Positions 1-64,000 of a stretch of DNA of 64,000 bases are shown piece after piece (positions within the stretch are counted from its first letter, which is position 1; every line of letters begins with the position of its first letter). The position numbers and the translations under genes were made by a program. Source of the DNA: Bacteroidota bacterium (GTDB lineage Bacteria > Bacteroidota > Ignavibacteria > Kapaibacteriales > HRBIN21); contig JAUQPL010000001.1 in assembly GCA_030550395.1 (NCBI GenBank), forward strand, positions 332,756 to 396,755, read 5' to 3'. The notes beneath the pieces are model-generated. The model worked only from the letters and a program-made list of their open reading frames with translations, was not told the origin of the DNA and ran no database searches.

Positions 1-81
1 CCAACAAAGCCCTCCAGCAAGGGCTAAGAAAAGACAGCGTCCCCACCAAGTGTACAGCCCCAGAGCATTCCTATGGCTCAT
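1..81 (-). CDS. 5' end of a gene running off the window, signal-peptide-like N-terminus (partial)
   Basis: ATG at 81 on minus strand is open to the edge: MSHRNALGLYTWWGRCLFLALAGGLCW; co-oriented with the CDF gene and rho. Confidence 0.4.
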   Translation of the reverse strand, partial: MSHRNALGLYTWWGRCLFLALAGGLCW

Positions 82-211
82 TTCCACTTCCGACGGCTCA
101 ACTCCGCTGCGACACTGACGACTCACATCTCTAACGGTGGTAGCTCTGGAGCACTCCGATCCCTGCTCTCCTGTGGGACATATCCACTTTCTGACGCAGC
201 CCCGTTCTCCA

Positions 212-1150
212 TCACAAAGGCGCTAAGTCCTGGCACCGAGGACGGCGGAAGTCATCATGGGTTGGCGCATGCTCCTCGCCCTCCAGATGGGTCATAATAT
301 CGGCTCGGGTGGCAACAGCTTCGGCAACACGCTCTTCGGCTTCTGTGGCCAGCTTATGTGCCTGCTCAATCGGAGTTCCGTCGGCAAACTGGAGGTGGAA
401 ATCAATATAGACCTGCGGGCCGACCTCCCGCAGGCGAAAGCGATGATACCGAAGCCCATGCTCAGCACAGAAATCTTCTAATGCCCGCCGAGCCCGCTGC
501 TCCAGCTCCGGATTCGTCTGGTCCATGAGCCCATAAATAGCTCCACGAACCAACTGCACACCCTCTTTGGCCAGGTGAATCCCAACGAGACATCCCAGCA
601 GTGGATCCATTATCCACCATTCCGTCGCATTGATTAGAAGCAACCCAAGGACAGCCCCGGCGCTGGTCCAGACATCGGCTAGGACATGCTTTCCATCGGC
701 AATGAGCAGGGGGGAGCGAGAGCGTTTCCCTTCGCGAACCAGCAGTATGCCCAAGACCAAATTTGCCACCGCCGCCAGCAACGTGAAGGCGATCCCCTCG
801 CCTATATGCTGCAACACAACGCCTGTGAAGAGCTTTTCCACTGCTGTCATTGCAATAGCGGCAGCAGCTATCACGATCAGCCCCCCTTCAACCCCTGCGG
901 AAAAGTACATCGCCTTGAAGTGCCCGAAAGGATGTTCCCGGTCTGGAGGACGGAAGCTCACCCGGAGCGCATACCACGCTAGCGCAACTGCCAAGACATG
1001 GACAACCGACTCCAGCGCATCTGAGAAGATCACAACGGAACCCGTCACGATGTAGGCAGCCCACTTTGCCCCCAGAATTGCAATCCCTAACGCCAGAGAA
1101 GCATTCATCAGGCGGACATGGTTCTGGGGCGGTGCGGCTTCCAGCTGCAT
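212..1150 (-). CDS. Cation diffusion facilitator (CDF/FieF-like) metal transporter
   Basis: [25 protein letters not shown] motifs; about 6 TM helices; C-terminal domain with DFHL and THLE. Confidence 0.93.
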
Positions 1151-1165
1151 GACCCCAAGCCGGAT

Positions 1166-2515
1166 TTACTCGGTAATCAGAGTGTTGATCGTCGCCAGGA
1201 ATTCCCGATTGTTCCGGGTCCGGCGCATGTGCTCCAACAATAGCTCCATAGCCTCCACAGGGGGAAGCTCGCTTAAGACCTTTCGCAAGATCCAAACCCG
1301 ATTGAGCTCCTCCGGTGTCAAGAGTAGCTCTTCCCGGCGCGTACCCGAGCGATTTAGATCAATGGCAGGAAAGATTCGCCGCTCAGCCAGCTTGCGGTCC
1401 AGGACCAACTCCATGTTGCCGGTACCCTTGAACTCTTCAAAGATCACCTCGTCCATACGGCTGCCTGTTTCAATGAGCGCTGTGGCAATGACTGTCAAGG
1501 ATCCCCCCTCTTCAACCTTCCGTGCCGCACCAAAGAAACGCTTTGGACGATGGAGAGCATTGGCGTCAACTCCACCGGAGAGGATCTTTCCCGAATGAGG
1601 AATCACGGTGTTGTTTGCCCGCGCCAGACGCGTGATAGAATCCAGCAGGATCACCACATCGTGCTTGCACTCCACCAAACGCTTCGCTTTCTCCAGTACG
1701 ATATCGGCAACCTGCACATGACGCTCCGGCGGTTCATCAAAGGTAGAGGAAATCACTTCTGCCCCTCGGACGGAGCGCTGCATGTCGGTAACCTCCTCTG
1801 GGCGTTCGTCAATCAAAAGAATAATGAGTTTGACCTCAGGGTGATTGCGGCTAATGGCATTTGCTATCTGCTGTAAGAGAATGGTTTTCCCCGACTTCGG
1901 TGGAGCAACGATAAGTCCACGCTGTCCCTTGCCAATGGGGCACAGCAGGTCAATGATGCGGGTAGAATACTCATTCGGTACCGTCTCCAACCGAAAGCGT
2001 TCCGTGGGGTAGACGGGGGTCAAATCCTCAAACACCGGGCGGTCCTTGACCGCCTCCGGCGGCAGGTAGTTGACGGATTCAATCTTGAGCAAGGCAAAGT
2101 AGCGTTCCCCCTCCCTCGGTGGACGAACATGCCCCCGAATGGTATCCCCAGTCCGCAAGCCAAAGCGCTTGATTTGCGAAGGCGAGACATAGGCGTCATC
2201 GGGCGAAGGTAGATAACTGGACTCGGGCGAGCGCAGAAAACCATATCCTCCGTCAGAGGCGATTTCCAAGACTCCCTCCACAATGGAGACCCCAACTTCC
2301 TCGGCAGCTCGCGCTTGCTGTTCCCGAAGTAGCTGCCCTTGAGCCTCCAGGATGCGGAAGATCAAATCCTGCTTCCGCATATCAGCATAGTTGGGGATGC
2401 CGAGTGCACGAGCAATCTCAAAAAGCTCCGCAATCTTCCGGTTCCGCAGCGTCTCAACGTCAAAGACAGGAAGGGTCTCCGCTACCGGTCCATTTGTTCC
2501 TTCCCGCTCTTCCAT
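1166..2515 (-). CDS. rho: Transcription termination factor Rho
   Basis: GYGFLR RNP1, [19 protein letters not shown] Walker [23 protein letters not shown]. Confidence 0.99.
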
Positions 2516-2844
2516 CCTTGTTGCCCACTCCAGTTGACCGACATATGTTCGTTACCCGCCTGACCCCTGGACTTCCTGCCCGTCTCTACTCCAAACGGTA
2601 CAGCCCGAGGAAGTAGACACTGCACGTGGAAGGATTCTGGAAGCCGTCGTGACCACCCCATTCCGTCAGGCGCGCAAGTATAGACGCATGACTACTGCCC
2701 CCATTGCTTTCCCACACCACAGTATCCCCGATACAGCATCCTTTTCTCCGACCCAGGCATAGAATCATCGGTAAGCCCGTCCACGTTTTGCACACCACCT
2801 ACAGCCTATCTGGCAAGTATGCACCCTTAGAAAGGCAGACCACA

Positions 2845-3564
2845 CTACAGCCACGAGGTCCAATGCTTCAGCGCACGTAGCCCGAGAAGGAGTCCTGTCA
2901 CTACGCCAAGCGCATACCACCATGGCATCGGAAGCCCCAGAGTTCCCGTCCAGCGCCACTGGAGCAAGGCTTCCATAACAGCAAAGCTCGCCACCGCCGT
3001 CCACCAGGTGGAGTATTCCCGTCGTAGGACAGAACGCCACCGGAACGGGAGCTCTGCAGGGCGGTAGCGGCAGAAACACAGAAGCAGCGCGGGGGTCTGT
3101 TCTGCCCAGCTTTGGAAACGAGCCCCAAAACGCCGTTGGAGAAAGGCCTCCTCCGCCAGCATAATGCGCTCGTACACCAGCGCGAACATCATCATCCCCA
3201 CAAGCCACAGCCACCAAATTGCCGGACGCAGAAGGACCCCAGACCACATAAGGGCATTGGCTGCATAGAGAGGATGCCGCAGCAGCGAATAGGCTCCCGT
3301 GGTGTTCAGCTCCTCTGCAACCTGTTCCCGTCGGTTCCGTCCCGAGGTTCCCTCAGGGACTTTACCCACAATCCACACACGCAGACATGCACCAGCACTG
3401 AGCATCAACAGGCATCCAATCTGCCACCACCCGGATCGGGCAAGTGGAGGGACGGTTTCCCATCGGATTGCAATGACACTTATCGGGAGCAGAAGGAGGG
3501 GGATCCATCCCCGATGTCGGAACAACCACTCCCCCTGCCGCCGAAGCGTTTCTGTAAGCACCAC
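2845..3564 (-). CDS. ICMT-family membrane methyltransferase, LmtA (lipid A 1-phosphate O-methyltransferase)-like
   Basis: GTSGRN..QVAEELNTTGAYSLLRHPLY and EE.FL..FG motifs; GTG at 3564 chosen by family N-terminus (ORF is open to 3612). Confidence 0.75.
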   Translation of the reverse strand: MVLTETLRRQGEWLFRHRGWIPLLLLPISVIAIRWETVPPLARSGWWQIGCLLMLSAGACLRVWIVGKVPEGTSGRNRREQVAEELNTTGAYSLLRHPLYAANALMWSGVLLRPAIWWLWLVGMMMFALVYERIMLAEEAFLQRRFGARFQSWAEQTPALLLCFCRYRPAELPFRWRSVLRREYSTWWTAVASFAVMEALLQWRWTGTLGLPMPWWYALGVVTGLLLGLRALKHWTSWL

Positions 3565-3652
3565 TTGAATCTCCCTTTCGCCCGAGCATAAGGAACGCAA
3601 GAAGGCGTCCACTTCGTGTAAAGACTTCGGAAAGTATCTGCAGAGAAAGGGC

Positions 3653-3660
3653 TAATTTTG
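3653..3660 (+). promoter_or_regulatory. Bacteroidota-type -7 promoter element (TAATTTTG) for the atp operon
   Basis: Exact TAnnTTTG in the divergent intergenic region. Confidence 0.55.
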
Positions 3661-3696
3661 TATGCTGAACTTGTCCCCGCCTCTCTTGTTGCAACG

Positions 3697-3945
3697 GTGG
3701 CAGCAAACACACAAGCGTCAGGAAAGCCGCCGATATGGAAAGAGCTGCTACCATATGCCAACCTTGGAATGACCATCGCGATTGCGTTGGTGGGCTGTGG
3801 TGCTGTCGGTTGGTGGCTGGATCAACAGCTCCGGAGTTCTCCAATCGGGCTCTTGAGCGGACTTGGCGTTGGCTGTGCCGTTGCCATGCGGGAAATCTGG
3901 AAGCTCATTCGCAAGCTCAACCGAAAGGAGGGATTCCACCTATGA
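3697..3945 (+). CDS. AtpZ/AtpI-family small membrane protein (first gene of atp operon)
   Basis: G.WLD....SP...L.GL..G two-TM signature; GTG at 3697 lies downstream of the promoter element. Confidence 0.85.
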   Translation: MAANTQASGKPPIWKELLPYANLGMTIAIALVGCGAVGWWLDQQLRSSPIGLLSGLGVGCAVAMREIWKLIRKLNRKEGFHL

Positions 3946-4259
3946 GTTTAGACACACTGACCGGGACCGCATGGGGGCTTGGGTTGTGTGTGGGGAACTT
4001 TGCTACTGCCTATCTTATCGCCCGATGGGCATTCCGTCGCTCCCTTCGGAGCTTTCTCCGATGGGTTCTCGGCGGAATGGTTGTGCGCCTGCTCCTCACC
4101 AGCGCCCTTGCCCTGTATCTGCTGACAGTTGTCCACGTTGAACCACTGAGCTTTGCGCTCTCCTTTACCCTTGGTGTCAGCGTGCTCTTGACAGCAGAAA
4201 TTCTGGACTTCCACCGTCGCTATGAGACCTTTCGTCTCCGCCCGCTCACCACGAGGTAG
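3942..4259 (+). CDS. ATP synthase protein I-like membrane protein
   Basis: ATG at 3942 overlaps the upstream stop (ATGA); hydrophobic 3-4 TM with GMVVRL; directly upstream of atpB. Confidence 0.75.
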   Translation: MSLDTLTGTAWGLGLCVGNFATAYLIARWAFRRSLRSFLRWVLGGMVVRLLLTSALALYLLTVVHVEPLSFALSFTLGVSVLLTAEILDFHRRYETFRLRPLTTR

Positions 4260-4271
4260 GAAACCACTGCC

Positions 4272-5198
4272 ATGAGCGCTGCCCATACCAGATCGGATGG
4301 GAATGTCTTCACGCACCTGCTCGGGGAGTTAGGGGATCACCACGGCTTTTACGTGGGTCCGTACAAGGTTGCTGAGCTCCCGATTATCCTTTGGGACAAC
4401 GGACAGCTCCATATCTACCCCTCCTCCGCAGCTATGGAAGCAGGCCGATTGTACCGCATGGAGCAAGGACATCCGGTACGGGTTACCGATGGACAGAAAC
4501 CGACATTGGACCTGTCCATCACCAACTTGGTCGTGTACCAGTGGATTGGCATTGCACTCCTGGGACTTTTCCTCTGGCGTTCCTTGCGGCGCTACCGTCA
4601 GAACCCCTTAGAGCCACCTCGTGGGCTGCAGAACGCAATAGAGGCAATCGTCGTGTTCCTCCGCGATGAGGTTGTCCGCCCCAACATTGGCTCTACTGGT
4701 CTTGCCAATGGCTTGCTCCCATACTTCCTGACGCTCTTCTTCTTCATCCTCATCCTAAACCTCCTGGGGCTGATTCCGGGTGGACACACGGCAACGGGCT
4801 CGCTCGCCGTCACAGGAGCATTAGCCTTGACTGCCTTCGTCGTCATCAACGGAGGAGCTATCGCAACCATCGGATTCAAGAAATGGCTTCAACATCTTCT
4901 CGGCGGAGGACCCCTATGGCTGAGTCCTATCCTTGTGCCGATTGAAATCATCGGGATGTTTGCTAAAGCCTTTGCTCTCTGTGTCCGATTGTTTGCGAAT
5001 ATGACCGCAGGACATATCGCCCTGCTGTCACTGGTCGGATTGATCTTCTTCTTCGAGACAGTGCTTATCGCGCCGATATCGGTTGCGTTCTCTGTGTTTG
5101 TATACTGTCTAGAAACCCTGGTGGCATTCTTGCAAGCGTACATCTTTACGATTTTAACGGCTGTCTTTCTAGGTTTAGCCAGTGAAGAGACGCACTAA
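4272..5198 (+). CDS. atpB: F0F1 ATP synthase subunit a
   Basis: ALCVRLFANMTAGH, LQAYIFT. Confidence 0.98.
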   Translation: MSAAHTRSDGNVFTHLLGELGDHHGFYVGPYKVAELPIILWDNGQLHIYPSSAAMEAGRLYRMEQGHPVRVTDGQKPTLDLSITNLVVYQWIGIALLGLFLWRSLRRYRQNPLEPPRGLQNAIEAIVVFLRDEVVRPNIGSTGLANGLLPYFLTLFFFILILNLLGLIPGGHTATGSLAVTGALALTAFVVINGGAIATIGFKKWLQHLLGGGPLWLSPILVPIEIIGMFAKAFALCVRLFANMTAGHIALLSLVGLIFFFETVLIAPISVAFSVFVYCLETLVAFLQAYIFTILTAVFLGLASEETH

Positions 5199-5274
5199 CA
5201 AGGAAACCAGCGGCTGCCAATAGCAGTCGTCAGAATAAGGGTATGGTTCCACAAACACATGCAGGGATAGACCC

Positions 5275-5505
5275 ATGGAACTCGGATTGGCGTGGTTAGC
5301 TGCAGGTATCGGGGTTGGCATTAGTGTCTTGGGCGCTGGCACAGGCATTGGACGCTTAGGAGCGGCAGCTCTGGAGGCCGCCAGCCGACAGCCGGAAACA
5401 GCCGCCGAGACCCGTACGCTCATGCTCATCGCTGCTGCCCTCATTGAGGGAATTGCCCTGATCGCCTGCATCGTCTGTATCCTACTGGCGGTTAAAACTG
5501 CCTAA
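5275..5505 (+). CDS. atpE: F0F1 ATP synthase subunit c
   Basis: GxGxG helix, RQP loop, ALIEG carboxylate. Confidence 0.98.
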   Translation: MELGLAWLAAGIGVGISVLGAGTGIGRLGAAALEAASRQPETAAETRTLMLIAAALIEGIALIACIVCILLAVKTA

Positions 5506-5527
5506 CCTCTGCGGGGGAGGATAGACC

Positions 5528-6025
5528 ATGCCGAACTTTTTGGAGGTTTCTCCAGGGTTGCTCTTCTGGACGCTGGTCAATTTTGGAATCTTCCTGATAC
5601 TGGTAGCCCGCTATGCGTGGAAACCCCTTCTGCAGGCCCTAGAGCAGCGGGAGCAACGCATTGCCGAATCTTTGAACTATGCGGAGCAGGCACGTCGGGA
5701 AGCTGAACGGCTGCTCCAAGAGGCTCAAGAACAACTGCGGGTTGCTCAACAAGAGATGCAGCGCTTAGTCCGGGAAGGCAAACAACAGGCGGAAGCCTTC
5801 CTGCGAGAAGCCGCAGAGCAGGCTGAACATATCAAGCGACAAAAACTCGAGGAAGCCGAGCGCGAAATCCACCGACAACTGGAACGCGCTTATGCTCAGC
5901 TATACGCTGATGTGGTAAACTTAGTACTGGAAGGCACAACTCAGCTGCTCCAGCAGACATTGGATTCCACTGCCCATCGGCAATTAGTGGAGTCCTTCCT
6001 TGCAGAAGTTGCACGGCACAACTGA
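5528..6025 (+). CDS. atpF: F0F1 ATP synthase subunit b
   Basis: PGLLFWT.VNF, AWKPL...L..RE, coiled coil; GGAGG SD. Confidence 0.97.
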   Translation: MPNFLEVSPGLLFWTLVNFGIFLILVARYAWKPLLQALEQREQRIAESLNYAEQARREAERLLQEAQEQLRVAQQEMQRLVREGKQQAEAFLREAAEQAEHIKRQKLEEAEREIHRQLERAYAQLYADVVNLVLEGTTQLLQQTLDSTAHRQLVESFLAEVARHN

Positions 6026-6029
6026 CCGA

Positions 6030-6629
6030 ATGTCCCCGTTGCGGATTGCTCGGCGATATGCCACTGCGCTCCTGAAAATGGCACAGGAGCAGGGAGAGCA
6101 TGACCGTATCTACGACGAACTCCAACAACTGCGTGCTGTCATCCAGAGCTCGTCCGAGCTGCGCGCCTTCCTGCGCAATCCCATCATTCGCAGCGAGCGG
6201 AAACGAGCCGTCCTGGACGAGCTATTCCGCAGCCGAGTCCACCCACTGCTCCTCCACTTCCTCTTTCTGCTGGTGGACAAGCGCAGGGAAGCACTCCTTC
6301 TGGATATCATCACCGCATACGAGGAACTCTACTTCCAGTACACCGATCGCTTAGCTGTCACGGTCCGCTCCGCCATCCCTTTACCAGAGGACTTACAGGA
6401 GAGGCTCATAACTGCATTGCACGAGCGGACAGGTAAGACCATTGTTCCTCACTTCCAGGTTCGTCCAGAACTCCTCGGGGGTGTCCAACTCCAGATTGGG
6501 GACACCATCATTGACGGCACCTTACGTCACGCCTTGAAGCGCCTCCATCAACATCTTCTACAGAATATCCCGGCTCACTGGTCCTCTCACTCTGGTCAAG
6601 TAAGTCTCCCCACAAACCACGAACCATGA
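6030..6629 (+). CDS. atpH: F1 ATP synthase subunit delta
   Basis: [20 protein letters not shown]...IGD..IDGT; ATG at 6030. Confidence 0.96.
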
Positions 6630-8188
6630 TTGAACTGCGCCCGGAAGAAATCTCAACTATCCTACGCCGTCAACTGAGCGGCTTTGAAAAAGAGGTAGAC
6701 ATCTACGACGCCGGGACCGTTCTCCAAGTTGGCGACGGGGTCGCCCGCGTCTACGGGCTCCGCCAATCAATGATATCAGAATTGGTGGAATTCCCCAACG
6801 GCGTTGTGGGCATGATCCTCAACCTGGAGGAGGATCACGTCGGTGTTATCCTCTTTGGGGACGACCGATTAGTAAAGGAAGGCGACATTGTCCGCCGTAC
6901 CGGACGCGTCGCATCCGTACCGGTGGGCGAAGAGCTTTTGGGACGCGTGGTCAATCCTTTAGGGATTCCGCTGGATGGGAAAGGCCCTATTAATGCCAAA
7001 CAGTACCTGCCAATTGAACGGAAAGCTGTTGGGGTCATTTACCGACAACCGGTCAAGGAACCGCTCCAGACAGGCATTAAAGCCATTGACGCCCTCATTC
7101 CGATTGGACGGGGACAGCGGGAGCTTATCATCGGAGACCGCCAAACGGGAAAGACTGCTTTAGCTATTGACACAATCATCAACCAAAAGTACACTCACAC
7201 ACCGGAGGCACAGCGGCGCGGGATTAAACCCGTTTACTGCATCTACGTCGCTATCGGACAGAAAGCCTCCACCGTTGCCAATGTCGTGGCGACCCTGCGG
7301 GAATACGGGGCAATGGACTATACGATCGTCGTCGCAGCAAACGCCTCTGACCCTGCTCCGCTGCAGTATATTGCCCCGTACTGTGGAGCTTCCATGGGCG
7401 AATATTTCCGGGATACAGGTCGTCATGCACTCATCGTCTACGACGACCTTTCCAAACAAGCAGCCGCTTACCGACAGGTTTCTCTCCTCCTGCGTCGCCC
7501 ACCAGGGCGGGAAGCCTATCCCGGAGACATCTTCTACGTCCACAGCCGCCTCCTTGAACGCGCCGCCAAACTCAGCGACGAACTGGGCGGCGGATCACTT
7601 ACCGCCCTGCCTATCATCGAAACACAGGCAGGCGACGTTGCTGCCTACATTCCTACCAACGTGATCTCCATTACCGATGGGCAGATCTACTTGGAAACTG
7701 GACTCTTCAACGCAGGAATCCGCCCAGCAATGAACATTGGGATCTCCGTCTCTCGAGTCGGCGGTAATGCACAAATCAAAGCGATGAAGCGGGTTGCCGG
7801 TCCACTCAAGATCGAGCTGGCAATGTACCGCGAACTGGAAGCCTTCGCAAAATTTGGCTCTGACCTGGATCCCACAACACAGAGACAGCTACGGCGCGGT
7901 GCCCGGCTGGTGGAAATCCTCAAGCAACCACAGTACTGCCCAATGCCCGTGGAGGAGCAGATCGCTATCCTCTACGCCGCAACCAATGGATGGCTAGATG
8001 AACTGCCAGTGGAGCTGATCTCCTCCTTTGAGCGGGAATTCCTGGAGTACCTACGAACCTTCCACCGACACGACATTCTGGAAGCGATTCTGGACACGCA
8101 AGATCTCACCCCGCAAATTACACAGCGACTCGATGAAGCGCTCCAACGCTTTAGTGCGGAATTCCGCAAACAGCACCTATCAGCATGA
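6626..8188 (+). CDS. atpA: F1 ATP synthase subunit alpha
   Basis: [26 protein letters not shown]. Confidence 0.99.
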
Positions 8189-9150
8189 AGATCTTGCTGA
8201 CCGGTGGAGCCGGCTTTATCGGAAGCTGCTTCCTGTGGAAGCTCAACCAAGAGGGAATTACCGACGTCATCGTTGTGGATAACCTTCATAACGACCGTAA
8301 ATGGCGGAACCTCCTTGGGAAACGCTTTCGGGAATTTGTCTCCAAAGATGCACTTTTCCCAAGGCTCCTTCGCGGGGACTTTGGGCACCTGGATGCCATC
8401 GTCCACTTAGGAGCACGGACTGACACGACTAACACTGAGCTTGCCACCCTGCTGATGGACAATTACGAATACAGCAAGACCTTAGCACGGTACGCCGTCG
8501 AACACGGTATCCGCTTCCTCTACGCCAGTAGTGCCGCCACATACGGTGCCGGTGAACAGGGATTCCAGGAATGCCAGCTCTGGCAACTGCACCCGCTCAA
8601 TGCCTACGGCTTCTCCAAGCACCTCTTCGACTGCTGGGCAGCAGCTGAAGGAATTCTGGATCAGGCCGTGGGAGTAAAACTCTTTAACGTCTATGGCCCA
8701 AACGAGTATCACAAGGGACCCATGGCAAGCCTGGTTTGGAAGGGCTTCCAACAAATCCAACACAGTGGACGCCTGCGGCTCTATAAATCCCACGTGCCTC
8801 AATACAGCGATGGGGAACAAAAGCGGGACTTCGTCTACGTTAAAGATGTCGTGGAAGTCCTCTGGAAACTCCTACTCCATCGAGAGCTCCATGGGCTATA
8901 CAACGTCGGCACTGGTCAGGCACGAAGCTGGAATGAACTTGCCCAAGCCCTCTTCGCTGCCATGGGTCGCACACCGGAAATAGAGTATGTCCCCATGCCT
9001 GAAGAACTCCGCTCGCAATATCAGAACTTTACTCAGGCTGACATCACAAAGCTCCAGCACAGCCCTGCCGCTCACCTGTTTACTCCTCTGGAGGAAGGAG
9101 TGCAGGACTACGTACAGGGATATCTTCTTTCCGGACGCTTGTACCTTTAA
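8185..9150 (+). CDS. rfaD: ADP-L-glycero-D-manno-heptose 6-epimerase
   Basis: [51 protein letters not shown]. Confidence 0.95.
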
Positions 9151-9165
9151 AGCAGTGCCATCGCG

Positions 9166-10050
9166 ATGGCAACGCTTCGGGACATTCGGCGCCGTATCCA
9201 GGCTGTTCGCAATACAGCAAAGATCACTGCAGCAATGCGAATGGTCTCGGCAGCCAAGCTCCGTCGAGCTCAGGAAGCCATTTGGGCTGCCCGTCCCTAT
9301 GCCCGAAAGCTTACAGAAATCCTCTGGCACCTGGCCGGAACGACCCAGGACTTCGTCCATCCCTTCTTTGAACGCCGCAAGGAGCTGTCCAGAATTGCCC
9401 TCATAGTGGTTACCGCCGACCGAGGACTCTGCGGTAGTTTCAACAACAACGTTCTCCGCGCCGCTGTCCAGCACATTGAACGATTCCACCAGGACTTTCC
9501 TCGGGCTACGGTCGAAATTCTTGCCGTTGGGCGCCGGGGGCTGAACTTTTTCCGCAAACGTGCTCGTGAAGTCATCGCTTATGAAAAACCGGATGCTTTC
9601 TCGCCCCTTCGCTACACAACAGCCCAAGAACTGTCTCGCTTCGTCATGGACGCTTATCTGACGGGGCATTACGATCGGGTGGAGGCCATCTACAACGAAT
9701 TCCGCTCCATCCTCCGTCAAGAAGTTCGCCATGAGCTGATTCTTCCCATCCTTCCACCAGAGGGTCAACAGCAGCCCCACCGTACGGAGTACATCTATGA
9801 GCCTTCGCAGGCGGACATTCTGAATGCTCTGCTACCACTATCGGTCCAGACTCAGCTGTGGCGCATTCTCTTGGATTCCCACACCGCCGAACACGCCGCA
9901 CGGATGCTGGCGATGGAAAACGCCACAACCAATGCTTACGAGCTCATTCGCCACCTGCAGCTTCAGTACAACAAAGAACGGCAGGCCTCCATTACAAAAG
10001 AGATGGTGGAAATCACCAGCGGTGCGGAAGCACTACGCTCACACGGATAG
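9166..10050 (+). CDS. atpG: F1 ATP synthase subunit gamma
   Basis: KITAAMRMVSAAKL, DRGLCGSFN, RQASITKE. Confidence 0.99.
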   Translation: MATLRDIRRRIQAVRNTAKITAAMRMVSAAKLRRAQEAIWAARPYARKLTEILWHLAGTTQDFVHPFFERRKELSRIALIVVTADRGLCGSFNNNVLRAAVQHIERFHQDFPRATVEILAVGRRGLNFFRKRAREVIAYEKPDAFSPLRYTTAQELSRFVMDAYLTGHYDRVEAIYNEFRSILRQEVRHELILPILPPEGQQQPHRTEYIYEPSQADILNALLPLSVQTQLWRILLDSHTAEHAARMLAMENATTNAYELIRHLQLQYNKERQASITKEMVEITSGAEALRSHG

Positions 10051-10073
10051 TCAGACCAAAGAAACAGCCAACC

Positions 10074-12245
10074 ATGTACTGCAGCACGCCTCCAGAGACT
10101 CAGGAGAGCAAGATAGATGTACGTCCGCTCTTAGAACCCCGCTCCATTGCTGTCATCGGAGCTTCCCGACAGCCCCAGACCGTCGGCTGGCTTGTGTTTG
10201 ATAATCTCCTCTCCGGCGGCTACACCGGGGTCGTTTACCCTGTCAATCCCCACGCCCACGCTATCCGAGGAGTGCGAGCCTACCCTACCATTGAGGCCAT
10301 CCCGGATCCAATTGAGCTTGCAATCATCACCGTGCCAGCGCCTTCTGTTGCCGACGTCTTGGAATCCTGTGGTCACCAAGGGGTCCGCGCCGCTATCGTT
10401 ATCAGCGCCGGCTTTAAGGAAATCGGCCCTGAAGGGATAGCTCGAGAGGAACGCCTCCGCGCTATCGCCCGTCGCTATAGGATTGCCCTCCTGGGCCCCA
10501 ATTGCCTTGGGCTTATGAACACCGACCCGGCGATTCAACTAAATGCCACGTTTGGTCAAACAATGGCTCAGCGCGGGACAATTGGCTTCATCAGCCAAAG
10601 CGGGGCTCTTTGTGCCGCTGTCCTTGACTACACCCGGGCGCATAACATTGGACTCAGCAAGGTCATTAGCCTCGGAAACAAAGCAGGGGCAACAGAGGTA
10701 GACTTCCTCGACTACCTCTGGCGCGATCCGCATACAACGGTGATTCTGCTCTACATTGAGGAGCTATCCGATGGACGTGCTTTCCTGGAGTTAGCCCATC
10801 GGATTACCAGTGACACCGAAAATCCCAAACCTATCCTCGCTCTAAAAGCCGGACGCACTATCGCCGGTGCCCGTGCTGTAGCTTCCCATACGGGCTCCTT
10901 GGCGGGAAGTGACGAAGTTTACCAAGCTCTTTTCAAGCAAGCAGGGGTGCTGCGGGTGGAAACAGTGGAAGACCTCTTTGAATACGCTCTCGCCTTCGCT
11001 AATCAGCCCATCCCCAAAGGCTCACGAGTCGCCATCGTCACCAACGCTGGGGGTCCGGGTATCATGGCGGCGGATACTTGTATTCAATACGGGCTGGAGG
11101 TTCCGCCCGTTCCTCAGCCCGAGCGTTTCCGCCACCAATGTCACCTACCCACCCACGCTGGGGTTACCAACCCAATTGATCTCATCGCCGACGCCCGCTC
11201 CGAACGGTATGCCTGCGTGTTAGATGCTCTGCTGTACGATCCTACGTTCGACGCATTGCTCATCCTCTTCGTCCCCATTCCCACAGCGGACATTGAAACT
11301 ATTGCGCAAGTCATCATTGACGCTGCCCGCCGCCGACTCAAACCCATCGTGGCATGCTTCATGGGGGTTGTTGACGTTGGACCGGCAAAAGCTGCCCTAC
11401 GGGCCGCCGGTGTACCTTGTTACGACTTCCCCGAGGACGCTGCCCGCGCATTAGCAGCGATGGCATGGTACGCACGGTGGCGCGCTCGTCCCGTGACAGG
11501 ATACCGTACCTTTGATGTCCGGTGTACAGAGGCAACTCAGCTCCTGGAGAGTGCTCAACCGAATGCGAACGGCTTTATTCCTGAAGACATCGCCTTTCGG
11601 ATCTTGGAATGCTACGGCTTTGCCCTCCTCCCCTGGGCTGTCGCCCACTCGCCAGAGCAAGCAGCTGAGGTTGCGACTCAGTTGGGCTTCCCCGTCGCTC
11701 TCAAGGTGCTTTCGCCCGACATTATCCACAAATTTGACATCGGTGGCGTCGTGCTCCACGTGGATTCTCCTGAGAGCGCTCGCCGTGCGTTTGACCAAAT
11801 CCACAAGGCGATCCTCGAGCACTCCCCAGGAGCTCGCTTTGACGGCGTGCTCGTCCAGAAGATGGGGGAGCGCGGACACGAACTTATTCTAGGCGTCAAG
11901 CGGGACGAACAGTTCGGTCCCATCGTCATGGTCGGGCTGGGAGGCATTTACGTGGAAATCTTCCGTGACGTAGCCTTCCGCATCGCTCCTCTGCGCGAAC
12001 GGAGTGCCCACCTAATGCTGGAAGAAACTCGCGCTGCAGCTCTCCTCCGTGGTGCCCGTGGACAACCCCCTGCCGACATTGATACCGTAGCGGAATACCT
12101 TCTCCGCCTCTCCCAACTGTCGCTGGAGCAGCCTGAGATTGAAGAATTAGATATCAACCCCCTGTTGGTCTATCCACGGGGCAATGGAGCTGTCGTTGTG
12201 GACGTCCGTATCGCTGTCCGTCGAAACGACAAGACGCCCCTGTGA
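10074..12245 (+). CDS. ADP-forming acetate/acyl-CoA ligase (fused alpha-beta)
   Basis: PRSIAVIGAS, GPNCLG, SQSG, ASHTG phospho-His, TNAGG, C-terminal ATP-grasp (ELDINPL); no GNAT domain. Confidence 0.92.
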   Translation: MYCSTPPETQESKIDVRPLLEPRSIAVIGASRQPQTVGWLVFDNLLSGGYTGVVYPVNPHAHAIRGVRAYPTIEAIPDPIELAIITVPAPSVADVLESCGHQGVRAAIVISAGFKEIGPEGIAREERLRAIARRYRIALLGPNCLGLMNTDPAIQLNATFGQTMAQRGTIGFISQSGALCAAVLDYTRAHNIGLSKVISLGNKAGATEVDFLDYLWRDPHTTVILLYIEELSDGRAFLELAHRITSDTENPKPILALKAGRTIAGARAVASHTGSLAGSDEVYQALFKQAGVLRVETVEDLFEYALAFANQPIPKGSRVAIVTNAGGPGIMAADTCIQYGLEVPPVPQPERFRHQCHLPTHAGVTNPIDLIADARSERYACVLDALLYDPTFDALLILFVPIPTADIETIAQVIIDAARRRLKPIVACFMGVVDVGPAKAALRAAGVPCYDFPEDAARALAAMAWYARWRARPVTGYRTFDVRCTEATQLLESAQPNANGFIPEDIAFRILECYGFALLPWAVAHSPEQAAEVATQLGFPVALKVLSPDIIHKFDIGGVVLHVDSPESARRAFDQIHKAILEHSPGARFDGVLVQKMGERGHELILGVKRDEQFGPIVMVGLGGIYVEIFRDVAFRIAPLRERSAHLMLEETRAAALLRGARGQPPADIDTVAEYLLRLSQLSLEQPEIEELDINPLLVYPRGNGAVVVDVRIAVRRNDKTPL

Positions 12246-13594
12246 AAGCACGTACGGTATACATCTGCCAGAACTGCGGTGCAACCTCTGCCCGCTGGAT
12301 TGGACGTTGCCCTGTCTGTGGAGAGTGGGACACTTTCGTTGAAGAGCGGCGCGAAACGGGAGAGCACCGCTCTGAGCCTCAGACTAAGGCAGCATCCCCA
12401 ACTCTTCTTGCCGAGGTTGGTTCCCAGAAAACTGAACGCCTCCGCAGCGGAATTGGAGAGCTTGACCGTGTCACTGGAGGGGGCTTTGTTCCTGGCACGT
12501 TGACCCTCTTGGCCGGGGATCCTGGAGTCGGGAAATCAACTCTTCTACTCCAGGTCTGCGCTCAGTTAAAGGCAATCCAAGCACTCTACATCTCCGGCGA
12601 GGAATCGCTGGAACAGCTACGCTTGCGTGCCGAGCGTCTTGGGACATTGCCCCCCACATTGCTGGTACTGGCGGAAACAGAATTAGAAGCTGTTGAACAG
12701 GCTATCCTCGAAGCTCAGGCACAGTTCGTGGTCATTGATTCTATCCAAACCCTCCACAGTCCTGCCCTAGAATCGCCTCCTGGCTCAGTAACGCAAGTTC
12801 GCGAAGCTGCCCTCCGACTTCAACGGCTGGCAAAGCAAACGGGGTCCATTATTCTGGCTATTGGACACGTAACGAAAGAAGGACTTGTTGCGGGTCCGAA
12901 AGTTTTAGAGCACATCGTTGACACCGTGCTCCAGTTTGAAGGGGAAGTTCCTTACGCATACCGTGTCTTGCGCGCGGTCAAGAACCGTTTCGGTCCAACC
13001 CATGAGCTTGGCTTCTTTGAAATGACAGCCTCGGGATTGCGGGAACTGCCCAATCCTTCAGTGCTGTTTTTGAGTAATGACACAGAGATGGAGTCAGGGG
13101 TGGCTATTGCCACTGTCTTGGAGGGAACTCGTCCCTTAGTAGTGGAAGTACAAGCGTTGGTAACTCCAAGCGCATATGCTGTACCTCAACGCAGTATTAC
13201 CGGATACGACTACCGACGACTGCAGATGATCATGGCTGTTTTGGAGCGACGGTTGGGTATTGGACTACGACAGTATGATCTCTTTGCCAACATCGTCGGT
13301 GGACTACGCTTAGAAGATCCCGCCCTGGATGCGGCGTTGGCGTTAGCAATTGTTAGCTCCTACCGGGATATTCCCCTCCCTCCACAGACAGCCGTTTTCG
13401 GTGAATTAGGGCTCACTGGGGAACTGCGTCCTGTGCGCTTGCCTGAAATTCGCCTGCGGGAAGCTCATCGTATTGGCATTCGTCGCCTTCTCCTCCCGAA
13501 GGCGAACGCTGAAGCTCTGTCCTATGCTTCCCCTGAGCTGGAACTCATCCCTATTGAGCGACTTTCCTTAGCCCTGACCCTCTTGTTCCCTTGA
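12242..13594 (+). CDS. radA: DNA repair protein RadA/Sms
   Basis: C4 Zn finger, GDPGVGKST, KNRFG, Lon-like C-terminus. Confidence 0.98.
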   Translation: MKARTVYICQNCGATSARWIGRCPVCGEWDTFVEERRETGEHRSEPQTKAASPTLLAEVGSQKTERLRSGIGELDRVTGGGFVPGTLTLLAGDPGVGKSTLLLQVCAQLKAIQALYISGEESLEQLRLRAERLGTLPPTLLVLAETELEAVEQAILEAQAQFVVIDSIQTLHSPALESPPGSVTQVREAALRLQRLAKQTGSIILAIGHVTKEGLVAGPKVLEHIVDTVLQFEGEVPYAYRVLRAVKNRFGPTHELGFFEMTASGLRELPNPSVLFLSNDTEMESGVAIATVLEGTRPLVVEVQALVTPSAYAVPQRSITGYDYRRLQMIMAVLERRLGIGLRQYDLFANIVGGLRLEDPALDAALALAIVSSYRDIPLPPQTAVFGELGLTGELRPVRLPEIRLREAHRIGIRRLLLPKANAEALSYASPELELIPIERLSLALTLLFP

Positions 13595-13622
13595 AGATGT
13601 CCCATCCCTTGTTGGAGGCAAA

Positions 13623-14267
13623 ATGCCTGTCCGTCCCTCCGAACTAAAAGCCCTCACGGAGTTGACCGACGAAGACCTGATGAGACTGTTCCAGCAAGAT
13701 AACTCCGAAGCCGCCTACACCGTCCTGGTTCGCCGTTACAGGTCTCCCATCACGAATTTCCTCTACCGATTCGTGGGCAACTACGACGATGCCTTGGACT
13801 TGGCCCAGGAAACTTTCCTGCGTCTGTACAAGTATAAGCACACGTATCACTCGGTCCAACGCTTCTCGACATGGCTCTATACGATTGCAACCAATGTTGC
13901 CCGCACGTTCTATCAGCAGCGGAACCGGTACTCGACGGCCTCCCTTACCTCTATGCAATCCAGCGAGGAGGAAGAGCCATCGGAATGGGAAATCCCCGAC
14001 ACCAGCTATATACCCGACCAGAGGGTGGACTCCACGTATATTGCTCAGCGCATCCAGAAGGCACTTATGCAATTGCCCCCCGTCTTCCGGGAAGCTATCG
14101 TGCTTCGGGAAATCCTGGAGTTGTCGTACGAGGAAATTGCCGAAGTCATGCAGACAGAGTTAGGCACGGTTAAATCTCGCATTAACCGGGCCCGGCAGCG
14201 CCTACAAGAACTTCTGCGGGATGTTTACGAAGAGTTATACGGAACCCCAACTTCCCAAGCAGAATAA
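13623..14267 (+). CDS. ECF sigma-70 factor (RpoE-like)
   Basis: DLAQETF, FSTWLYTIATN, LSYEEIAE....GTVKSRINRAR. Confidence 0.95.
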   Translation: MPVRPSELKALTELTDEDLMRLFQQDNSEAAYTVLVRRYRSPITNFLYRFVGNYDDALDLAQETFLRLYKYKHTYHSVQRFSTWLYTIATNVARTFYQQRNRYSTASLTSMQSSEEEEPSEWEIPDTSYIPDQRVDSTYIAQRIQKALMQLPPVFREAIVLREILELSYEEIAEVMQTELGTVKSRINRARQRLQELLRDVYEELYGTPTSQAE

Positions 14268-14270
14268 GCC

Positions 14271-14726
14271 ATGAACGAGCGTGAACACAAGAATCAACCC
14301 TTGCTCAAAGCATTCCTCTCTTCTGTTCCTGTACCGGAGGATTTTGAGCTACAACTTTGGATCCGCCGTGCTCTCCGTGAGCTCCCCTCTGTCCATATCC
14401 CCGATACCTTTGAAGAAGCTTTGTGGCAACGCATCCACGCCGAGCAACAGATAAACTCCTGGCGTCATGGGCTTGCAATCTCCGTCCTCCTCACTGCCCT
14501 CTGGGGTGGGATACTGGGCCTTTGGCCCGCCAGCCGTTCCTCCACATCTGTAACTCAGACCGCTCCTTTACGAGGGGTTGTTGTCACGGAACCTCTGCTC
14601 ATCCCAGCGGACCAACGCTTTATAGAAATATCCCCGCAACCACCACGCAAACCTTCCTTACAACCCCAGCGCTCCTTAATGCCCATACCTGGCGGCACAA
14701 ATCCTCTCCCACCGCCGGAGGAATAA
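14271..14726 (+). CDS. Single-TM protein, probable anti-sigma factor
   Basis: Directly follows the ECF sigma; short cytoplasmic N-terminus with repeated V..P..FE..L, one TM, Pro-rich tail. Confidence 0.6.
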   Translation: MNEREHKNQPLLKAFLSSVPVPEDFELQLWIRRALRELPSVHIPDTFEEALWQRIHAEQQINSWRHGLAISVLLTALWGGILGLWPASRSSTSVTQTAPLRGVVVTEPLLIPADQRFIEISPQPPRKPSLQPQRSLMPIPGGTNPLPPPEE

Positions 14727-14906
14727 GCTCCTCCCACCACCACAGAGGAGGTTCCTTAACCTTGCATCAGAGGAGCACGGGAAGGATATCCCTTTCTGCA
14801 TTTTCCCTCCTTTCGGAAAATGCAACCCCGCGCCAGGTACCCGGCGGGCGAATACTCGCCCGGGGTACCCATAGACGCGAGGCACACAGCTTCCACTGCT
14901 GTCTTC
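14727..14906. ncRNA. Candidate structured RNA in a convergent intergenic region
   Basis: Hairpins at 14728-14750, 14797-14824 (perfect 10 bp) and 14826-14882; G.U versus A.C asymmetry favours the minus strand. Confidence 0.45.
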
Positions 14907-15434
14907 TTAGCGCACCGGTTGGGGTGGTTCCATGACCGCTCCGCAATTCTTACAGGTGCGGAGCTCTACAGAGCCGTAGAAGCGCTCAAAGACGCGTGGA
15001 AGCTGTTCAACAATGTCACGGACATGGAGGAATTCTTCGTAAAGCTTATCCCCACACCGCTCACAGAACCACATGAAACCGTCCAATTCGTCAGGGCGCC
15101 GCTTGCGTTCAATGACCAGCCCAACAGTGTTCGCTGGGCGCTGCGGCGAGTGGGGCACCCGTGGTGGAAGGAGAAAGATTTCCCCTTGCCGGATCGGGAT
15201 ATCCTTGGGCTGCCCGTCCTCAATTACCTTAAGCACGATATCACCCTCCAACTGGTAGAAGAACTCCTCCCCCTCATCGTAGTGGTAGTCCTTCCGGGCG
15301 TTAGGACCACCCACAACCATAATGATGAAGTCCTGATTGTCTGTGTAGACAACCGCGTTGCCCACCGGCGGCTTGAGCAAGTGGCGATGTTCTTCTATCC
15401 ATTGCTGGAAGTTGATCGGCGGGAGCAGGGGCAT
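14907..15434 (-). CDS. nbaC: 3-hydroxyanthranilate 3,4-dioxygenase
   Basis: [32 protein letters not shown]-terminal CxxC pairs; ATG at 15434. Confidence 0.96.
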
Positions 15435-15543
15435 GGGGTCCTCACTTTCTGTCAAACTTTCCTCAACTGGCTCTTTTGGGGTACGCAATTTACGGAAATT
15501 CGGCACTTAGGCTATAACACCCAATTCATTGAGGCACACCAAG

Positions 15544-17523
15544 TTATGGCTTAGGACGTGGAGCCTTCTCTGGGGCCTCTTCCGAATCCCCTGGGGATGG
15601 TACTACATCAGGGAGAATTGAGGGCTGGGGAGCCGACTCCTGTAAAACCGGTTGCGCCGGCGGCTTGGCCGGCGAAGAAGGGGGTGTCGGTGGAGCGGGG
15701 TAACGCTGTAGAATCGCCTCCGGTGCAACTCCCTCACGGCGGGCACGGGCATGGGCAACGCTTAGCCGGATATCGGCAGCGTATTCCGACGTTGGGTATT
15801 GCTGGAGCAAAAGCTCATAATAAAACAAAGCGCTATCCACCTGCCGCAATGGAGGATGTTCGTACATCCACCCTAACGCATACAATGCCTTGGGAGCATA
15901 AGGAGATGCTGGGAAGCGCTCTACCAGGCGGTATAACTGTTGACGAGCAAGGGTATACTCCCCAATGCGCCACAGGCGCATGCCGGATTCATAGAGCTCA
16001 GCCGCCGTGTCAATCAAGGCTTCTGGCGTAAACCCTAACAACCGCTGTGCTTCCTGACCGTAGGGAGCCGCAGGACAGCAAGCCGCAAGCTCTTCCAAGA
16101 GAGAGTCTCTCAAAGCTGGCTCCGACACCGATAAAGCCAAAGCCAAGGTAGCCCGAGATCGGTATAGACCCGTATCCGGCGCCACCTGCAAAGCTCGACG
16201 ATAGAAAAGCTCTGCAGAATCCGCATTCCCGATATTCGTGTGAACACGCGCCAGTTCGTAGTAGGCCTGACTCAGACGCGCCCGAAGGCTGTCAGAGAGG
16301 CTACTTGGCTCGGTTCCCCGAGCGCTGGAAAGTGTCGCCATTGCTTGTTCCCAGCGGGCCAGCAGTTCGCTATAGCGGCGTGCCTTTTGGAAGACAGGCG
16401 AGCGTGTAACACTGGCGCGAGCAAACAAACGTTGTGCCTGCCGATACTGTCCATTGCGAAGGAGCTGCATCCCATATTCGTACTGCACCGCCAAGAGTGC
16501 AGGGTTTCCAGCAAAGGCGGAATCTGCTCGCCGTTCTATGCGAGCGAGGGTGTCTTCGGAAGTTCCCATGCGGCGACGGAACGCAAGTTCCTGAGCTAAC
16601 GTATAGCCCAGCCATTGCTCATACCGTCGGGATCGGGCAAGCTTTGTGAGGATTTCCTCTGCCTCGCGGAAACGTCCGCTCCGCGCAAGCGAAGCAGCTC
16701 GGTAAAGCTGGGCTTCATACTCCACAACTACCGTTGGATTGTATCGGAGGACTTCCGCAAAGGCAGTGGCTGCCTGCTCGAACTGTCCTATGCGATAGTA
16801 AAGTGCCCCAATCTCCCACTGCCACCGCGCCCGTTGCTCCCCGTCGGGGGCAATCAACACTGCCTGCCGATACGGGCGGAAAGCCGCTTCTAAATCACCC
16901 TGGCTGAGTGCGAACTCTGCTTGCAGTCGGAAGGCTTCGCTGAGAACATCGTATCGCTTGTAGTACCACCCGATATCAATCGCACGAGAAAGAGCCTGCT
17001 GTCCTAAAGTGTACTTGCGTTGCATCAGATACGCCTTCGCCAGCAGCAATTGGGCATCAGGAGCAAGATCACCGGTCGGAAAGAGCTGCAGCAGTTCCTG
17101 GCATTTGATCTGGGCTGGTAGCCACTCGCTCCGGTAGAAAAACGCCTGAGCCATCATCAGGAGAGCATCCTCCACGAACTCTGAGCGGGTGCGAAATGCC
17201 AAAATCTTAGAGCCCTTCTGCAGAATGGAATCCAAGCGCTTGTGGACAGGTTGTAGCTTTGCAGGCTCAATGACAAATTCCTGCAGAAAAGGGGGGATTT
17301 CCCCTGCCTGTGTGCCCGGGATGATGGAGGGATCAGGAACTAATACGCGTGGGCGTTGCACACGCCGTGTCTCATCGTAGTAGCTGAACTCCTCTTCCAC
17401 CTCGCTCATGAGGCGCCGCATGTTGTAGACGGTGTTGAAATACGCCTCGGCATTCCACCATAGCTGGCACCCCGCGCTCAACAGAGTACCTACGCTAAGG
17501 AAGAGCGCAGCTCTATGTCCCAT
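15544..17523 (-). CDS. TPR-repeat lipoprotein (SprE/PorW-like or BamD-like)
   Basis: Lipobox LSAGC, YFNTVYN N-terminal motif, many TPRs, FP.S.YAPKALY. Confidence 0.75.
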   Translation of the reverse strand: MGHRAALFLSVGTLLSAGCQLWWNAEAYFNTVYNMRRLMSEVEEEFSYYDETRRVQRPRVLVPDPSIIPGTQAGEIPPFLQEFVIEPAKLQPVHKRLDSILQKGSKILAFRTRSEFVEDALLMMAQAFFYRSEWLPAQIKCQELLQLFPTGDLAPDAQLLLAKAYLMQRKYTLGQQALSRAIDIGWYYKRYDVLSEAFRLQAEFALSQGDLEAAFRPYRQAVLIAPDGEQRARWQWEIGALYYRIGQFEQAATAFAEVLRYNPTVVVEYEAQLYRAASLARSGRFREAEEILTKLARSRRYEQWLGYTLAQELAFRRRMGTSEDTLARIERRADSAFAGNPALLAVQYEYGMQLLRNGQYRQAQRLFARASVTRSPVFQKARRYSELLARWEQAMATLSSARGTEPSSLSDSLRARLSQAYYELARVHTNIGNADSAELFYRRALQVAPDTGLYRSRATLALALSVSEPALRDSLLEELAACCPAAPYGQEAQRLLGFTPEALIDTAAELYESGMRLWRIGEYTLARQQLYRLVERFPASPYAPKALYALGWMYEHPPLRQVDSALFYYELLLQQYPTSEYAADIRLSVAHARARREGVAPEAILQRYPAPPTPPSSPAKPPAQPVLQESAPQPSILPDVVPSPGDSEEAPEKAPRPKP

Positions 17524-19388
17524 GGCGACCACAAGCTCACTAATACGCCATCGCCAGGTATACAGGGCAAAGGTTCACGCAACCACTGCTGGACAAAGCC
17601 CTGAGATTGCCCATCTTCTGAAGCCCGCGCACGGAGGCGGGCACGATAGTATGGACGGGGAGTCAGGCGGGTTGTGTATACCCGTCCCTCATTCACAGCA
17701 ACGATCTCCAATGCCCCCTCTACCATACCGACAAAGGCATTCCATTGAGCAATTGTGCGGACCCGTACCCCATTAACTGCCAAAATCTCGTCCCCGACCG
17801 CTAACCCAGCATGGGCAGCAGGAGAGAACTCCTCTACCGCCTCAACCCAGAGTCCCCCATTCTGCTCCCGGAGCGAGATTCCTGTAAAGCGAGTACCTGG
17901 AATTTGCCCAAGGACGGCATGCTCACCAATCAGACGCTCGGGAGCAATGCCCTTAACCCACTGTAATTCCAGCCCAATCAGAGGGAGAACGTCCTCATAC
18001 GGAAGTTCGCCGCGGTCGGTAAGCCACTCCCACAACAGCGGGCGGAGTTCCACACCTGTGGCTGCTTCCAGCTCTGAGAAAAGCTCTTCTTCCGTGAAAC
18101 CCCGGTCAGGCATCTGCTGCGCTCGGCGCCATAAAGCCTGCAGCCCGTCCTGAAGGCGCTTCTTCCCTCCCGTCTGCGCCAGGATCCACGCATCCAACAG
18201 CCAGGCAATGAGGGCTCCCTTGAGGTAATAGGACGGAAAGCGATTCAAACCGTCCGGACTCTGCCCGTACAGTTTCACCCAAGCTAAGAGGCTACTATCC
18301 CGCACAGAGAGAAAGAAGCGCCCAGGAACATGTGCCAATTTTTCCACCTCCGCCTCTAAATGGAGTAGCAGTTCCCGCTGCGTCAGATAGCCACACCAGT
18401 ACGGCAGGAGTATTTCGTAATAGCTGGTTACCCCTTCCACAAGCCAGAGCAACGGTGTGTACTGCTCCCGCTCGTAATCAAATGGACCCAATCCCTCCGG
18501 ACGGATGCGCTTTCCATTCCATGCATGGAAGAATTCATGGCAGAGAAGGCGCAGAAAGCGATGGGCACCTGCTAACTCCCGTAATGCCGAAGGATCCACG
18601 GCAATAACCTGGGAACGAGCGTGTTCCAATCCCCCAAAAGCTTCCGGCAGAAAGTGAAAGATAAAAACGTAGCGATCGTACGGCAATTCCCCTCCCCAAA
18701 ATGCCCCGACAACACGGACGACTCGCTCCGTACACCGAACAACCCACTCCTCGTCAACAGGCTCATTAGCCAAGATTGCGACCTCATGGAGGCGATTGCC
18801 TACAGAGAAAGCGTGAACGCTGTGCGAACCAACCTGGATTGGCGAGTCTGCTAAGACATCGTAAGTTACGGCCCCCAAACGAGGGGGAAATCCATGGTCA
18901 ACGGGTGAGAGCGAAGTTGTGATTCGCTGCCACTGGGCGGGCTCAAAGTCTACAACAACATGGTGAGGCTCATGCTGGCGTCCTTCCACGTAAGGAAGGC
19001 AATTAGAGGGCATAACGAAGGCATACCATCGGCTCACGTGCGTCGTCCGCACCGAACGTTCATTGCCGAAGTAGACGGCTTTCAGGTAGAGCTTCTCCGC
19101 CCCTTCGCAAAAGACACGGAAACGGTTCTTCGCCCGCCACTCCACATCCAGTGGACGCCCTCGCTCATCTAGAACCCCTTCCAAGGTGAAGTTCGTTGCA
19201 AAGTCCCGAATCTTATAGCTACCCGGCGTCCACGAGGGTAACACGAAGTCCAGGGACAAGGCCCCGCGGGTGGCGACTTCCATACGGATGTCTAGCAAAT
19301 GTCGCGCAGCCCGCTCAAAGGACAGCACATAGCAAATATCGGCGGGCAAACCGAAAACTTCTGCATCTCGCTGGTCAATCCGATACAT
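17490..19388 (-). CDS. M61 family (glycyl aminopeptidase-like) metallopeptidase with PDZ domain
   Basis: LPSWTPGSY, GGLEH, HEFFHAWN.KRIRP, LW..EG.TSYY, SYY.KG, C-terminal PDZ; ATG at 19388. Confidence 0.93.
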   Translation of the reverse strand: MYRIDQRDAEVFGLPADICYVLSFERAARHLLDIRMEVATRGALSLDFVLPSWTPGSYKIRDFATNFTLEGVLDERGRPLDVEWRAKNRFRVFCEGAEKLYLKAVYFGNERSVRTTHVSRWYAFVMPSNCLPYVEGRQHEPHHVVVDFEPAQWQRITTSLSPVDHGFPPRLGAVTYDVLADSPIQVGSHSVHAFSVGNRLHEVAILANEPVDEEWVVRCTERVVRVVGAFWGGELPYDRYVFIFHFLPEAFGGLEHARSQVIAVDPSALRELAGAHRFLRLLCHEFFHAWNGKRIRPEGLGPFDYEREQYTPLLWLVEGVTSYYEILLPYWCGYLTQRELLLHLEAEVEKLAHVPGRFFLSVRDSSLLAWVKLYGQSPDGLNRFPSYYLKGALIAWLLDAWILAQTGGKKRLQDGLQALWRRAQQMPDRGFTEEELFSELEAATGVELRPLLWEWLTDRGELPYEDVLPLIGLELQWVKGIAPERLIGEHAVLGQIPGTRFTGISLREQNGGLWVEAVEEFSPAAHAGLAVGDEILAVNGVRVRTIAQWNAFVGMVEGALEIVAVNEGRVYTTRLTPRPYYRARLRARASEDGQSQGFVQQWLREPLPCIPGDGVLVSLWSPWDIELRSSLA

Positions 19389-20175
19389 AAGGGTCTTCCG
19401 TCGAATGCACCGCCAATTGCTCCCGATAGTATCGCTGACGCTGGATTTCAAAAAGCACAACTGCAGTAGCTGCAGCAGCATTAAGCGAGGTAACCCGTCC
19501 CCTGAGAGGAATCCGCACAACGATATCGCAAAGGGAGCGAATCCCGGGGCGCATACCCCGATGTTCATTGCCAATAACAAGCACAATTGGGCGATCGTAG
19601 AGTTCCTCGCAATAGAGATGCTCTCCATCGGGAGCCGTACCGACAACCCACCAGCCCTGCTCCTGTAAAGTCCGGAGCGCAAAAGCAAGATTCGGCACGA
19701 CCGCCACAGGCAAGCTCGCAAGGGCACCTGCAGAAGCCTTCAGGGCTGCCGGTGTAATCGGCGCCGAGTGGTGTCGCGGAAGCACTATACCATGAGCTCC
19801 CGCAGCCTCGGCACACCGGGCAATTGCCCCGAGGTTTTGGGGGTCCTCAATACCATCCAACGCCACCAACAGGCCTATCGTTCCTGCAGGAGCCCCTGTG
19901 ACAAGCCGCTCCAACGTTGCAGGAGGAATCGGGGCCATCAAGGCAAGGACCCCTTGGGTTGAACGTATGTCTACCCCAAGAGCACGAACATGCTGAGCGA
20001 AACGCTGCCGATCCAATGCAACGCAGGGAACATGGGCACGGCGTGCCGCCTGTCGCACACTTTCTTCTACCCCACTTCCGTGCAGCACATACACCTTCTG
20101 TACGCGCCCTTCCCGGCGGAGAGCCTCTTCCACAGGGCGGCGGCCATAGATGTACATCCCTGCAGCCTCGGCCAT
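19375..20175 (-). CDS. rlmB: 23S rRNA (Gm2251) 2'-O-methyltransferase (SpoU family)
   Basis: LDGIEDPQNLGAIAR, KASAGA, IGNE..G, SLNAA. Confidence 0.92.
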   Translation of the reverse strand: MAEAAGMYIYGRRPVEEALRREGRVQKVYVLHGSGVEESVRQAARRAHVPCVALDRQRFAQHVRALGVDIRSTQGVLALMAPIPPATLERLVTGAPAGTIGLLVALDGIEDPQNLGAIARCAEAAGAHGIVLPRHHSAPITPAALKASAGALASLPVAVVPNLAFALRTLQEQGWWVVGTAPDGEHLYCEELYDRPIVLVIGNEHRGMRPGIRSLCDIVVRIPLRGRVTSLNAAAATAVVLFEIQRQRYYREQLAVHSTEDPYVSD

Positions 20176-20197
20176 AGAAGCACCAAGTTCACACTGG

Positions 20198-20593
20198 CTA
20201 TGCCGCCTCTTCTGCTGCCGCAGCACGCCGACGCTCGCGCTGCCGGCGACGCTCCTTCAGCCGGAAGTATCTCTGAGACACCCGTTCCTTGTGTTCAGCA
20301 ACCCGACGTTCAATTTCCTCGGCTGGAAGCCCCGCCTTCAGAAGGCGACGCCGTAATAGGATCCCCTCGTAGCTTAGGAGAAGGCGCACAATGTGGGTCG
20401 GACGCGCCCCAACTTCCAGCCAATAAAGCGCCCGGTCTGGTCTGATGACAATCGTGCTCGGAGACGTATTCGGATCATAGTAACCAATGCGCTCAATGAA
20501 GCGCCCATCACGCGGGGAACGGTTGTCTGCGGCAACAATATCGTAGAAGGCATAGTTGCGCCGCCCACGGCGACGCAGTCGTAGCTTCACCAT
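20198..20593 (-). CDS. rpsP: 30S ribosomal protein S16
   Basis: MVKLRLRRRG, SPRDGRFIERIGYYDP, W...GA.PT. Confidence 0.98.
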   Translation of the reverse strand: MVKLRLRRRGRRNYAFYDIVAADNRSPRDGRFIERIGYYDPNTSPSTIVIRPDRALYWLEVGARPTHIVRLLLSYEGILLRRRLLKAGLPAEEIERRVAEHKERVSQRYFRLKERRRQRERRRAAAAEEAA

Positions 20594-20604
20594 CCCAGAC
20601 TCAC

Positions 20605-21927
20605 TTAATTGTTCAACAGACCCTTCATGCTAAGACCAAGCGGCAGACGCCCCTGCTTCCACTGCCGCAGAATCTTTCGCATCTGCTCAAGGTGAGCAAC
20701 AAGACGATTGACCTCCTGGACCGTTGTACCACTTCCCCGGGCAATACGCCGACGGCGGGAGGCATTTAAAATGTGCGGATTCCTCCGCTCCTCCGGCGTC
20801 ATTGACAAGATGATTGCCTCCGCCCGAACGAGAGCTTTCGGGTCCAGCTGAACTACCTTGAGCCATTGTGGGGCCCCCGGCAACAGACGCACTATCTCCG
20901 AAAGAGAACCCATCGCCCGTATGGAACGCAGATACTCCAGGAGGGTCTCAAAGGTCACCTCATCGGATTGCTGTGACGGCTGTCTTACAAGCTCTACCTG
21001 TTGGAAGCGCTCCACCAAGGTTGCCACATCTCCCATCCCCAGGATGCGGCAGACAATCCGTTCGGGGTGGAATGGTTCTAGGGCTTCCGGGCGCTCTCCT
21101 GTACCAATGAATTTGATCGGCACCCCCGTTGCCGCCCGTAACGAAAGTGCTGCCCCCCCACGGGCATCCCCATCCAGCTTCGTCAGTATGATTCCAGTCA
21201 ACCCTATGGCTTGGTGGAAGCTCTCTGCGGTCGGCAAGGCATCCTGCCCTGCCATAGCATCACCGACGAGCAAGACCTCCTCCGGCTGAAATACCTCCCG
21301 CAGCTGCCGGAGCTCTTCCATCAGCTCTGCATCTACAGCAAAGCGACCTGCCGTGTCCGCAATGACGACATCGCGGGCCGAAAGCCGTGCATGCCGTACG
21401 GCTGCTTCCACGAGCGCTTTGGGATCTGGCACCCCTGCAAGGCGGAAGAAGGGCACCCCAATTGTTGCTGCTAAGTGCTCCAATTGCTCCTGCGCTGCTG
21501 GGCGGCGCATATCGCACGAGACCAGCAATGGATGGCGCCCACGCTGGCGTAAGTAAAGGGCAAGCTTGGCAGCTGTTGTCGTCTTCCCCGCGCCGTGGAG
21601 GCCTACAATGAGAATGCGCGTCGGAGGCTTGGATGCGCTACGAAGCGGCACCCATTGCTTGCCCAACAGCCCCACAAGCTCATCGTATATAAGCTTGAGC
21701 AAAAACTGCTCGGGCAATAGCATGGATGGTAGTGAAGCTCCAACTGCCCGCAAGCGGATACGCTGCACTAACTCGCGTACCAGACTGGTATGGACATCCG
21801 CCTCTAACAGGGTTCGCCGCAGTTCCTGAAGAGGTTCCTCTAATTCCTCGGGGCTTAGTGTCCGCACTCCCCGTAATCGGCGTATAACTGCCTGCAGCCG
21901 CTCAGTCAACTGTTCGAACATGAGCAT
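20605..21927 (-). CDS. ffh: Signal recognition particle protein Ffh
   Basis: GAGKTTT, DTAGR, TKLDGDARGGAALS, M domain SRRRRIARGSG. Confidence 0.98.
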   Translation of the reverse strand: MLMFEQLTERLQAVIRRLRGVRTLSPEELEEPLQELRRTLLEADVHTSLVRELVQRIRLRAVGASLPSMLLPEQFLLKLIYDELVGLLGKQWVPLRSASKPPTRILIVGLHGAGKTTTAAKLALYLRQRGRHPLLVSCDMRRPAAQEQLEHLAATIGVPFFRLAGVPDPKALVEAAVRHARLSARDVVIADTAGRFAVDAELMEELRQLREVFQPEEVLLVGDAMAGQDALPTAESFHQAIGLTGIILTKLDGDARGGAALSLRAATGVPIKFIGTGERPEALEPFHPERIVCRILGMGDVATLVERFQQVELVRQPSQQSDEVTFETLLEYLRSIRAMGSLSEIVRLLPGAPQWLKVVQLDPKALVRAEAIILSMTPEERRNPHILNASRRRRIARGSGTTVQEVNRLVAHLEQMRKILRQWKQGRLPLGLSMKGLLNN

Positions 21928-21949
21928 CCCCAGCTTTTCAGCAAGGTTA

Positions 21950-21957
21950 CAAAACTA
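21950..21957 (-). promoter_or_regulatory. -7 promoter element (TAGTTTTG) upstream of ffh
   Basis: Exact TAnnTTTG on the minus strand about 25 nt upstream of the start. Confidence 0.45.
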
Positions 21958-22007
21958 CGCCATCCTTCCAGGAAGGTACCCCCTCCAAATAAACCCCGAT
22001 GCTCCTC

Positions 22008-22038
22008 TTGACAGTTTTAGCCCAACTTCGTAATTTTG
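22008..22038 (+). promoter_or_regulatory. Strong housekeeping-type promoter
   Basis: TTGACA (22008-22013), 17-nt spacer, TAATTT; the same site is an exact TAnnTTTG (22031-22038). Confidence 0.65.
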
Positions 22039-22042
22039 CACT

Positions 22043-22130
22043 GCCTCCTAATGGCCTCCTTTGTGGTGGTGAAAGGTGGGAAGGGGAGTACCCCTCGGCA
22101 GCCAACTGCTGAGGGGTATCCTACTTTTAT
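22043..22130 (+). ncRNA. Candidate small RNA or attenuated leader
   Basis: Lies between a promoter and a terminator; two CCTCCT motifs; hairpin CCTTT-GTGGTGGTG-AAAGG. Confidence 0.5.
22089..22130 (+). terminator. Intrinsic terminator-like hairpin
   Basis: 13-bp stem TACCCCTCGGCAG/CTGCTGAGGGGTA (one G.U), CCAA loop, followed by TCCTACTTTTAT. Confidence 0.6.
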
Positions 22131-22207
22131 AAGGCCGGGTCCCGCACTGGTATTTGCAGCTGTGCGTCAACAGTCGCAGGGTGGTAAGTCGATGTAGGGT
22201 AGTCCTC

Positions 22208-23488
22208 ATGAAGCGCATCATAGGGGTGCTTTGCACTATCTCCTGGGGACTGGCTCAGATTCCAGGCAACCCTCAGCAGCAGCCGGTCGCCTTGGTGAAT
22301 GCAACATTGCACACTGTAACACAGGGCACCATTGAGAACGGAACGCTCGTATTTGACAATGGGCGCATCGTCGCTGTCGGCACCAAGGTAGAGATTCCCT
22401 CCAACGCTCGACGTATTGATTGCACAGGCAAACAGGTATATCCGGGCTTCATCACGGCATACTCCCAGTTGGGTCTTGTTGAGATTGATGCTGCCCGCGC
22501 CACGCGGGACGTTGCCGAGGTTGGGGACTTCAATTCCAACGTGATTGCCGCAACAGCGTATAATGTTGAAAGCGAGATCCTCCCCACGGTTCGAGCCAAC
22601 GGAGTCCTTATTGCCCACATAGTCCCATTGGGCGGACTTGTGACGGGGCGCAGTTCTATCGTTTCCTTGGATGGATGGAATGCTCCCGAAGCCACGCTCC
22701 GCCGAGTAGCCGGTCTCGTGGTCTCCTTCCCTTCACTCAGTCTCCGGCAAGCGTGGTGGGATCGCCGTCCGGCAGAGGAGCGCCAAAAAGAACAGCAGAA
22801 GCAGCTCCAGAAGTTGTACGACTTCTTCGAGCAAGCTCGCCAATATGCACGGGCTGCTGCAGCAGGAATGCTCCGTGAGCGTGATCTCCGGCTGGAAGCT
22901 ATACGCGCGGCGTTCACAGACTCTTTACCAGTCTTCATACTGGCCGACGAATACCCACAGCTACTGGAGGCACTCCGCTTTGCTCGGCATTTCGGACTCC
23001 GCCCCGTCCTTGTCGGGGCAGCCGATGCTTGGCGCTGCCTGGAAGAAATTCGCTCTGCCGGTGCTTCCATTATCCTCCGCCGGGTCCACCGCCTACCCCA
23101 ACGGGATGAAGAGCCATTGGATATTGCCTACCGCCTTCCCGCTCTTCTGGAACAGGCGGGCATCCGTTTCGCTATTGCCGAGGATCACACGTGGCCTCAG
23201 CGTAATCTGCCCTTCAACGTTGGCACAGCTATCGCCTTCGGACTCTCACGAGAAGCAGCTCTGCGTTCCGTCACCCTGTGGGCCGCCCAAATACTGGGCG
23301 TTGACGACCGCCTGGGCTCACTGGAGATCGGCAAAGATGCCACTCTCATCGTTTGCTCCGGTGATCCCTTTGACGTTCGCACCAATCGGGTCGAATATGC
23401 TTTCATCCAAGGACGGGCTGTAGACCTCCAAAGTCGTCATACGCGCTTGGCTGAGAAATACCGCCAACGCTACCGTCCCCAGCGATGA
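22208..23488 (+). CDS. Secreted amidohydrolase-family protein (imidazolonepropionase-like fold, metal ligands degenerate)
   Basis: Signal peptide; VYPGFI; GVDDRLGSLEIGKDATL; HxH position reads AYSQ. Confidence 0.85.
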   Translation: MKRIIGVLCTISWGLAQIPGNPQQQPVALVNATLHTVTQGTIENGTLVFDNGRIVAVGTKVEIPSNARRIDCTGKQVYPGFITAYSQLGLVEIDAARATRDVAEVGDFNSNVIAATAYNVESEILPTVRANGVLIAHIVPLGGLVTGRSSIVSLDGWNAPEATLRRVAGLVVSFPSLSLRQAWWDRRPAEERQKEQQKQLQKLYDFFEQARQYARAAAAGMLRERDLRLEAIRAAFTDSLPVFILADEYPQLLEALRFARHFGLRPVLVGAADAWRCLEEIRSAGASIILRRVHRLPQRDEEPLDIAYRLPALLEQAGIRFAIAEDHTWPQRNLPFNVGTAIAFGLSREAALRSVTLWAAQILGVDDRLGSLEIGKDATLIVCSGDPFDVRTNRVEYAFIQGRAVDLQSRHTRLAEKYRQRYRPQR

Positions 23489-24378
23489 TAGAAGGACAGC
23501 TACTGGAGCACTTCCCTGTTGCCATTCCCGCCCAGACTCGCTCCCTCTTCCGGCGCCGCCTATCAGCGGAGGAGTTCTCCCGATTCTGCCGTGTACGCCT
23601 CTTCAGCATTACGTACTGGAGCCAGGGGTTGCGAATCCGGGGCTATCTTGCGCTGCCGGCCGACCTTTCCGAACCAGCACCGGCTATCATCTTTAACCAT
23701 GGTGGGAGCGGAGAACGGTCTGCTTTAACCCCGCACACGGCTGCAGCTACCATCGGGTTATTCGCCGCATGGGGCTATGTTGCCATCGCCAGCCAATACC
23801 GCGGCATCGGGGGTAGCGAAGGGCAGGAAGAATGGGGAGGTGCCGACGTAGATGATGCCTTAGCCCTATTGCCCCTTTTGGAACGGCTCCCCGAGGTTGA
23901 CCCCGACCGCATCGGGCTTGTTGGTGGCAGCCGTGGCGGGATGATGGCCCTGCAGATGCTACGGCGCACCACCCGTTTCCGAGCAGCCGTTACCATTGGA
24001 GCTCCTACTATGCTCCATGCTCTACCCCTGACTGATCCTCTCTACCGTACGATGCTCCGCTTTCTCCCGCCAGGGGTTTCCCCCTCCACTGCCGCCGCTG
24101 AACGCTCCGCACTTCTGTGGGCTGAGGAACTTTGCAAGACTACTCCACTTCTGGTTCTCCACGGCACGGGAGATCGACGGGTTTCGCCCGAACACGCTCT
24201 CTACTTTGCGCTCGCTCTCCAGAGAGTACGTCACCCCTACAAGCTTATCCTCTACGACCATGCAGACCACGTCTTAGCAGGGCGCTGGGCAGAAAGCACC
24301 GCCGATATCCGCTGGTGGCTGGATCACTATGTCCGCCACCGTGCCCCGCTGCCCAAGGTCGGACCCCACGGCGCCTGA
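23485..24378 (+). CDS. S9/prolyl oligopeptidase-family alpha/beta hydrolase
   Basis: FNHGG, ASQYRG, GGSRGG nucleophile elbow, HGTGD.RV, DH. Confidence 0.88.
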   Translation: MIEGQLLEHFPVAIPAQTRSLFRRRLSAEEFSRFCRVRLFSITYWSQGLRIRGYLALPADLSEPAPAIIFNHGGSGERSALTPHTAAATIGLFAAWGYVAIASQYRGIGGSEGQEEWGGADVDDALALLPLLERLPEVDPDRIGLVGGSRGGMMALQMLRRTTRFRAAVTIGAPTMLHALPLTDPLYRTMLRFLPPGVSPSTAAAERSALLWAEELCKTTPLLVLHGTGDRRVSPEHALYFALALQRVRHPYKLILYDHADHVLAGRWAESTADIRWWLDHYVRHRAPLPKVGPHGA

Positions 24379-25424
24379 ATCTTTCCGTGCTGAGCACGGA
24401 TGTGCTCCCGGAGTATCTCCAGGGCATGCAAGACATGGTGCGGCTGAAGAAGTTTCATGCAATGGAAATGCCCAAGCGGGCAGCGCTCTCTCCCAATATG
24501 CGTGCACGGGCGGCACGGAAGCGGATACTGAACCACCTCGTGCAATACGCCAAAGGGACGGAACCCAAGCTCTGGCACCGTTGAGCCAAAGAGCACAACC
24601 ACCGGGGTTCGCCGAGCCGCTGCCAGATGGAGTACGCCGCTATCATTCCCCACGGCAACATCTACCGAATCCAATACCCGGGCAAGTTCCAGCAGCGACG
24701 GCGTAACGACGAGTTCCCTTACGGAACCAATGGCTTTAGCCATCAACCGTGCCTCTGCCCCCGCAGAGGGCTCCCCGATGAGAACAACCTCGCATCCTCG
24801 CTGGGATAGAAGGCGTCCAAGAGCAATGAAGGAATCCGACATCCAACGCTTTGTCACATGCCGTGCTCCCGGGATGAGAGCAATTCGCTGGAAATCCGAG
24901 GGCAACCGACGAAGCGTCGGCGGATAAACCCGCGCTGTGCGTTCTTCAGGAAGCCAACACTCCAGCCCTTCTCCATCCTCACGAACTCCTAAGGCAGCAA
25001 CGGCCCGGCGGTAGCGCTCCGGTACGGGAAGCAGTTCCCACCAGCCCCACCGCTTTGCCCAAAGGAGCAACGTCTTCCGCCAACGCTGCTTCGGGGCACG
25101 GAAAAGCCGTGCCCGACTTCCCCAGCGAAGATACCAGCTCCGCCAATTCCGATGCAGGTCTATAATCCATAGCTCCTCCCTCGGGTTGCGCAGTCCCTCC
25201 CGCAACCGCCGTCGCTCCCTGCCTGCTTGCCAAAAGGCCCCCTCAGCCTCATACGGCACAACAGCGGTTACCCGTGGATTGTACATGACCACTTCCTGGT
25301 ACTGCCGCCGGACTACAACAACTACCTCTGCCTCCGAGAATCGGTACCGAAGCTGGCGCAGTAGAGGGGTCATCAGCAGCACATCCCCCAGCGAACTGAG
25401 CCGGATGACAGCAATTCGAAGCAT
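24327..25424 (-). CDS. Glycosyltransferase family 9 (LPS heptosyltransferase-like)
   Basis: IRLSSLGDV, PGA....KRW, NDSG..HLAAA, C.PC...G...C. Confidence 0.92.
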   Translation of the reverse strand: MLRIAVIRLSSLGDVLLMTPLLRQLRYRFSEAEVVVVVRRQYQEVVMYNPRVTAVVPYEAEGAFWQAGRERRRLREGLRNPREELWIIDLHRNWRSWYLRWGSRARLFRAPKQRWRKTLLLWAKRWGWWELLPVPERYRRAVAALGVREDGEGLECWLPEERTARVYPPTLRRLPSDFQRIALIPGARHVTKRWMSDSFIALGRLLSQRGCEVVLIGEPSAGAEARLMAKAIGSVRELVVTPSLLELARVLDSVDVAVGNDSGVLHLAAARRTPVVVLFGSTVPELGFRPFGVLHEVVQYPLPCRPCTHIGRERCPLGHFHCMKLLQPHHVLHALEILREHIRAQHGKIQAPWGPTLGSGARWRT

Positions 25425-25426
25425 CC

Positions 25427-25876
25427 TCACGCCCCCGCCTCTCGCTCTATCCAAATCGTGACAGGTCCATCATTGAGCAACTCCACCTCCATCATGGCGC
25501 CAAAAATGCCCTCGGCAACGGAAACTGGATAACGACGGCAGAGTTGGACAAACTCCTCGTAAAGCTGTCGGGCCTGTTCCGGTGGTGCCGCATCCGTGAA
25601 ACTCGGACGGAATCCACGGCGAACGTCCCCGTAGAGGGTGAATTGTGAAACGATGAGGAGCCCACCACCGACCTCTTGCACCGAACAGTTCATCCGCCCC
25701 TCGGCATCGGGGAAAACACGTAGATGCACAAGCTTATGCGCCATCCACTGTAAAACGCTCACCGTATCACTATGGGCAAAGCCAGCAAAAACCAACAGCC
25801 CATGTCCAATTTCCCCGACAACGCTTCCATTGACTCGCACACGGGCGTAGCGCACTCGCTGCACCAAGGCACGCAT
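25427..25876 (-). CDS. dtd: D-aminoacyl-tRNA deacylase
   Basis: MRALVQRV, SQFTLYG, FGAMM.V.L.NDGPVT. Confidence 0.97.
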   Translation of the reverse strand: MRALVQRVRYARVRVNGSVVGEIGHGLLVFAGFAHSDTVSVLQWMAHKLVHLRVFPDAEGRMNCSVQEVGGGLLIVSQFTLYGDVRRGFRPSFTDAAPPEQARQLYEEFVQLCRRYPVSVAEGIFGAMMEVELLNDGPVTIWIEREAGA

Positions 25877-25881
25877 GCGTT

Positions 25882-26091
25882 CTATCCTACACCAAACGGA
25901 TATCCATTCCCACCGGCAATCCCCTTCTGACGCCACCGCCGAAGCACGTATGCCACCAGCGGCGGGGCAAAAACTAATACCAGCAACACAACGCCAGTAA
26001 GCCAGTAGACCACCGCAGCGACCGCAACACCGGCCAGAAGGAGGAGAATTGAAACAAGCCACACCAGCCGTTCCGTTTCGCGCTCACGCAT
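25882..26091 (-). CDS. Small membrane protein (69 aa)
   Basis: ATG at 26091 overlaps the upstream stop; long hydrophobic segment flanked by basic residues; fills the gap in the operon. Confidence 0.6.
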   Translation of the reverse strand: MRERETERLVWLVSILLLLAGVAVAAVVYWLTGVVLLVLVFAPPLVAYVLRRWRQKGIAGGNGYPFGVG

Positions 26092-27517
26092 GGTCGTTCT
26101 GAGCAATAAGCGTCTGCAATCCCCGCGGTATCTGTGAATGGAGTTGTCCCCGGCCGTAGAGTCCACATCCCAATTCGAACCGGCGATACCGCACGTGGAC
26201 AAAACCTGGTTCGACATCAGCAAGAATGTTTTGCGACTGACCATTTACGAATCGCAACGCCGCAGCACGCTCCGGAAGTTCGAGGACGTTCCGCCGCGCT
26301 TCCCGTCCCAAAAGCTGCAGTGCTGCTGTCTTCGGCTTGATATGCTTCCGCTTGTAGCTAAGAAGCGGAATCCCGACGCTCTCGGGAATAACTCCCGCTG
26401 GGGATTCAACCTCTGGAAGCGCCATCCACAGAGTCTCCTGACCCCGCATCCAATAGCGGTATGCGGCAAACAACTCCGGCGCGAAACCAAAACGCTGGCA
26501 TAATGCGGCAATGCCCTCCGTTCGCGTCGCTGGCTCCATAGGTACACGAGGCTTCAGCACCGATGGCAACGCAGATGCGGGCATGGGGACATCCGTACGG
26601 CGGATGCGGGCCACGAAAAACCCTCCCGTGTCATTTAGGTGGGGCCAGAAACGAAGCGCGTATCCCACATCGTGTCGCAAGCTCTTTCCTGCCCACTGCG
26701 TAACCCCCGGCATTGCTCGCAGACCGGCGATAGAGAAGGGTTCAACAACTCCGTAATCGCCCAGTACCGCATCCAACACCATTTCGTTTTCCTCTGGGGC
26801 AAAGGTACAGGTGCTATAGACGACGATACCCCCTGGCTTGACCAACTGAAGGGCTCGTCGTAACAATGCCCGCTGGAGTGCAGCACATGCCCGTCGGAAG
26901 CGCTCCGTCACGGGGCGCCAGCGCTGACTAGGCTTGCGAACTGTTCCCTCACCCGTACATGGGGCATCAACTAAAACACGGTCCCAGATCCCTTCGGGAG
27001 CCGGGAAAAGACGCCCATCATACCATGTGACAACCACATTCAACAATCCCAGCCGATCAACCGTTGCCCGTAAGCTGGAAAGGCGCTCCATCTGCCGCTC
27101 GTTTGCAATCACAACCCCTGTCGGACGGAGTCGCACGGCAATTTGCGCTGTCTTTCCTCCAGGGGCCGCACACAGGTCAAGAATACGTTCCCCCGGCTGT
27201 GGATCTAAGGCAACAACGGCCGACATGGCAATTTCCTCTTGCACGTAGTACCATCCCGCTACGAACGGCAGTGTCGCCCCTGGACGCTCTCCATTCAGCA
27301 GGCGGAATGCTCCCGGATACCAGGAAATAGGCTCAAGCCGCAAGCCCTCCTCTGCACAGTATGCCTGGAACTCCTCTACCGTCGCCTTGATCGGATTGAC
27401 CCAAAGGCAAGGCGTCAAGGGAGTATACAAACACGCCCACAAAGCTTGGGGATCATCCACCAGCGGCATGTACCGTCGGAAAGCTTCCTCCCATCCCGCA
27501 CGCTCCATTGCTGCCAT
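26084..27517 (-). CDS. RsmB/RsmF (NOL1/NOP2) RNA m5C methyltransferase
   Basis: LDLCAAPGGKT, VLVDAPCTGEG, YSTCT..PEENE, PH..DT.GFF; RsmF-like C-terminal domain. Confidence 0.93.
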   Translation of the reverse strand: MAAMERAGWEEAFRRYMPLVDDPQALWACLYTPLTPCLWVNPIKATVEEFQAYCAEEGLRLEPISWYPGAFRLLNGERPGATLPFVAGWYYVQEEIAMSAVVALDPQPGERILDLCAAPGGKTAQIAVRLRPTGVVIANERQMERLSSLRATVDRLGLLNVVVTWYDGRLFPAPEGIWDRVLVDAPCTGEGTVRKPSQRWRPVTERFRRACAALQRALLRRALQLVKPGGIVVYSTCTFAPEENEMVLDAVLGDYGVVEPFSIAGLRAMPGVTQWAGKSLRHDVGYALRFWPHLNDTGGFFVARIRRTDVPMPASALPSVLKPRVPMEPATRTEGIAALCQRFGFAPELFAAYRYWMRGQETLWMALPEVESPAGVIPESVGIPLLSYKRKHIKPKTAALQLLGREARRNVLELPERAAALRFVNGQSQNILADVEPGFVHVRYRRFELGCGLYGRGQLHSQIPRGLQTLIAQNDHA

Positions 27518-27555
27518 CTTTTGGACTTGGTCGCACTCAATGACGTGTGACGGAC

Positions 27556-27563
27556 TAAATTTG
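27556..27563 (+). promoter_or_regulatory. -7 promoter element (TAAATTTG) upstream of the lptG-like gene
   Basis: Exact TAnnTTTG in the divergent intergenic gap. Confidence 0.45.
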
Positions 27564-27587
27564 TAGCCATAGGCAAACCACAGCTCA

Positions 27588-28670
27588 ATGTGTCGTCTGA
27601 CGACATACCTGCTTCGCCAGATCGGAGCCGTCTTTGTCTTTACGCTCGTGGCGCTATGTCTGATCTTCGTCATCGTCAACCTGATTGAAAATTTAGACGA
27701 CTTCCTCGATACCGGTACTCCAGCGGCGGTTATCGCTGAGTACTACGTGATTTTCCTGCCAGAGATGCTCAAGTATCTGGCTCCCGTTGCCACGCTTTTG
27801 GCATGCTTGTTCGGTATCGGACGGCTGACACAACGCCACGAGATCACCGCCATGAAAGCCGCTGGGGTAGGTTTGCCCCAGCTTGGGGCCCCTATCTTCG
27901 GAGCAGCAGTGCTATTGAGTTGCGCACAACTACTCCTCAACGGCTGGATCGTACCGCGGGCAACCGAACGCAAGCTGGCCATTGAACGGCGTTACTTACA
28001 ACGCTCACTGCAAAGTCGCATACTGTTCAACATAGCCTTCCGAGATAGCCCGAGCCTCATTGTTCTCCTGCACCGTTACGAACCCGACGAGTACCGGGCA
28101 TACGGGGTAGCAGTAGAGGAGTTTACCGCGGACACCTACTCCCCTCGGTGGAAGCGGCGGATGGAAGCTGAAGAAATGGTATGGGATAGCGCTACCGGAC
28201 GGTGGCACTTGTTTCGGGTCCTCGAGCGAACTTACGGCGATACAGTCCAGACTGTTACTATCGCCGAAACGACATTAGTGCTCCGCCTTACTCATCAGAC
28301 TATTCTCCGCCTCCAGCGTACCCCTGCAGAAATGACCCTGCCGGAGTTGCGGCACTACATTGCTACGCTCTCCACTGGAGGACAGGACGTCCGCCCCCTA
28401 CAGGTCAACTACTACAGCGAGTATGCTCTGCCCTTTGCCCACTTAATCGTAGCTCTGCTTTCCGTTCCCCTGGCAGCTGTCTATCGCCGCGCTGGATTAG
28501 CAGCGCAATTTGGAACAGCCGCCGTACTCGCCTTCACATACATGGTTCTCACCCGTATTAGCCAAACCCTCGGTGCCGTCACCCCTTTCCCACCACCGAT
28601 TGCCGGCTGGCTGACCAATGGCGTGTTCCTCATCGCTGGAGGTGTAATCCTATGGCGGACACGAACGTAA
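27588..28670 (+). CDS. LPS export ABC transporter permease, LptF/LptG family
   Basis: EITAMKAAG motif, 3+3 TM architecture with periplasmic beta domain, AGWL.N. Confidence 0.9.
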   Translation: MCRLTTYLLRQIGAVFVFTLVALCLIFVIVNLIENLDDFLDTGTPAAVIAEYYVIFLPEMLKYLAPVATLLACLFGIGRLTQRHEITAMKAAGVGLPQLGAPIFGAAVLLSCAQLLLNGWIVPRATERKLAIERRYLQRSLQSRILFNIAFRDSPSLIVLLHRYEPDEYRAYGVAVEEFTADTYSPRWKRRMEAEEMVWDSATGRWHLFRVLERTYGDTVQTVTIAETTLVLRLTHQTILRLQRTPAEMTLPELRHYIATLSTGGQDVRPLQVNYYSEYALPFAHLIVALLSVPLAAVYRRAGLAAQFGTAAVLAFTYMVLTRISQTLGAVTPFPPPIAGWLTNGVFLIAGGVILWRTRT

Positions 28671-29425
28671 AGGAGCTGCTCTACGAAAAAGCTCAACAAC
28701 TCTTGAGCCAGCATGGGAGGCTCTACACTCTGCTTGTAACGCTGCGTTGGGCTACTACCGGCGCTGACGATGGGGGGATACCAAGGCAGGGTTGGTGGCG
28801 CGGTGGAATCCGATGGCTGGAGGCAGTGGTTGTGCCTTTCTATATGCCGTGGGCAAGCGGATTTGTCTTCCTGGGTGCTGCCGTGCTGCTGCTCTTACTG
28901 GGCATCCGCCGCTTCACCGGTGTTATTGGCGAGGAACCCATCATCGCTGCCTTCGTTGCCGAAGGCTTTTTCCTGCTCGTGCTCTTCCTGCTTCTCCTCC
29001 TTGCCCCCGGCTCTCCATCATCCACCCGCAGTGACGAACTATCAACCCTTGTCCACGACCTCAACGATATCGCAACGGACATAACCCGCATCGTGGAGAG
29101 CCACGATCAACTCTTGCAGCGTTGGCAGGAAAGTACAGAGTCCCAGTCCATCGCTCTCCAGAGACTCGACCAATTGCTCCAAAAGCTCCAGCAGCTCCCG
29201 TTACCAGGGGCGGCTCTTGTGGCGGAGCTCCAGCAGCTCCAGCAAGCCCTCTCCCAACTGAACGCTACCATACGGCAGACGGTGGACGAACTCCAGCACT
29301 GGCGGAACCAGCAGCTACAGAGCCTGGTCCAACAGGAACTGGCACGAATACTGGCAACCTACGCACGGACAGTCGCTGCCCCTGACTCTGGCTCACCTTC
29401 TGGGGAATCATCCCACCATGCGTAG
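28652..29425 (+). CDS. Two-TM plus cytoplasmic coiled-coil protein, divergent GldL/PorL-like
   Basis: TM1 FLGAAVLLLLLGIR, TM2 with intramembrane Glu (VAEGFFLL), Gln/Leu coiled coil. Confidence 0.55.
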   Translation: MADTNVKELLYEKAQQLLSQHGRLYTLLVTLRWATTGADDGGIPRQGWWRGGIRWLEAVVVPFYMPWASGFVFLGAAVLLLLLGIRRFTGVIGEEPIIAAFVAEGFFLLVLFLLLLLAPGSPSSTRSDELSTLVHDLNDIATDITRIVESHDQLLQRWQESTESQSIALQRLDQLLQKLQQLPLPGAALVAELQQLQQALSQLNATIRQTVDELQHWRNQQLQSLVQQELARILATYARTVAAPDSGSPSGESSHHA

Positions 29426-30824
29426 CCCTGTGCCTCACCAAGGGGAGCTCCTCTTCGTACTTGCTCTGCTGCTGCTCCTCTTTGCCCTCCTGGATATGCC
29501 CCTTTCAGAATCCCCGCGCTCATCGCCACGCTTGGTGGGGTCCACAACCACACCAGCGGTGGAATTCTCTCTGAGCCGCTTTGAGCTTCAGTGCATCATA
29601 GAGGACAGCCTCGGCAAGCGCCGATTGGTAAAGCATGATTCGCTCCTTGTGCTGTCATATTCTCGCCCTTTGGAACATCTCTCCATCCGTGTGACGGTGG
29701 ATTCTGCGGGGCATTTAGTGTGGCACTCTACTCACCCGGAGGCAGCTCGACCGATCAGAATAAAGCCGTATGGAGAACAACGGCGCGTAGAACTCGTATG
29801 GCACTTCCCCTGGCAGAAGCCTATACTACCCCCTGGGGAACATGTCTACTGGCTTCGCATCCGAGCCTCGTATGCCACAGAACAGGGCACCCAAACCGAG
29901 CAATTAACAGCGCGACTCCGTGTGCTCGTCGTCACTGCAGCTCCCCTCCCCGCCTCCCCCTCTCCTGTAATGGGATCGGTATCTCCCCAACCGCTCAGTC
30001 TTGTGCCAATAATCCCGCTCATCGAGGTCCCGCCTCACGCCCTCTGGGAAAATGAAGTTGTGGTCTACGGCCTGAATCTGGCAACGGACTTAGCTTCTGC
30101 ACCGCAGATTTCTATTAGCGGAGCACCCAACGGTAATGCTACCACCCGGGTGGATCCGAAGCTGAATCGCTTACTTCTCAGCGGAAAGGCTCCTTCAGAA
30201 GGGGAAATGCAGGTATCCATAACTTTGGCTCGCCGCAGTGACGGGGAACGCGCCACTGCTTACTTTTCCATCGTCGCACATCCCCTTCCCTCTCCCCATG
30301 TCCCCAAGGAAATGTATCCCGAACGGACGTACACTCTGCAGCCCAATCTCCAACTCCAGGGGCAAATCGCAAGGGCAGAACTCTACGACAATCGGCAGCA
30401 TCTACTTCGACGCTCCTCTCCTGGCACACCGTTTACTTTCACCCCCGAACTCTCCGACACTGGTACGACACTTTTATTCCGTCGCTTCGTCAATGAGCAG
30501 CTTCTCGACGAGACCCCTATCCTCATCCGTGACTATCCGCCTCCGGAAATCCTGAACACCTCTCGCGAGAAGGAAGGGCTAAAAGTCCGCACTCGCTGCT
30601 TCGGGACTGTAGAAGGTAGGCCGAATCAATGCCAACTAACCGTATATGGTCCCGGGAAAGCCCGAGAACTATACGGGGACAAAAGATACTACACCAAGGA
30701 GCCGTACGGAACCACGGTTGAGCAAGTCTTTCTGGTGGAAGGCCCCGACTTGAGTAGAGTCGAACTACTCATCCGCGACCGTGCCGGACGCCAAACCCAG
30801 TGGAGCCAGAAGGCGCCTCGTTAA
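29418..30824 (+). CDS. Single N-terminal TM protein with long beta-rich periplasmic region, divergent GldM-like
   Basis: Overlaps the GldL-like gene by 8 nt; TM LLFVLALLLLLFALL followed by Ig-like beta segments. Confidence 0.45.
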   Translation: MRSPVPHQGELLFVLALLLLLFALLDMPLSESPRSSPRLVGSTTTPAVEFSLSRFELQCIIEDSLGKRRLVKHDSLLVLSYSRPLEHLSIRVTVDSAGHLVWHSTHPEAARPIRIKPYGEQRRVELVWHFPWQKPILPPGEHVYWLRIRASYATEQGTQTEQLTARLRVLVVTAAPLPASPSPVMGSVSPQPLSLVPIIPLIEVPPHALWENEVVVYGLNLATDLASAPQISISGAPNGNATTRVDPKLNRLLLSGKAPSEGEMQVSITLARRSDGERATAYFSIVAHPLPSPHVPKEMYPERTYTLQPNLQLQGQIARAELYDNRQHLLRRSSPGTPFTFTPELSDTGTTLLFRRFVNEQLLDETPILIRDYPPPEILNTSREKEGLKVRTRCFGTVEGRPNQCQLTVYGPGKARELYGDKRYYTKEPYGTTVEQVFLVEGPDLSRVELLIRDRAGRQTQWSQKAPR

Positions 30825-30830
30825 GCCCCC

Positions 30831-32180
30831 TTACGAAAGCTCCTCCGGTAACGCCCACACGGCACGACGGAAGACCTCGCCCCGATGCTCGAAGTTGACA
30901 AACATATCAAAAGACTTGCACGCCGGAGAAAAGAGAACAACGTCCCCTGGTTGCGCAGCGTATGCCGCAATACGCACCGCCTCTTCCAGAGATCCCGCTT
31001 TCTGGCAGCGCACCATAACACAGAAATGGTTGTACAACGCTTCAGCCTCTTCGCCAATAGCGATGAGGAGGCGGACTCGCTGCCGGACCAACTCGTCCAG
31101 GAAACTATAATCGTTGTGCTCTCCACGTCCACCGGCAATCCAGAGCAGAGGCTGTGCGAAGCTAGACAAGGCATACCAGGCGGCGTTGACGTTTGTAGCC
31201 TTGGAGTCGTTGACGAAGTCCACCCCCCTCCAGCGGCGGACGAACTCCAGCCGATGCTCCACACCGGCAAATTGCATGAGGCTGTCTCGGATATCCTCGT
31301 TCCGGATTTCCAGTGCCCGCGCCGCCACCGCCGCTGCCAGGGAGTTGTAGAGATTATGCACCCCTGGCAATCGCAGCTCATCAGTCCGCATGAGTACTTC
31401 CTCTTTATGCTGCCACACAACCACAATGGCTGTGCCCCGGACATAGGCGCCCGGCTGCACGGGCTGCCGTCCAAAGTACGCACAGCTGGCCTTTGTCCGC
31501 TGCGCCGCTGCCCGAGCAAGCGGATCGTCAGCGTTCAAAATTAGAAAATCCCCCGGGCCTTGCCGCTCTGTAATGCTCCATTTCGCCTGACAATACGCCT
31601 CAAAGCTGCCATGGTAGTCCAGATGATCGGGCGTGATGTTGAGGAGTATCGTTATGTCCGGACGGAACACTGAGCTAAAGTGCAACTGATAACTGCTGAC
31701 CTCCAACACAACGATGGCCTCCTCTGCAATACCCTGAAGCACAAGAGCTGACAACGGGGTCCCAATATTTCCTCCCACGACCGCTTTCCTGCCTGACCGC
31801 TGGAGGAGAAATCCCAATAGTGCCGTCGTTGTCGTTTTGCCATTGGTCCCCGTCACAGCAACAACCCTCTGCCCCGACAGGAACTGCCAGGCAAACTCCA
31901 ACTCCGATACAATTGGGATTCCACGACGCAGAGCTTCCTGAACAATTGGTGTATGCGGAGCAATCCCCGGCGAAATCACCCACAGGTCTGCTCGGAAGAC
32001 TCGGTCACTATGCCCCCCAAACTCAGCTGGAATACCCCATTCAGCAAACGCTGCTGCTGCCTCCTGGCATTCTGTTGCTGGCCTGCGCTCGGAGACAAAC
32101 ACGCGCATTCCCCGAGCATGTGCCAGACGGGCTGCAGCCTGTCCACTGCGCCCAGCCCCTAATACCACAACCTCACTCAT
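30831..32180 (-). CDS. murD: UDP-MurNAc-L-Ala:D-Glu ligase
   Basis: ISPGI, TGTNGKTTT, EVSSYQL, PDHLDYH, NDSKATN, SPACKSFD. Confidence 0.98.
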   Translation of the reverse strand: MSEVVVLGAGRSGQAAARLAHARGMRVFVSERRPATECQEAAAAFAEWGIPAEFGGHSDRVFRADLWVISPGIAPHTPIVQEALRRGIPIVSELEFAWQFLSGQRVVAVTGTNGKTTTTALLGFLLQRSGRKAVVGGNIGTPLSALVLQGIAEEAIVVLEVSSYQLHFSSVFRPDITILLNITPDHLDYHGSFEAYCQAKWSITERQGPGDFLILNADDPLARAAAQRTKASCAYFGRQPVQPGAYVRGTAIVVVWQHKEEVLMRTDELRLPGVHNLYNSLAAAVAARALEIRNEDIRDSLMQFAGVEHRLEFVRRWRGVDFVNDSKATNVNAAWYALSSFAQPLLWIAGGRGEHNDYSFLDELVRQRVRLLIAIGEEAEALYNHFCVMVRCQKAGSLEEAVRIAAYAAQPGDVVLFSPACKSFDMFVNFEHRGEVFRRAVWALPEELS

Positions 32181-33087
32181 GGTCTGGGAAAGTCACATCA
32201 AATTGGGCAACAACCGGACAATGATCAGACAAACGCTCCGCCTGTTCAAAAGGATAGCGGGCATAGACATTGACTACCTGTGCACTTCCATCATGGTAGC
32301 GCCGGGCAAAGGAACGGCTGACTACAATGTGATCAATCGTATACGCCCTCGCATATCGGCAGCTCCGCAAATGCTCCGTCACGAACACCAGTTCAGGGTG
32401 CTCTACCAAAGGAGTTAGCGTAGGATATTGCTTCCGACGCGGGGTGTCGTTGAAATCACCAACGATGACCACATCCCGTTCTGAAGTTGCCGCATAGAGA
32501 GAATCCACCCAACGGACAAGGTGTTGAACTTGGAGCAAGCGCAGCTGTCGGGAAAGCTGGCGCATTTGCTCTGTGCTGTCATACCGAGAGGTGGATTTCA
32601 AATGGACCACCATGAGGTAAAAATCCGTCTTCCCTACCTGGCAATAGGCAAGCAATCCTGGACGAGTCCGCCCCGGTTGGAGCATCAACGGCGTGTACTC
32701 CCCGAGAACTTGGACCTTCAACCCCCGTCGGTAGAGAAGCGCCAAGTTCTGCTGCCCCCCAAGCGAGCCTACAAAGCCTGTAAACTCTGGCAGAAAGCGT
32801 AACAGCCGTTCAAGGGCTCGCCTGTTCTCTACTTCCTGCAGCCCTAAAATGTCCACCCCCGACCTCCGGATCGTCTCCGCCAAGCGCATGAGATCTTCCT
32901 CCGTCCGCGGTTTACGGTCGTTTATCCCATCGCCGAACCATTCCACATTGAAGGTCCCCAGCGTTAGTGTCTTTTCTGTTCGCTCCTGATCGGGTTTTCG
33001 GCCTGCGGAATAGCACCCACCAACGACGCTAAGAAGGCTCAGCACAAGGAGGAGAATGTGGGGCCGGATCAGCGCTCTTTGCCTCAT
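32173..33087 (-). CDS. Endonuclease/exonuclease/phosphatase-family lipoprotein
   Basis: Lipobox VGGC, TFNVEW, LQEV, VHLKS, GDFND, IDHI, SDHCPV. Confidence 0.88.
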   Translation of the reverse strand: MRQRALIRPHILLLVLSLLSVVGGCYSAGRKPDQERTEKTLTLGTFNVEWFGDGINDRKPRTEEDLMRLAETIRRSGVDILGLQEVENRRALERLLRFLPEFTGFVGSLGGQQNLALLYRRGLKVQVLGEYTPLMLQPGRTRPGLLAYCQVGKTDFYLMVVHLKSTSRYDSTEQMRQLSRQLRLLQVQHLVRWVDSLYAATSERDVVIVGDFNDTPRRKQYPTLTPLVEHPELVFVTEHLRSCRYARAYTIDHIVVSRSFARRYHDGSAQVVNVYARYPFEQAERLSDHCPVVAQFDVTFPDHE

Positions 33088-33995
33088 CGCTGTTGGTCTC
33101 TCCGGAAGAGGGCACGGACAATGTGGGCGACGATATTCGGGTTTTCCCGCAGCCGGCGCAACGAGTAAGCGTACCAATGCTCACCGAAGGGAATATAGAC
33201 ACGGACCGGATGCCCCTGGCGTCGGAGAAGTTCACGACGGTCGGGACGGACTCCTAAGAGCATTTGGAACTCGTACCGCTGCGGTGGGACCTCATAACGC
33301 CGGAGGGCTTCAATAGCAAAGCAGATGAGCTCTTCATCGTGTGTGGCAATTGCTGTCGGCACTCCGTACTGCAGCAACAGCTCCAGGAGTTGCTTATAGT
33401 TTTCCTGGATTTCCCGCCGACTCTGATACGCAATCTCAGGCGGCTCAATGTAAATCCCTTTGCACAGCCGGATTGCCGGTCGGAGGGGCAGCAAGCTTTC
33501 TATATCCGCACGACTCCTCCGAAGGTACGCCTGGATGACGATACCGATGTTCTCATATCCTGCACTGCGAAGGCGACGGTAGAAGTCCAACGTCACGTCC
33601 GTATAAGGGGAATTCTCCATGTCAATGCGCACGAAAAGCTCCCTCTGTTGAGCCTGTTCCACGAGCATCCGCAGAAGACCATAGCTGCCCTCCGGATCAA
33701 TATCTACCCCCAACGCCGTCAACTTGACCGACAGGTACGCCGGTAACCGATGCTGAGCAATGGCGTCCAGGACAGCAAGTCCTTGCTCTGCGTACTGCTG
33801 TGCCTGCTCCCAGGTGGTGACGAACTCACCGAGCACATCCAGTGTGCTCCGGATGCCACGAGCAGCAAATTGCTGAGCTACCTGAATTGCTTCCTCCTGC
33901 GTGGTTCCGGCAATGTAGCGCCGCGCAACCAGCCAGACAAACCGCCGGGGCAACACAGGGAGAAGGCGTGCAAGAGCTGCTGAGATCCTCGCCAC
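33084..33995 (-). CDS. Monofunctional proline dehydrogenase
   Basis: RYIAG, LGE, SVKLT, RIDME, QAYL.R, RLCKG.Y, ATHD, EFQML.G, Y..RRL.E; start estimated. Confidence 0.93.
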   Translation of the reverse strand: MARISAALARLLPVLPRRFVWLVARRYIAGTTQEEAIQVAQQFAARGIRSTLDVLGEFVTTWEQAQQYAEQGLAVLDAIAQHRLPAYLSVKLTALGVDIDPEGSYGLLRMLVEQAQQRELFVRIDMENSPYTDVTLDFYRRLRSAGYENIGIVIQAYLRRSRADIESLLPLRPAIRLCKGIYIEPPEIAYQSRREIQENYKQLLELLLQYGVPTAIATHDEELICFAIEALRRYEVPPQRYEFQMLLGVRPDRRELLRRQGHPVRVYIPFGEHWYAYSLRRLRENPNIVAHIVRALFRRDQQR

Positions 33996-34009
33996 TTGGC
34001 AGTATCCTT

Positions 34010-36481
34010 TTATCGGACAAGCCTGACAGGGATCCCCCACCGCCCTTGAGCTGAGGTCAAGTACAGAAGGTAAACCCCATCTGCAAGCCCAGCCGGCAGC
34101 GGTACTCGCACCAGGTGCTCGCCCTCAGACACCTGTTCCCACCGAAGCTCTTGGACTACCTGTCCCAGCAAGGTCATCAGCCGTAGTTGCACCTGGAATA
34201 GTGGTTCGGGTAGCTGCACCCGCAGCCAAAGCCCGTTGCCTTGATCGGAGAAAGGCTGGATCCGGACTGTGGACTGCACGGGGAAGAACTCCACAGAGAT
34301 AGGAGGTTCGATGACGAACGGGGCTGCACTCTGCACACTCTGGTCCATATTGGCAAGGTTGCGCAGACGGACCAATGCCTGCTCTGTGGGTGTATTGGGA
34401 ACCGTCCATTCATACTGCATCACTGTTGCGTCCTGCGTCGCTCGGATCGTCCTCCAGCTTTGCCCACCATCTGTAGAGTACTCAATCCGGATACGGCTTA
34501 CGAAATCCGACTGCCAGCGGATCCACTGCTTCGTTCCCGCCGCCCAGCGCTCACCCCCATTTGGTACCAACAAGGATAGCTGGGGGATCCCAATGGCAAA
34601 GAACGGGCTTTGGTCTGCTACCGTTGGATCGGCCGTGTCCTCAATTCGGATTACTGCCCGATCTGTCTGCACCATCGGGACGGTCCATACATAGGAACGT
34701 CCCGAGGTTGCCGGCACCAAGGTGTCCCAGCTTGCTCCTCCATTGGAACTGAACAGAAGGCGGACAACCGAGACCAATGTGGCTGACCATTCAATATTGA
34801 CCTGCTCCCTCTGTCCATAGCGTTCTCCGCCGACAGGACGGGATAGACGCAGCTCAGGTATCTGGATAGCAAAGCTTGCCAGCGTAGTATCCCCAACGGC
34901 AGGGTCTGCCGTATTGTAAATCCGGAGCCATACAACTGGAATGTTGGCTCGGGGCAATTCCCAGCGGTAGCTCCGCTGGGTTGCCGCAATACCGGTAGCA
35001 ATACGTTCCCACGTCCGCATGCTATCGGTCGAATACTCCAGCGTAACATTCTGCACCTGAGCCGAAGTCCAGCGAATCTCCAGCTGTGAACCGCCTCGGA
35101 ACGACTGCTTCCCAACCGGGTGCTGCAACAAAAGCAATGGTGTTGATGGCTGGGCTAAACATGCCTCTGCCCGACTATTCCGGAGCACTACAGCAACTCG
35201 CTGACGGAAGGTCAAAGCAACAGAGGGCTGAACCAAATGGCAGTAGCTCATAATGCTACCACCATCCCACGATGGACGGGGGATGATCGGGGACCGATAA
35301 CAGGCATCCGGAGTGGGATAGGGATTGCCATCCTGCGTCACACATGTATCCAGCGGTGGGCTCCAATAGCAAGCATGGGTATGCGGGGCTCCGAATACAT
35401 GTCCGATTTCATGAGCCACTACGTGCACGTCCCACGTATAGCCCAGCGTTGGATACGCGTAAGTACCTCGGATACCACTGACGCTATAAGCGCTGCCTGG
35501 AGAACAGAGGGTATTCAGCCGTGCGATACCCCCGACCATAGTGCCACCAGGAGCTGTCATCACGTGTACCAAATCCCGCTCCACACTGCGACGGTGTTGG
35601 TTCCAATACGCAGACACCTCGCCTAAAAGCGCTCCGATGTCGTTATCGTTCTGGTACGGGTCCTCCTCGCCATCGGGCGGTTCCATCCAGATGAGAATCC
35701 AGGGCAGGAGGAAAGTCACATTAAGCTCGTCCTCGTAGATACGAGCGACCATGGCAAACAGAGAGGCAATGTAGGCCGCCACTCGGTCATAGTCCCGATT
35801 GAGCCGCACATAGAGCGAAGAAGTGGCTTCTACAGCCACTCGCGCTTGCCGCAATGTCGTAAAGTGTGGTATCGGCTGGGTCGGCTCTTTTATCATGCGG
35901 AGTTGTTCCCAGTAGTCACTCATCTGCTCAATAGCACAGAGCCATTGGGACAGTTGGCTCTGTGTAGTCAATTCCCCCAGCACGTGCTCCCGTTCGTTGC
36001 CCCAGCGCTGTCCGCTGGGGACGAATTCCCAAAGGCGTCCGTTTCTCCGGCGGATGAATCCATAGAGCTCCCCGCCAACCACGCTCAGAGTAACTTGCGA
36101 GCCCGGCTCGCCGAGGATATGTCCGTGGAACACGTACTGTGTAATCCCCTGCATCGGCTCCAGCTGTTCCGGCTGTCCATCCCGTGCTGGGCGAACACCC
36201 CGCCACCACTGCGTCTGCGCATCCACCACCGACCGCGCCCGCCGCAGGTGCACAGTTGCCTCCTCCCCATATCCGACGGGGAAATCGCTCAGCCTTAACT
36301 CCGCCTGCGGAAGCATCGCCACCGCCTGCAAAACCAGCCCCCGCACCCAATACCCTCCCACTGGCTGCACCTGCAACAGATTTTCCGCCGGCCGCAGGAA
36401 CAGCCGTGCCGATATGTGCTCCTGCGCTATTCCCACAATGCTACCGAGCACCACTCCAAGTCCGAAGAACACCCAACGCAT
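34010..36481 (-). CDS. Secreted M12/reprolysin-like zinc metallopeptidase with three Ig-like repeats and a T9SS type A C-terminal domain
   Basis: Signal peptide; HEIGHVFGAPH with Met-turn SIMSY; C-terminal L..LLGQ.V...LADGVYLL. Confidence 0.88.
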   Translation of the reverse strand: MRWVFFGLGVVLGSIVGIAQEHISARLFLRPAENLLQVQPVGGYWVRGLVLQAVAMLPQAELRLSDFPVGYGEEATVHLRRARSVVDAQTQWWRGVRPARDGQPEQLEPMQGITQYVFHGHILGEPGSQVTLSVVGGELYGFIRRRNGRLWEFVPSGQRWGNEREHVLGELTTQSQLSQWLCAIEQMSDYWEQLRMIKEPTQPIPHFTTLRQARVAVEATSSLYVRLNRDYDRVAAYIASLFAMVARIYEDELNVTFLLPWILIWMEPPDGEEDPYQNDNDIGALLGEVSAYWNQHRRSVERDLVHVMTAPGGTMVGGIARLNTLCSPGSAYSVSGIRGTYAYPTLGYTWDVHVVAHEIGHVFGAPHTHACYWSPPLDTCVTQDGNPYPTPDACYRSPIIPRPSWDGGSIMSYCHLVQPSVALTFRQRVAVVLRNSRAEACLAQPSTPLLLLQHPVGKQSFRGGSQLEIRWTSAQVQNVTLEYSTDSMRTWERIATGIAATQRSYRWELPRANIPVVWLRIYNTADPAVGDTTLASFAIQIPELRLSRPVGGERYGQREQVNIEWSATLVSVVRLLFSSNGGASWDTLVPATSGRSYVWTVPMVQTDRAVIRIEDTADPTVADQSPFFAIGIPQLSLLVPNGGERWAAGTKQWIRWQSDFVSRIRIEYSTDGGQSWRTIRATQDATVMQYEWTVPNTPTEQALVRLRNLANMDQSVQSAAPFVIEPPISVEFFPVQSTVRIQPFSDQGNGLWLRVQLPEPLFQVQLRLMTLLGQVVQELRWEQVSEGEHLVRVPLPAGLADGVYLLYLTSAQGRWGIPVRLVR
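34290..35140 (-). repeat. Three tandem ~90-aa Ig-like protein repeats
   Basis: Repeated L..P.GG.......I.W......V.L.YS..GG.SW..I......Y.W.VP; boundaries approximate. Confidence 0.75.
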
Positions 36482-36518
36482 CGCCAAACTTCCACAGAGC
36501 TTTTGAAACTTCAAGCCA

Positions 36519-36526
36519 CAAAAATA
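36519..36526 (-). promoter_or_regulatory. -7 promoter element (TATTTTTG) upstream of the M12 peptidase gene
   Basis: Exact TAnnTTTG on the minus strand in the divergent gap. Confidence 0.45.
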
Positions 36527-36622
36527 CAAACCCCTCTGCCTCCGACTCCAATAGCATCTGCTCTCAGCCCACAAAATTGGCCCCCTGAGCGTCTATTACT
36601 GCCCACGGGAAGCTCGGCCGTT

Positions 36623-39055
36623 ATGGGACAGAAGAAGAAAGCACCCGCACAGAGATCATCCCAACGCCCTTCACGCACTTCCTCGTCCAAGCGCCCTACT
36701 GCTGCGTCGGAAGCCCCCTCAGCTCCCCACCTGCTCGTTGTAGAGTCACCTGCCAAAGCCCGCACCATTGAGCGCTACTTAGGTGCTGGGTATACCGTGC
36801 AAGCCTCCTTAGGCCACATTAAAGACCTGCCCGAACATAGCCTTGGCGTCAATATTGCCAATGGCTTCCAGCCACAGTACCAGATTCTGCCCTCTCGCCG
36901 CGCCATTCTTCGCCAGCTACAGAGCTTGGCTCAGCGTGCCCAGGACGTATTACTGGCCACCGACCCTGACCGAGAAGGCGAAGCCATTGCATGGCATATT
37001 GCCGAGGAGCTGCGGGCATACAACAAGAATATCCGTCGTGTGCTCTTTCACGAGATTACCCGAAGCGGCATTCAACAGGGGATCGCTCAGCCCCGAGAGT
37101 TGGACTATGCATTGGTGCTCTCCCAGCAAGCTCGTCGAGTTATGGATCGGCTCATTGGCTATGAAGTCTCTCCATGGTTAAGCAATGCACTGGCTCACGA
37201 AGTTGCACACTCCCTCTCTGCTGGACGGGTTCAGTCCGTAGCTCTTCGCCTCATCTGTGAGCGTGAAGAACTCATTGAGCGCTTTCAGCCGATTCCTTTC
37301 TGGACATTGCGAGCTCGCTTTGCTTTACCATCCGGAGAGGAATTCTGGGCAGAGCTGACGGAGTATGAGGGCCTTCCGATCCGAAATCCCGAGGGCTCCG
37401 CGCACGAATACACCCCCGAGGAACTCCGAGAGCGGCACTACATCCGCTCGGAAGAGGAAGCCAAACGGCTGGCCGACGCCGTGCACGCATGCTCCCTGTG
37501 GGAAATCACAGAGGTACGCAAACGGCGTCTCAAGCGCTCTCCGCCTCCACCCTTTACTACCAGCCTCCTGCAACAAGAAGCTTCCCGCCGACTTGGCCTT
37601 TCCCCACGGCAGACAATGCGCCTGGCACAGCAGCTCTACGAAGGCGTCCCCGTGGGAAGTGAGGGACCGGTGGGCCTCATCACCTACATGCGTACCGACT
37701 CTATGCGCATCAGCCATGAAGCGCAGAAGGCCGCCCGCCAGACAATTGCGAAAATGTTCGGGCCCGACTACCTGCCCGCTGAACCACCACACTACAGCAG
37801 TAAGTCCGCCCATGTTCAAGATGCCCACGAAGCCATTCGCCCTACACATATGGAGTATACCCCTGACCGCGTGCGCCCACATCTGCCCGAAGACCTAGCA
37901 GCACTCTATGAGCTCATCTACACCCGCTTCCTCGCCTCCCAAATGGTCCCGGCCGAACTGGAAAGCACAACGGTGCTCATTTGCCAGAACGATTTCGTCT
38001 TCCGGGCCAGTGGGAGCATCCTCCTCTTTGATGGCTTCCTGCGGGCATACACCGAGCTATCCGATAGCGACGAACCGGAAGAACAGCAGAGGCTGCCTAC
38101 GGGAATTGCCGAGGGAATCGTGCTCCAGTTGCAGGAAGTGCTTCCGAAAGCCTCTCAGACCAAACCTCCGACACGATATACAGAAGCCACCTTGGTCAAA
38201 GAGCTAGACGAAAAGGGTATCGGACGCCCGAGCACGTACGCTACTATCGTAAGCACTCTCTTTGAACGCCGCTATGTTCAACGGCAGCGCCGCTACTTGA
38301 TCCCGACCCCTCTCGGACGCAAAGTCAATGAAATCCTCCTCACCTTCTTCCCAGACATTTTCGCCGTGAACTTCACCGCTACGATGGAGGAACAGTTGGA
38401 TGCCATTGCAGAAGGTCGCATGGATTATCGGACCGTGCTGGAGAGCTTCTACACCCCCTTCCGCCAAGCCTTGGACCAGGCTCGTGCGTTAGCACGCTCG
38501 CCCTTCTTGTGTCCTCAGTGCGGGACCTCTATGCAGGTGGAGCGCTCGCGCCGGGGCACACGCTATCTCCGCTGCCCTTCATGCGGCACAACACAGCCCC
38601 TCCCTAAACCAGCAGAAGCCACGCCCGTTGTGGAAGAGCACATCCGCTGCCCTGAATGTGGGGCTCCAATGGTACGGCGGCAAAGCAAGTACGGCACCTT
38701 CTACGGATGCTCTCGCTACCCCGACTGCACGGGGACTCGTCCCATGAGCTCTGGCGTCCGCTGCCCACAGTGCGGTGAAGGGGAATTGATAGAGCGCATG
38801 GACCGCCACCGGCGACGCTTCTGGGGCTGCTCCCGCTACCCTAGCTGCCGATACGCTCAACGACGCCGTCCGATTCCCCATCCCTGCCCTCACTGCCACC
38901 ATCCGTTCGTGGAAGAGGATGGACGATGGGAAGACGGTGAATGGCGTATCCTCTGGCGTTGCCCCCAGTGCCGGCTTACACTTGAACCCGTCACTGACTC
39001 GGCCACCTCTGTCCCCTCCTCTACCGACCCCACTGCGATGTCGGGCAGACCATAA
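36623..39055 (+). CDS. topA: DNA topoisomerase I (type IA) with C-terminal Zn ribbons
   Basis: VVESPAKA, ATDPDREGE, SAGRVQS, LITYMRTDS, QDAHEAIRPT, multiple CxxC. Confidence 0.98.
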   Translation: MGQKKKAPAQRSSQRPSRTSSSKRPTAASEAPSAPHLLVVESPAKARTIERYLGAGYTVQASLGHIKDLPEHSLGVNIANGFQPQYQILPSRRAILRQLQSLAQRAQDVLLATDPDREGEAIAWHIAEELRAYNKNIRRVLFHEITRSGIQQGIAQPRELDYALVLSQQARRVMDRLIGYEVSPWLSNALAHEVAHSLSAGRVQSVALRLICEREELIERFQPIPFWTLRARFALPSGEEFWAELTEYEGLPIRNPEGSAHEYTPEELRERHYIRSEEEAKRLADAVHACSLWEITEVRKRRLKRSPPPPFTTSLLQQEASRRLGLSPRQTMRLAQQLYEGVPVGSEGPVGLITYMRTDSMRISHEAQKAARQTIAKMFGPDYLPAEPPHYSSKSAHVQDAHEAIRPTHMEYTPDRVRPHLPEDLAALYELIYTRFLASQMVPAELESTTVLICQNDFVFRASGSILLFDGFLRAYTELSDSDEPEEQQRLPTGIAEGIVLQLQEVLPKASQTKPPTRYTEATLVKELDEKGIGRPSTYATIVSTLFERRYVQRQRRYLIPTPLGRKVNEILLTFFPDIFAVNFTATMEEQLDAIAEGRMDYRTVLESFYTPFRQALDQARALARSPFLCPQCGTSMQVERSRRGTRYLRCPSCGTTQPLPKPAEATPVVEEHIRCPECGAPMVRRQSKYGTFYGCSRYPDCTGTRPMSSGVRCPQCGEGELIERMDRHRRRFWGCSRYPSCRYAQRRRPIPHPCPHCHHPFVEEDGRWEDGEWRILWRCPQCRLTLEPVTDSATSVPSSTDPTAMSGRP

Positions 39056-39064
39056 AGGGAACCC

Positions 39065-39625
39065 ATGCTGGACCGCATCCAGATTGTCCTGGGCGATATC
39101 ACGCAAGAGCAGGTCGATGCCATCGTCAATGCTGCAAATCCAGCCCTGTTACCGGGTGGTGGGGTCTGTGGGGCAATCCACCGTGCAGCTGGCCCGGAAT
39201 TGGCTGAAGAGTGCCGCCGCCTAGGCGGCTGCGCCCCTGGAGATGCCAAGTTAACCCACGGCTACCGCTTACCAGCCCGCTACGTGATCCATACAGTCGG
39301 CCCTATCTGGCACGGCGGGACCTACGGTGAAGACGCTGTCTTAGCCTCATGCTACCGACGCACCCTTGAGCTTGCCCATCAGCACGGAATCCGTACCCTC
39401 GCCTTCCCCTCTATCAGCACCGGAGCATACGGCTTCCCCGTCGAACGCGCTTGCCGCATCGCCCTCCAGGAAATTCTAGCAGGGCTGCAGCGCTACCCTG
39501 ATCTGGAACAAGTGCGCATCGTCTGCTTCGACCAACACACCTATCGCTGCTACTGCCAAGCATACCAGGAACTGGCTCAGCACAACGCATGGAAATCCGA
39601 TTCTGGGGAGCTGCCCAAACAGTAA
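39065..39625 (+). CDS. Macro-domain O-acetyl-ADP-ribose deacetylase (YmdB-like)
   Basis: GDIT, DAIVNAAN, GGGVCGAIH.AAG, HTVGP, FPSISTGAYGFP. Confidence 0.94.
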   Translation: MLDRIQIVLGDITQEQVDAIVNAANPALLPGGGVCGAIHRAAGPELAEECRRLGGCAPGDAKLTHGYRLPARYVIHTVGPIWHGGTYGEDAVLASCYRRTLELAHQHGIRTLAFPSISTGAYGFPVERACRIALQEILAGLQRYPDLEQVRIVCFDQHTYRCYCQAYQELAQHNAWKSDSGELPKQ

Positions 39626-40965
39626 CGGGCTCCCTCCATATCCTGCACTGCAACGGACACACACTCCTTCTGGACTGCGGACTCTTCCAAGGTCGCCGCG
39701 CAGAAACAAATGAACGGAATCGCACCTTCCCCGTTCCACCTGCCCGAGTTCACGCTGTCATTCTCTCTCACGCTCACCTGGACCACTCAGGGAACCTACC
39801 GACACTGGTCAAAGCCGGTTTTCCCGGTCTCATCTACGCTACTCCAGCCACCGCAGACCTCTGCGCCATTATGTTGACCGATAGCGCCCACATTCACGTC
39901 AAAGACGCGGAATTCCTCTACCACCAGCGCGGCGAGAGGATAGAGCCACTCTACACACCAGAGGATATCCCGAGAACGTTGGCGCGCTTTTTCCCTGTCA
40001 ATTACGACGAGCGTGTCCGTATCCTCCCTGGTGTTACACTCTGCTTCCGCCAAGCAGGACATATCCTCGGCTCTGCCCAAGTTCTGCTGGAGATCGTGGA
40101 AAACGGACGGACTCTCCGGCTCGGCTTTACGGGAGACCTGGGACGCTCTTCTCCCACACTGCTTCCTCCACCGGCCGCTCCCGAAGCCGTTGATGTCCTT
40201 ATTGCCGAATCCACCTACGCGGGGCGCCGCCACGAGGCAACAGAAAGTGTTCGCGCCAAGCTTCACGCCCTCTTCCACGAAATTGCCTCCCAGCGGGGGA
40301 TTCTCCTGATTCCTGCCTTCGCTGTCGGACGGACACAAGAGCTGCTCTTCCATCTGAATGCCTTAGCAAATGCCGGTGAGCTACCCGATATGCCCATCTT
40401 CGTCGATAGCCCCTTAGCCGAACAAGCTACGCGCGTTTTCTTCCGCTATCGCGCTGAATTCAACACGACAGTGCAGGACCTCCTGCGAACGGACCCGGAT
40501 CCGTTCAGCTTCCCACAGCTCCGCTTCACCCGCAGCGTGGAAGAATCTAAAGCCATTCGCCATGTGGACCCTCCATACGCTGTTATCGCCGGCTCCGCAA
40601 TGTGTGAATCTGGCCGTATTCTCCACCATCTCCGGCATCACATCGGCAATCCTCGCACAACTGTCCTTTTCGTAGGTTTCAACGCGGCTCACACCTTGGG
40701 GCGCCGGCTGGTTGAGGGCGAAAAACAGGTTCGTATCTTCGGAGAGCTCCACACCGTACGAGCCCGCATCTTAGAAATGTCCGGATTGAGTGCCCATGCC
40801 GATGGAGAAGAGCTCCTGCAGTATTTTTGCTTGCTTCCATCAACAACTCTGATTGTCCTCGTCCATGGCGAACCCTCTTCCCAGCAGCTTCTGCAACGAC
40901 AACTCCAACAGGAAGGCTTCTCGCAGGTCCTCATTCCCCAACCGGGACAATGGCTGAGGCTGTAG
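39589..40965 (+). CDS. Beta-CASP metallo-beta-lactamase ribonuclease
   Basis: [44 protein letters not shown]. Confidence 0.93.
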
Positions 40966-41837
40966 TACCGGTGGAGGTTGTCGCCGCTGTCCTCCTTGCG
41001 GACGGACACGTTCTTCTGTGCCGACGCTCTCCCAACGTTGCCTATCCGCTCCAGTGGGAGTTCCCTGGTGGGAAGGTTGAGCCTGGGGAAAGCCCCGAGG
41101 AAGCCCTTTGCCGAGAGCTTGCCGAGGAGCTGGGAATCCACGCAACCGTGGGCCAAGAATTGTGGCAGACAGAGTATGCTTACCCCGATGGTCGGCACTT
41201 CCTCCTCCGTTTTTTCTCGGTCACGCATTGGGAGGGGACACCTACCCCCCGGGTCGGTGTAGACAAACTGGCATGGGTACTCCCTACCGCCGTGGGAATG
41301 TATCCGATCCTGGAGGGCGACCGAGAGTTCGCTATCGTACTTCCATGGCTCCTTCAGCCAGAGTCGTACGACGCTGATGCCATCTTCATGCGAATTGCCC
41401 TTCTGGAAGCTCAACGAGCATACACTCAGGGAGAAGTACCCGTTGGAGCGGTTATCGTCCGCCAAGGACGGATTATTGCCCGTGGTCGCAATGCCGTAGA
41501 GCATGGTAGGGACGCTACCCTCCATGCGGAAATAGTAGCAATCCGCCAAGCATCCGCTGCCATAGGACGGCGCTTAGAAGAATGCACGCTGTACGTAACC
41601 CTTGAGCCCTGCCCAATGTGCGCCGGTGCGATTGTCTGGGCACGCATCCCTCGGGTGGTCTACGGCGCCCCTGACCTGCGGGCAGGCGCTTGCGGTACGT
41701 TATACAACATTGTGCAAGACGAGCGCCTTAACCATCGCTGTTCCCTTCGCAGCGGTGTCTTAGCGGAGGAATCCGCTCACCTACTGCGGAGTTTCTTCCG
41801 ACAATTGCGCGAGGAAGACCGTGCAGTGGACCCCTGA
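40950..41837 (+). CDS. tadA: Fusion of a MutT-like NUDIX hydrolase and tRNA adenosine(34) deaminase TadA
   Basis: NUDIX box [24 protein letters not shown]; then [31 protein letters not shown] in a single frame. Confidence 0.9.
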
Positions 41838-42549
41838 ACCCGTACAGAATAAGCTCTACGTCGTTCCCACACCGATTGGCAACCGGGGGGATATTACCCT
41901 GCGAGCGCTCCATATCCTACGGAGTGTTTCCGCCATTGCGTGTGAGGATACGCGACACACCGGGCAACTCCTCAAAGCATACGGAATCATCCCACGCCGC
42001 CTTCTCCGGTGCGATGAACACACCGAAGTGCAGTGCGCAGAAACCATTCTCCAGCTCCTCCGCAATGGGGATAGCGTTGCTCTCGTCTCCGATGCTGGAA
42101 CCCCAGGGATTTCCGATCCGGGCTCCTTCCTCATCCGACGAGTCGTAGAATCCGGCTATAGCCTGACGGTTCTGCCGGGTGCTGTCGCGCTGATCCCCGC
42201 CTTGGTCGGCAGTACTCTACCGACACAACCGTTTGTCTTCTGGGGCTTTCTGCCCGCCCGCGGAAGCGCTCGGCAACAGCGTTTAGCCGATATCGCCGCC
42301 TGTCCGTGGACAAGTGTGCTTTACGAGGCTCCCCACCGTCTCCTCCGCCTGCTGGAGGAGCTCTGCAGGCTTAGCGCCTCACATCGGCGCGTCTGCATTG
42401 CCCGTGAGCTGAGTAAGCTACACGAAGAATTTCTCCGGGGCACCTTAGCGGAATGTTACCAGCTCCTGCAACAACGTCAACCTCTGCGCGGAGAATATGT
42501 CCTCATCCTTGAGGGATGCCGCCGTGAAGGGAATCCTCATCACATTTGA
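41821..42549 (+). CDS. rsmI: 16S rRNA (C1402) 2'-O-methyltransferase
   Basis: [47 protein letters not shown]. Confidence 0.96.
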
Positions 42550-43162
42550 AGGTCTGGACGGCTGCGGTAAGTCTACTCAAGTACACCGCTTAGCAGAGCG
42601 TCTTCAGCAGTTGGGCTATCAACCGATTATCGTGCGTGAACCTGGGGCTACCCCGCTGTCGGAACGGATCCGCCACCTCCTGCTGGATGCCAGCGCTGAC
42701 ATTACTCCCCTTGCCGAAATGCTTCTATTCAACGCCGCACGCGCCCAATTGGTAGATACTGTCCTCCGTCCTGCCCTGGAAACTGGCTCGATCGTGCTCT
42801 GTGACCGCTTTGCTGACTCCACTACGGCATATCAAGGATACGGGCGAGGTTTACCCATAGAGCTTGTGCTGGCTTGCAATCAGATTGCAACCAGGGGGTT
42901 AACGCCGACCCTGACTTTCTTCCTGGATGTTCCCGTCGAATTAGCTTTCCAGCGCCATCGGAGTTCAGACCGCATGGAGCGGGCAGGTCGGGACTTCTTT
43001 GAACGGGTACGGAACGGTTACTGGGAGATCGCCCGCCGGCAACCGGAACGTATCATTTGCATCGATGCTACTCGCCCTCCAGAGGAAGTTCACACCACCA
43101 TCTGGGAACACGTCCGCCAGTACCTACCCTCGGAAGCCTCAGCGTCGGAGGGCTTCTACTAA
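42524..43162 (+). CDS. tmk: Thymidylate kinase
   Basis: [24 protein letters not shown]. Confidence 0.97.
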   Translation: MKGILITFEGLDGCGKSTQVHRLAERLQQLGYQPIIVREPGATPLSERIRHLLLDASADITPLAEMLLFNAARAQLVDTVLRPALETGSIVLCDRFADSTTAYQGYGRGLPIELVLACNQIATRGLTPTLTFFLDVPVELAFQRHRSSDRMERAGRDFFERVRNGYWEIARRQPERIICIDATRPPEEVHTTIWEHVRQYLPSEASASEGFY

Positions 43163-43627
43163 CACCTGCTCTAGGCTTTTGTCTGGTGGCAATTCGCCAA
43201 GAATGCTGCCGACGATATTTCCCTCCGCCGCGATGAAGAAGGAGGGCAACCGCTGAATGTGAAGCCAGTGCTCATGGGGATGCTTATCCCCAGTCCCGTG
43301 CATGGCATAGATCTCGCAGTCTTCGGCACGCACGCCGGCCTCTGCCAGTATCCGCATAAAGTGAGGGAAAAGTTTCTGCGTTCCGACACAGGAGCAGGTC
43401 GGTTTGACGTAGACGTAGAATCGGTGGTAGCCTGGGCGATATGCCGCGCGGATATCATCCAGCAAAGCTGTGTCGGGCTGGTAGGAGTGGAACTCCGCGC
43501 TAAACCAAGCAAAACCTGGCGTTGTCTGCAACTGTTCCAGTGTGAGCCGTTCCGCCGTGTATTCCGGCTGTGTACTTGTCGCGCACCCAAGGGCTATGAC
43601 AGCGGCACCGACGGCGATATACCACAT
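43139..43627 (-). CDS. Thioredoxin-like lipoprotein
   Basis: Lipobox ALGC after ATG 43627; PTCSC at the active-site position; I.RLP.F......G.I. Confidence 0.65.
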   Translation of the reverse strand: MWYIAVGAAVIALGCATSTQPEYTAERLTLEQLQTTPGFAWFSAEFHSYQPDTALLDDIRAAYRPGYHRFYVYVKPTCSCVGTQKLFPHFMRILAEAGVRAEDCEIYAMHGTGDKHPHEHWLHIQRLPSFFIAAEGNIVGSILGELPPDKSLEQVLVEALRR

Positions 43628-43659
43628 CTGTCCCCGATTCCCTTCGTCCACCTCTCCAG

Positions 43660-43735
43660 TCGGGGCGGTGGGATTTGAACCCACGACCTCCTGGTCCCAA
43701 ACCAGGCGCGCTATGCCAGGCTGCGCTACGCCCCG
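43660..43735 (-). tRNA. tRNA-Pro (TGG)
   Basis: CGGGGCG acceptor stem, anticodon arm CCTGG-TTTGGGA-CCAGG, T arm GTGGG-TTCAAAT-CCCAC; CCA not encoded. Confidence 0.97.
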
Positions 43736-43818
43736 AGGGTAGCCGAAATTAGTAAATCCTCCCTCTACCACCGCCGCGTTTGTTGGAATTGTTCTAATTT
43801 TCCCCTGCCGTAGCGGCT

Positions 43819-45129
43819 ATGTCTCAACGAGAAACGATGACGGACTTTCAGACCTGGAGCTACGAAGCACTCTCGCGCGAATTCAAATATGCCGTGGACT
43901 TCGTCTGCCGGCGTGTTGTCAATCGTGAGGAAGTCGTCGAACAAGCCTTCTGTGCTCTCCTGACTGGCGAGCATCTCCTGCTGCAAAGCCGCACCGGTGT
44001 TGGCAAAAGCCTATTAGCGGAGCAGATCTTCCGCATGTTCTCCGGCGCCCGCGTCTTCCGTGTCCAAGCAAGCAAAGAACAACAACCGGACACCTATTTC
44101 GGGGCCTTAGACATTGAAGAGCTTAAGCGCGGACGCATCGTGCACAACATCGAAGGCTCCATCGTCGACTGTGAATTTGCCTTCATTGATGAGATCTTTG
44201 ACGCCAACGACTTCACGCTTCGGGCTTTACTTTCCGTTCTCAATGAACGACAACTCATGCGGGGGGTTCAGAATGTCCCCGCAAAACTCCATACCGTCAT
44301 TGCAGCAACGAATTATCTGCGCGTGAGCGACATTACCGAAGCCATTCTGGACCGCTTCCTCTACAAAGCCGTCATCCTGCCGGATAAAGACCCACACGTG
44401 CAGTACAAGATTGCCCACCAGTTTCTGCTCCACGGAGGAAAACCCGCACAACCTCTGCGAACTATTCCCTTCGCCCTCCTCCAGTATGTCCACAGCATTG
44501 CAACAGGGCAGCATCCCGAACGACAGATTACCATCAGCCCGGAGCTGATCTACTTTGCAAACCTGGTGATCCGCTACTACGAAGTGCTGCGTAACCGAGC
44601 TCTCCGTGAGCACTATCGAGGAGGAACACCACCGATTGACTACTACATCTCCCCACGAACACAAGCAAAATCACTGAACTTACTGCGTGCCATTGCCCTC
44701 CTCCATGGACGCGATACCGTCTCCACAGAAGATGTCGGTAAGCTCTATTTCATCTTTGCAACCGTCGGTGTACCAGAAGAGGTGGAGCTTTTCCGCAAGG
44801 CATACACGACCGTTCTCCACTCACTCCATGCCTCCAACGGTTTTGAGCAACTCCGTCTTCTACTGGCATTTGAGTCGCTTTTAGAACAACTTCAGCAAGA
44901 CCACAGTCTCCTATTCCGACCCTTGAGCAGCATCGCACAATCCCCCCTTCGGAAAACCTTCTTGGACTGGCTGAAGGAGACCTTCGGAGGAGCCGACCAT
45001 ACAGTTCAGCAGAACAAGCGCCTACTGGAACAATTCCTCCGCGACTTTGTCCCTGCCTGTGAGGAAGTCCGCGAACTGAAACAGGCACTGGAGCGTGAGC
45101 TGACGCAATTCCTCCGCAGCATAGAGTAA
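43819..45129 (+). CDS. RavA/MoxR-family AAA+ ATPase
   Basis: GEHLLL.SRTGVGKS, AFIDEIF, LNER, AATN, LDRF, ISPR. Confidence 0.85.
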   Translation: MSQRETMTDFQTWSYEALSREFKYAVDFVCRRVVNREEVVEQAFCALLTGEHLLLQSRTGVGKSLLAEQIFRMFSGARVFRVQASKEQQPDTYFGALDIEELKRGRIVHNIEGSIVDCEFAFIDEIFDANDFTLRALLSVLNERQLMRGVQNVPAKLHTVIAATNYLRVSDITEAILDRFLYKAVILPDKDPHVQYKIAHQFLLHGGKPAQPLRTIPFALLQYVHSIATGQHPERQITISPELIYFANLVIRYYEVLRNRALREHYRGGTPPIDYYISPRTQAKSLNLLRAIALLHGRDTVSTEDVGKLYFIFATVGVPEEVELFRKAYTTVLHSLHASNGFEQLRLLLAFESLLEQLQQDHSLLFRPLSSIAQSPLRKTFLDWLKETFGGADHTVQQNKRLLEQFLRDFVPACEEVRELKQALERELTQFLRSIE

Positions 45130-45213
45130 GCCAGCCCGCCTACTTGGCAAAAGAGCCTTTTTCGTAGTTTCGTACCCAAATCCTTCCAGGAGCTGACTGC
45201 CGGGAATAAGGAA

Positions 45214-46893
45214 ATGAGAGCCCCGCAGAAACTCCAGCTGACTCAGGGTCTTCGGCATGAGCTGAAGCTCAATCCGGCGTTAGTGCTGCAGCAGACCCAC
45301 TTCCAACGTCTGTTGGAGCTCCCCGTGGAAGAAATTGCCGAGGAGCTGATGAATCTGCTGGCGGAAAATCCTTACCTGGAAGAAGCCTCCCCAGGGGAAG
45401 CAACGGAAGAGGACACCTCTGCCGAAGGCTCCTTTCCTGAAGCCCCTGACGAAGGGCCCGACAACGAAGCTCCAGAACTGTTTCGCACAGAGGCCATAAC
45501 CGCCTACGATGTCCAGCAAGATCCTTTCGCCTATTACAGCATGTTCTGGCACGAACCGTACGCCTCCTCTACCACTGACACCTCTGAGGAAGAGGAGGAA
45601 GCCGAGTGGCAACTACCGGAAGCACAGCAGAGTTTCTATGAAGCACTCCTAAAGCAGCTCCCATTGCTGAATCTTTCTCCCGAAGAGACAATTTTCGCAG
45701 AGGAGCTCATCGGGAGCCTGGATCCCAATGGATACCTCCGGGAGAGTTTGGAGACAGTGCTGAAACAGACCAACGCCCGCATAGCAGAGATTAACCACGA
45801 GCGGCTTACCCAGTACAACAGCTCCCAACTGTCCGGGAACCCCGCCCAGCGATATGCTCTGGACCCTGTCGCTGCCCACATAGTACTGCATCGCGAGCTT
45901 CCCACCATCCCTCTCCTGACCCCCCTGACCCCTGAGCAGGCAGAGCAGCTCCTGAAGCGCCTCCAACGCGAATTAGATCCGCCTGGAATCGGAGCTCGCA
46001 ACCTTCAAGAGTGCCTCCTGGCACAACTGGAATCCCGTCCATTGCGCACGGACGCCGAGCGCTGGGCATACCGCATCCTGAAAGAAGCTTTCCCTGCCCT
46101 TGCCCGCCGCACCTGGCGTGAGCTCCTCCGCCACTTCGGTGGGGAATTGACCCCCGATATGCTCCAGCAAGCCTACGACGTTATCCGGCACTTGAGTCCA
46201 CGACCAGGAGTTGCTGCCTCCGGTGAGCTTCCGATCACTGTTTTGCCCGACTTTACCATTACACACGACCCCGAAACTGGCGAACTCCGCCTTACGATCA
46301 ACGACAGCATCCTCCCAACGCTTAGCGTCAATACCCTACTGCAGCGCCTTAAAAGGCTCCCCCGCAAGGTCCGCTCCCGACACTACAAGGAACAACAAGC
46401 CCGCCAATTCCTCCGCCAAAACTACGTGAAGTCCCGTGCCATCGTCAGTGCACTCCAACAGCGCCGGGAAACTCTCCTGAAGGTCATGACTGCCATCCTC
46501 AAACTACAGCGCGATTTCTTTGAGCAGGGTCTTAAACACCTCAAGCCAATGATCTACGCTGACATAGCACGGGAGACAGGCTTAGACACCTCCACCGTTT
46601 GCCGCGCTGTGGCAAATAAGTATGTGCAGACGGACTTCGGTATCTTCGCTCTTAAAGACCTTTTCACCGAGGCACTGCCCCAGAGCAGCGGCGAAGGAGA
46701 AGTTTCCGCTGAAGTAGTCAAGCAAAAGCTACGCGAGCTCCTGGAACACGAAGACCGCCAGAATCCCCTCAGTGATAAGCAGCTGGCTCAAAAGCTTGAC
46801 CAGATGGGCTACAAAGTTGCCCGGCGAACAGTAGCTAAATACCGGGAGGAGATGGGCTTTCCTCCCGTCTGGAAGCGGAAGGCGCTCCGATGA
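45214..46893 (+). CDS. rpoN: RNA polymerase sigma-54 factor
   Basis: Gln-rich region I, ENPYLE, DPPGIGAR, STVCRAV..KY, RpoN box ARRTVAKYRE. Confidence 0.96.
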   Translation: MRAPQKLQLTQGLRHELKLNPALVLQQTHFQRLLELPVEEIAEELMNLLAENPYLEEASPGEATEEDTSAEGSFPEAPDEGPDNEAPELFRTEAITAYDVQQDPFAYYSMFWHEPYASSTTDTSEEEEEAEWQLPEAQQSFYEALLKQLPLLNLSPEETIFAEELIGSLDPNGYLRESLETVLKQTNARIAEINHERLTQYNSSQLSGNPAQRYALDPVAAHIVLHRELPTIPLLTPLTPEQAEQLLKRLQRELDPPGIGARNLQECLLAQLESRPLRTDAERWAYRILKEAFPALARRTWRELLRHFGGELTPDMLQQAYDVIRHLSPRPGVAASGELPITVLPDFTITHDPETGELRLTINDSILPTLSVNTLLQRLKRLPRKVRSRHYKEQQARQFLRQNYVKSRAIVSALQQRRETLLKVMTAILKLQRDFFEQGLKHLKPMIYADIARETGLDTSTVCRAVANKYVQTDFGIFALKDLFTEALPQSSGEGEVSAEVVKQKLRELLEHEDRQNPLSDKQLAQKLDQMGYKVARRTVAKYREEMGFPPVWKRKALR

Positions 46894-48005
46894 ACCTTCT
46901 CTACCGCCTTCTGCGGTGGGGACACCGTTTTCCTTCTTTCCTCCTTCCATCCCCGTTCGCAGTAGCCCTCCACAGCTGGGGACGGCGTGTACTCTGGAGC
47001 TGGATCACCCATTGCCATATCCCCGTCCTCCCCTTCACTCCCCCCCCCTCAGGAGAGCGCCACTGCTGGGGACTCCGATTCCGCTCCCCACTTTTCAACG
47101 CCGCCGGCGTATTCAAGTACGGCGAGGGCTACGAACTATCCTACTGGCATGGTTCCGGGGCATATTTACTGGGGACAATTACCGCCCTACCTCGCCGTGG
47201 AATTAAACGCTGGGGAATCCGTCAACCTTTTCTCAGCCTCCCTCGCTCTTGTGCCGCTCTCAACACTTTGGGACTCCCCAACCCGGGACACCATGCCGCC
47301 GCGCGCATCGTAGAACGCCTTCCCCGATACCCGGGCTTCCCCATTGGTGTAAGCGTCGCCTTAGACCCCGAACTGAAACTCTCAGAAGCCCTCCAGCGCC
47401 TGCTGGAAGGACTCCGTCTGTATAGCGCCGCTGGCGTCGATTTCATCGAGCTCAACGAGAGCTGCCCCAATATCCCCCATGACCCGTCATGGCGGGCACT
47501 GGAATTCCGTCTGCGCTGGATAGCTGAACACTTCCTCTCCCGCCGAGAACGCTCGCTTCCTGTGGTGGTGAAGATCTCCACAGACACACCGGTGGAAGTA
47601 TTACCAGCGTTACTGGAACTTCTGCTGCAACTTGGCTACGATGGTATCACCATTGGCAATACGTCCACAGCCTATGAGGCACTATTGCCTACCATTGCTC
47701 CCTCGGAACGGCATCTCTATACATGGTTTTGGCATCGCTTCGGTGGCGGGATCAGCGGAGCCCCACTTGCTCATCGCCGCCGACAGCTTATCAGCTTGAG
47801 CGCTCAGTGGATTGCCCGCCACGCAACAGCACGTGAATTCCACCTCCTGGCCGTCGGCGGCATTATGAATCCTACGGACCTCCGCGAAGTTCTCTCCGCT
47901 GGAGCAAGCCTTGCCCAATGGTATACTGGTTATCTCCACGCCCTCGCCACCCACGGTGACGCCGTCTACCGATGGATGTCCTCCTCCTGTTGCGCTCACC
48001 CATGA
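46890..48005 (+). CDS. pyrD: Dihydroorotate dehydrogenase (divergent, quinone-type-like)
   Basis: NAAG..K, GT.T..PR.G, ELNESCPN, VKIS.D, NTS, GGISG, VGGI, A.L.Q.YT. Confidence 0.8.
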   Translation: MNLLYRLLRWGHRFPSFLLPSPFAVALHSWGRRVLWSWITHCHIPVLPFTPPPSGERHCWGLRFRSPLFNAAGVFKYGEGYELSYWHGSGAYLLGTITALPRRGIKRWGIRQPFLSLPRSCAALNTLGLPNPGHHAAARIVERLPRYPGFPIGVSVALDPELKLSEALQRLLEGLRLYSAAGVDFIELNESCPNIPHDPSWRALEFRLRWIAEHFLSRRERSLPVVVKISTDTPVEVLPALLELLLQLGYDGITIGNTSTAYEALLPTIAPSERHLYTWFWHRFGGGISGAPLAHRRRQLISLSAQWIARHATAREFHLLAVGGIMNPTDLREVLSAGASLAQWYTGYLHALATHGDAVYRWMSSSCCAHP

Positions 48006-48319
48006 TCCGACGCTTGTTCGCAGCAGGTATCGCTTTCCTGACCGTTTCTTGCCATTCAGGATGGGACACAGAAGAGGAGCGATTTGCCCAGACATATGCA
48101 GAAATTCTGGTCGTTCGGGAACTCTATCCAGACACTGCACTTGGCAATGCCCGCGTGCGGACTCTCCTACGGCAATACGGCTACCGCGGGGAAGAGGAAT
48201 TCCGACAACACTTCCTCACTTTTGCCCGTGAACCAGCACGGCTACGCCGAATTCTGGACTCAGCCGCTACCCGTGCCGAACGGATGCTCCAGGATTCGCT
48301 CCGGTACCGCCCCCGCTAA
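48002..48319 (+). CDS. Small lipoprotein (DUF4296-like)
   Basis: ATG overlaps the pyrD stop; lipobox TVSC; helical Y.EIL, L..YG...EEF. Confidence 0.6.
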   Translation: MIRRLFAAGIAFLTVSCHSGWDTEEERFAQTYAEILVVRELYPDTALGNARVRTLLRQYGYRGEEEFRQHFLTFAREPARLRRILDSAATRAERMLQDSLRYRPR

Positions 48320-49687
48320 AAGCGCCGGATCGCACGGCGGCAGTTCCTCCACCAGCTTTTCCATCATCTGCTGGAATGAAGGTGCTTGCCAGTCCGACTC
48401 CGACTCTGTTCGCTCTAAAAGTATCTCCAAAATGCGCTCCTGAAGCCGACCACGCCGCAGCGCTTCAGCATAAGGCATATGAGTGAACGTAACCATTGTG
48501 TAGAGCGGAACAAAACGGTCAGGGTATCGGTCGGCAAGATACTGCTCCAGCTTTTTCCGTAACTGAAACCGAGGGTGGAGCACGCCATCCCGCATTTCTA
48601 CAAAGTTCTCCAGTGCCAGTTGAGCAATAGCATCAGCGCTCGGCTTACGGAAGCGCTCAAAGGCACGGAAAGCTGTCGACCAATCCGGATCATATTGCCG
48701 GAGAAATTCCAGCAGGACGACACAATCTTCAAACCCTGCATTCATTCCCTGCCCGTAGAAGGGAACGATTGCATGGGCAGCGTCACCCAACAGGAGGACC
48801 TTACCATCATAGCTCCACGGAAAACAGCGTATCGTCAGCAGGCTCCCCGTGGGATTGACAAAGAACTCCTCCGTCAGTTTCGGCATAAGCGGAACAGTAT
48901 CAGGGAATTCACTCCGGAAGAAGTGACGCACATCCTCCTCCGTCCGCAACGCTGCAAATGACAGCTCCCCTTCCAAGGGGAAGAAGAGGGTGCACGTAAA
49001 GCTACCATCAGGGTTCGGAAGGGCAATCAGCATGAAGGAGTGGCGTGGCCAGATATGAAGTGCTCGCGGGAAAAGCGCCCACGCCCCGTCAGAACGGGGA
49101 GGGATTGTCAGCTCCTTGTAGCCATAGTCCAAGTACTCCTGGCAGTAATTGAAGCCCTCCAGATGCTGCATCCGCAGGCGGACGGCCGAATATGCTCCGT
49201 CCACTCCGAAGACGACCTCTGCCTCCAAGCGCTGCCGCTCCCCCGTAGGCGTTTCTACTAGCACTGCTGGCGTTTCCAATTCCACATCCACACAACGGTG
49301 TTCAAAGAGAATTCGGGCATTGGGATATTCCTCCACGGCTGTCAACAGTAACTCATTGAGGCGACGTCGGTGGAAAGAATAGATCGCCTGTCCAGGCTTG
49401 CCGTATGGCTGGAAGCGCGTGCTTCCAGAGGGTTCGTGAATCATACGCCCTTCCATCGGGAGCGCAAAGGGACGAACTTGCTCATCCAGCCTTGCCAGGC
49501 GGAGCGCCCTCCAGCCACGGTCAGAGACCGCCAGATTGATGGAACGCCCTCCAGGAATTGCCGTCCGGCGCAAGTCAGAACGTCTCTCAAGAACTGTCAC
49601 TCGGTGCCCCTGCTGCGCTAAGAGCCGTGCCCAAAGAGCACCGACCAATCCAGCACCGACAATGACGACATTCCGCTGGCGCATCAC
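48260..49687 (-). CDS. kmo: Kynurenine 3-monooxygenase
   Basis: GAGLVG, GRSINLA.S.RG, YKEL.IP, LHIWPR, IALPN.D.SFTCTLF, GDAAHAIVPFYGQGMN. Confidence 0.96.
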   Translation of the reverse strand: MMRQRNVVIVGAGLVGALWARLLAQQGHRVTVLERRSDLRRTAIPGGRSINLAVSDRGWRALRLARLDEQVRPFALPMEGRMIHEPSGSTRFQPYGKPGQAIYSFHRRRLNELLLTAVEEYPNARILFEHRCVDVELETPAVLVETPTGERQRLEAEVVFGVDGAYSAVRLRMQHLEGFNYCQEYLDYGYKELTIPPRSDGAWALFPRALHIWPRHSFMLIALPNPDGSFTCTLFFPLEGELSFAALRTEEDVRHFFRSEFPDTVPLMPKLTEEFFVNPTGSLLTIRCFPWSYDGKVLLLGDAAHAIVPFYGQGMNAGFEDCVVLLEFLRQYDPDWSTAFRAFERFRKPSADAIAQLALENFVEMRDGVLHPRFQLRKKLEQYLADRYPDRFVPLYTMVTFTHMPYAEALRRGRLQERILEILLERTESESDWQAPSFQQMMEKLVEELPPCDPALLAGAVPERILEHPFGTGSG

Positions 49688-50301
49688 TCCTCCTGCTCCT
49701 TCCCGACCTGTAGGAAGGGGACAGCCTCACGAATGGTTACCCCCTCAACGGTAACGACAGAACCAGGCAGAGGTTGGAGAAGAATCCATTCGGTCAACAC
49801 CGGCTCTGCAGGAAGCCACAATGGGGGTAGGCACTCTAAGCGGGCCTCCACACCTCGCTCCCACTGGATTAGGTGCCACCGATGACTCCCTGAAGTCGGG
49901 GCCTCAAGCGTATCCTGCCGCCCTACCGCTTGCAGGATGACGCGATCGGGCAACACCATCAGCTCCACGGGGGCCTTACCCTGCTGCCGCCACGCCAACG
50001 GAGTCGTTCGCAAAAGGAGACGATAACCGCCGGAAGAGTGCAATTGGAGAGTTGCCATAAACATCGTCAGCCCTGTGACACGCAACGCCAGAGCTGTCCC
50101 CGAGTAGAGCCGAATAGCTCCCTCCCCCGTCCGATCCCACCTGAGTGAATCTCCCACGAAGCGAACCTCTACGGGAAACTCCACTCCCGCCTGGTCCATG
50201 ATAAGGGAAGACTCGCCCACTGGCAGTATACTGTCCGTAGCAACGTAAATGAGAAGCCCGCACCCGCTTGTCAGTCCTGCCAGAGATATCCACCACTTCA
50301 T
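49684..50301 (-). CDS. Hypothetical exported or membrane-anchored beta-rich protein
   Basis: Start and stop overlap both neighbours; N-terminal hydrophobic segment with possible lipobox TSGC. Confidence 0.6.
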   Translation of the reverse strand: MKWWISLAGLTSGCGLLIYVATDSILPVGESSLIMDQAGVEFPVEVRFVGDSLRWDRTGEGAIRLYSGTALALRVTGLTMFMATLQLHSSGGYRLLLRTTPLAWRQQGKAPVELMVLPDRVILQAVGRQDTLEAPTSGSHRWHLIQWERGVEARLECLPPLWLPAEPVLTEWILLQPLPGSVVTVEGVTIREAVPFLQVGKEQEE

Positions 50302-52160
50302 GGAACCAGCGCCGGCTGTTCTGGAATCAACTCCAAGCGACGGAGAATCTCCACCGCAATATCGTATCGCCGAAACGGGGGCATTAAGTAGATGCCATCC
50401 GCCGTGTGACGAACCGCCTGGACGAGTTCCACAGCAATGGCAATCCCTTCCGCTATCGCTGCTTCAGGAGTATCAGCCTGCGCCATCCGTTGGCGAACCC
50501 ACACGGGGATCGTGATCCCGGGCACCTCATAATGCAGGAACTCCGCATGGCGTACATTCCGCAAGGGAAGAATGCCAGCCACGACAGCAACAGGCAGCTG
50601 CTCTGTAGCCTGACGAAAACGTTCCCAAAGCTTTAGATCAAAGACTGGTTGCGTGAAGACAACTTGTGCTCCCTCCGCAACCTTGCGTTCCAGGCGCGCC
50701 CGTTCCTCCCGCCAGTTCTCTGCCGCCGGATTACAGGCACATGCAATGCAGAAGTTCATCTTCTGCCCGAGAAAATTATCGCTTGCATCCCGCCCTTCGT
50801 TGAAGGAACGGAGAATCCGAATCAGACCGATGGAATCAACATCAAAAACCGCCGCAGCGAACGGATAATCACCAATATGCGGTGGATCCCCTGTCACCGC
50901 CAAAATATTGCGCACTCCTAAGGCGTAGGCCCCTAAGAGCTCCGATTGGAGAGCAACCAGGTTACGGTCACGGCATGCAATATGGGCAATACATTCCATC
51001 CCCGTCTGACTCTGCACCAAATGTGCCAAAGCAATCGGGCTAATGCGCAGGCGAGCTCGGGCTCCATCGGAGATATTGATCGCATCAATCCCGCAGCGCT
51101 GCAGATACCGAGCTCCCTCTATCACAGAGTCCATCCCCACACCTCGCGGGACATCCATTTCTACCGTGACCACGAACTTCCGCCCCAACTTCTGTGCAAA
51201 TGGAGTCGGCGGAGGCGGCTCAGCAAACACTGGCTCCGTATCCCCGGTGGGCTCCGGTTCTAATTTCTTCTCCACTGCTCTGCCCGGGAAAGCTTGCTGC
51301 ACAGCCTGCACAATGGCTCGGACACATTCAACTGTTGCTCCGCCATCGGCTCCCACAATCCGCACACCAAGCTCGACCAACTCCCGGGCAACACGTGCCA
51401 GATAATCCGGCTCTGGATTGTAGGAACGGACATCCCCTTTGATCTGCGGGACACCAACATCGGGAATAGCACAGACAGGGACCGATGCCACTGCCACTAT
51501 TCTACGGGCAATGCTGAGCATCCTCTGAGGTCCGACCGTGCCTGCAGCCCCAAGTGCCGCAACAAGAAACCGACTAATCCGCTGCACGACCTGGCTCGGG
51601 AACGAACTTGCCAGCACCGAACCATCCTCTGCAAATGCCTTCAGTGCCACAATCGGCAGACGCGGATTGACCATCTGCGCCGCCTCTATAGCCAGCTCAA
51701 GCTCCCGCACCTCCACAAAGCCCTTCAGAAACAACAGCTCAGCACCCCCATCAACCAACGCCACAATCTGCTCAATGAAGGCTTGCCGTGCCGCCTCGGG
51801 TTCTATAGGACCGAGCGGACCCAACAACTTCCCTGTCGGTCCTACAACTCCTGCAGCATATGCCCGATGCAATGCCGCACACCGCGCCAACCACACCGCT
51901 GTCCGATTAAGCTCGTACACCTTGTCGGCTAAGCCGTATCGCTCCAAAGCAATCCGGTTGGCCCGCAAAGTGTTCGTCTGCACAATATCCGCCCCTGCCT
52001 CAACGAAGCAGCGATGAATATCTTCCACTACGGCCGGTTGCTCCAGGACATAGAGCTCCGGCGGCTGCTCCCACAAACCCCGTCGTTGGAGCTCCGCCTC
52101 TATAGAGCCATCAGTAACCAGCACCCCCTGGCGTAATCGCTCTGCAAAGGGAAGCTTCAT
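50298..52160 (-). CDS. YitJ-like bifunctional homocysteine S-methyltransferase/methylenetetrahydrofolate reductase (HMT Zn ligands absent)
   Basis: AGADIVQTNT..AN in the HMT domain; CRDRN, TGDP, TQPVFD, EVPG, G.YLMPPF in the MTHFR domain. Confidence 0.9.
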   Translation of the reverse strand: MKLPFAERLRQGVLVTDGSIEAELQRRGLWEQPPELYVLEQPAVVEDIHRCFVEAGADIVQTNTLRANRIALERYGLADKVYELNRTAVWLARCAALHRAYAAGVVGPTGKLLGPLGPIEPEAARQAFIEQIVALVDGGAELLFLKGFVEVRELELAIEAAQMVNPRLPIVALKAFAEDGSVLASSFPSQVVQRISRFLVAALGAAGTVGPQRMLSIARRIVAVASVPVCAIPDVGVPQIKGDVRSYNPEPDYLARVARELVELGVRIVGADGGATVECVRAIVQAVQQAFPGRAVEKKLEPEPTGDTEPVFAEPPPPTPFAQKLGRKFVVTVEMDVPRGVGMDSVIEGARYLQRCGIDAINISDGARARLRISPIALAHLVQSQTGMECIAHIACRDRNLVALQSELLGAYALGVRNILAVTGDPPHIGDYPFAAAVFDVDSIGLIRILRSFNEGRDASDNFLGQKMNFCIACACNPAAENWREERARLERKVAEGAQVVFTQPVFDLKLWERFRQATEQLPVAVVAGILPLRNVRHAEFLHYEVPGITIPVWVRQRMAQADTPEAAIAEGIAIAVELVQAVRHTADGIYLMPPFRRYDIAVEILRRLELIPEQPALVP

Positions 52161-52621
52161 CAGCGCCGAATGTACTGCTCAACGCCCCAGCGTTGTGGTG
52201 TCCATACCACCAATACCAATGCTGCCACTAACAAAGCAATATCGTGCAGCACCCGCTCCCAGCCAATCCGTTCCGTTGCCGTCTGCGAAAAGCATCCGCA
52301 ATGGATATCCAGTCCTCGCACCAACGCCGATACCAAAGCCACGGTGAATACCACCAATAGTCCAGCAGCGACCATTGCTGCTGCTTGTACCCGCAAGCCC
52401 GCCAGCAGCATCAGACCAACCATCAGCTCCAACCACGGTAAAACGATGGCGAGAACATTGACTAACTCCAGCGGTACCAAACGGTAATTTGCAATATTGC
52501 GGGCAAAAAGCTCTGGATTGCCCAACTTGTCTGCTGCAGCAACCAGAAAAACCATCCCCAACACAAGTCGCAGAAGTAGCCCAATACCCTCTCGCGCACG
52601 CTCCATCAGTATCTGCCTCAC
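52160..52621 (-). CDS. DoxX/MauE-family membrane protein
   Basis: RLVLG.VF..A...K, LPWLE, RGLDIHCGCF. Confidence 0.88.
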   Translation of the reverse strand: MRQILMERAREGIGLLLRLVLGMVFLVAAADKLGNPELFARNIANYRLVPLELVNVLAIVLPWLELMVGLMLLAGLRVQAAAMVAAGLLVVFTVALVSALVRGLDIHCGCFSQTATERIGWERVLHDIALLVAALVLVVWTPQRWGVEQYIRR

Positions 52622-52656
52622 ACAGGTAATTGTTCCCCGAAATTACGCCAATCCCC

Positions 52657-54135
52657 CTAAACGGAACCACGCCATATCCGCCACCATCCCCACAGGAGCC
52701 CTACAGCAACAACGCTCCAAAGCAACCGCCCAATGATCGGGCTCCCCATCCCCAGAATTGCCACAATACCGGCAATCCCCCACACACCCCCAACCCGCCC
52801 CCACGGATATGGTACGGGATAGAGCCGCTGTGCAAAGAGGAGCATCGCAAGGGCTGCTACTGTGTAGGCTCCTAGCGTTGCCCATGCTGCTCCTCGATAT
52901 CCCAACCAAGGCACCAAGAGCAGGAGGAGCCCAATGTTTGTGACCGCCGCAAGGATCATTGCCCCTGCTAAACGCTCCGTCCGCTTCCGAATATGGGCAG
53001 CAGCAGCAGCGAAAACGTAGATACCGAAGAGCACATACCCTGCAGCAACAATCGGCACAATGTCAAGCCCCTCCCAGTAGTCCGGATGGATCAGGAAACC
53101 TCCCCCAATGGGCATCTGCGCCAGCACAGGAATCCACAGCACCATCCCCACAAAGAACAGGGCTGCCGTAAGATTCCATCGCCAAAAGACGGCTGCAAAT
53201 AGCTGCGGGCCATCGGGACGCTGCGCCTGCTGGAGGAAAAAGGGACGCCAAGCATATTCAAAAACCGTAACCATCAACAACATGGGCAATGCTAAACGGT
53301 AGTTCGCTTGGTAAATGCCAACTGCCTGCGCATCTGCCAACAACATCAGCAGTGGACGGTCCACCACATGGAGTGCTATACTTGCCAATGCTGCCGGGAC
53401 TGCCGGTAGCCCATATCGGAGCATCTCCCAGTAAAGACCTGCCTGCCACTGCCATCGGAATAAACGTGCAATAACCGGGGCTGTCCCTACTGCCGTACTG
53501 GCTGACGCCACAACTCCTGCCCACAGCACTCCAGGAGCTCCCCAACGCCATACAAGTACAAAGAGCACCGTGGCTGCCACCTGCACGACCGCATTCACCA
53601 GGCGGAGTCCTCCATACCATAACGGACGCCGTCGTAGGCGCAACTCTGCTAATGGGACAACGGCAACCCCGTCCAACAACATCACAAGCGCCGCCGCCCG
53701 TACTCCCTCTGCCCCCAACCGAGAGAGCTGGAGCACGGGTGCAAGGACAGGAGCTGCTATCCACACCCCAAGACACAGGAGAGCTCCGTTGACCACCATG
53801 GTTCCCCATGCATACGCAAAGACAGCTCTCCGGGCCTCTCCCTGCCGCTCTGCTGCAAAGCGCATATATGCTGACTCCCAGCCCAACGCTAACACCACGT
53901 TAGCAAACGCCAACAACGCGAAGAGATAGCTCACCTCCCCAAATGCCTCCGGCTGAAGCACATTTGTGTACAGAGGCGTCAGCAGAAAAGTGAGCAAGCG
54001 GACAAGAAGCATGGTTACAGCATAGACAAACGTATCGCTGGCAAGCTGTCGGAGCTGCCATCGCCTTCCGACAGATCCCGTGCCTATCGCCCCTATGCCT
54101 TCGGAAAGCCCTATTTTTGCATGCCCTTTTGACAT
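52657..54135 (-). CDS. Oligosaccharide flippase (Wzx/MOP family); start uncertain
   Basis: LASDT.VY, FLLTPLYT..L.P..FG, VDR, AWRPFF; about 12-14 TM. Confidence 0.87.
   Translation of the reverse strand: MSKGHAKIGLSEGIGAIGTGSVGRRWQLRQLASDTFVYAVTMLLVRLLTFLLTPLYTNVLQPEAFGEVSYLFALLAFANVVLALGWESAYMRFAAERQGEARRAVFAYAWGTMVVNGALLCLGVWIAAPVLAPVLQLSRLGAEGVRAAALVMLLDGVAVVPLAELRLRRRPLWYGGLRLVNAVVQVAATVLFVLVWRWGAPGVLWAGVVASASTAVGTAPVIARLFRWQWQAGLYWEMLRYGLPAVPAALASIALHVVDRPLLMLLADAQAVGIYQANYRLALPMLLMVTVFEYAWRPFFLQQAQRPDGPQLFAAVFWRWNLTAALFFVGMVLWIPVLAQMPIGGGFLIHPDYWEGLDIVPIVAAGYVLFGIYVFAAAAAHIRKRTERLAGAMILAAVTNIGLLLLLVPWLGYRGAAWATLGAYTVAALAMLLFAQRLYPVPYPWGRVGGVWGIAGIVAILGMGSPIIGRLLWSVVAVGLLWGWWRIWRGSV
54112..54119 (+). 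promoter_or_regulatory. -7 promoter element (TATTTTTG) upstream of the M28 peptidase gene
   Basis: Exact TAnnTTTG just upstream of ATGs at 54134 and 54143. Confidence 0.45.
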
Positions 54136-56008
54136 GGTGACCATGCCCTTCACGCAAAGCTATCGCTTTTTTGCTCTCCTCTTCAGCGCTGGGGTCTCCC
54201 TCTGGGCACAGACATCGTTACCGGCGACCTCCCTTTCTCCAGCAGCTGAACGTTTACACTCTTACGTTCGCTTCCTAAGCTCACCAGAGCTGGAAGGACG
54301 TGCAGCCGGCTCTCCAGGAAACCGCCGTGCCGCTGATTTCATTGCAGCCCATTTCCAACGGGTGGGACTACTCCCTTTGGGTGGGAGCTTCTTCCAGCCC
54401 TTCCCTATCATTACGGAGATCCGCATCGGCGCTGCAACTCGGGCAGAATTCACCATTACGGTGGAGCGGGTTGATTTGCCCCGCGAAATGTGGCGCTCCT
54501 ATACTCTCCGCTGGACTGCCGGCAAGGACTTCGTACCGCTCAGCTTCAGTGCTAATGGAACGGCTTCCGGGACACTCGTCTTCGCCGGCTTCGGCATTTC
54601 TGCTCCGGAGCGACAATACGACGACTATGCGGGCATTGACGTACGGGGCAAAATTGTGCTGCTCCTCCGCGGAACCCCGTGGGATGAGCGACTTCGCTCA
54701 AAGCTGGTTCGGGAAAAGCTTCAGGAGGAAAAACAAGCAGCAGACCCGCGCTATGCTTCACTGCGTTACAAAGTCTCCACAGCGGAAAGTCGGGGGGCTG
54801 CCGCCGTCATCCTCGTAGATCCCCAAGGGGACTCCTCAAATGTTTTCCTTCCCCTCTCGCCGGAGATGCGTTCGCCTCCCGCTTCCATCCCCGTGATTCA
54901 CGCTCGGCGCACTGAAGCAGCAAAGCTCTTCCCGCGCGAGCGCTCCCTCTACACGCGCGAGCTGGAAATTCTCCGCACGCAGAAACCCCAAAGCTTTGAA
55001 CTCCCGCTGGTTCAAGCAACCCTGGTAGTAGAACTGGAAATCTCCGAAGCAGAATCCCCCAATGTTTTGGGTCTGGTGCCAGGGACGTCACCCCACTCTG
55101 CTCACGAACATATCATCGTGGGAGCCCACTTTGACCACTTGGGTTGGGGACATTTCGGCTCTCTCTCCGATTCCCGAGAGCCTGCAATTCACCCAGGTGC
55201 CGACGACAATGCCTCTGGTACAGCAGTCCTGATGGAGCTTGCCGAACGCCTGAAACGGAACCCTGTGCCCCGCTCTGTACTCTTCATCGCCTTCAATGCT
55301 GAAGAACAAGGCGTCGTGGGCTCCAGCTTCTACGTCCGCAACCCCAAGCTGCCACTGGACAGCGCTATTGCGATGCTCAACCTGGACATGGTAGGGCGTC
55401 TGAGGGAACATACCCTTATTGTGCATGGTGCAGGCAGCTCTTCCCTCTGGCACCTGCTCTTAGACTCCCTGGCCCCACTTTTCGGTCTTCGCCTCTCTAC
55501 TGCCGAAAGTGGCTTCGGCCCCAGTGACCACACCCCCTTCCATGCGCGAGGGCTTCCCGTACTCTTCTTCTTTACGGGACTGCACAGGGATTACCATCGC
55601 CCCAGCGACACATGGGACAAGCTGGACTACGAAGGTATGGTGCAGATAGCTGACTTCGTAGAAGCTCTCATCCGCGCCCTTGCCCATCGGCCCGAACGAC
55701 CGGATGCTCGTTCAACACAAGCTCCTGCATCACTACGAATGGAAGGACGCCCACGGGTTCGCCTCGGCATTATCCCTGACTACAGTGACCATCCCCAGGG
55801 ACTTCGCCTCAATGGGGTCAGCGAAAATAGCCCAGCCCAGCGCGCCGGACTCGGCCCCGACGACGTCATCACCGGTCTGGGCTCCCATTCCATTCGGAAC
55901 ATCTATGACCTGATGAACGCCCTCCAGCAATTTGCCCCTGGCGACACAACGACTGTCTACTTCCTGCGCAACGGCACTTCCCGAACGGCACCGGTACGTT
56001 TTGAGTAG
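54134..56008 (+). CDS. Secreted M28 aminopeptidase with PA and PDZ domains
   Basis: LEGR..GS.G, PA domain DDYAG.DV.GKIV, GAHFDHLG, GADDNASG, AEE.G..GS, NLDM.GR, SDH, DYH, C-terminal PDZ. Confidence 0.93.
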   Translation: MVTMPFTQSYRFFALLFSAGVSLWAQTSLPATSLSPAAERLHSYVRFLSSPELEGRAAGSPGNRRAADFIAAHFQRVGLLPLGGSFFQPFPIITEIRIGAATRAEFTITVERVDLPREMWRSYTLRWTAGKDFVPLSFSANGTASGTLVFAGFGISAPERQYDDYAGIDVRGKIVLLLRGTPWDERLRSKLVREKLQEEKQAADPRYASLRYKVSTAESRGAAAVILVDPQGDSSNVFLPLSPEMRSPPASIPVIHARRTEAAKLFPRERSLYTRELEILRTQKPQSFELPLVQATLVVELEISEAESPNVLGLVPGTSPHSAHEHIIVGAHFDHLGWGHFGSLSDSREPAIHPGADDNASGTAVLMELAERLKRNPVPRSVLFIAFNAEEQGVVGSSFYVRNPKLPLDSAIAMLNLDMVGRLREHTLIVHGAGSSSLWHLLLDSLAPLFGLRLSTAESGFGPSDHTPFHARGLPVLFFFTGLHRDYHRPSDTWDKLDYEGMVQIADFVEALIRALAHRPERPDARSTQAPASLRMEGRPRVRLGIIPDYSDHPQGLRLNGVSENSPAQRAGLGPDDVITGLGSHSIRNIYDLMNALQQFAPGDTTTVYFLRNGTSRTAPVRFE

Positions 56009-56025
56009 CTGCCGCAGCCCCCAGA

Positions 56026-56889
56026 ATGGTCACAACACAAGTCTTCACCGAGCGTTTCTGGATAACGAGCACCTCCGGCGAGCGTATCCTCGGCGATCTC
56101 TACTGGCAACCCACCCGGGGCACAGGTCCGATGATCATCATGCTGCATGGCTTCACCGGCTTCAAGGATTGGGCCTTCTTCCCCTACGTAGCAACGGAGT
56201 TCGCTATACGAGGCGCATGCGTAGTAACGTTCAACTTCTCACTGAGCGGCTACATTGAGGGCTCCGACCGGGTAGAACGACCGGAGCTATTTGCTCGGAA
56301 TACGATCCGCCAAGAAATCGAGGACACTATAGCCGTCGTCACTGCATTCGCAAAACGTACTCTTGAAGCCCCTGCCACATGGTGGAAGCGTTGGAACAAG
56401 CGGATGTTCCTCTTAGGCTATTCCCGCGGTGCTGGAGTTGCTCTCATCGCCCTCCGCATTCACCCACAGCTGCCTATAGAGCGTCTGGCATTGTGGTCAC
56501 CGGTGACGACCTTCCATCATTACACGGAGCGCCAAAAAAAGCGCTGGCGTCAACGCGGCTCCCTAGAAATCTCCCATACCCGTACAAGCCAGATCCTTCG
56601 CATGAATGTGGAGTACCTGGAAGATTTGGAAGCCAACGCAGAGCGATACGACCTCCGGAAAGCAATTGCTTACCTGAAGTGCCCGACCCTGGTGGTCCAC
56701 GGGATGCACGATATCACCGTGCCCCTCCGCTCAGTACAGGAGCTTGTTACAGCAGCCCCCTCTGAGTTGGTATCATTGCACGTAATCCCCCATACCGGAC
56801 ACACGCTCGGGGTAGACCACCCCATGCGAGCCCCATCACCTGCCGTACTTGAAGCCCTCAGAGTCACAGCAGACTTCTTCTCACTATGA
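56026..56889 (+). CDS. Alpha/beta hydrolase
   Basis: HGF.GFKDW, FNFS, GYSRG, VHG..D..VP, GH. Confidence 0.88.
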   Translation: MVTTQVFTERFWITSTSGERILGDLYWQPTRGTGPMIIMLHGFTGFKDWAFFPYVATEFAIRGACVVTFNFSLSGYIEGSDRVERPELFARNTIRQEIEDTIAVVTAFAKRTLEAPATWWKRWNKRMFLLGYSRGAGVALIALRIHPQLPIERLALWSPVTTFHHYTERQKKRWRQRGSLEISHTRTSQILRMNVEYLEDLEANAERYDLRKAIAYLKCPTLVVHGMHDITVPLRSVQELVTAAPSELVSLHVIPHTGHTLGVDHPMRAPSPAVLEALRVTADFFSL

Positions 56890-57335
56890 CCTTTCCCCCC
56901 ATGCTCCTGTCTATCGGACTCCTCCTCGGAGGCTGCCAAAACTGGTGGACAGCACGCCAAGAGCCCCTTCCCTCAGATCCAACGACACCGGTCGGCACAG
57001 CGCTTTTGTTCAAAAAACTGTTAGACAGCGGTTCAACAGCAGATGCAACGTGCCTTCTTGCCGCTTCTCGAGGGAAGCCGCTGTTAGCGGAACAACGCTA
57101 CGAGCTCCTCCCCGAACTTGAGCGCCTTCGTTCCTTAGTGGGTGGACTCCCAATTACTTACTGCCGCACCGATAGCTCTGCCCCCTTCCGGTCGGTAGTA
57201 TGGCTAGAGCTGGATTACCTCTACACCTTGCGTTTCACGCTGGACCGCCGCGACAGCCTATGGTTCATCACAGCTCTGGAGTTTATCCCCTGGCACCGTC
57301 CCGCTGTACCTCTTTTCCCCGACCCAGCGGAATAG
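56886..57335 (+). CDS. Hypothetical lipoprotein
   Basis: ATGA overlap with the upstream gene; lipobox LGGC. Confidence 0.65.
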   Translation: MTFPPMLLSIGLLLGGCQNWWTARQEPLPSDPTTPVGTALLFKKLLDSGSTADATCLLAASRGKPLLAEQRYELLPELERLRSLVGGLPITYCRTDSSAPFRSVVWLELDYLYTLRFTLDRRDSLWFITALEFIPWHRPAVPLFPDPAE

Positions 57336-57397
57336 CCCGTCCATCTCCTTGCTCTCCCCTATTTTGGTAGCAACCTCACGGTGTGGAGGAGGTCGCC

Positions 57398-57712
57398 ATG
57401 AAAGTGACGGGAATGGTCAGCATTACCCCGATTGGGGTTGGCATGTCGCTGTCAGACTACATTGCAACGTGTGTCCGCGTCCTTCAAGAATCCGGGCTCC
57501 AATGCCAGCTCCATGCTCACGGAACCAACGTGGAAGGCGATTGGGAAACTCTTTGCTTTGCCCTGTACCGCTGCTTTGAGAGCCTACAGCAACAGAATGT
57601 CCGCCGTATCAGCCTCTGGCTCAAGGTAGAAATGCGCTCCGATCGGGAACCCTCTTTAGAGGCAGCGGTTCGCTCGGTTGAAGCCAAACTCCGCTCCGAA
57701 GACTCTCTCTGA
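57398..57712 (+). CDS. MTH1187/thiamine-binding-protein family
   Basis: SITPIG...SLS.YIA, GTNVEGDW; GGAGG SD before ATG 57398. Confidence 0.88.
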   Translation: MKVTGMVSITPIGVGMSLSDYIATCVRVLQESGLQCQLHAHGTNVEGDWETLCFALYRCFESLQQQNVRRISLWLKVEMRSDREPSLEAAVRSVEAKLRSEDSL

Positions 57713-57841
57713 GCTGTCAGCGCAAGGCTGGGTCCCTTCCATTGAACCCCAAAATCCTATTTTCGTGCTGCCTCCAATGCCCTCATAGTAAGAAGGGGCG
57801 TACCATAAGGCGTCTTATGTACCACAGTCTCCTCACTCCCC

Positions 57842-60800
57842 ATGCACATCCCACGGCGCTTTACAGAAGAGAGGCGAAGCCCTTACGATTACTTCACCTA
57901 CGAACGCCGTTCTTCCGTCCTGCGGAACCCGGACGGGACAGTCGTGTTCGAAATGCACAACATTGAAGTTCCAACCCACTGGTCCCAAGTTGCAACCGAT
58001 ATCCTCGCACAGAAGTACTTCCGCAAAACCGGGGTACCTCAGTACGACGCACAAGGGAATCCACTGCTGGACACCGACGGCAAACCCATCGTAGGACCGG
58101 AGCGCTCGGTCAAGCAGGTTGTTCACCGTCTGGCCGGCTGTTGGCGCTGGTGGGGTGAACAATATGGCTACTTTGACACGCCCGAGGACGCCCAAGCTTT
58201 CTATGATGAGCTCGTTTACATGATGCTGGCACAGATGGCGGCACCGAATTCACCCCAATGGTTTAACACGGGTTTATCCTACGCTTACAACATCACCGGC
58301 AAACCCCAAGGTCACTGGTATGTCGATCCCAAGACCGGACGTCTCCATCGCTCTCGTGATGCTTACACCCGCCCCCAACCCCACGCCTGCTTCATTCAGT
58401 CGATTGCTGATGACTTAGTTAACGAGGGTGGCATCTTTGACCTCCTCACCCGCGAAGCCCGCATTTTCAAATATGGCTCCGGTACGGGGACGAACTTCTC
58501 CCCACTCCGTGCCGCAGGCGAACCCCTCTCGGGCGGGGGGGTCTCCTCTGGATTGATGAGTTTCTTGAAAATCTTCGACCGTGCTGCCGGCGCTATTAAA
58601 TCCGGAGGGACTACCCGGCGGGCGGCAAAAATGGTAATCGTCAATATTGACCACCCTGACATTGAAGAATTCATCGAGTGGAAAGCTCGCGAGGAGGAAA
58701 AGGTAGCCTCCTTGGTAACAGGTTCCCGTATCTGCGCCACATTCCTCCAGGCTATCATGGATGAGGCTATCGCCCGGGGAACGGATTGGCGCAGCAACCC
58801 CCGCCTCCATACCCTCATCCGCCGGGCTCTCCACCGCGGTATCCCCCGAGCCTATATCCTCCGCACCCTGGCCCTCGCTGAACAAGGATATACGAAGCTG
58901 GACTTCCCCGTCTTCGGTCTGGATTACGAGGGTGAAGCCTATCTTACCGTGAGCGGACAGAACTCGAATAACTCCGTCCGAGTCCCGAATGAGTTCATGC
59001 ATGCCGTACTTAACGACGGGACATGGGATCTGCGATGGCGCACCGATGGGCGCGTGTGCCGTACGGTACGGGCCCGGGACTTATGGAACAAAATCGCCTT
59101 AGCGGCTTGGAAGTGTGCCGACCCAGGACTGCAGTTTGATACCACCATCAACGAATGGCATACCTGCCCCCATTCCGGGCGTATCAACGCTTCCAACCCT
59201 TGCTCGGAATATCTCTTCCTGGACGATACTGCCTGCAATTTGGCAAGTCTCAACTTGCTGAAGTTCTACGATGAAGAGACTGGAACCTTCCGCATAGAGG
59301 ACTTCCGACACGCTGTCCGCCTTTGGACTGTCGTGCTGGAGATCTCTGTCCTTATGGCGCAGTTCCCCTCCAAAGAAATTGCCCGCAAAAGCTACGAGTT
59401 CCGTACGCTCGGACTTGGCTATGCAAATCTAGGTGCCCTCCTCATGGTTAGTGGCATTCCCTACGATTCTCCTCAAGCATTGGCAATTGCCGGAGCGATC
59501 ACTGCGCTCATGACAGCCGAAGCTTATGCAACCTCGGCGGAGATGGCTCGTGAATTAGGGCCCTTCCCCCGCTTTGCTGAAAACCGGGAAGCAATGCTTC
59601 GCGTCATCCGCAACCATCGGCGTGCGGCCTACAATGCCCCTCCTGAGGAGTACGAAGGCTTGAGTATTACCCCGATGGGCATTGATCCACGATACTGCCC
59701 CGACTACCTCCTCCAAGCCGCCCGCCAAGCATGGGATCGCGCTCTGGAACTGGGCGAGCGCTACGGCTACCGAAACGCCCAAGTGACTGTCATCGCTCCT
59801 ACGGGGACCATCGGACTCTTAATGGATTGTGACACAACCGGTATTGAACCCGACTTCGCCCTTGTGAAATTCAAAAAGTTGGCAGGTGGAGGTTATTTGA
59901 AAATTGTCAACCAATCTGTACCAAAAGCCTTGCGCCGGCTCGGATATTCCGAAGAGCAGATTCGCGATATCGTCGCCTACTGTGTTGGACATGGAACCCT
60001 CGTGGGGTGCCCCACTATCACCCATGAACGATTGCACCAAAAGGGCTTCACCGACAAGGAGCTCGCCCTGCTTGAATCCCTCCTGCCCAATGTCTTCGAC
60101 ATCCGTTTTGCTTTCACTCCCTGGACCTTGGGGGAAGAATTCTGCCTACGCTTAGGCTTTACCCGCGAACAGCTCTCCGACCCACACTTCGATCTCTTGC
60201 AGGCCCTGGGTTTCACACCCGAGGAAATCGAGGCTGCCAACGAATACGTCTGTGGCACAATGACCGTTGAAGGCGCTCCCCACCTGCGTTCGGAACATCT
60301 GCCCGTGTTTGATTGTGCTAACAAATGTGGCAAGCGTGGCACGCGCTACATTGACTACTTTGCGCACGTACGGATGATGGCAGCTGTCCAACCCTTCATC
60401 TCCGGTGGTATCTCAAAGACCGTCAACATGCCTGCCGAAGCAACAGTGGCTGATGTTGCTGAGGTGTACCTCCAAGCATGGCGTATGGGCGTGAAAGCAA
60501 TTGCCCTCTACCGTGATGGCTCCAAGCTCTCGCAACCGCTCAGCACCGCAGTAGAAGGGCTTGAGGATGAGATTGTCATGTTAGGCGATGAGGAAACCAT
60601 AGACGAGACCAAAGGTCCCCGCGAAGTCCAGGAACGCATTATCGAACGTATCGTATACCAGCGTCCGCAACGACGTCGCTTGCCGAAGAAGCGACACGGC
60701 TTCGTCCGCGAAGCATACGTCGGCGGGCACAAAGTATACCTGCGCACCGGAGAATATGAGGACGGTACTCTCGGCGAAATCTTCATTGACATGTACAAAG

Positions 60801-61360
60801 AAGGGGCTTCCTTCAAGGGCTTGCTCAATTGCTTCGCTGTCCTTGCCTCCAAAGCACTCCAGTATGGGATCCCTCTAGAGGAGCTCGTTGACACCTTCAC
60901 CTTCACTCGCTTTGAGCCCTCCGGCCCCGTTGAGGGGCACGAAGCAATCAAGTACGCTACTTCAGTGCTGGATTACGTATTCCGATCGCTGGCCTACGAC
61001 TACCTGGGGCGCACGGACTTTGTCCACGTCAAAGCCGTAGACGAGGTTCCTCCTCACGTGACCTCCCGCTCTGAAAGTCCATCCCCAGCGGACAATCCTC
61101 CGAAACATCCCCCTACACCGAGTACTCCATCCCCTGTACTCCAGGTCACAGAATGGGAGCCTCCGAAAGCCGAGGAGGAACCCGAGTTGGTCCCTGCTAA
61201 CGGGATAGGGACGAACGGAGCCTATGCGCGTCGTGTTGCCGAAGCAAAGGCACGGGGCTATACAGGAGAATCCTGTCCCGTGTGCGGCTCCATGCGCATG
61301 CGGCAAAGCGGAAGTTGTGCCATCTGCGAGGATTGTGGAACAACCAGTGGTTGCTCCTAA
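57842..61360 (+). CDS. nrdJ: Adenosylcobalamin-dependent (class II) ribonucleotide reductase
   Basis: PNSPQWFN, HACFIQ, GGTTRRAAKM, SNPCSE, DDTACNLAS, APTGTI, SKTVN, YRDGSK, C-terminal TSCPD and Zn ribbon. Confidence 0.97.
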   Translation: MHIPRRFTEERRSPYDYFTYERRSSVLRNPDGTVVFEMHNIEVPTHWSQVATDILAQKYFRKTGVPQYDAQGNPLLDTDGKPIVGPERSVKQVVHRLAGCWRWWGEQYGYFDTPEDAQAFYDELVYMMLAQMAAPNSPQWFNTGLSYAYNITGKPQGHWYVDPKTGRLHRSRDAYTRPQPHACFIQSIADDLVNEGGIFDLLTREARIFKYGSGTGTNFSPLRAAGEPLSGGGVSSGLMSFLKIFDRAAGAIKSGGTTRRAAKMVIVNIDHPDIEEFIEWKAREEEKVASLVTGSRICATFLQAIMDEAIARGTDWRSNPRLHTLIRRALHRGIPRAYILRTLALAEQGYTKLDFPVFGLDYEGEAYLTVSGQNSNNSVRVPNEFMHAVLNDGTWDLRWRTDGRVCRTVRARDLWNKIALAAWKCADPGLQFDTTINEWHTCPHSGRINASNPCSEYLFLDDTACNLASLNLLKFYDEETGTFRIEDFRHAVRLWTVVLEISVLMAQFPSKEIARKSYEFRTLGLGYANLGALLMVSGIPYDSPQALAIAGAITALMTAEAYATSAEMARELGPFPRFAENREAMLRVIRNHRRAAYNAPPEEYEGLSITPMGIDPRYCPDYLLQAARQAWDRALELGERYGYRNAQVTVIAPTGTIGLLMDCDTTGIEPDFALVKFKKLAGGGYLKIVNQSVPKALRRLGYSEEQIRDIVAYCVGHGTLVGCPTITHERLHQKGFTDKELALLESLLPNVFDIRFAFTPWTLGEEFCLRLGFTREQLSDPHFDLLQALGFTPEEIEAANEYVCGTMTVEGAPHLRSEHLPVFDCANKCGKRGTRYIDYFAHVRMMAAVQPFISGGISKTVNMPAEATVADVAEVYLQAWRMGVKAIALYRDGSKLSQPLSTAVEGLEDEIVMLGDEETIDETKGPREVQERIIERIVYQRPQRRRLPKKRHGFVREAYVGGHKVYLRTGEYEDGTLGEIFIDMYKEGASFKGLLNCFAVLASKALQYGIPLEELVDTFTFTRFEPSGPVEGHEAIKYATSVLDYVFRSLAYDYLGRTDFVHVKAVDEVPPHVTSRSESPSPADNPPKHPPTPSTPSPVLQVTEWEPPKAEEEPELVPANGIGTNGAYARRVAEAKARGYTGESCPVCGSMRMRQSGSCAICEDCGTTSGCS

Positions 61361-61364
61361 GCCC

Positions 61365-62276
61365 ATGGGGAGCGGAATCTGGATTGTCGACCGACACACA
61401 GATCATTTGGAATTCCATTACCGTGTCCAGGAAGTGCTTTTCTCGGGCCACACAACCTACCAGCGCGTGGATATCGTGCGAACTGCCAGTCTAGGCAAAG
61501 TCCTCTTTTTGGACGGGCGCATCCAGTCAGCAGAGTCGGACGAATTCATCTACCATGAGTCTCTGGTCCACCCAGCATTAGTGACCCATCCTCAACCTCA
61601 GCGCGTCCTCATCATGGGAGGGGGAGAGGGCGCTACCTTACGCGAAGTCCTGCGCCACCCCTCTGTTCAGAAGGCAGTCATGGTTGATATAGACCGCCAA
61701 CTTGTTGACCTATGCGACCGCTTACTGCCAGAATGGCACCAGGGAACCCTACACAATCCCCGAGCAGAGCTCCAACACGGAGATGCTCGTGCCTTTGTGG
61801 AACAGGCTCCGCACAATGCCTATGATGTCATCATCTCGGATTTGACCGAGCCTATTGAGGGGGGCCCCTCGGTCATGCTCTTCACCGTGGAGTTCTATGA
61901 CCAACTGGCTTCCCGTCTGACTTCTGATGGCCTCTTCGTAGCCCAAGCAGGGAGTGCCGATCCGGTATACCCTGATTTTGTCGCCAGCCTCTACCAGACC
62001 CTCCAAGAGGTCTTCCCTCGCGTCCACGTCTACTGGGCTTTCATCCCCTCCTTCCAGCTTCCTTGGGCTTTTATCATCGCTAGCAAGCGCTATGACCCAA
62101 CAGCATTATCGCTCCCTGAACTTGAACAGCGCCTTGGCGAACGCCAACTCCAAACCCGATATTACTCCGCCCGCCTCCATCCTGCTATGTTCGCAATACC
62201 TCCATACCTTGAAGACGTCCTCCGCCAGCGCGGTCGCCTTATCCGTGATCAACACGCCTTCATCTGGCAAGCGTAG
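61365..62276 (+). CDS. speE: Polyamine aminopropyltransferase (spermidine synthase)
   Basis: LDGRIQS...DEFIYHE.LVHP, GGGEGATLRE, YDVIISD..EP; ATG at 61365. Confidence 0.94.
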   Translation: MGSGIWIVDRHTDHLEFHYRVQEVLFSGHTTYQRVDIVRTASLGKVLFLDGRIQSAESDEFIYHESLVHPALVTHPQPQRVLIMGGGEGATLREVLRHPSVQKAVMVDIDRQLVDLCDRLLPEWHQGTLHNPRAELQHGDARAFVEQAPHNAYDVIISDLTEPIEGGPSVMLFTVEFYDQLASRLTSDGLFVAQAGSADPVYPDFVASLYQTLQEVFPRVHVYWAFIPSFQLPWAFIIASKRYDPTALSLPELEQRLGERQLQTRYYSARLHPAMFAIPPYLEDVLRQRGRLIRDQHAFIWQA

Positions 62277-62356
62277 CCACTCAGTGCGGCAAATGCACTA
62301 CATTTGTATCTGCTTCGTGTACACCTTTGCTGTCCAACTAATCAGAGCATTGACCA

Positions 62357-62719
62357 ATGCAGCACTTCCTGCTAGCCATCGTCAGCGTTGTATTTTTGGT
62401 ACTCTCCACCCCTGAGCTTCTCGGCCACGATGGATGTGGGAGCCACCGCCGCTCTTCTTCCTCCAATGCACTCCATGCCCCGAAGGGTTCCCACACCGGG
62501 GAGCTCACTGCAAAGCACGCACTGGTATCCCACAGCTCTGACATCGCCACCTCTTCGCAGGCTCAGGAAGAACACACCTGCTGTGAGGAAGAGGAAGACG
62601 AAACCGAGGAACATGGCTGCTGCCGAAACCATGCAAAGGCCGAGGGGTTGGAGAAAGGATGCTGCGCAGGGAAAAAGGGAGACAAGAGTGAACATTCGGC
62701 TCCGACACCGCAACGATAA
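62357..62719 (+). CDS. Small exported His/Cys/acidic-rich protein
   Basis: Signal-peptide-like N-terminus; three CC pairs, acidic tract, many His. Confidence 0.55.
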   Translation: MQHFLLAIVSVVFLVLSTPELLGHDGCGSHRRSSSSNALHAPKGSHTGELTAKHALVSHSSDIATSSQAQEEHTCCEEEEDETEEHGCCRNHAKAEGLEKGCCAGKKGDKSEHSAPTPQR

Positions 62720-62749
62720 GACGTCCGTTGGACAAAGGGAAAAACGGTG

Positions 62750-64000
62750 ATGGCGCGGGGTGGTGGTCCGGGGAAAGTTTACTTCGTGCTGTACTTAGCC
62801 GTCGTCCTGGAATTGCTCCTCATTATCGTTGAGCGCGACGAAGCAGAGGAGCACCTACTGCAAAAGCAGAAGGAGTCCATGCGGATTGTGCAAAGCATCC
62901 TCTCCCAGCTCCAAATCGGTACTGGTACCGAAGGCATTGCCACACGTCCGAAGGATGAAATCACCCTGACAGAGGGCTTTATGCAAACGACCGGCGGTAT
63001 CCAAATCCGCCAAGATCGCTACTACGAAGTTGAAGTTGGTGTCACCGATGTCTCCGGAATTACCATCTCCGAGGACCTCGAACCGGCAGAAGTCGAAAAC
63101 CGACGCCGGAATCTGATTCGGCTGGCCAACGTGCAGGAGCTGGATTACCAGATTTTCTACCATCCGAGCCCCAATCCCGAACCTCCCCCCTTCCCGCCCG
63201 ATGACTCTTTGCGCCGCATACGCTGGGAGAGCTTGGCAGAAGGCTCCTCGATCGGCCCTGACATTGAAGGCTCGCCATGGCGCCTGGTAGCAATGCGGCG
63301 TCTGGAACTGGACTTGGCTAGAACCCAGGACTACCAGAATCCCATTTACAAACCGTACACCATCACCATCGGCGACCTCAAGCGCTTTGCTCCTCCCGAC
63401 GCAGCGGCCAAGGACAGCATCTTCTGGTACGACCACAAACGTACCCAGGACCGAGCTCAGCAGAACGGGGGGAGGATCAAAAAACGAGTCTTCGCTATCC
63501 GCTTCCAACCACCGGCCCAACCTGGCTGGTATAAGCTGCGATTTGCCTCCCGCACAAACCGCATTCTGGGCATCCAAGGCGACAAACCTATAGAGCTTAC
63601 AGGAGAGGAAACAGTCAACATCGGTACTGTCCAAATCAAAGTCAAGGACCTCCAGCTTGTCAAGCGGGAGTTAGAGTACGAACTGGATGCCTATAATCCG
63701 CCCTTAGCCGATGATCTCATCAATGCTCGCTTGGACGCGGAGGAGTTTCTCAACCGCCTCCAAGCCTCCATGGACTATGCCCGGCAAGAGTATCCGGAGA
63801 AAGCTTCTGAAATCGTCGGGAAGCTGGAGCTCTATGGTTATATCGCCCGTCTCCTAGCTCCTGGGCAGTCTGCAGGCTTTGAACAGAATCGCTCAAGCAT
63901 TGCCATTGACATTCGCGTCATTAAGCCGGCTGTTCCACCTCCAGCCGACCCGAAGGTCTTCTTAGCCCAGGAGGATTTCTACTCTTTCGACAAAGCCCAA
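62750..64000 (+). CDS. Large single-TM protein, divergent GldM/PorM-like (partial, runs off the window)
   Basis: 417 stop-free codons from ATG 62750 by my translation; MARGGGPGKVYFVLYLAVVLELLLIIVERDEAEE; absent from the ORF track because it has no stop. Confidence 0.7.
   Translation, partial: MARGGGPGKVYFVLYLAVVLELLLIIVERDEAEEHLLQKQKESMRIVQSILSQLQIGTGTEGIATRPKDEITLTEGFMQTTGGIQIRQDRYYEVEVGVTDVSGITISEDLEPAEVENRRRNLIRLANVQELDYQIFYHPSPNPEPPPFPPDDSLRRIRWESLAEGSSIGPDIEGSPWRLVAMRRLELDLARTQDYQNPIYKPYTITIGDLKRFAPPDAAAKDSIFWYDHKRTQDRAQQNGGRIKKRVFAIRFQPPAQPGWYKLRFASRTNRILGIQGDKPIELTGEETVNIGTVQIKVKDLQLVKRELEYELDAYNPPLADDLINARLDAEEFLNRLQASMDYARQEYPEKASEIVGKLELYGYIARLLAPGQSAGFEQNRSSIAIDIRVIKPAVPPPADPKVFLAQEDFYSFDKAQ

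Follow-up and report, generated by a model that had tools for sequence, protein, structure and literature searches.

We propose that one of two look-alike intergenic sites in a 64-kb stretch of DNA from a Bacteroidota bacterium (the window; contig JAUQPL010000001.1) is part of an undescribed, conserved, attenuator-like leader RNA of an amidohydrolase/hydrolase operon, and that the other is unrelated to it and specific to its lineage. We give this reading a probability of about 0.6. The leader combines a promoter motif, the invariant tract TTGTGGTGGTGAAA, an invariant G-rich stretch, and a covarying 3' hairpin. A sequence-only reading of the window had paired the two sites (here, site 1 and site 2) through a hairpin that they appeared to share, and it had suggested that 22043-22130 harbors an RNA element worth a second look. 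The latter suggestion proved sound, as the region encodes a real, deeply conserved, unannotated RNA.

A conserved candidate leader upstream of an amidohydrolase gene

The leader is about 85 nt long and occupies 22043..22128 of the plus strand, its 5' end being predicted from the -7 box. It immediately precedes, in the same orientation, a gene for an amidohydrolase-family protein. In four syntenic relatives, the leader is 93 to 98% identical (93 to 95% in L001, L002, and L003, where the operon is kept), compared with just 30 to 39% at four-fold-type sites of the adjacent gene. An alignment of the five syntenic genomes is near-invariant from the -7 box to the T-run that follows the 3' hairpin, and the flanks on either side are unalignable.

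Searches with blastn-short and a covariance model located the leader core directly before the amidohydrolase ortholog, both in the window and in 10 of 10 relatives, counting those with at least 49% protein identity whose upstream DNA was included; L006, which starts inside the gene, was left out. The covariance model scores for these 11 sequences ranged from 74.9 to 123.9 bits, with one copy per locus in the 1.47 Mb searched and no match in 69 more distant loci. The 11 sequences amount to only about four sequence types and thus to few independent events. Because L004 and L007 to L011 lack ffh and the remaining gene order of the window, and have other neighbors instead (a tRNA-Pro gene in five loci, or an unrelated ORF), the leader is linked to the amidohydrolase gene rather than to ffh. 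Its position and orientation before that gene are fixed, whatever adjoins its other side.

A small protein-coding gene does not account for this conservation. Single-nucleotide indels occur within near-identical leaders (one base fewer in L001, one more in L003, and GAAAGG versus GAAAAGG), ORFs that start with ATG shift frame between lineages, and each ORF longer than five codons is broken by 1-nt and 4-nt indels, found both across and inside lineages, or by a stop codon created in L005. Judged from these comparisons, selection on the leader acts at the RNA level and not on coding.

Rfam 15 (4,227 families) contains no family for the leader, and the whole window yields only a tRNA. At E values of up to 10, the best matches of the site-2 region are His_leader (RF00514; 19.2 bits against a gathering threshold of 49), of which the leader, being below threshold, is no member, and MIR2629 (15.9 against 60). 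When L007 to L009 were searched whole, only mir-204 (21.5 against 48.4) fell over the leader, and the best match for the site-1 region was drz-agam-1 (19.2 against 37). As far as sequence comparison tells, the leader family is new, and its range is the Kapabacteria/Ignavibacteria-like Bacteroidota.

Predicted promoter, terminator-like end, and downstream genes

The predicted leader promoter (22008..22038, plus strand) consists of TTG(ACA) at 22008-22013, a 17-nt spacer, and the -7 box TAATTTTG at 22031-22038. Ten of the 11 sequences have TTG-N17-21-TAnnTTT(G/C) upstream of the leader, and L004 has a variant. Two studies of Bacteroidetes primary-sigma promoters (PMC7366714, PMC6847099) give the consensus as -33 TTTG and -7 TAnnTTTG, with a G at -5, and the upstream TTG-N19-TAnnTTTG of the leader resembles the consensus in this form. 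A difference is that the window version is also like the classical TTGACA -35 box. The leader promoter predicted in these uncultured lineages is of the Bacteroidetes type.

At the other end, a scan for terminator-like structures matched 22088-22119 in the window, with a 14-pair stem and the tail CCTACTTTTA. The T-run past the hairpin is good in L004, shifted by some 5 nt in the majority of sequences, and essentially missing in L007 and L008 (tail CTCACTATCTGG); a predicted pairing joins part of it to the upstream AAGGTGGGA. Since the T-run can be displaced or missing, termination may not be the regulated step everywhere.

Downstream of the leader are two plus-strand genes, one for the amidohydrolase-family protein (22208-23488; Pfam PF01979/PF07969), which has a short signal-peptide-like N-terminus and whose closest solved structure is 3OOQ, "amidohydrolase" (E value, 1e-33), and an overlapping one for an alpha/beta-hydrolase of the S9/DLH type (23485-24378; PF00326). 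Both gave only subthreshold NCBIfam matches. The gap between the hairpin and the amidohydrolase start codon is 42 to 89 nt and shows no sequence conservation, and in 10 of 11 sequences it holds no TAnnTTTG. Read-through from the leader promoter into the operon is proposed because these gaps are short and no second -7 box precedes the start codon.

It is unlikely, in our estimation, that the leader is mainly a stand-alone, trans-acting sRNA that ends at the hairpin, with the G/T-rich tract as its seed and its place before the amidohydrolase gene as inherited synteny. The RNA does have its own predicted promoter with a terminator-like hairpin some 85 nt downstream, its tract is invariant and apparently single-stranded (fully unpaired in the MFE fold of L010), and the unconserved stretch before the start codon would also suit an RNA that stops at the hairpin. 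Such synteny, however, would have to have survived in 11 of 11 cases, on the same strand and just upstream of the same gene, at about 50% protein identity and with a changed upstream neighbor. Moreover, the amidohydrolase gene would be left without a separate -7 box in all but one sequence, and in L003 the hairpin ends only 42 nt before the ATG.

Structure of the leader

The covarying structure is a long 3' hairpin (22073..22127, plus strand), comprising a core stem (22089-22100 with 22107-22118), an outer extension (22073-22081 with 22119-22127), and an invariant 7-nt internal loop, AGGGGAG (22082-22088). Across the 11 sequences, 97.8% of 227 cells are paired, versus 42 to 54% in slid controls. 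Changes on both sides occur in six pairs (21 cells), and none of 500 shuffles reached the covariation score. RNAalifold returns the same hairpin.

The hairpin that the sequence-only reading had drawn at site 2 (22055..22079, plus strand; CCTCCTTT and AAAGGTGG around GTGGTGGTG) is at best a possible alternative pairing. None of its eight pairs shows a change on both sides in the 11 sequences, and the third position of the stem never pairs, being a T-T mismatch in 11 of 11 homologues, a feature that the sequence-only reading had passed over. With 79.1% of cells paired, the hairpin is hardly distinguishable from controls in which its 3' side is slid by +1 or +2 columns (76.5% and 79.8%), and its 5' arm is replaced by other sequence in L009 to L011.

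A candidate alternative, anti-terminator-like hairpin (22076..22099, plus strand) would pair 22076-22086 with 22091-22099 around the loop AGTA. RNAalifold proposed it when the sequences were cut off ahead of the core stem's 3' strand. Its pairs are formed in 97.2% of 71 cells, versus 46 to 66% in slid controls, but just one pair is compensatory, and shuffles did equally well in 185 of 500 cases. The candidate fold is thus compatible with the sequences, although not proven by them.

Resemblance between the two sites

The sequence-only reading had transcribed both sites correctly. The minus strand at 14750-14728 reads CTCCTCT-GTGGTGGTG-GGAGGAG (with one more flanking base per side, 14751-14727, CCTCCTCTGTGGTGGTGGGAGGAGC), and the plus strand at 22055-22079 reads CCTCCTTT-GTGGTGGTG-AAAGGTGG, letter for letter. 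The two differences noted between the stems (C-G/T-A and T.G/T-A) are both present, and so is the 19-nt antiparallel complementarity between 22053-22071 and 14735-14753, with 16 Watson-Crick and 3 G.U pairs. The description of the hairpin as covarying did not hold up, having rested on two sequences that turn out to be nonhomologous.

Set against shuffled controls, the shared motif exceeds chance only marginally. GTGGTGGTG occurs three times where 0.73 is expected, a count reached by 3 of 100 shuffles, and the third copy, at 47562, lies within a coding ORF. A shared 17-mer (at most one mismatch, in two different intergenic stretches) appeared in 4 of 40 dinucleotide shuffles of a rough intergenic set of 22 stretches totaling about 6 kb. 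Also, both hairpins are predicted to be weak in isolation: site 2 folds at -5.7 kcal/mol (z, -1.3), equaled by 21 of 200 shuffles, and the minus strand of site 1 at -9.8 kcal/mol, equaled by 9 of 200, with -8.1 kcal/mol for its plus strand.

Each site had further been credited with a GC-rich TACCC/GGGTA-based hairpin. Such hairpins with GGTACC/GGGGTA ends are indeed present, at 14836-14870 and 22089-22118, but they are mutually unrelated, and GGGGTAYC shows no enrichment, with 6 occurrences where 3.15 are expected and as many in 12 of 100 shuffles. The first of them (GGTACCC...GGGGTACC, 14836..14870, minus strand) lies downstream of a gene for 3-hydroxyanthranilate dioxygenase (3-HAO; 14907-15506, minus strand). 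A homologous hairpin occupies the corresponding position in L001, L003, and L005, and L002 has a variant. The window hairpin belongs to the 3' region of the 3-HAO gene and is unrelated to the stem at site 2.

Site 1 (14727..14751, plus strand; the GCTCCTCC-CACCACCAC-AGAGGAGG region) is a lineage-specific 3'-UTR hairpin and no copy of the site-2 RNA. It follows an ECF sigma factor gene (13623-14267, plus strand; Sigma70_r2/r4_2 in Pfam, sigma70-ECF superfamily in NCBIfam) and a gene for a putative anti-sigma factor (14271-14726, plus strand), beginning one base past the stop codon of the latter (TAA, 14724-14726). The 151-aa single-pass membrane protein encoded there has no Pfam or NCBIfam match and is taken as an anti-sigma factor from its position and its one hydrophobic span. 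The hairpin was found in the window and its closest relative, L005, where the loop is changed to CACCACCCC, whereas three of the four syntenic relatives (L001, L002, and L003) lack it behind the orthologous stop codon. There is no other copy of GTGGTGGTG or CACCACCAC in L001, L002, or L005.

Site 1 is similar to the final ~20 nt of the ORF ending in ...LPPPEE*, with a local alignment score of 21 that 21 of 2,000 shuffles reach, and the L005 site matches the end of the ORF at 20 of 24 positions; TRF reported no tandem repeat there. We read site 1 as a young hairpin within the ECF sigma/anti-sigma 3' UTR, whose probable origin is a degenerate duplication of the end of the anti-sigma ORF.

Of the two relationships that the sequence-only reading had offered, the first treated the two sites as paralogs of a single protein-bound RNA hairpin whose loop is GTGGTGGTG, a view that we regard as hardly credible. 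What speaks for it is that the 9-nt loops are identical, as are 16 of 17 bases 5' of and through the loop, and that the pattern, allowing up to three mismatches, is found twice against 0.24 expected, albeit with a pattern derived from the same two sites. Against it, site 1 receives no score from the site-2 covariance model at E values of up to 10, with filters on or off, and the model finds a single copy per locus. Minus-strand transcription of site 1 would have to continue through two strong hairpins that follow the 3-HAO gene, and the MFE fold of that strand does not contain the proposed hairpin. The loop differs in L005, the element is missing in L001 to L003, and the hairpin lacks covariation support inside the genuine site-2 family. 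Site 1 was also rejected as a site-2 copy on its setting, the opposite strand of a convergent 3' region that lacks it in most syntenic relatives.

The second relationship, in which the 22043-22130 RNA acts in trans and uses CCTCCTTTGTGGTGGTG to pair with the ECF sigma/anti-sigma 3' UTR at 14735-14753, be it as regulator, target, or sponge, is highly improbable. As in known sRNA-target or sponge pairs, there is a small transcription unit that has a predicted promoter and a hairpin of its own, along with a 3'-UTR complementarity, here of 19 contiguous pairs; unlike in such pairs, the complementarity is not conserved and its energy seems unexceptional. Of 12,794 windows taken across the 64 kb, site 1 is the best non-self RNAduplex partner (-43.9 kcal/mol; next, -40.2; background mean, -20.9, with a standard deviation of 5.0), and L005 retains a similar site-1 hairpin. 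Yet unrelated places in the 21-kb loci of relatives score -41.7 to -46.3 kcal/mol, and the anti-sigma 3' region is outside the top six partners in all four relatives. In L001, L002, and L003, the complementary site is absent although both the RNA and the operon are kept. In L005, the changed loop puts a mismatch in the middle of the duplex that no change in the RNA offsets, and L009 to L011 do not conserve the 5' CCTCC arm, the source of 8 of the 19 pairs. We therefore reject a conserved sRNA-target pair, which the comparative data already disfavor. A recently evolved interaction between site 1 and the leader could exist in the small clade of the window and L005.

Sites 1 and 2 are, in our view, unrelated, and their likeness is likely, although not overwhelmingly so, to be a chance match of low-complexity sequences rich in CCTCC and GGTGG. 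The rarity of the shared 17-mer among shuffles and the rank of site 1 as best duplex partner are observations that count against chance.

Models of regulation by the leader

The invariant tract TTGTGGTGGTGA (22061..22072, plus strand) holds GTGGTGGTG at 22063-22071. In one frame, it is predicted to read start (TTG)-Trp-Trp-stop, and this tiny frame is the sole ORF common to all 11 sequences.

We infer a mechanism of conditional transcription read-through, that is, attenuation, in which the RNA has a predicted 5' end and both its termination and the read-through are predictions as well. When the G-rich segment (22072-22086) pairs with the 5' side of the long hairpin, an anti-terminator-like fold would form and the operon would be read through. 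When the segment is instead held by the 3' tail or the upstream CCTCCTTT arm, the full terminator-like hairpin would form. The switch would be set by whatever occupies the invariant tract, be it a small ligand, a protein, or a ribosome on the start-Trp-Trp-stop frame.

The leader might, possibly, act as a small riboswitch or a protein-binding leader, with the tract and the AGGGGAG loop being recognized and one fold stabilized. It shares with riboswitches and protein-dependent attenuators a location in cis, as a 5' leader upstream of enzyme genes, and a G-rich segment with two possible, mutually exclusive pairings. Also, its covarying helix is bordered by invariant nucleotides that are left unpaired, a pattern typical of contact with a ligand or protein. 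It departs from them in matching none of the Rfam families and in the weak T-run of several members. Other points against such a role are that Rfam riboswitches and leaders give only chance-level matches at E values of up to 10, that about four sequence types are too few for an aptamer fold, and that a single gene context offers no clue to a ligand.

A ribosome-mediated attenuator on TTG-TGG-TGG-TGA (22061-22072), in which the speed of decoding the two tandem Trp codons, or of release at the stop, would decide whether the G-rich segment is available for the anti-terminator, seems to us quite unlikely. The leader does share several traits with leader-peptide attenuators of the trp/his type, namely, a promoter-proximal position, a very short frame with tandem codons for the same amino acid, and overlapping candidate alternative hairpins with a terminator-like stem, followed by the genes that would be regulated. 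The stop codon adjoins the alternatively pairing segment, and the weak top Rfam match, His_leader, is itself a leader-peptide attenuator. Within the tract, the five closest genomes differ only by an inserted nucleotide in L003, which turns TTG into ATG and keeps Trp-Trp-stop. Because Trp has a single codon, translation would also explain why the tract is absolutely invariant in nucleotide sequence. The invariance, however, reaches beyond the ORF, to AAA and GGGGAGT, and a (GTG)n/(TGG)n run gives Trp in one of three frames, which makes the frame a post hoc choice. The putative start is a TTG with no visible Shine-Dalgarno or A-rich context, and known leader peptides are far longer than a 4-codon frame. 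In contrast to the biosynthetic operons behind such attenuators, the downstream genes here encode hydrolases with no evident link to tryptophan.

Returning to the attenuator-like leader that we favor, we tentatively raise the prospect that it represents a new class of gene-control RNA, either a start-Trp-Trp-stop attenuator or a small riboswitch, with two competing pairings of its G-rich segment and with site 1 possibly recruited recently as a pairing partner in the small clade of the window. If this is true, an amidohydrolase/hydrolase operon would be switched by an RNA class confined to the Kapabacteria/Ignavibacteria-like Bacteroidota.

Gene Order and Relatives Compared

Pfam and ORF maps of the window place genes for RadA (12242-13594), an ECF sigma factor (13623-14267), and a putative anti-sigma factor, a 151-aa membrane protein without a family match (14271-14726), on the plus strand. 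These are followed on the minus strand by 3-hydroxyanthranilate dioxygenase (3-HAO; 14907-15506), a TPR protein, an M61 peptidase, a SpoU methylase, ribosomal protein S16, and Ffh (20605-21927), after which the plus strand carries an amidohydrolase gene (22208-23488) and, overlapping it, a gene for an S9/DLH-type alpha/beta hydrolase (23485-24378). This order puts site 1, a hairpin at 14727-14751, in a convergent 3' intergenic region one base past the anti-sigma stop, and site 2, a hairpin at 22055-22079, between the divergent ffh and amidohydrolase genes. No ligand clue came from the amidohydrolase itself, for which NCBIfam matches were subthreshold only (hutI and Xaa-Pro dipeptidase) and the PDB relative is itself of unknown function.

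Relatives came from one search of genome contigs, anchored on the amidohydrolase with 10-kb flanks to span both sites. Of the 288 stretches it matched, 165 are relatives, and 80 loci were retained. Those nearest to the window are metagenome bins under the labels Bacterium HR21, Chlorobiota, Candidatus Kapabacteria, Ignavibacteria, and Bacteroidota. Eleven loci (L001 to L011) have 49 to 77% protein identity, and the remaining 69, mostly Bacteroidia, 35 to 44%. By tblastn, the entire RadA-to-hydrolase order is kept in L001, L002, L003, and L005, while L004 and L006 to L011 keep the amidohydrolase alone, with or without the hydrolase. In L008 (2234-3339), the amidohydrolase frame runs for only 95 codons from the start, with a tblastn match to residues 164 to 425 further on, suggesting that this bin has a frameshift or an assembly error there.

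Two Look-Alike Hairpins

Site 1, read on the minus strand (14750-14728), is CTCCTCT-GTGGTGGTG-GGAGGAG, and site 2, on the plus strand (22055-22079), is CCTCCTTT-GTGGTGGTG-AAAGGTGG, just as the sequence-only reading had described. Its 19-position antiparallel pairing of 22053-22071 with 14735-14753 (16 Watson-Crick pairs plus 3 G.U) was confirmed too; the third pair of the site-2 stem, which it did not mention, is a T-T mismatch. The observation is real, yet what links the two sites is probably coincidence.

In statistical terms, the two sites resemble each other only slightly more than chance would give. The common loop, the 9-mer GTGGTGGTG, has three copies in the window against 0.73 expected, a number that 3 of 100 shuffles reach, and the third copy, at 47562, lies within an ORF; on both strands, the 21-kb loci of L001, L002, and L005 hold no further copies. 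A 17-mer pattern drawn from sites 1 and 2 occurs twice against 0.24 expected, in what is a circular test. In a fairer count, of any 17-mer common to two different intergenic stretches (at most one mismatch, either orientation), 4 of 40 dinucleotide shuffles had one, over a rough intergenic set of 22 stretches and about 6 kb. Folded on their own, both hairpins are weak: 21 of 200 shuffles are as stable as the site-2 hairpin (-5.7 kcal/mol), and 9 of 200 as the site-1 hairpin (-9.8 kcal/mol). A TACCC/GGGTA-based hairpin had also been proposed as common to both sites. As a shared module it was rejected: GGGGTAYC is not enriched, and the GGTACCC hairpin near site 1 (14836-14870) belongs to the 3-HAO gene, as its conserved 3' hairpin, and has no relation to the stem at site 2.

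A Conserved, Probable Leader RNA at Site 2

Site 2 appears, from comparison of homologous sequences, to lie within a new conserved leader RNA. Aligned across the five syntenic genomes, the sequence hardly varies from a -7 box to the T-run that follows a hairpin, and neither flank can be aligned. The element is 93 to 98% identical to the window's, against 30 to 39% at four-fold-type sites of the adjoining amidohydrolase gene, which are saturated. Its core was also found by blastn-short directly upstream of the amidohydrolase ortholog in L004 and L007 to L011; L006 starts inside the gene, its upstream region lying outside the comparison. A covariance model built from the 11 homologues, searched against the window plus the 80 loci (1.47 Mb in all), gave the 11 elements at 74.9 to 123.9 bits, 10 antisense partial matches at the same hairpins, and 2 sequences at about 11 bits; with this model, no leader was found in the 69 distant loci.

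Element and amidohydrolase gene share a strand in every case, with 42 to 89 nt between the element and the start codon. A TTG-N19-TAnnTTTG promoter motif precedes it in 10 of 11 sequences, and in 10 of 11 there is no second -7 box between the hairpin and the start codon. Taken together, these features are most simply consistent with a 5' leader of the amidohydrolase mRNA. The motif fits the Bacteroidetes primary-sigma consensus given in two papers (PMC7366714, PMC6847099), in which the G at -5 would place the window's 5' end near 22043.

The leader's other neighbor varies: four genomes have ffh there, five have a tRNA-Pro(TGG) gene, and L003 and L004 have other ORFs. The adjacency of ffh had suggested an SRP RNA. 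This reading was rejected, as there is no Rfam SRP match at an E value of ≤10 and ffh no longer adjoins the leader in L003, L004, and L007 to L011. In five of the more distant relatives, tRNA-Pro(TGG) is the divergent neighbor about 150 to 200 nt upstream, on the minus strand (L007, 20-95; L008, 1768-1843; L009, 186-261; L010, 9613-9688; L011, 9614-9689); the window's tRNA-Pro gene (43659-43735) is 21 kb from the leader. A link between this tRNA and the leader was also rejected, sequence comparison and duplex folds having yielded no consistent or covarying complementarity. Downstream of the leader hairpin, ahead of the amidohydrolase start codon, there is a second, short conserved block, (G/C)TGCGTCAACA (window 22163-22176), preceded by a small CGCAC...GTGCG inverted repeat. 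It is found in three of the five syntenic genomes (the window, L002, and L005) and is absent in L001 and L003.

Possible Competing Folds in the Leader

From 5' to 3', the leader comprises a variable part, the invariant tract TTGTGGTGGTGAAA, a G-rich stretch that closes with an invariant GGGGAGT, and a long hairpin. The variable part is CCTCC rich in most members; L009 to L011 have an unrelated small hairpin in its place. The long hairpin, with a core at 22089-22100/22107-22118 and an outer extension at 22073-22081/22119-22127 (RNAalifold and covariation), is a predicted structure that is well supported: 97.8% of 227 cells are paired, against 42 to 54% when the 3' side is slid, and both sides change in 6 pairs (21 cells), a covariation score reached by 0 of 500 shuffles. 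It is terminator-like in the window and L004; in other members, the T-run is shifted or absent. In L004 and L007 to L011, the terminal loop bears a second GTGGTGA (e.g., at about 2118-2126 in L008), identical in sequence to how the invariant upstream tract ends; the loop in the window's clade is GCCAAC.

The site-2 hairpin had been described as covarying. The homologues do not support it: it has no compensatory changes, one of its positions is never paired, and its share of paired cells is 79.1%, compared with 76.5% and 79.8% when it is slid by one and two positions; a shifted register was tried and rejected, giving no gain over the slid controls. When sequences were cut before the 3' strand of the long hairpin, RNAalifold paired the G-rich 22076-22086 with the hairpin's 5' strand at 22091-22099. 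This alternative is kept in 97.2% of cells, against 46 to 66% slid, with one compensatory pair only; 185 of 500 shuffles do equally well, so that it is not better than shuffles, and the competing hairpin is a possible one. Three pairings would therefore compete for one G-rich segment, as pairings do in classical attenuators. In kind, these folds suggest a cis-acting leader with competing hairpins, attenuator or riboswitch-like.

Coding potential was also considered. A small protein gene was rejected, as ATG-initiated frames cross the tract in different frames from lineage to lineage; indels of 1 and 4 nt interrupt them, as does, in L005, a stop that arises from a compensatory stem change. One frame alone is shared by all 11 sequences, TTG-TGG-TGG-TGA (22061-22072); an inserted A in L003, the sole tract change among the five closest genomes, turns its start into ATG. 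This Trp-Trp mini-frame is possibly the sensor, the single concrete sensor hypothesis that has sequence evidence, albeit a post hoc reading, as any TGG/GTG run gives Trp codons in one of its three frames.

Site 1 and the Proposed Pairing

One proposal was that the leader is an sRNA pairing with the anti-sigma 3' region. When the leader's 5' 43 nt were scanned with RNAduplex over the entire window (n = 12,794; mean, -20.9 kcal/mol; standard deviation, 5.0), site 1 was the top nonself partner, at -43.9 versus -40.2 kcal/mol for the next. Repeated in the four syntenic relatives, the scan gave -41.7 to -46.3 kcal/mol at unrelated places in only 21 kb, and the anti-sigma 3' region was never among their top six partners. 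Taken together, the scans indicate that the complementarity is neither exceptional nor conserved. As for the other proposal, paralogous hairpins, site 1 has no match to the covariance model, with filters on or off.

The putative anti-sigma proteins of the window, L001, L002, L003, and L005 are 43 to 51% identical overall and share a C-terminal motif, LPPPEE apart from LPPPED in L002 (window 14703-14726), with which all five ORFs end. A similar hairpin, with the loop CACCACCCC, follows the stop only in L005, the closest relative by most proteins compared; in L001, L002, and L003, the stop is followed by unrelated sequence and then ordinary terminators. Site 1 resembles the last ~20 nt of the ORF before it (score of 21, reached by 21 of 2,000 shuffles), and its L005 counterpart has 20 of 24 matches to the ORF end. 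TRF finds no tandem repeat, which was rejected as such; local alignment alone suggests a degenerate duplication of the Pro/Glu-coding end as the source of site 1. Such a duplication would account for its CCACC/GGAGG composition.

Beyond site 1, the 3' region of the 3-HAO gene (minus strand) has a small hairpin right after the stop, in the stretch ACAGCTTCCAC.GC.GTC (window 14871-14906), and then the GGGTACCC...GGGGTACCC hairpin (14836-14870). Both are conserved in L001, L003, and L005, no T-run lies behind the 3' hairpin on the minus strand, and the two may form a conserved 3' UTR structure, not a plain terminator. In L005, tblastn at 1e-8 found no 3-HAO, and what remains is the 3' hairpin with some 130 nt from the end of the gene (2950-3270; compare window 14870-15100), so this gene looks truncated, a pseudogene remnant.

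Novelty and Significance

Rfam 15 has no family at threshold over the leader or site 1, and the best match over the leader is His_leader, at 19.2 bits versus a gathering score of 49. The result listings of a full-text literature search (Ignavibacteria, Kapabacteria, and the 9-mer as RNA) describe no such element. In sequence and structure, the leader belongs to no described family. Such Bacteroidota lineages are known chiefly from metagenome bins, and to our knowledge, the regulatory RNAs of the phylum beyond gut Bacteroides and flavobacteria are almost unexplored.

On the negative side, a striking 19-nt complementarity of two intergenic hairpins in a GC-rich genome is here probably a chance product of low-complexity CCTCC/GGTGG sequence. 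A leader that stays 93 to 98% identical beside saturated synonymous sites must have an important role, and at ~85 nt, it is small enough for quick in vitro dissection. If the four-codon Trp-Trp frame is the sensor, the leader would be an unusually minimal case of ribosome-mediated attenuation, in a phylum that starts translation without Shine-Dalgarno pairing. If the leader instead binds a ligand, it would be an orphan riboswitch candidate, pointing also to the substrate of the amidohydrolase.

Follow-up and report, generated by a model that had tools for sequence, protein, structure and literature searches.

Two overlapping genes directly downstream of an LPS export gene in a hot-spring Kapabacteria genome raise the question of whether they encode an ion-driven motor of the GldL/GldM kind and, if so, what that motor would serve. 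The genome (Bacteroidota bacterium, GCA_030550395.1; lineage Ignavibacteria, Kapaibacteriales, HRBIN21) was analyzed around a 64,000-nt stretch of contig JAUQPL010000001.1 (positions 332,756-396,755, forward strand), hereafter the window, in which the initial annotation had read the two genes, ORF1 and ORF2, as a divergent GldL/GldM-like pair. GldL/GldM is a proton-driven motor that powers type IX secretion, and to our knowledge the GldLM/PorLM motor is regarded as a universal core component in type IX secretion systems (T9SS). The genome, which is 99.3% complete, carries SprA, PorV, and PorU-like proteins and 27 secretion-tail matches, and it contains no canonical gldK, gldL, gldM, or gldN as judged by TIGR03513, PF12081, PF19841, and the GldK cut-off. 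The GldN family PF19841 and the GldM_1st family PF12081 match nowhere in the genome, and the only FGE-sulfatase lipoprotein, encoded on contig 11 among unrelated neighbors, was rejected as GldK at 86.8 bits versus a cut-off of 350; the absence of gldK and gldN, first remarked on at the locus, thus extends to the genome. TIGR03513 scores above its cut-off in 19 of 81 genomes of the phylum, which serve as the positive control, and in none of the 19 of these 81 that belong to the same class. A full-text literature search found no paper on divergent GldL/GldM or T9SS in Kapabacteria/Ignavibacteria. The features of the window discussed below are as follows.

27588..28670, + strand: lptG, LPS export permease (PF03739, E 2.1e-77), directly 5' of ORF1
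28639..28645, + strand: Shine-Dalgarno-like GGAGGTG, read from the sequence, within the 3' end of lptG and 6 nt before the ORF1 ATG
28652..29425, + strand: ORF1, 257 aa, the "L-like" subunit, with a two-helix N-domain, a transmembrane (TM) hairpin, and a C-terminal coiled coil (AlphaFold2, AF2; hhalign to GldL)
28793..29005, + strand: ORF1 TM hairpin, residues 48-118 (AF2 helices 48-89 and 94-117; conserved alignment columns)
28961..28963, + strand: GAA codon of ORF1 Glu104, the sole charged residue inside TM2 (sequence GCCGAAGGC), aligned with GldL Glu49
29021..29377, + strand: ORF1 coiled-coil region, residues 124-242, predicted to be cytoplasmic (AF2 helices 124-180 and 187-242)
29418..30824, + strand: ORF2, 468 aa, the "M-like" subunit, bitopic with a predicted N-in orientation and four Ig-like periplasmic domains (AF2)
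29439..29492, + strand: ORF2 TM helix, residues 8-25, ELLFVLALLLLLF (AF2), a degenerate version of the family motif R-x-x-E-I-Y-F-V-L-Y-L-A
29565..30812, + strand: the four beta-sandwich domains predicted for ORF2, approximately residues 50-173, 194-287, 300-370, and 377-465 (AF2)
62747..64000, + strand, continuing past the window end: 5' part of the gene for P730 (730 aa in the genome), with a TM helix, KVYFVLYLAVVLELLLIIVERDEAEE, that equals the ORF2-family consensus

The last 19 nt of lptG, whose product scores 206.9 bits with the TIGR04408 LptG model (under the cut-off of 240), are shared with the start of ORF1, and from the GGAGGTG element we infer that translation of ORF1 is probably coupled to that of lptG. 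The reading frames of ORF1 and ORF2 overlap by 8 nt (ATGCGTAG), which would couple their translation, and the 3' neighbor of the pair is murD on the opposite strand. A scan across lptG, ORF1, and ORF2 detected no convincing terminator between the genes; promoter and terminator consensus matches were of low specificity only. An ORF1 homolog is present in all 41 related genomes searched, and ORF1 is therefore a real gene. The pairing noticed in the initial annotation is conserved, with ORF2 directly 3' of ORF1 in overlapping or abutting frames in 29 of 32 loci and an adjacent ORF2 missing in three. The gene directly 5' of ORF1 is lptG in 20 of the 32 loci, so the linkage to LPS export, to which attention had also been drawn, recurs among relatives and is frequent, not obligate.

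The AF2 model of ORF1 (mean pLDDT 83.9) begins with a two-helix domain (residues 2-36) predicted to be cytoplasmic, followed by a hairpin composed of a pre-TM helix and TM1 (F73/G75-A76-A77, R86-R87), a short loop, and TM2. In an alignment of 30 orthologs, G75, A76, and Glu104 are invariant (30/30), and conservation is at least 90% for A77, Tyr73, Arg87, and Pro119; the modeled helices and the invariance of Glu104 confirm the two TM segments, lone intramembrane Glu, and long coiled coil originally described. ORF1 has in common with GldL/PorL a hairpin of two helices whose ends are both predicted to lie in the cytoplasm, a TM1 GAA preceded by an aromatic residue, a basic residue ending TM1, and a single conserved TM2 Glu followed by an Ala-rich stretch and, past TM2, by Phe/x/Pro and acidic residues, as well as a helical cytoplasmic C-terminal region and a gene directly 5' of that of a bitopic partner. 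It differs from GldL in about 60 additional N-terminal residues, which form a conserved domain and account for the extended N terminus pointed out earlier, in a TM2 that is 4-6 residues longer past the Glu, in a C-terminal domain that cannot be aligned, and in a gene position behind lptG, without gldK or gldN nearby. The 5:2 ion-driven motors MotAB, ExbBD, and TolQR would follow a common logic with ORF1-ORF2, in which a multicopy membrane subunit is combined with a bitopic, periplasm-crossing one; unlike in those motors, the acidic residue of ORF1-ORF2 resides in the ring-type subunit rather than the bitopic one, as in GldLM. A salt bridge between GldL Glu49 and GldM Arg9 is proposed to be functional in bioRxiv 10.1101/2022.01.28.478170.

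When the whole ORF1 family was aligned by hhalign with nine canonical GldL sequences, a probability of 90.5% was obtained (E 1.3e-6, score 51.3), versus a score of 28.8 with reversed GldL and a maximum of 25.9 in 100 column shuffles, and GAA fell on GAA and Glu104 on GldL Glu49. Transmembrane helices are a known cause of inflated profile-profile scores. The ORF1 hairpin alone gave 57.6% (score 31.4) in an unchanged register, with GAA, Glu, and Pro matched, and a hairpin profile of 156 superfamily sequences gave 28.9% (score 27.2), the corresponding controls being 12.7 for reversed GldL and at most 19.2 in 60 shuffles; the Glu104/Glu49 pairing recurs in every run. In HMM searches, TIGR03513 (cut-off 68.3 bits) matches neither ORF1 at E up to 1 nor any other protein of the genome, no GldL match to ORF1 appears among the Pfam and NCBIfam models, and PF01618 (MotA/ExbB/TolQ) is absent from the ORF1 Pfam matches at E up to 1. 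Among 12,792 genome ORFs, a GldL hairpin HMM ranks ORF1 526th and a paralog introduced below, P454, 139th; the full-length GldL HMM ranks ORF1 34th. In the opposite direction, the ORF1 hairpin HMM finds GldL in none of five GldL-bearing genomes. A PDB search with the HMM of the whole ORF1 family ranks coiled-coil noise first and returns GldL (7sax_C) at E 0.023, and the trimmed hairpin HMM has no PDB match. The coiled-coil region yields coiled-coil noise only from Pfam, NCBIfam, and the PDB, Foldseek with the ORF1 model gives no match at E up to 0.001, and an ESM Atlas fold search with residues 40-135 returns nonspecific helical matches with no usable named one. The ORF1 family itself is small and unannotated: a set of 1.84 billion representative proteins contains 195 matches to it (E up to 0.001). 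None of 93 remote relatives found in the 1.84 billion matches TIGR03513 or forms a bridge to GldL, and a related-locus search with the ORF1 sequence alone as query found none. Weak secondary ORF1 matches in relatives, to ORFs of about 340 aa that often precede a gene for an ATPase-like protein of ~690 aa, were judged unrelated because their topology and context differ. Homology of ORF1 to GldL is thus partly supported, by one kind of test, hhalign, with HMMs failing in both directions: the GldL-like character initially proposed holds for the architecture and the hhalign register (90.5% for the whole protein, 29-58% for the hairpin) and does not carry over to HMM matches or to Foldseek at E up to 0.001.

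The AF2 model of ORF2 (pLDDT 83.5) contains one TM helix and four beta-sandwich domains, in agreement with the overlapping, single-TM, beta-rich ORF of the initial annotation, and the predicted periplasmic part comprises about 440 residues. The ORF2 family has in common with GldM/PorM an N-terminal single helix behind basic residues, with a Tyr that is conserved at the family level, and ORF2 resembles them further in overall length and in a long periplasmic part that ends in Ig-like domains. In GldM, the first periplasmic domain is helical and precedes three Ig-like domains; that this first domain, D1, is helical was reportedly described by Leone and coworkers in 2018. ORF2 departs from this arrangement in having a beta-sandwich as its first periplasmic domain, with no helical domain past the TM helix in the AF2 model, and in the lack of any profile similarity to GldM, the hhalign probability being 1.7% for the protein and the helix-to-helix score 10.9, under a shuffle maximum of 15.0. 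No Pfam family matches ORF2 at E up to 1, and Foldseek and VIA-align with the ORF2 model retrieve generic tandem Ig folds only (titin, cadherins, S-layer proteins, and antibodies), with no PorM/GldM chain among the 50 matches listed in each search. The GldM-like assignment of ORF2 therefore finds no counterpart at the level of detectable similarity or of the first domain.

In the N-terminal helix of GldM, the conserved residues are Arg9 and Tyr17. Basic residues followed by YF.LY are found in the helix of 23 of 25 ORF2-family members, and the copy in the studied genome, again unlike GldM, no longer carries the conserved Arg and Tyr. This loss, accompanied by Y73F and A105G in ORF1, is confined to the studied genome and its sister (G003), and the joint substitutions are one event; the missing Tyr that was first taken to mark the partner helix is thus real here and no trait of the family. 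Identity to the orthologs of the sister genome is 53% for ORF1 and 53% for ORF2 versus 87% for P730, and because of this disparity and the altered helix, constraint on ORF1 and ORF2 in the studied genome may be relaxed.

The genome encodes two L-like paralogs, ORF1 and P454 (encoded outside the window; 454 aa), together with two single-pass partners, the ORF2-family protein and P730; the latter is the second ORF with a YFVLYL helix mentioned in the initial annotation, here placed at 62747 and running off the window. The P454 and ORF1 families align with a probability of 98.1% (E 6.8e-14, 79 columns), and the P454 family gives no signal with the GldL profile (0.15%). Unlike ORF1, P454 carries two additional helices at the N terminus plus an insert of 130 residues, and its gene adjoins that of a C25-type protein of ~1,900 aa. 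The helix motif YFVLYLA is common to the ORF2 family and P730, the two family helices aligning with a score of 32.1 (93.6%) against a maximum of 12.3 in 60 shuffles, whereas P730 has a different periplasmic part and is much better conserved than ORF2. P730 opens a conserved P730-P602-P463-VWA/OmpA gene cluster, which holds two outer-membrane-like genes and one VWA/OmpA gene. A P454-like gene lies directly 5' of a P730-like gene in two loci (L095 and L097), three genomes outside the order of the studied one have short L-like genes (173-260 aa) directly 5' of YF-helix genes, and in one locus (L099) the L-like and YF-helix genes are followed by P602-like and P463-like genes. This L-like/YF-helix/P602/P463 operon is the more widespread arrangement and apparently the older. 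Among 101 class genomes, the P730 family is present in 44 and SprA in 100, and full-length ORF2-family matches are found in 21, comprising 11 of 11 from the order of the studied genome and 10 of 10 from one further family (f16), the only groups of the class genomes sampled in which ORF1-ORF2 was seen. This distribution fits a lineage-restricted paralog of a more widespread L-like/M-like module and agrees with the "second, specialized motor" of the initial annotation, except that no canonical first motor was found in the genome or in the same-class genomes sampled, and "second" therefore means the second of two noncanonical sets. The gene order lptG-ORF1-ORF2-P454-giant C25 protein in one relative (G012) argues for a possible T9SS link of ORF1-ORF2.

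We tentatively favor the explanation that ORF1 and ORF2 form a GldL/GldM-like, ion-driven complex of the stator type in the inner membrane, as a lineage-specific paralog (the Kapabacteria order plus one family) of the older class-wide L-like/M-like module, a likeness to the GldL/GldM motor that would be very distant and is weakly indicated. Several ORF1 hairpins would surround the ORF2 helices, proton flow via Glu104 would drive movement of these helices, and the rigid Ig-like array of ORF2 would relay the movement through the periplasm to a target located there or in the outer membrane. Since the genome has SprA, PorV, PorU, and numerous cargo tails, one candidate target is some component of the machinery for type IX secretion and attachment; a step coupled to LPS delivery is another, because linkage to lptG is frequent. 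With two outer-membrane-like genes, the P454/P730 set is the likelier main T9SS motor.

It is possible, although we consider it doubtful, that no motor is involved, with ORF1 a membrane-anchored coiled-coil scaffold or signaling protein, ORF2 an envelope protein that resembles an adhesin or serves as a periplasmic Ig spacer (such as a structural protein that spans the envelope or an accessory of LPS/outer-membrane assembly), and the GldL likeness a product of convergence or chance between TM helices rich in small residues. The HMM, PDB, and fold searches, which tie neither protein to GldL, GldM, or any stator family, the modest hairpin-only hhalign probabilities, and an adjacency to lptG that would suit a role in envelope biogenesis are all consistent with such proteins. 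However, a mid-helix Glu kept in every ORF1 ortholog aligned, in P454-family proteins, and in remote relatives is hard to reconcile with a passive anchor, and the GldL alignment register fits four distinct motif elements and outscores every control. Moreover, a near-invariant partner-helix motif recurs in two periplasmic proteins that are otherwise unrelated, and this points to a specific machine of interacting helices.

Considerably less probable is that ORF1-ORF2 is the true, highly diverged GldL/GldM ortholog driving secretion through SprA, with P454/P730 serving something else. In its favor, the hhalign signal to GldL comes from ORF1 and not from P454, ORF2 is near GldM in size and likewise has a single helix and Ig-like domains, and a genome with SprA, PorV, PorU-like proteins, and 27 tail matches is devoid of canonical gldKLMN; linkage to lptG would be sensible as well, given that in Porphyromonas anionic LPS is what T9SS cargo becomes attached to (PMC8545088). 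However, with the ORF2 family in 21 and SprA in 100 of the 101 class genomes, most T9SS-bearing relatives would be left without a motor, the L-like/YF-helix/P602/P463 operon is more widespread and apparently older, and ORF1 and ORF2 evolve fast, with a degenerate ORF2 helix motif in the studied genome. Finally, the reading that ORF1 and ORF2 are not real genes is ruled out by their conservation among relatives.

A bolder proposal, which we regard as unlikely, though not to the degree of direct orthology, is that the whole class runs T9SS without recognizable GldK, GldL, GldM, or GldN by means of an unannotated module that consists of the L-like hairpin, an M-like protein with the YFVLYLA helix, and a pair of outer-membrane-type proteins. 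Within the Kapabacteria order, duplication and rewiring of this module would have yielded two stators (ORF1 and P454) and two rotors (ORF2 and P730), with one copy hard-wired to LPS export through lptG and possibly powering the attachment of cargo to LPS; a swap of partners is conceivable, since ORF2 and P730 have one helix "plug" in common.

The occurrence of SprA in 100 of 101 class genomes versus a recognizable GldL in none of the 19 tested raises the question of what powers secretion there, and the ORF1-ORF2 and P454/P730 modules are concrete, sequence-level candidates for that power source. If they are motors, the indispensable parts of GldLM would be the GAA-and-Glu hairpin and the tyrosine-rich central helix, the exchangeable ones would be the periplasmic shaft and the K/N ring, and the two modules would provide a natural example of motor duplication with a common rotor helix. 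The recurrent fusion of ORF1-ORF2 to the lptG operon hints that LPS export may be linked to the surface attachment of secreted proteins.

The candidate GldL/GldM-like motor pair, ORF1 and ORF2, follows lptG on contig 14 (332756-396755 is the window) of an assembly of 1.94 Mb and 99.3% completeness. The genes considered are as follows.

27588-28670, + strand: lptG (PF03739, E 2e-77)
28652-29425, + strand: ORF1, the 257-aa L-like protein
29418-30824, + strand: ORF2, its 468-aa M-like partner
From 62747, running past the window end: P730, a second single-pass M-like protein (730 aa in the genome)
Contig 14:417298-418662 (fetched locus L078:6302-7663), - strand, outside the window: P454, a 454-aa four-helix membrane protein found with the ORF1 profile

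Reading of the sequence gives a 19-nt overlap of lptG with ORF1 and a GGAGGTG 6 nt 5' of the ORF1 ATG; ORF1 in turn shares 8 nt (ATGCGTAG) with ORF2, none of the three genes is separated from the next by a convincing terminator in a consensus scan, and murD, the next gene after ORF2, is on the opposite strand. Across 32 loci fetched from 41 related genomes for gene-order counts, ORF2 is directly 3' of ORF1 in 29; lptG is directly 5' of ORF1 in 20, lies 2.6 kb off in one, and is absent from the stretch in 11, where the genes upstream of ORF1 are heterogeneous; the lptG linkage suggested in the initial annotation is common without being universal. In Porphyromonas, T9SS cargo attaches to anionic LPS (PMC8545088). 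The window, scored as present when at least half of its sampled words are found, occurs in metagenomes from hot springs, and in one run with a sediment label; these come from at least seven studies beyond the possible source study. It also encodes an 854-aa ORF (34010-36574, - strand) with a HEIGHVFGAPH zinc-protease-like motif and repeated beta-rich modules, whose C-terminal stretch resembles a secretion tail and which is not among the TIGR04183 matches of the genome.

The best-supported explanation, held tentatively and at somewhat less than an even chance, is that ORF1-ORF2 forms a second GldLM-like pair, ion-driven and specific to the clade. ORF1 has homologues in all 41 related genomes (11 families, 22 genera); in a 30-sequence alignment G47, G51, V72, G75, A76, E104, and L108 are invariant, and conservation reaches at least 90% at W55, Y73, A77, R87, and P119. 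Its AlphaFold2 model (pLDDT 83.9) comprises an N-terminal two-helix domain (residues 2-36), a hairpin (helices 48-89 and 94-117), and two long helices (124-180 and 187-242). In the ORF2 model (pLDDT 83.5) a single helix (8-25) precedes four beta-sandwich domains, and the family consensus starts RRxVEIYFVLYLAAL.

We built GldL and GldM profiles from nine canonical gldK-L-M loci taken from the TIGR03513 phylum search. The ORF1 family aligns with GldL in hhalign at a probability of 90.5% (E 1.3e-6, score 51.3), with GAA on GAA and Glu104 on Glu49; whole-protein controls reach 28.8 (reversed GldL) and at most 25.9 (100 column shuffles). Glu49 of GldL and Arg9 of GldM are the proposed functional salt bridge (bioRxiv 10.1101/2022.01.28.478170). 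When the comparison is confined to the hairpin the register is unchanged and support is weaker, the Kapabacteria family giving 57.6% (score 31.4) and a 156-sequence superfamily profile 28.9% (score 27.2), against 12.7 for the reversed control and a maximum of 19.2 in 60 shuffles. Set against this register, a GldL hairpin HMM ranks ORF1 only 526th among the 12,792 ORFs of the genome, and an ORF1 hairpin HMM matches GldL in none of five GldL-bearing genomes, has no match in the PDB, and returns only 195 matches at E ≤0.001 among 1.84 billion representatives; of the 93 more remote matches listed, an NCBIfam scan recognized none as GldL. Fold searches with ORF1 and ORF2, a kind of comparison that the initial annotation had proposed as a check, give only generic helices or Ig domains among the matches listed, and Pfam and NCBIfam give coiled-coil noise alone for ORF1 and no family for ORF2. 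ORF2 aligns with GldM at a probability of 1.7% over the whole protein, and its helix alone scores 10.9, below the shuffle maximum of 15.0. TIGR03513, PF12081, and PF19841 have no match anywhere in the genome, the last bearing out the claimed lack of a canonical gldN; the search itself works, since TIGR03513 has matches in 19 of 81 genomes sampled from the phylum.

From the hhalign register and the failed HMM, PDB, and fold searches together, we put homology of the ORF1 hairpin to GldL at about even odds, and ORF2 is a candidate GldM-like protein whose GldM membership finds no support in whole-protein or helix comparison. The proposed GldL/GldM likeness is partly supported, by the ORF1 alignment above controls but not by the HMM searches or ORF2. 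These same failures suit the alternative that ORF1-ORF2 is a non-motor envelope pair whose hairpin resembles GldL by chance or convergence, a possible if doubtful reading that has to accommodate alignment scores above every control. That the pair is instead the lineage's true T9SS motor is unlikely. In its favour, the genome has T9SS parts (two PorV matches, three C25-type proteins, one adjoining PorV, and 27 secretion-tail matches, 19 over cut-off); against it, the translocon domain SprA_N occurs in 100 of 101 class genomes and full-length ORF2 in 21.

The SprA/Sov translocon gene (contig 14:328484-329812, - strand, within a 2,265-aa ORF of locus L013) is outside the window, ~3 kb before its start, ~30 kb from ORF1-ORF2, and ~65 kb from P730. 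On contig 11 (141262-143933) two lipoproteins are neighbours, one with an FGE-sulfatase domain and a score far short of the GldK cut-off, the other bearing a Cys-x-x-Cys-His heme motif. In relatives, ORF1 weakly matches ~340-aa proteins with one N-terminal helix (L052-L057, e.g. G009 contig 1:1919407-1920423), followed in three of six loci (L053, L055, L057) by a ~670-690-aa P-loop-like gene; this looks like a conserved pair unrelated to ORF1-ORF2.

The initial annotation noted that the partner helix lacks Tyr, which is true of ORF2 here but limited to this genome and its sister G003, where the helix lacks basic residues and both tyrosines; 23 other ORF2 sequences retain them. The same two genomes alone carry Y73F and A105G in ORF1, the other 28 sequences keeping Y73 and A105. 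Identity between the two genomes is 53% for ORF1, 53% for ORF2, and 87% for P730. On the sequences, these co-occurring changes are one evolutionary event, which fits contact between those positions or relaxed constraint.

P454 is a second L-like protein in the genome. It has two extra N-terminal helices and a C-terminal hairpin (AYGGAALLIIAIGIRGLKF...FLEFSML) that aligns with the ORF1 family in hhalign at 98.1% (E 6.8e-14), by sequence a clear paralogue of the ORF1 hairpin; the GldL profile does not match it. A 1,800-1,900-aa ORF follows P454-like genes in eight of nine loci seen, and the one in this genome contains a Peptidase_C25 domain together with a secretion-tail match below threshold. 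The order in G012 is lptG-ORF1-ORF2-P454-giant ORF. Next to P454 is a conserved aminotransferase-like gene in divergent orientation.

P730, previously called a second GldM-like ORF, shares its helix with the ORF2 family (score 32.1, 93.6%; shuffles ≤12.3) but has no match to GldM, and beyond the helix it is unrelated to ORF2. Its first ~37 residues are almost invariant across the order, with an N-terminus of GKVYFVLYLAV.LELL.IIVERDEAEE and a Glu inside the helix, and 40 of the 41 relatives have it, with identities of 31-87%. P730 is the first gene of a conserved cluster, P730-P602-P463-VWA/OmpA (L058:603-7268), and 10 of 13 loci have all of it. P602 and P463, which are distant paralogues, have signal peptides and outer-membrane-like ends, and neither belongs to a Pfam or NCBIfam family. 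In the Atlas, P463 has unnamed FCB-group clusters as neighbours; the closest clusters with a name, below the 0.9 mark, are outer-membrane-protein-like families. Just 5' of P730, at 62357-62719 (+ strand), is a 120-aa His/Cys/Glu-rich secreted protein, and small Cys/Ser-rich secreted ORFs occupy the equivalent place in some relatives (L093, L094).

A P454-like gene is directly 5' of a P730-like paralogue in two genomes (L095, L097), and three genomes from other orders within the class have a short L-like gene (173-260 aa) immediately 5' of a YF-helix gene, the pair being followed in L099 by P602-like and P463-like genes. Literature searches listed no paper describing modules of this kind from Kapabacteria or Ignavibacteria. 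The P730 family occurs in 44 of 101 class genomes (E ≤1e-5), whereas full-length ORF2 is found in 21 (11 of 11 in its own order and 10 of 10 in family f16), with one further match at the N-terminus only, and in a phylum sample of 151 genomes ORF1 has full-length matches solely in its own order and in one f16 genome (G088). From this distribution, the module of L-like, M-like, and two outer-membrane-like proteins looks like an older, class-wide arrangement, and ORF1-ORF2 like a younger, clade-restricted duplicate.
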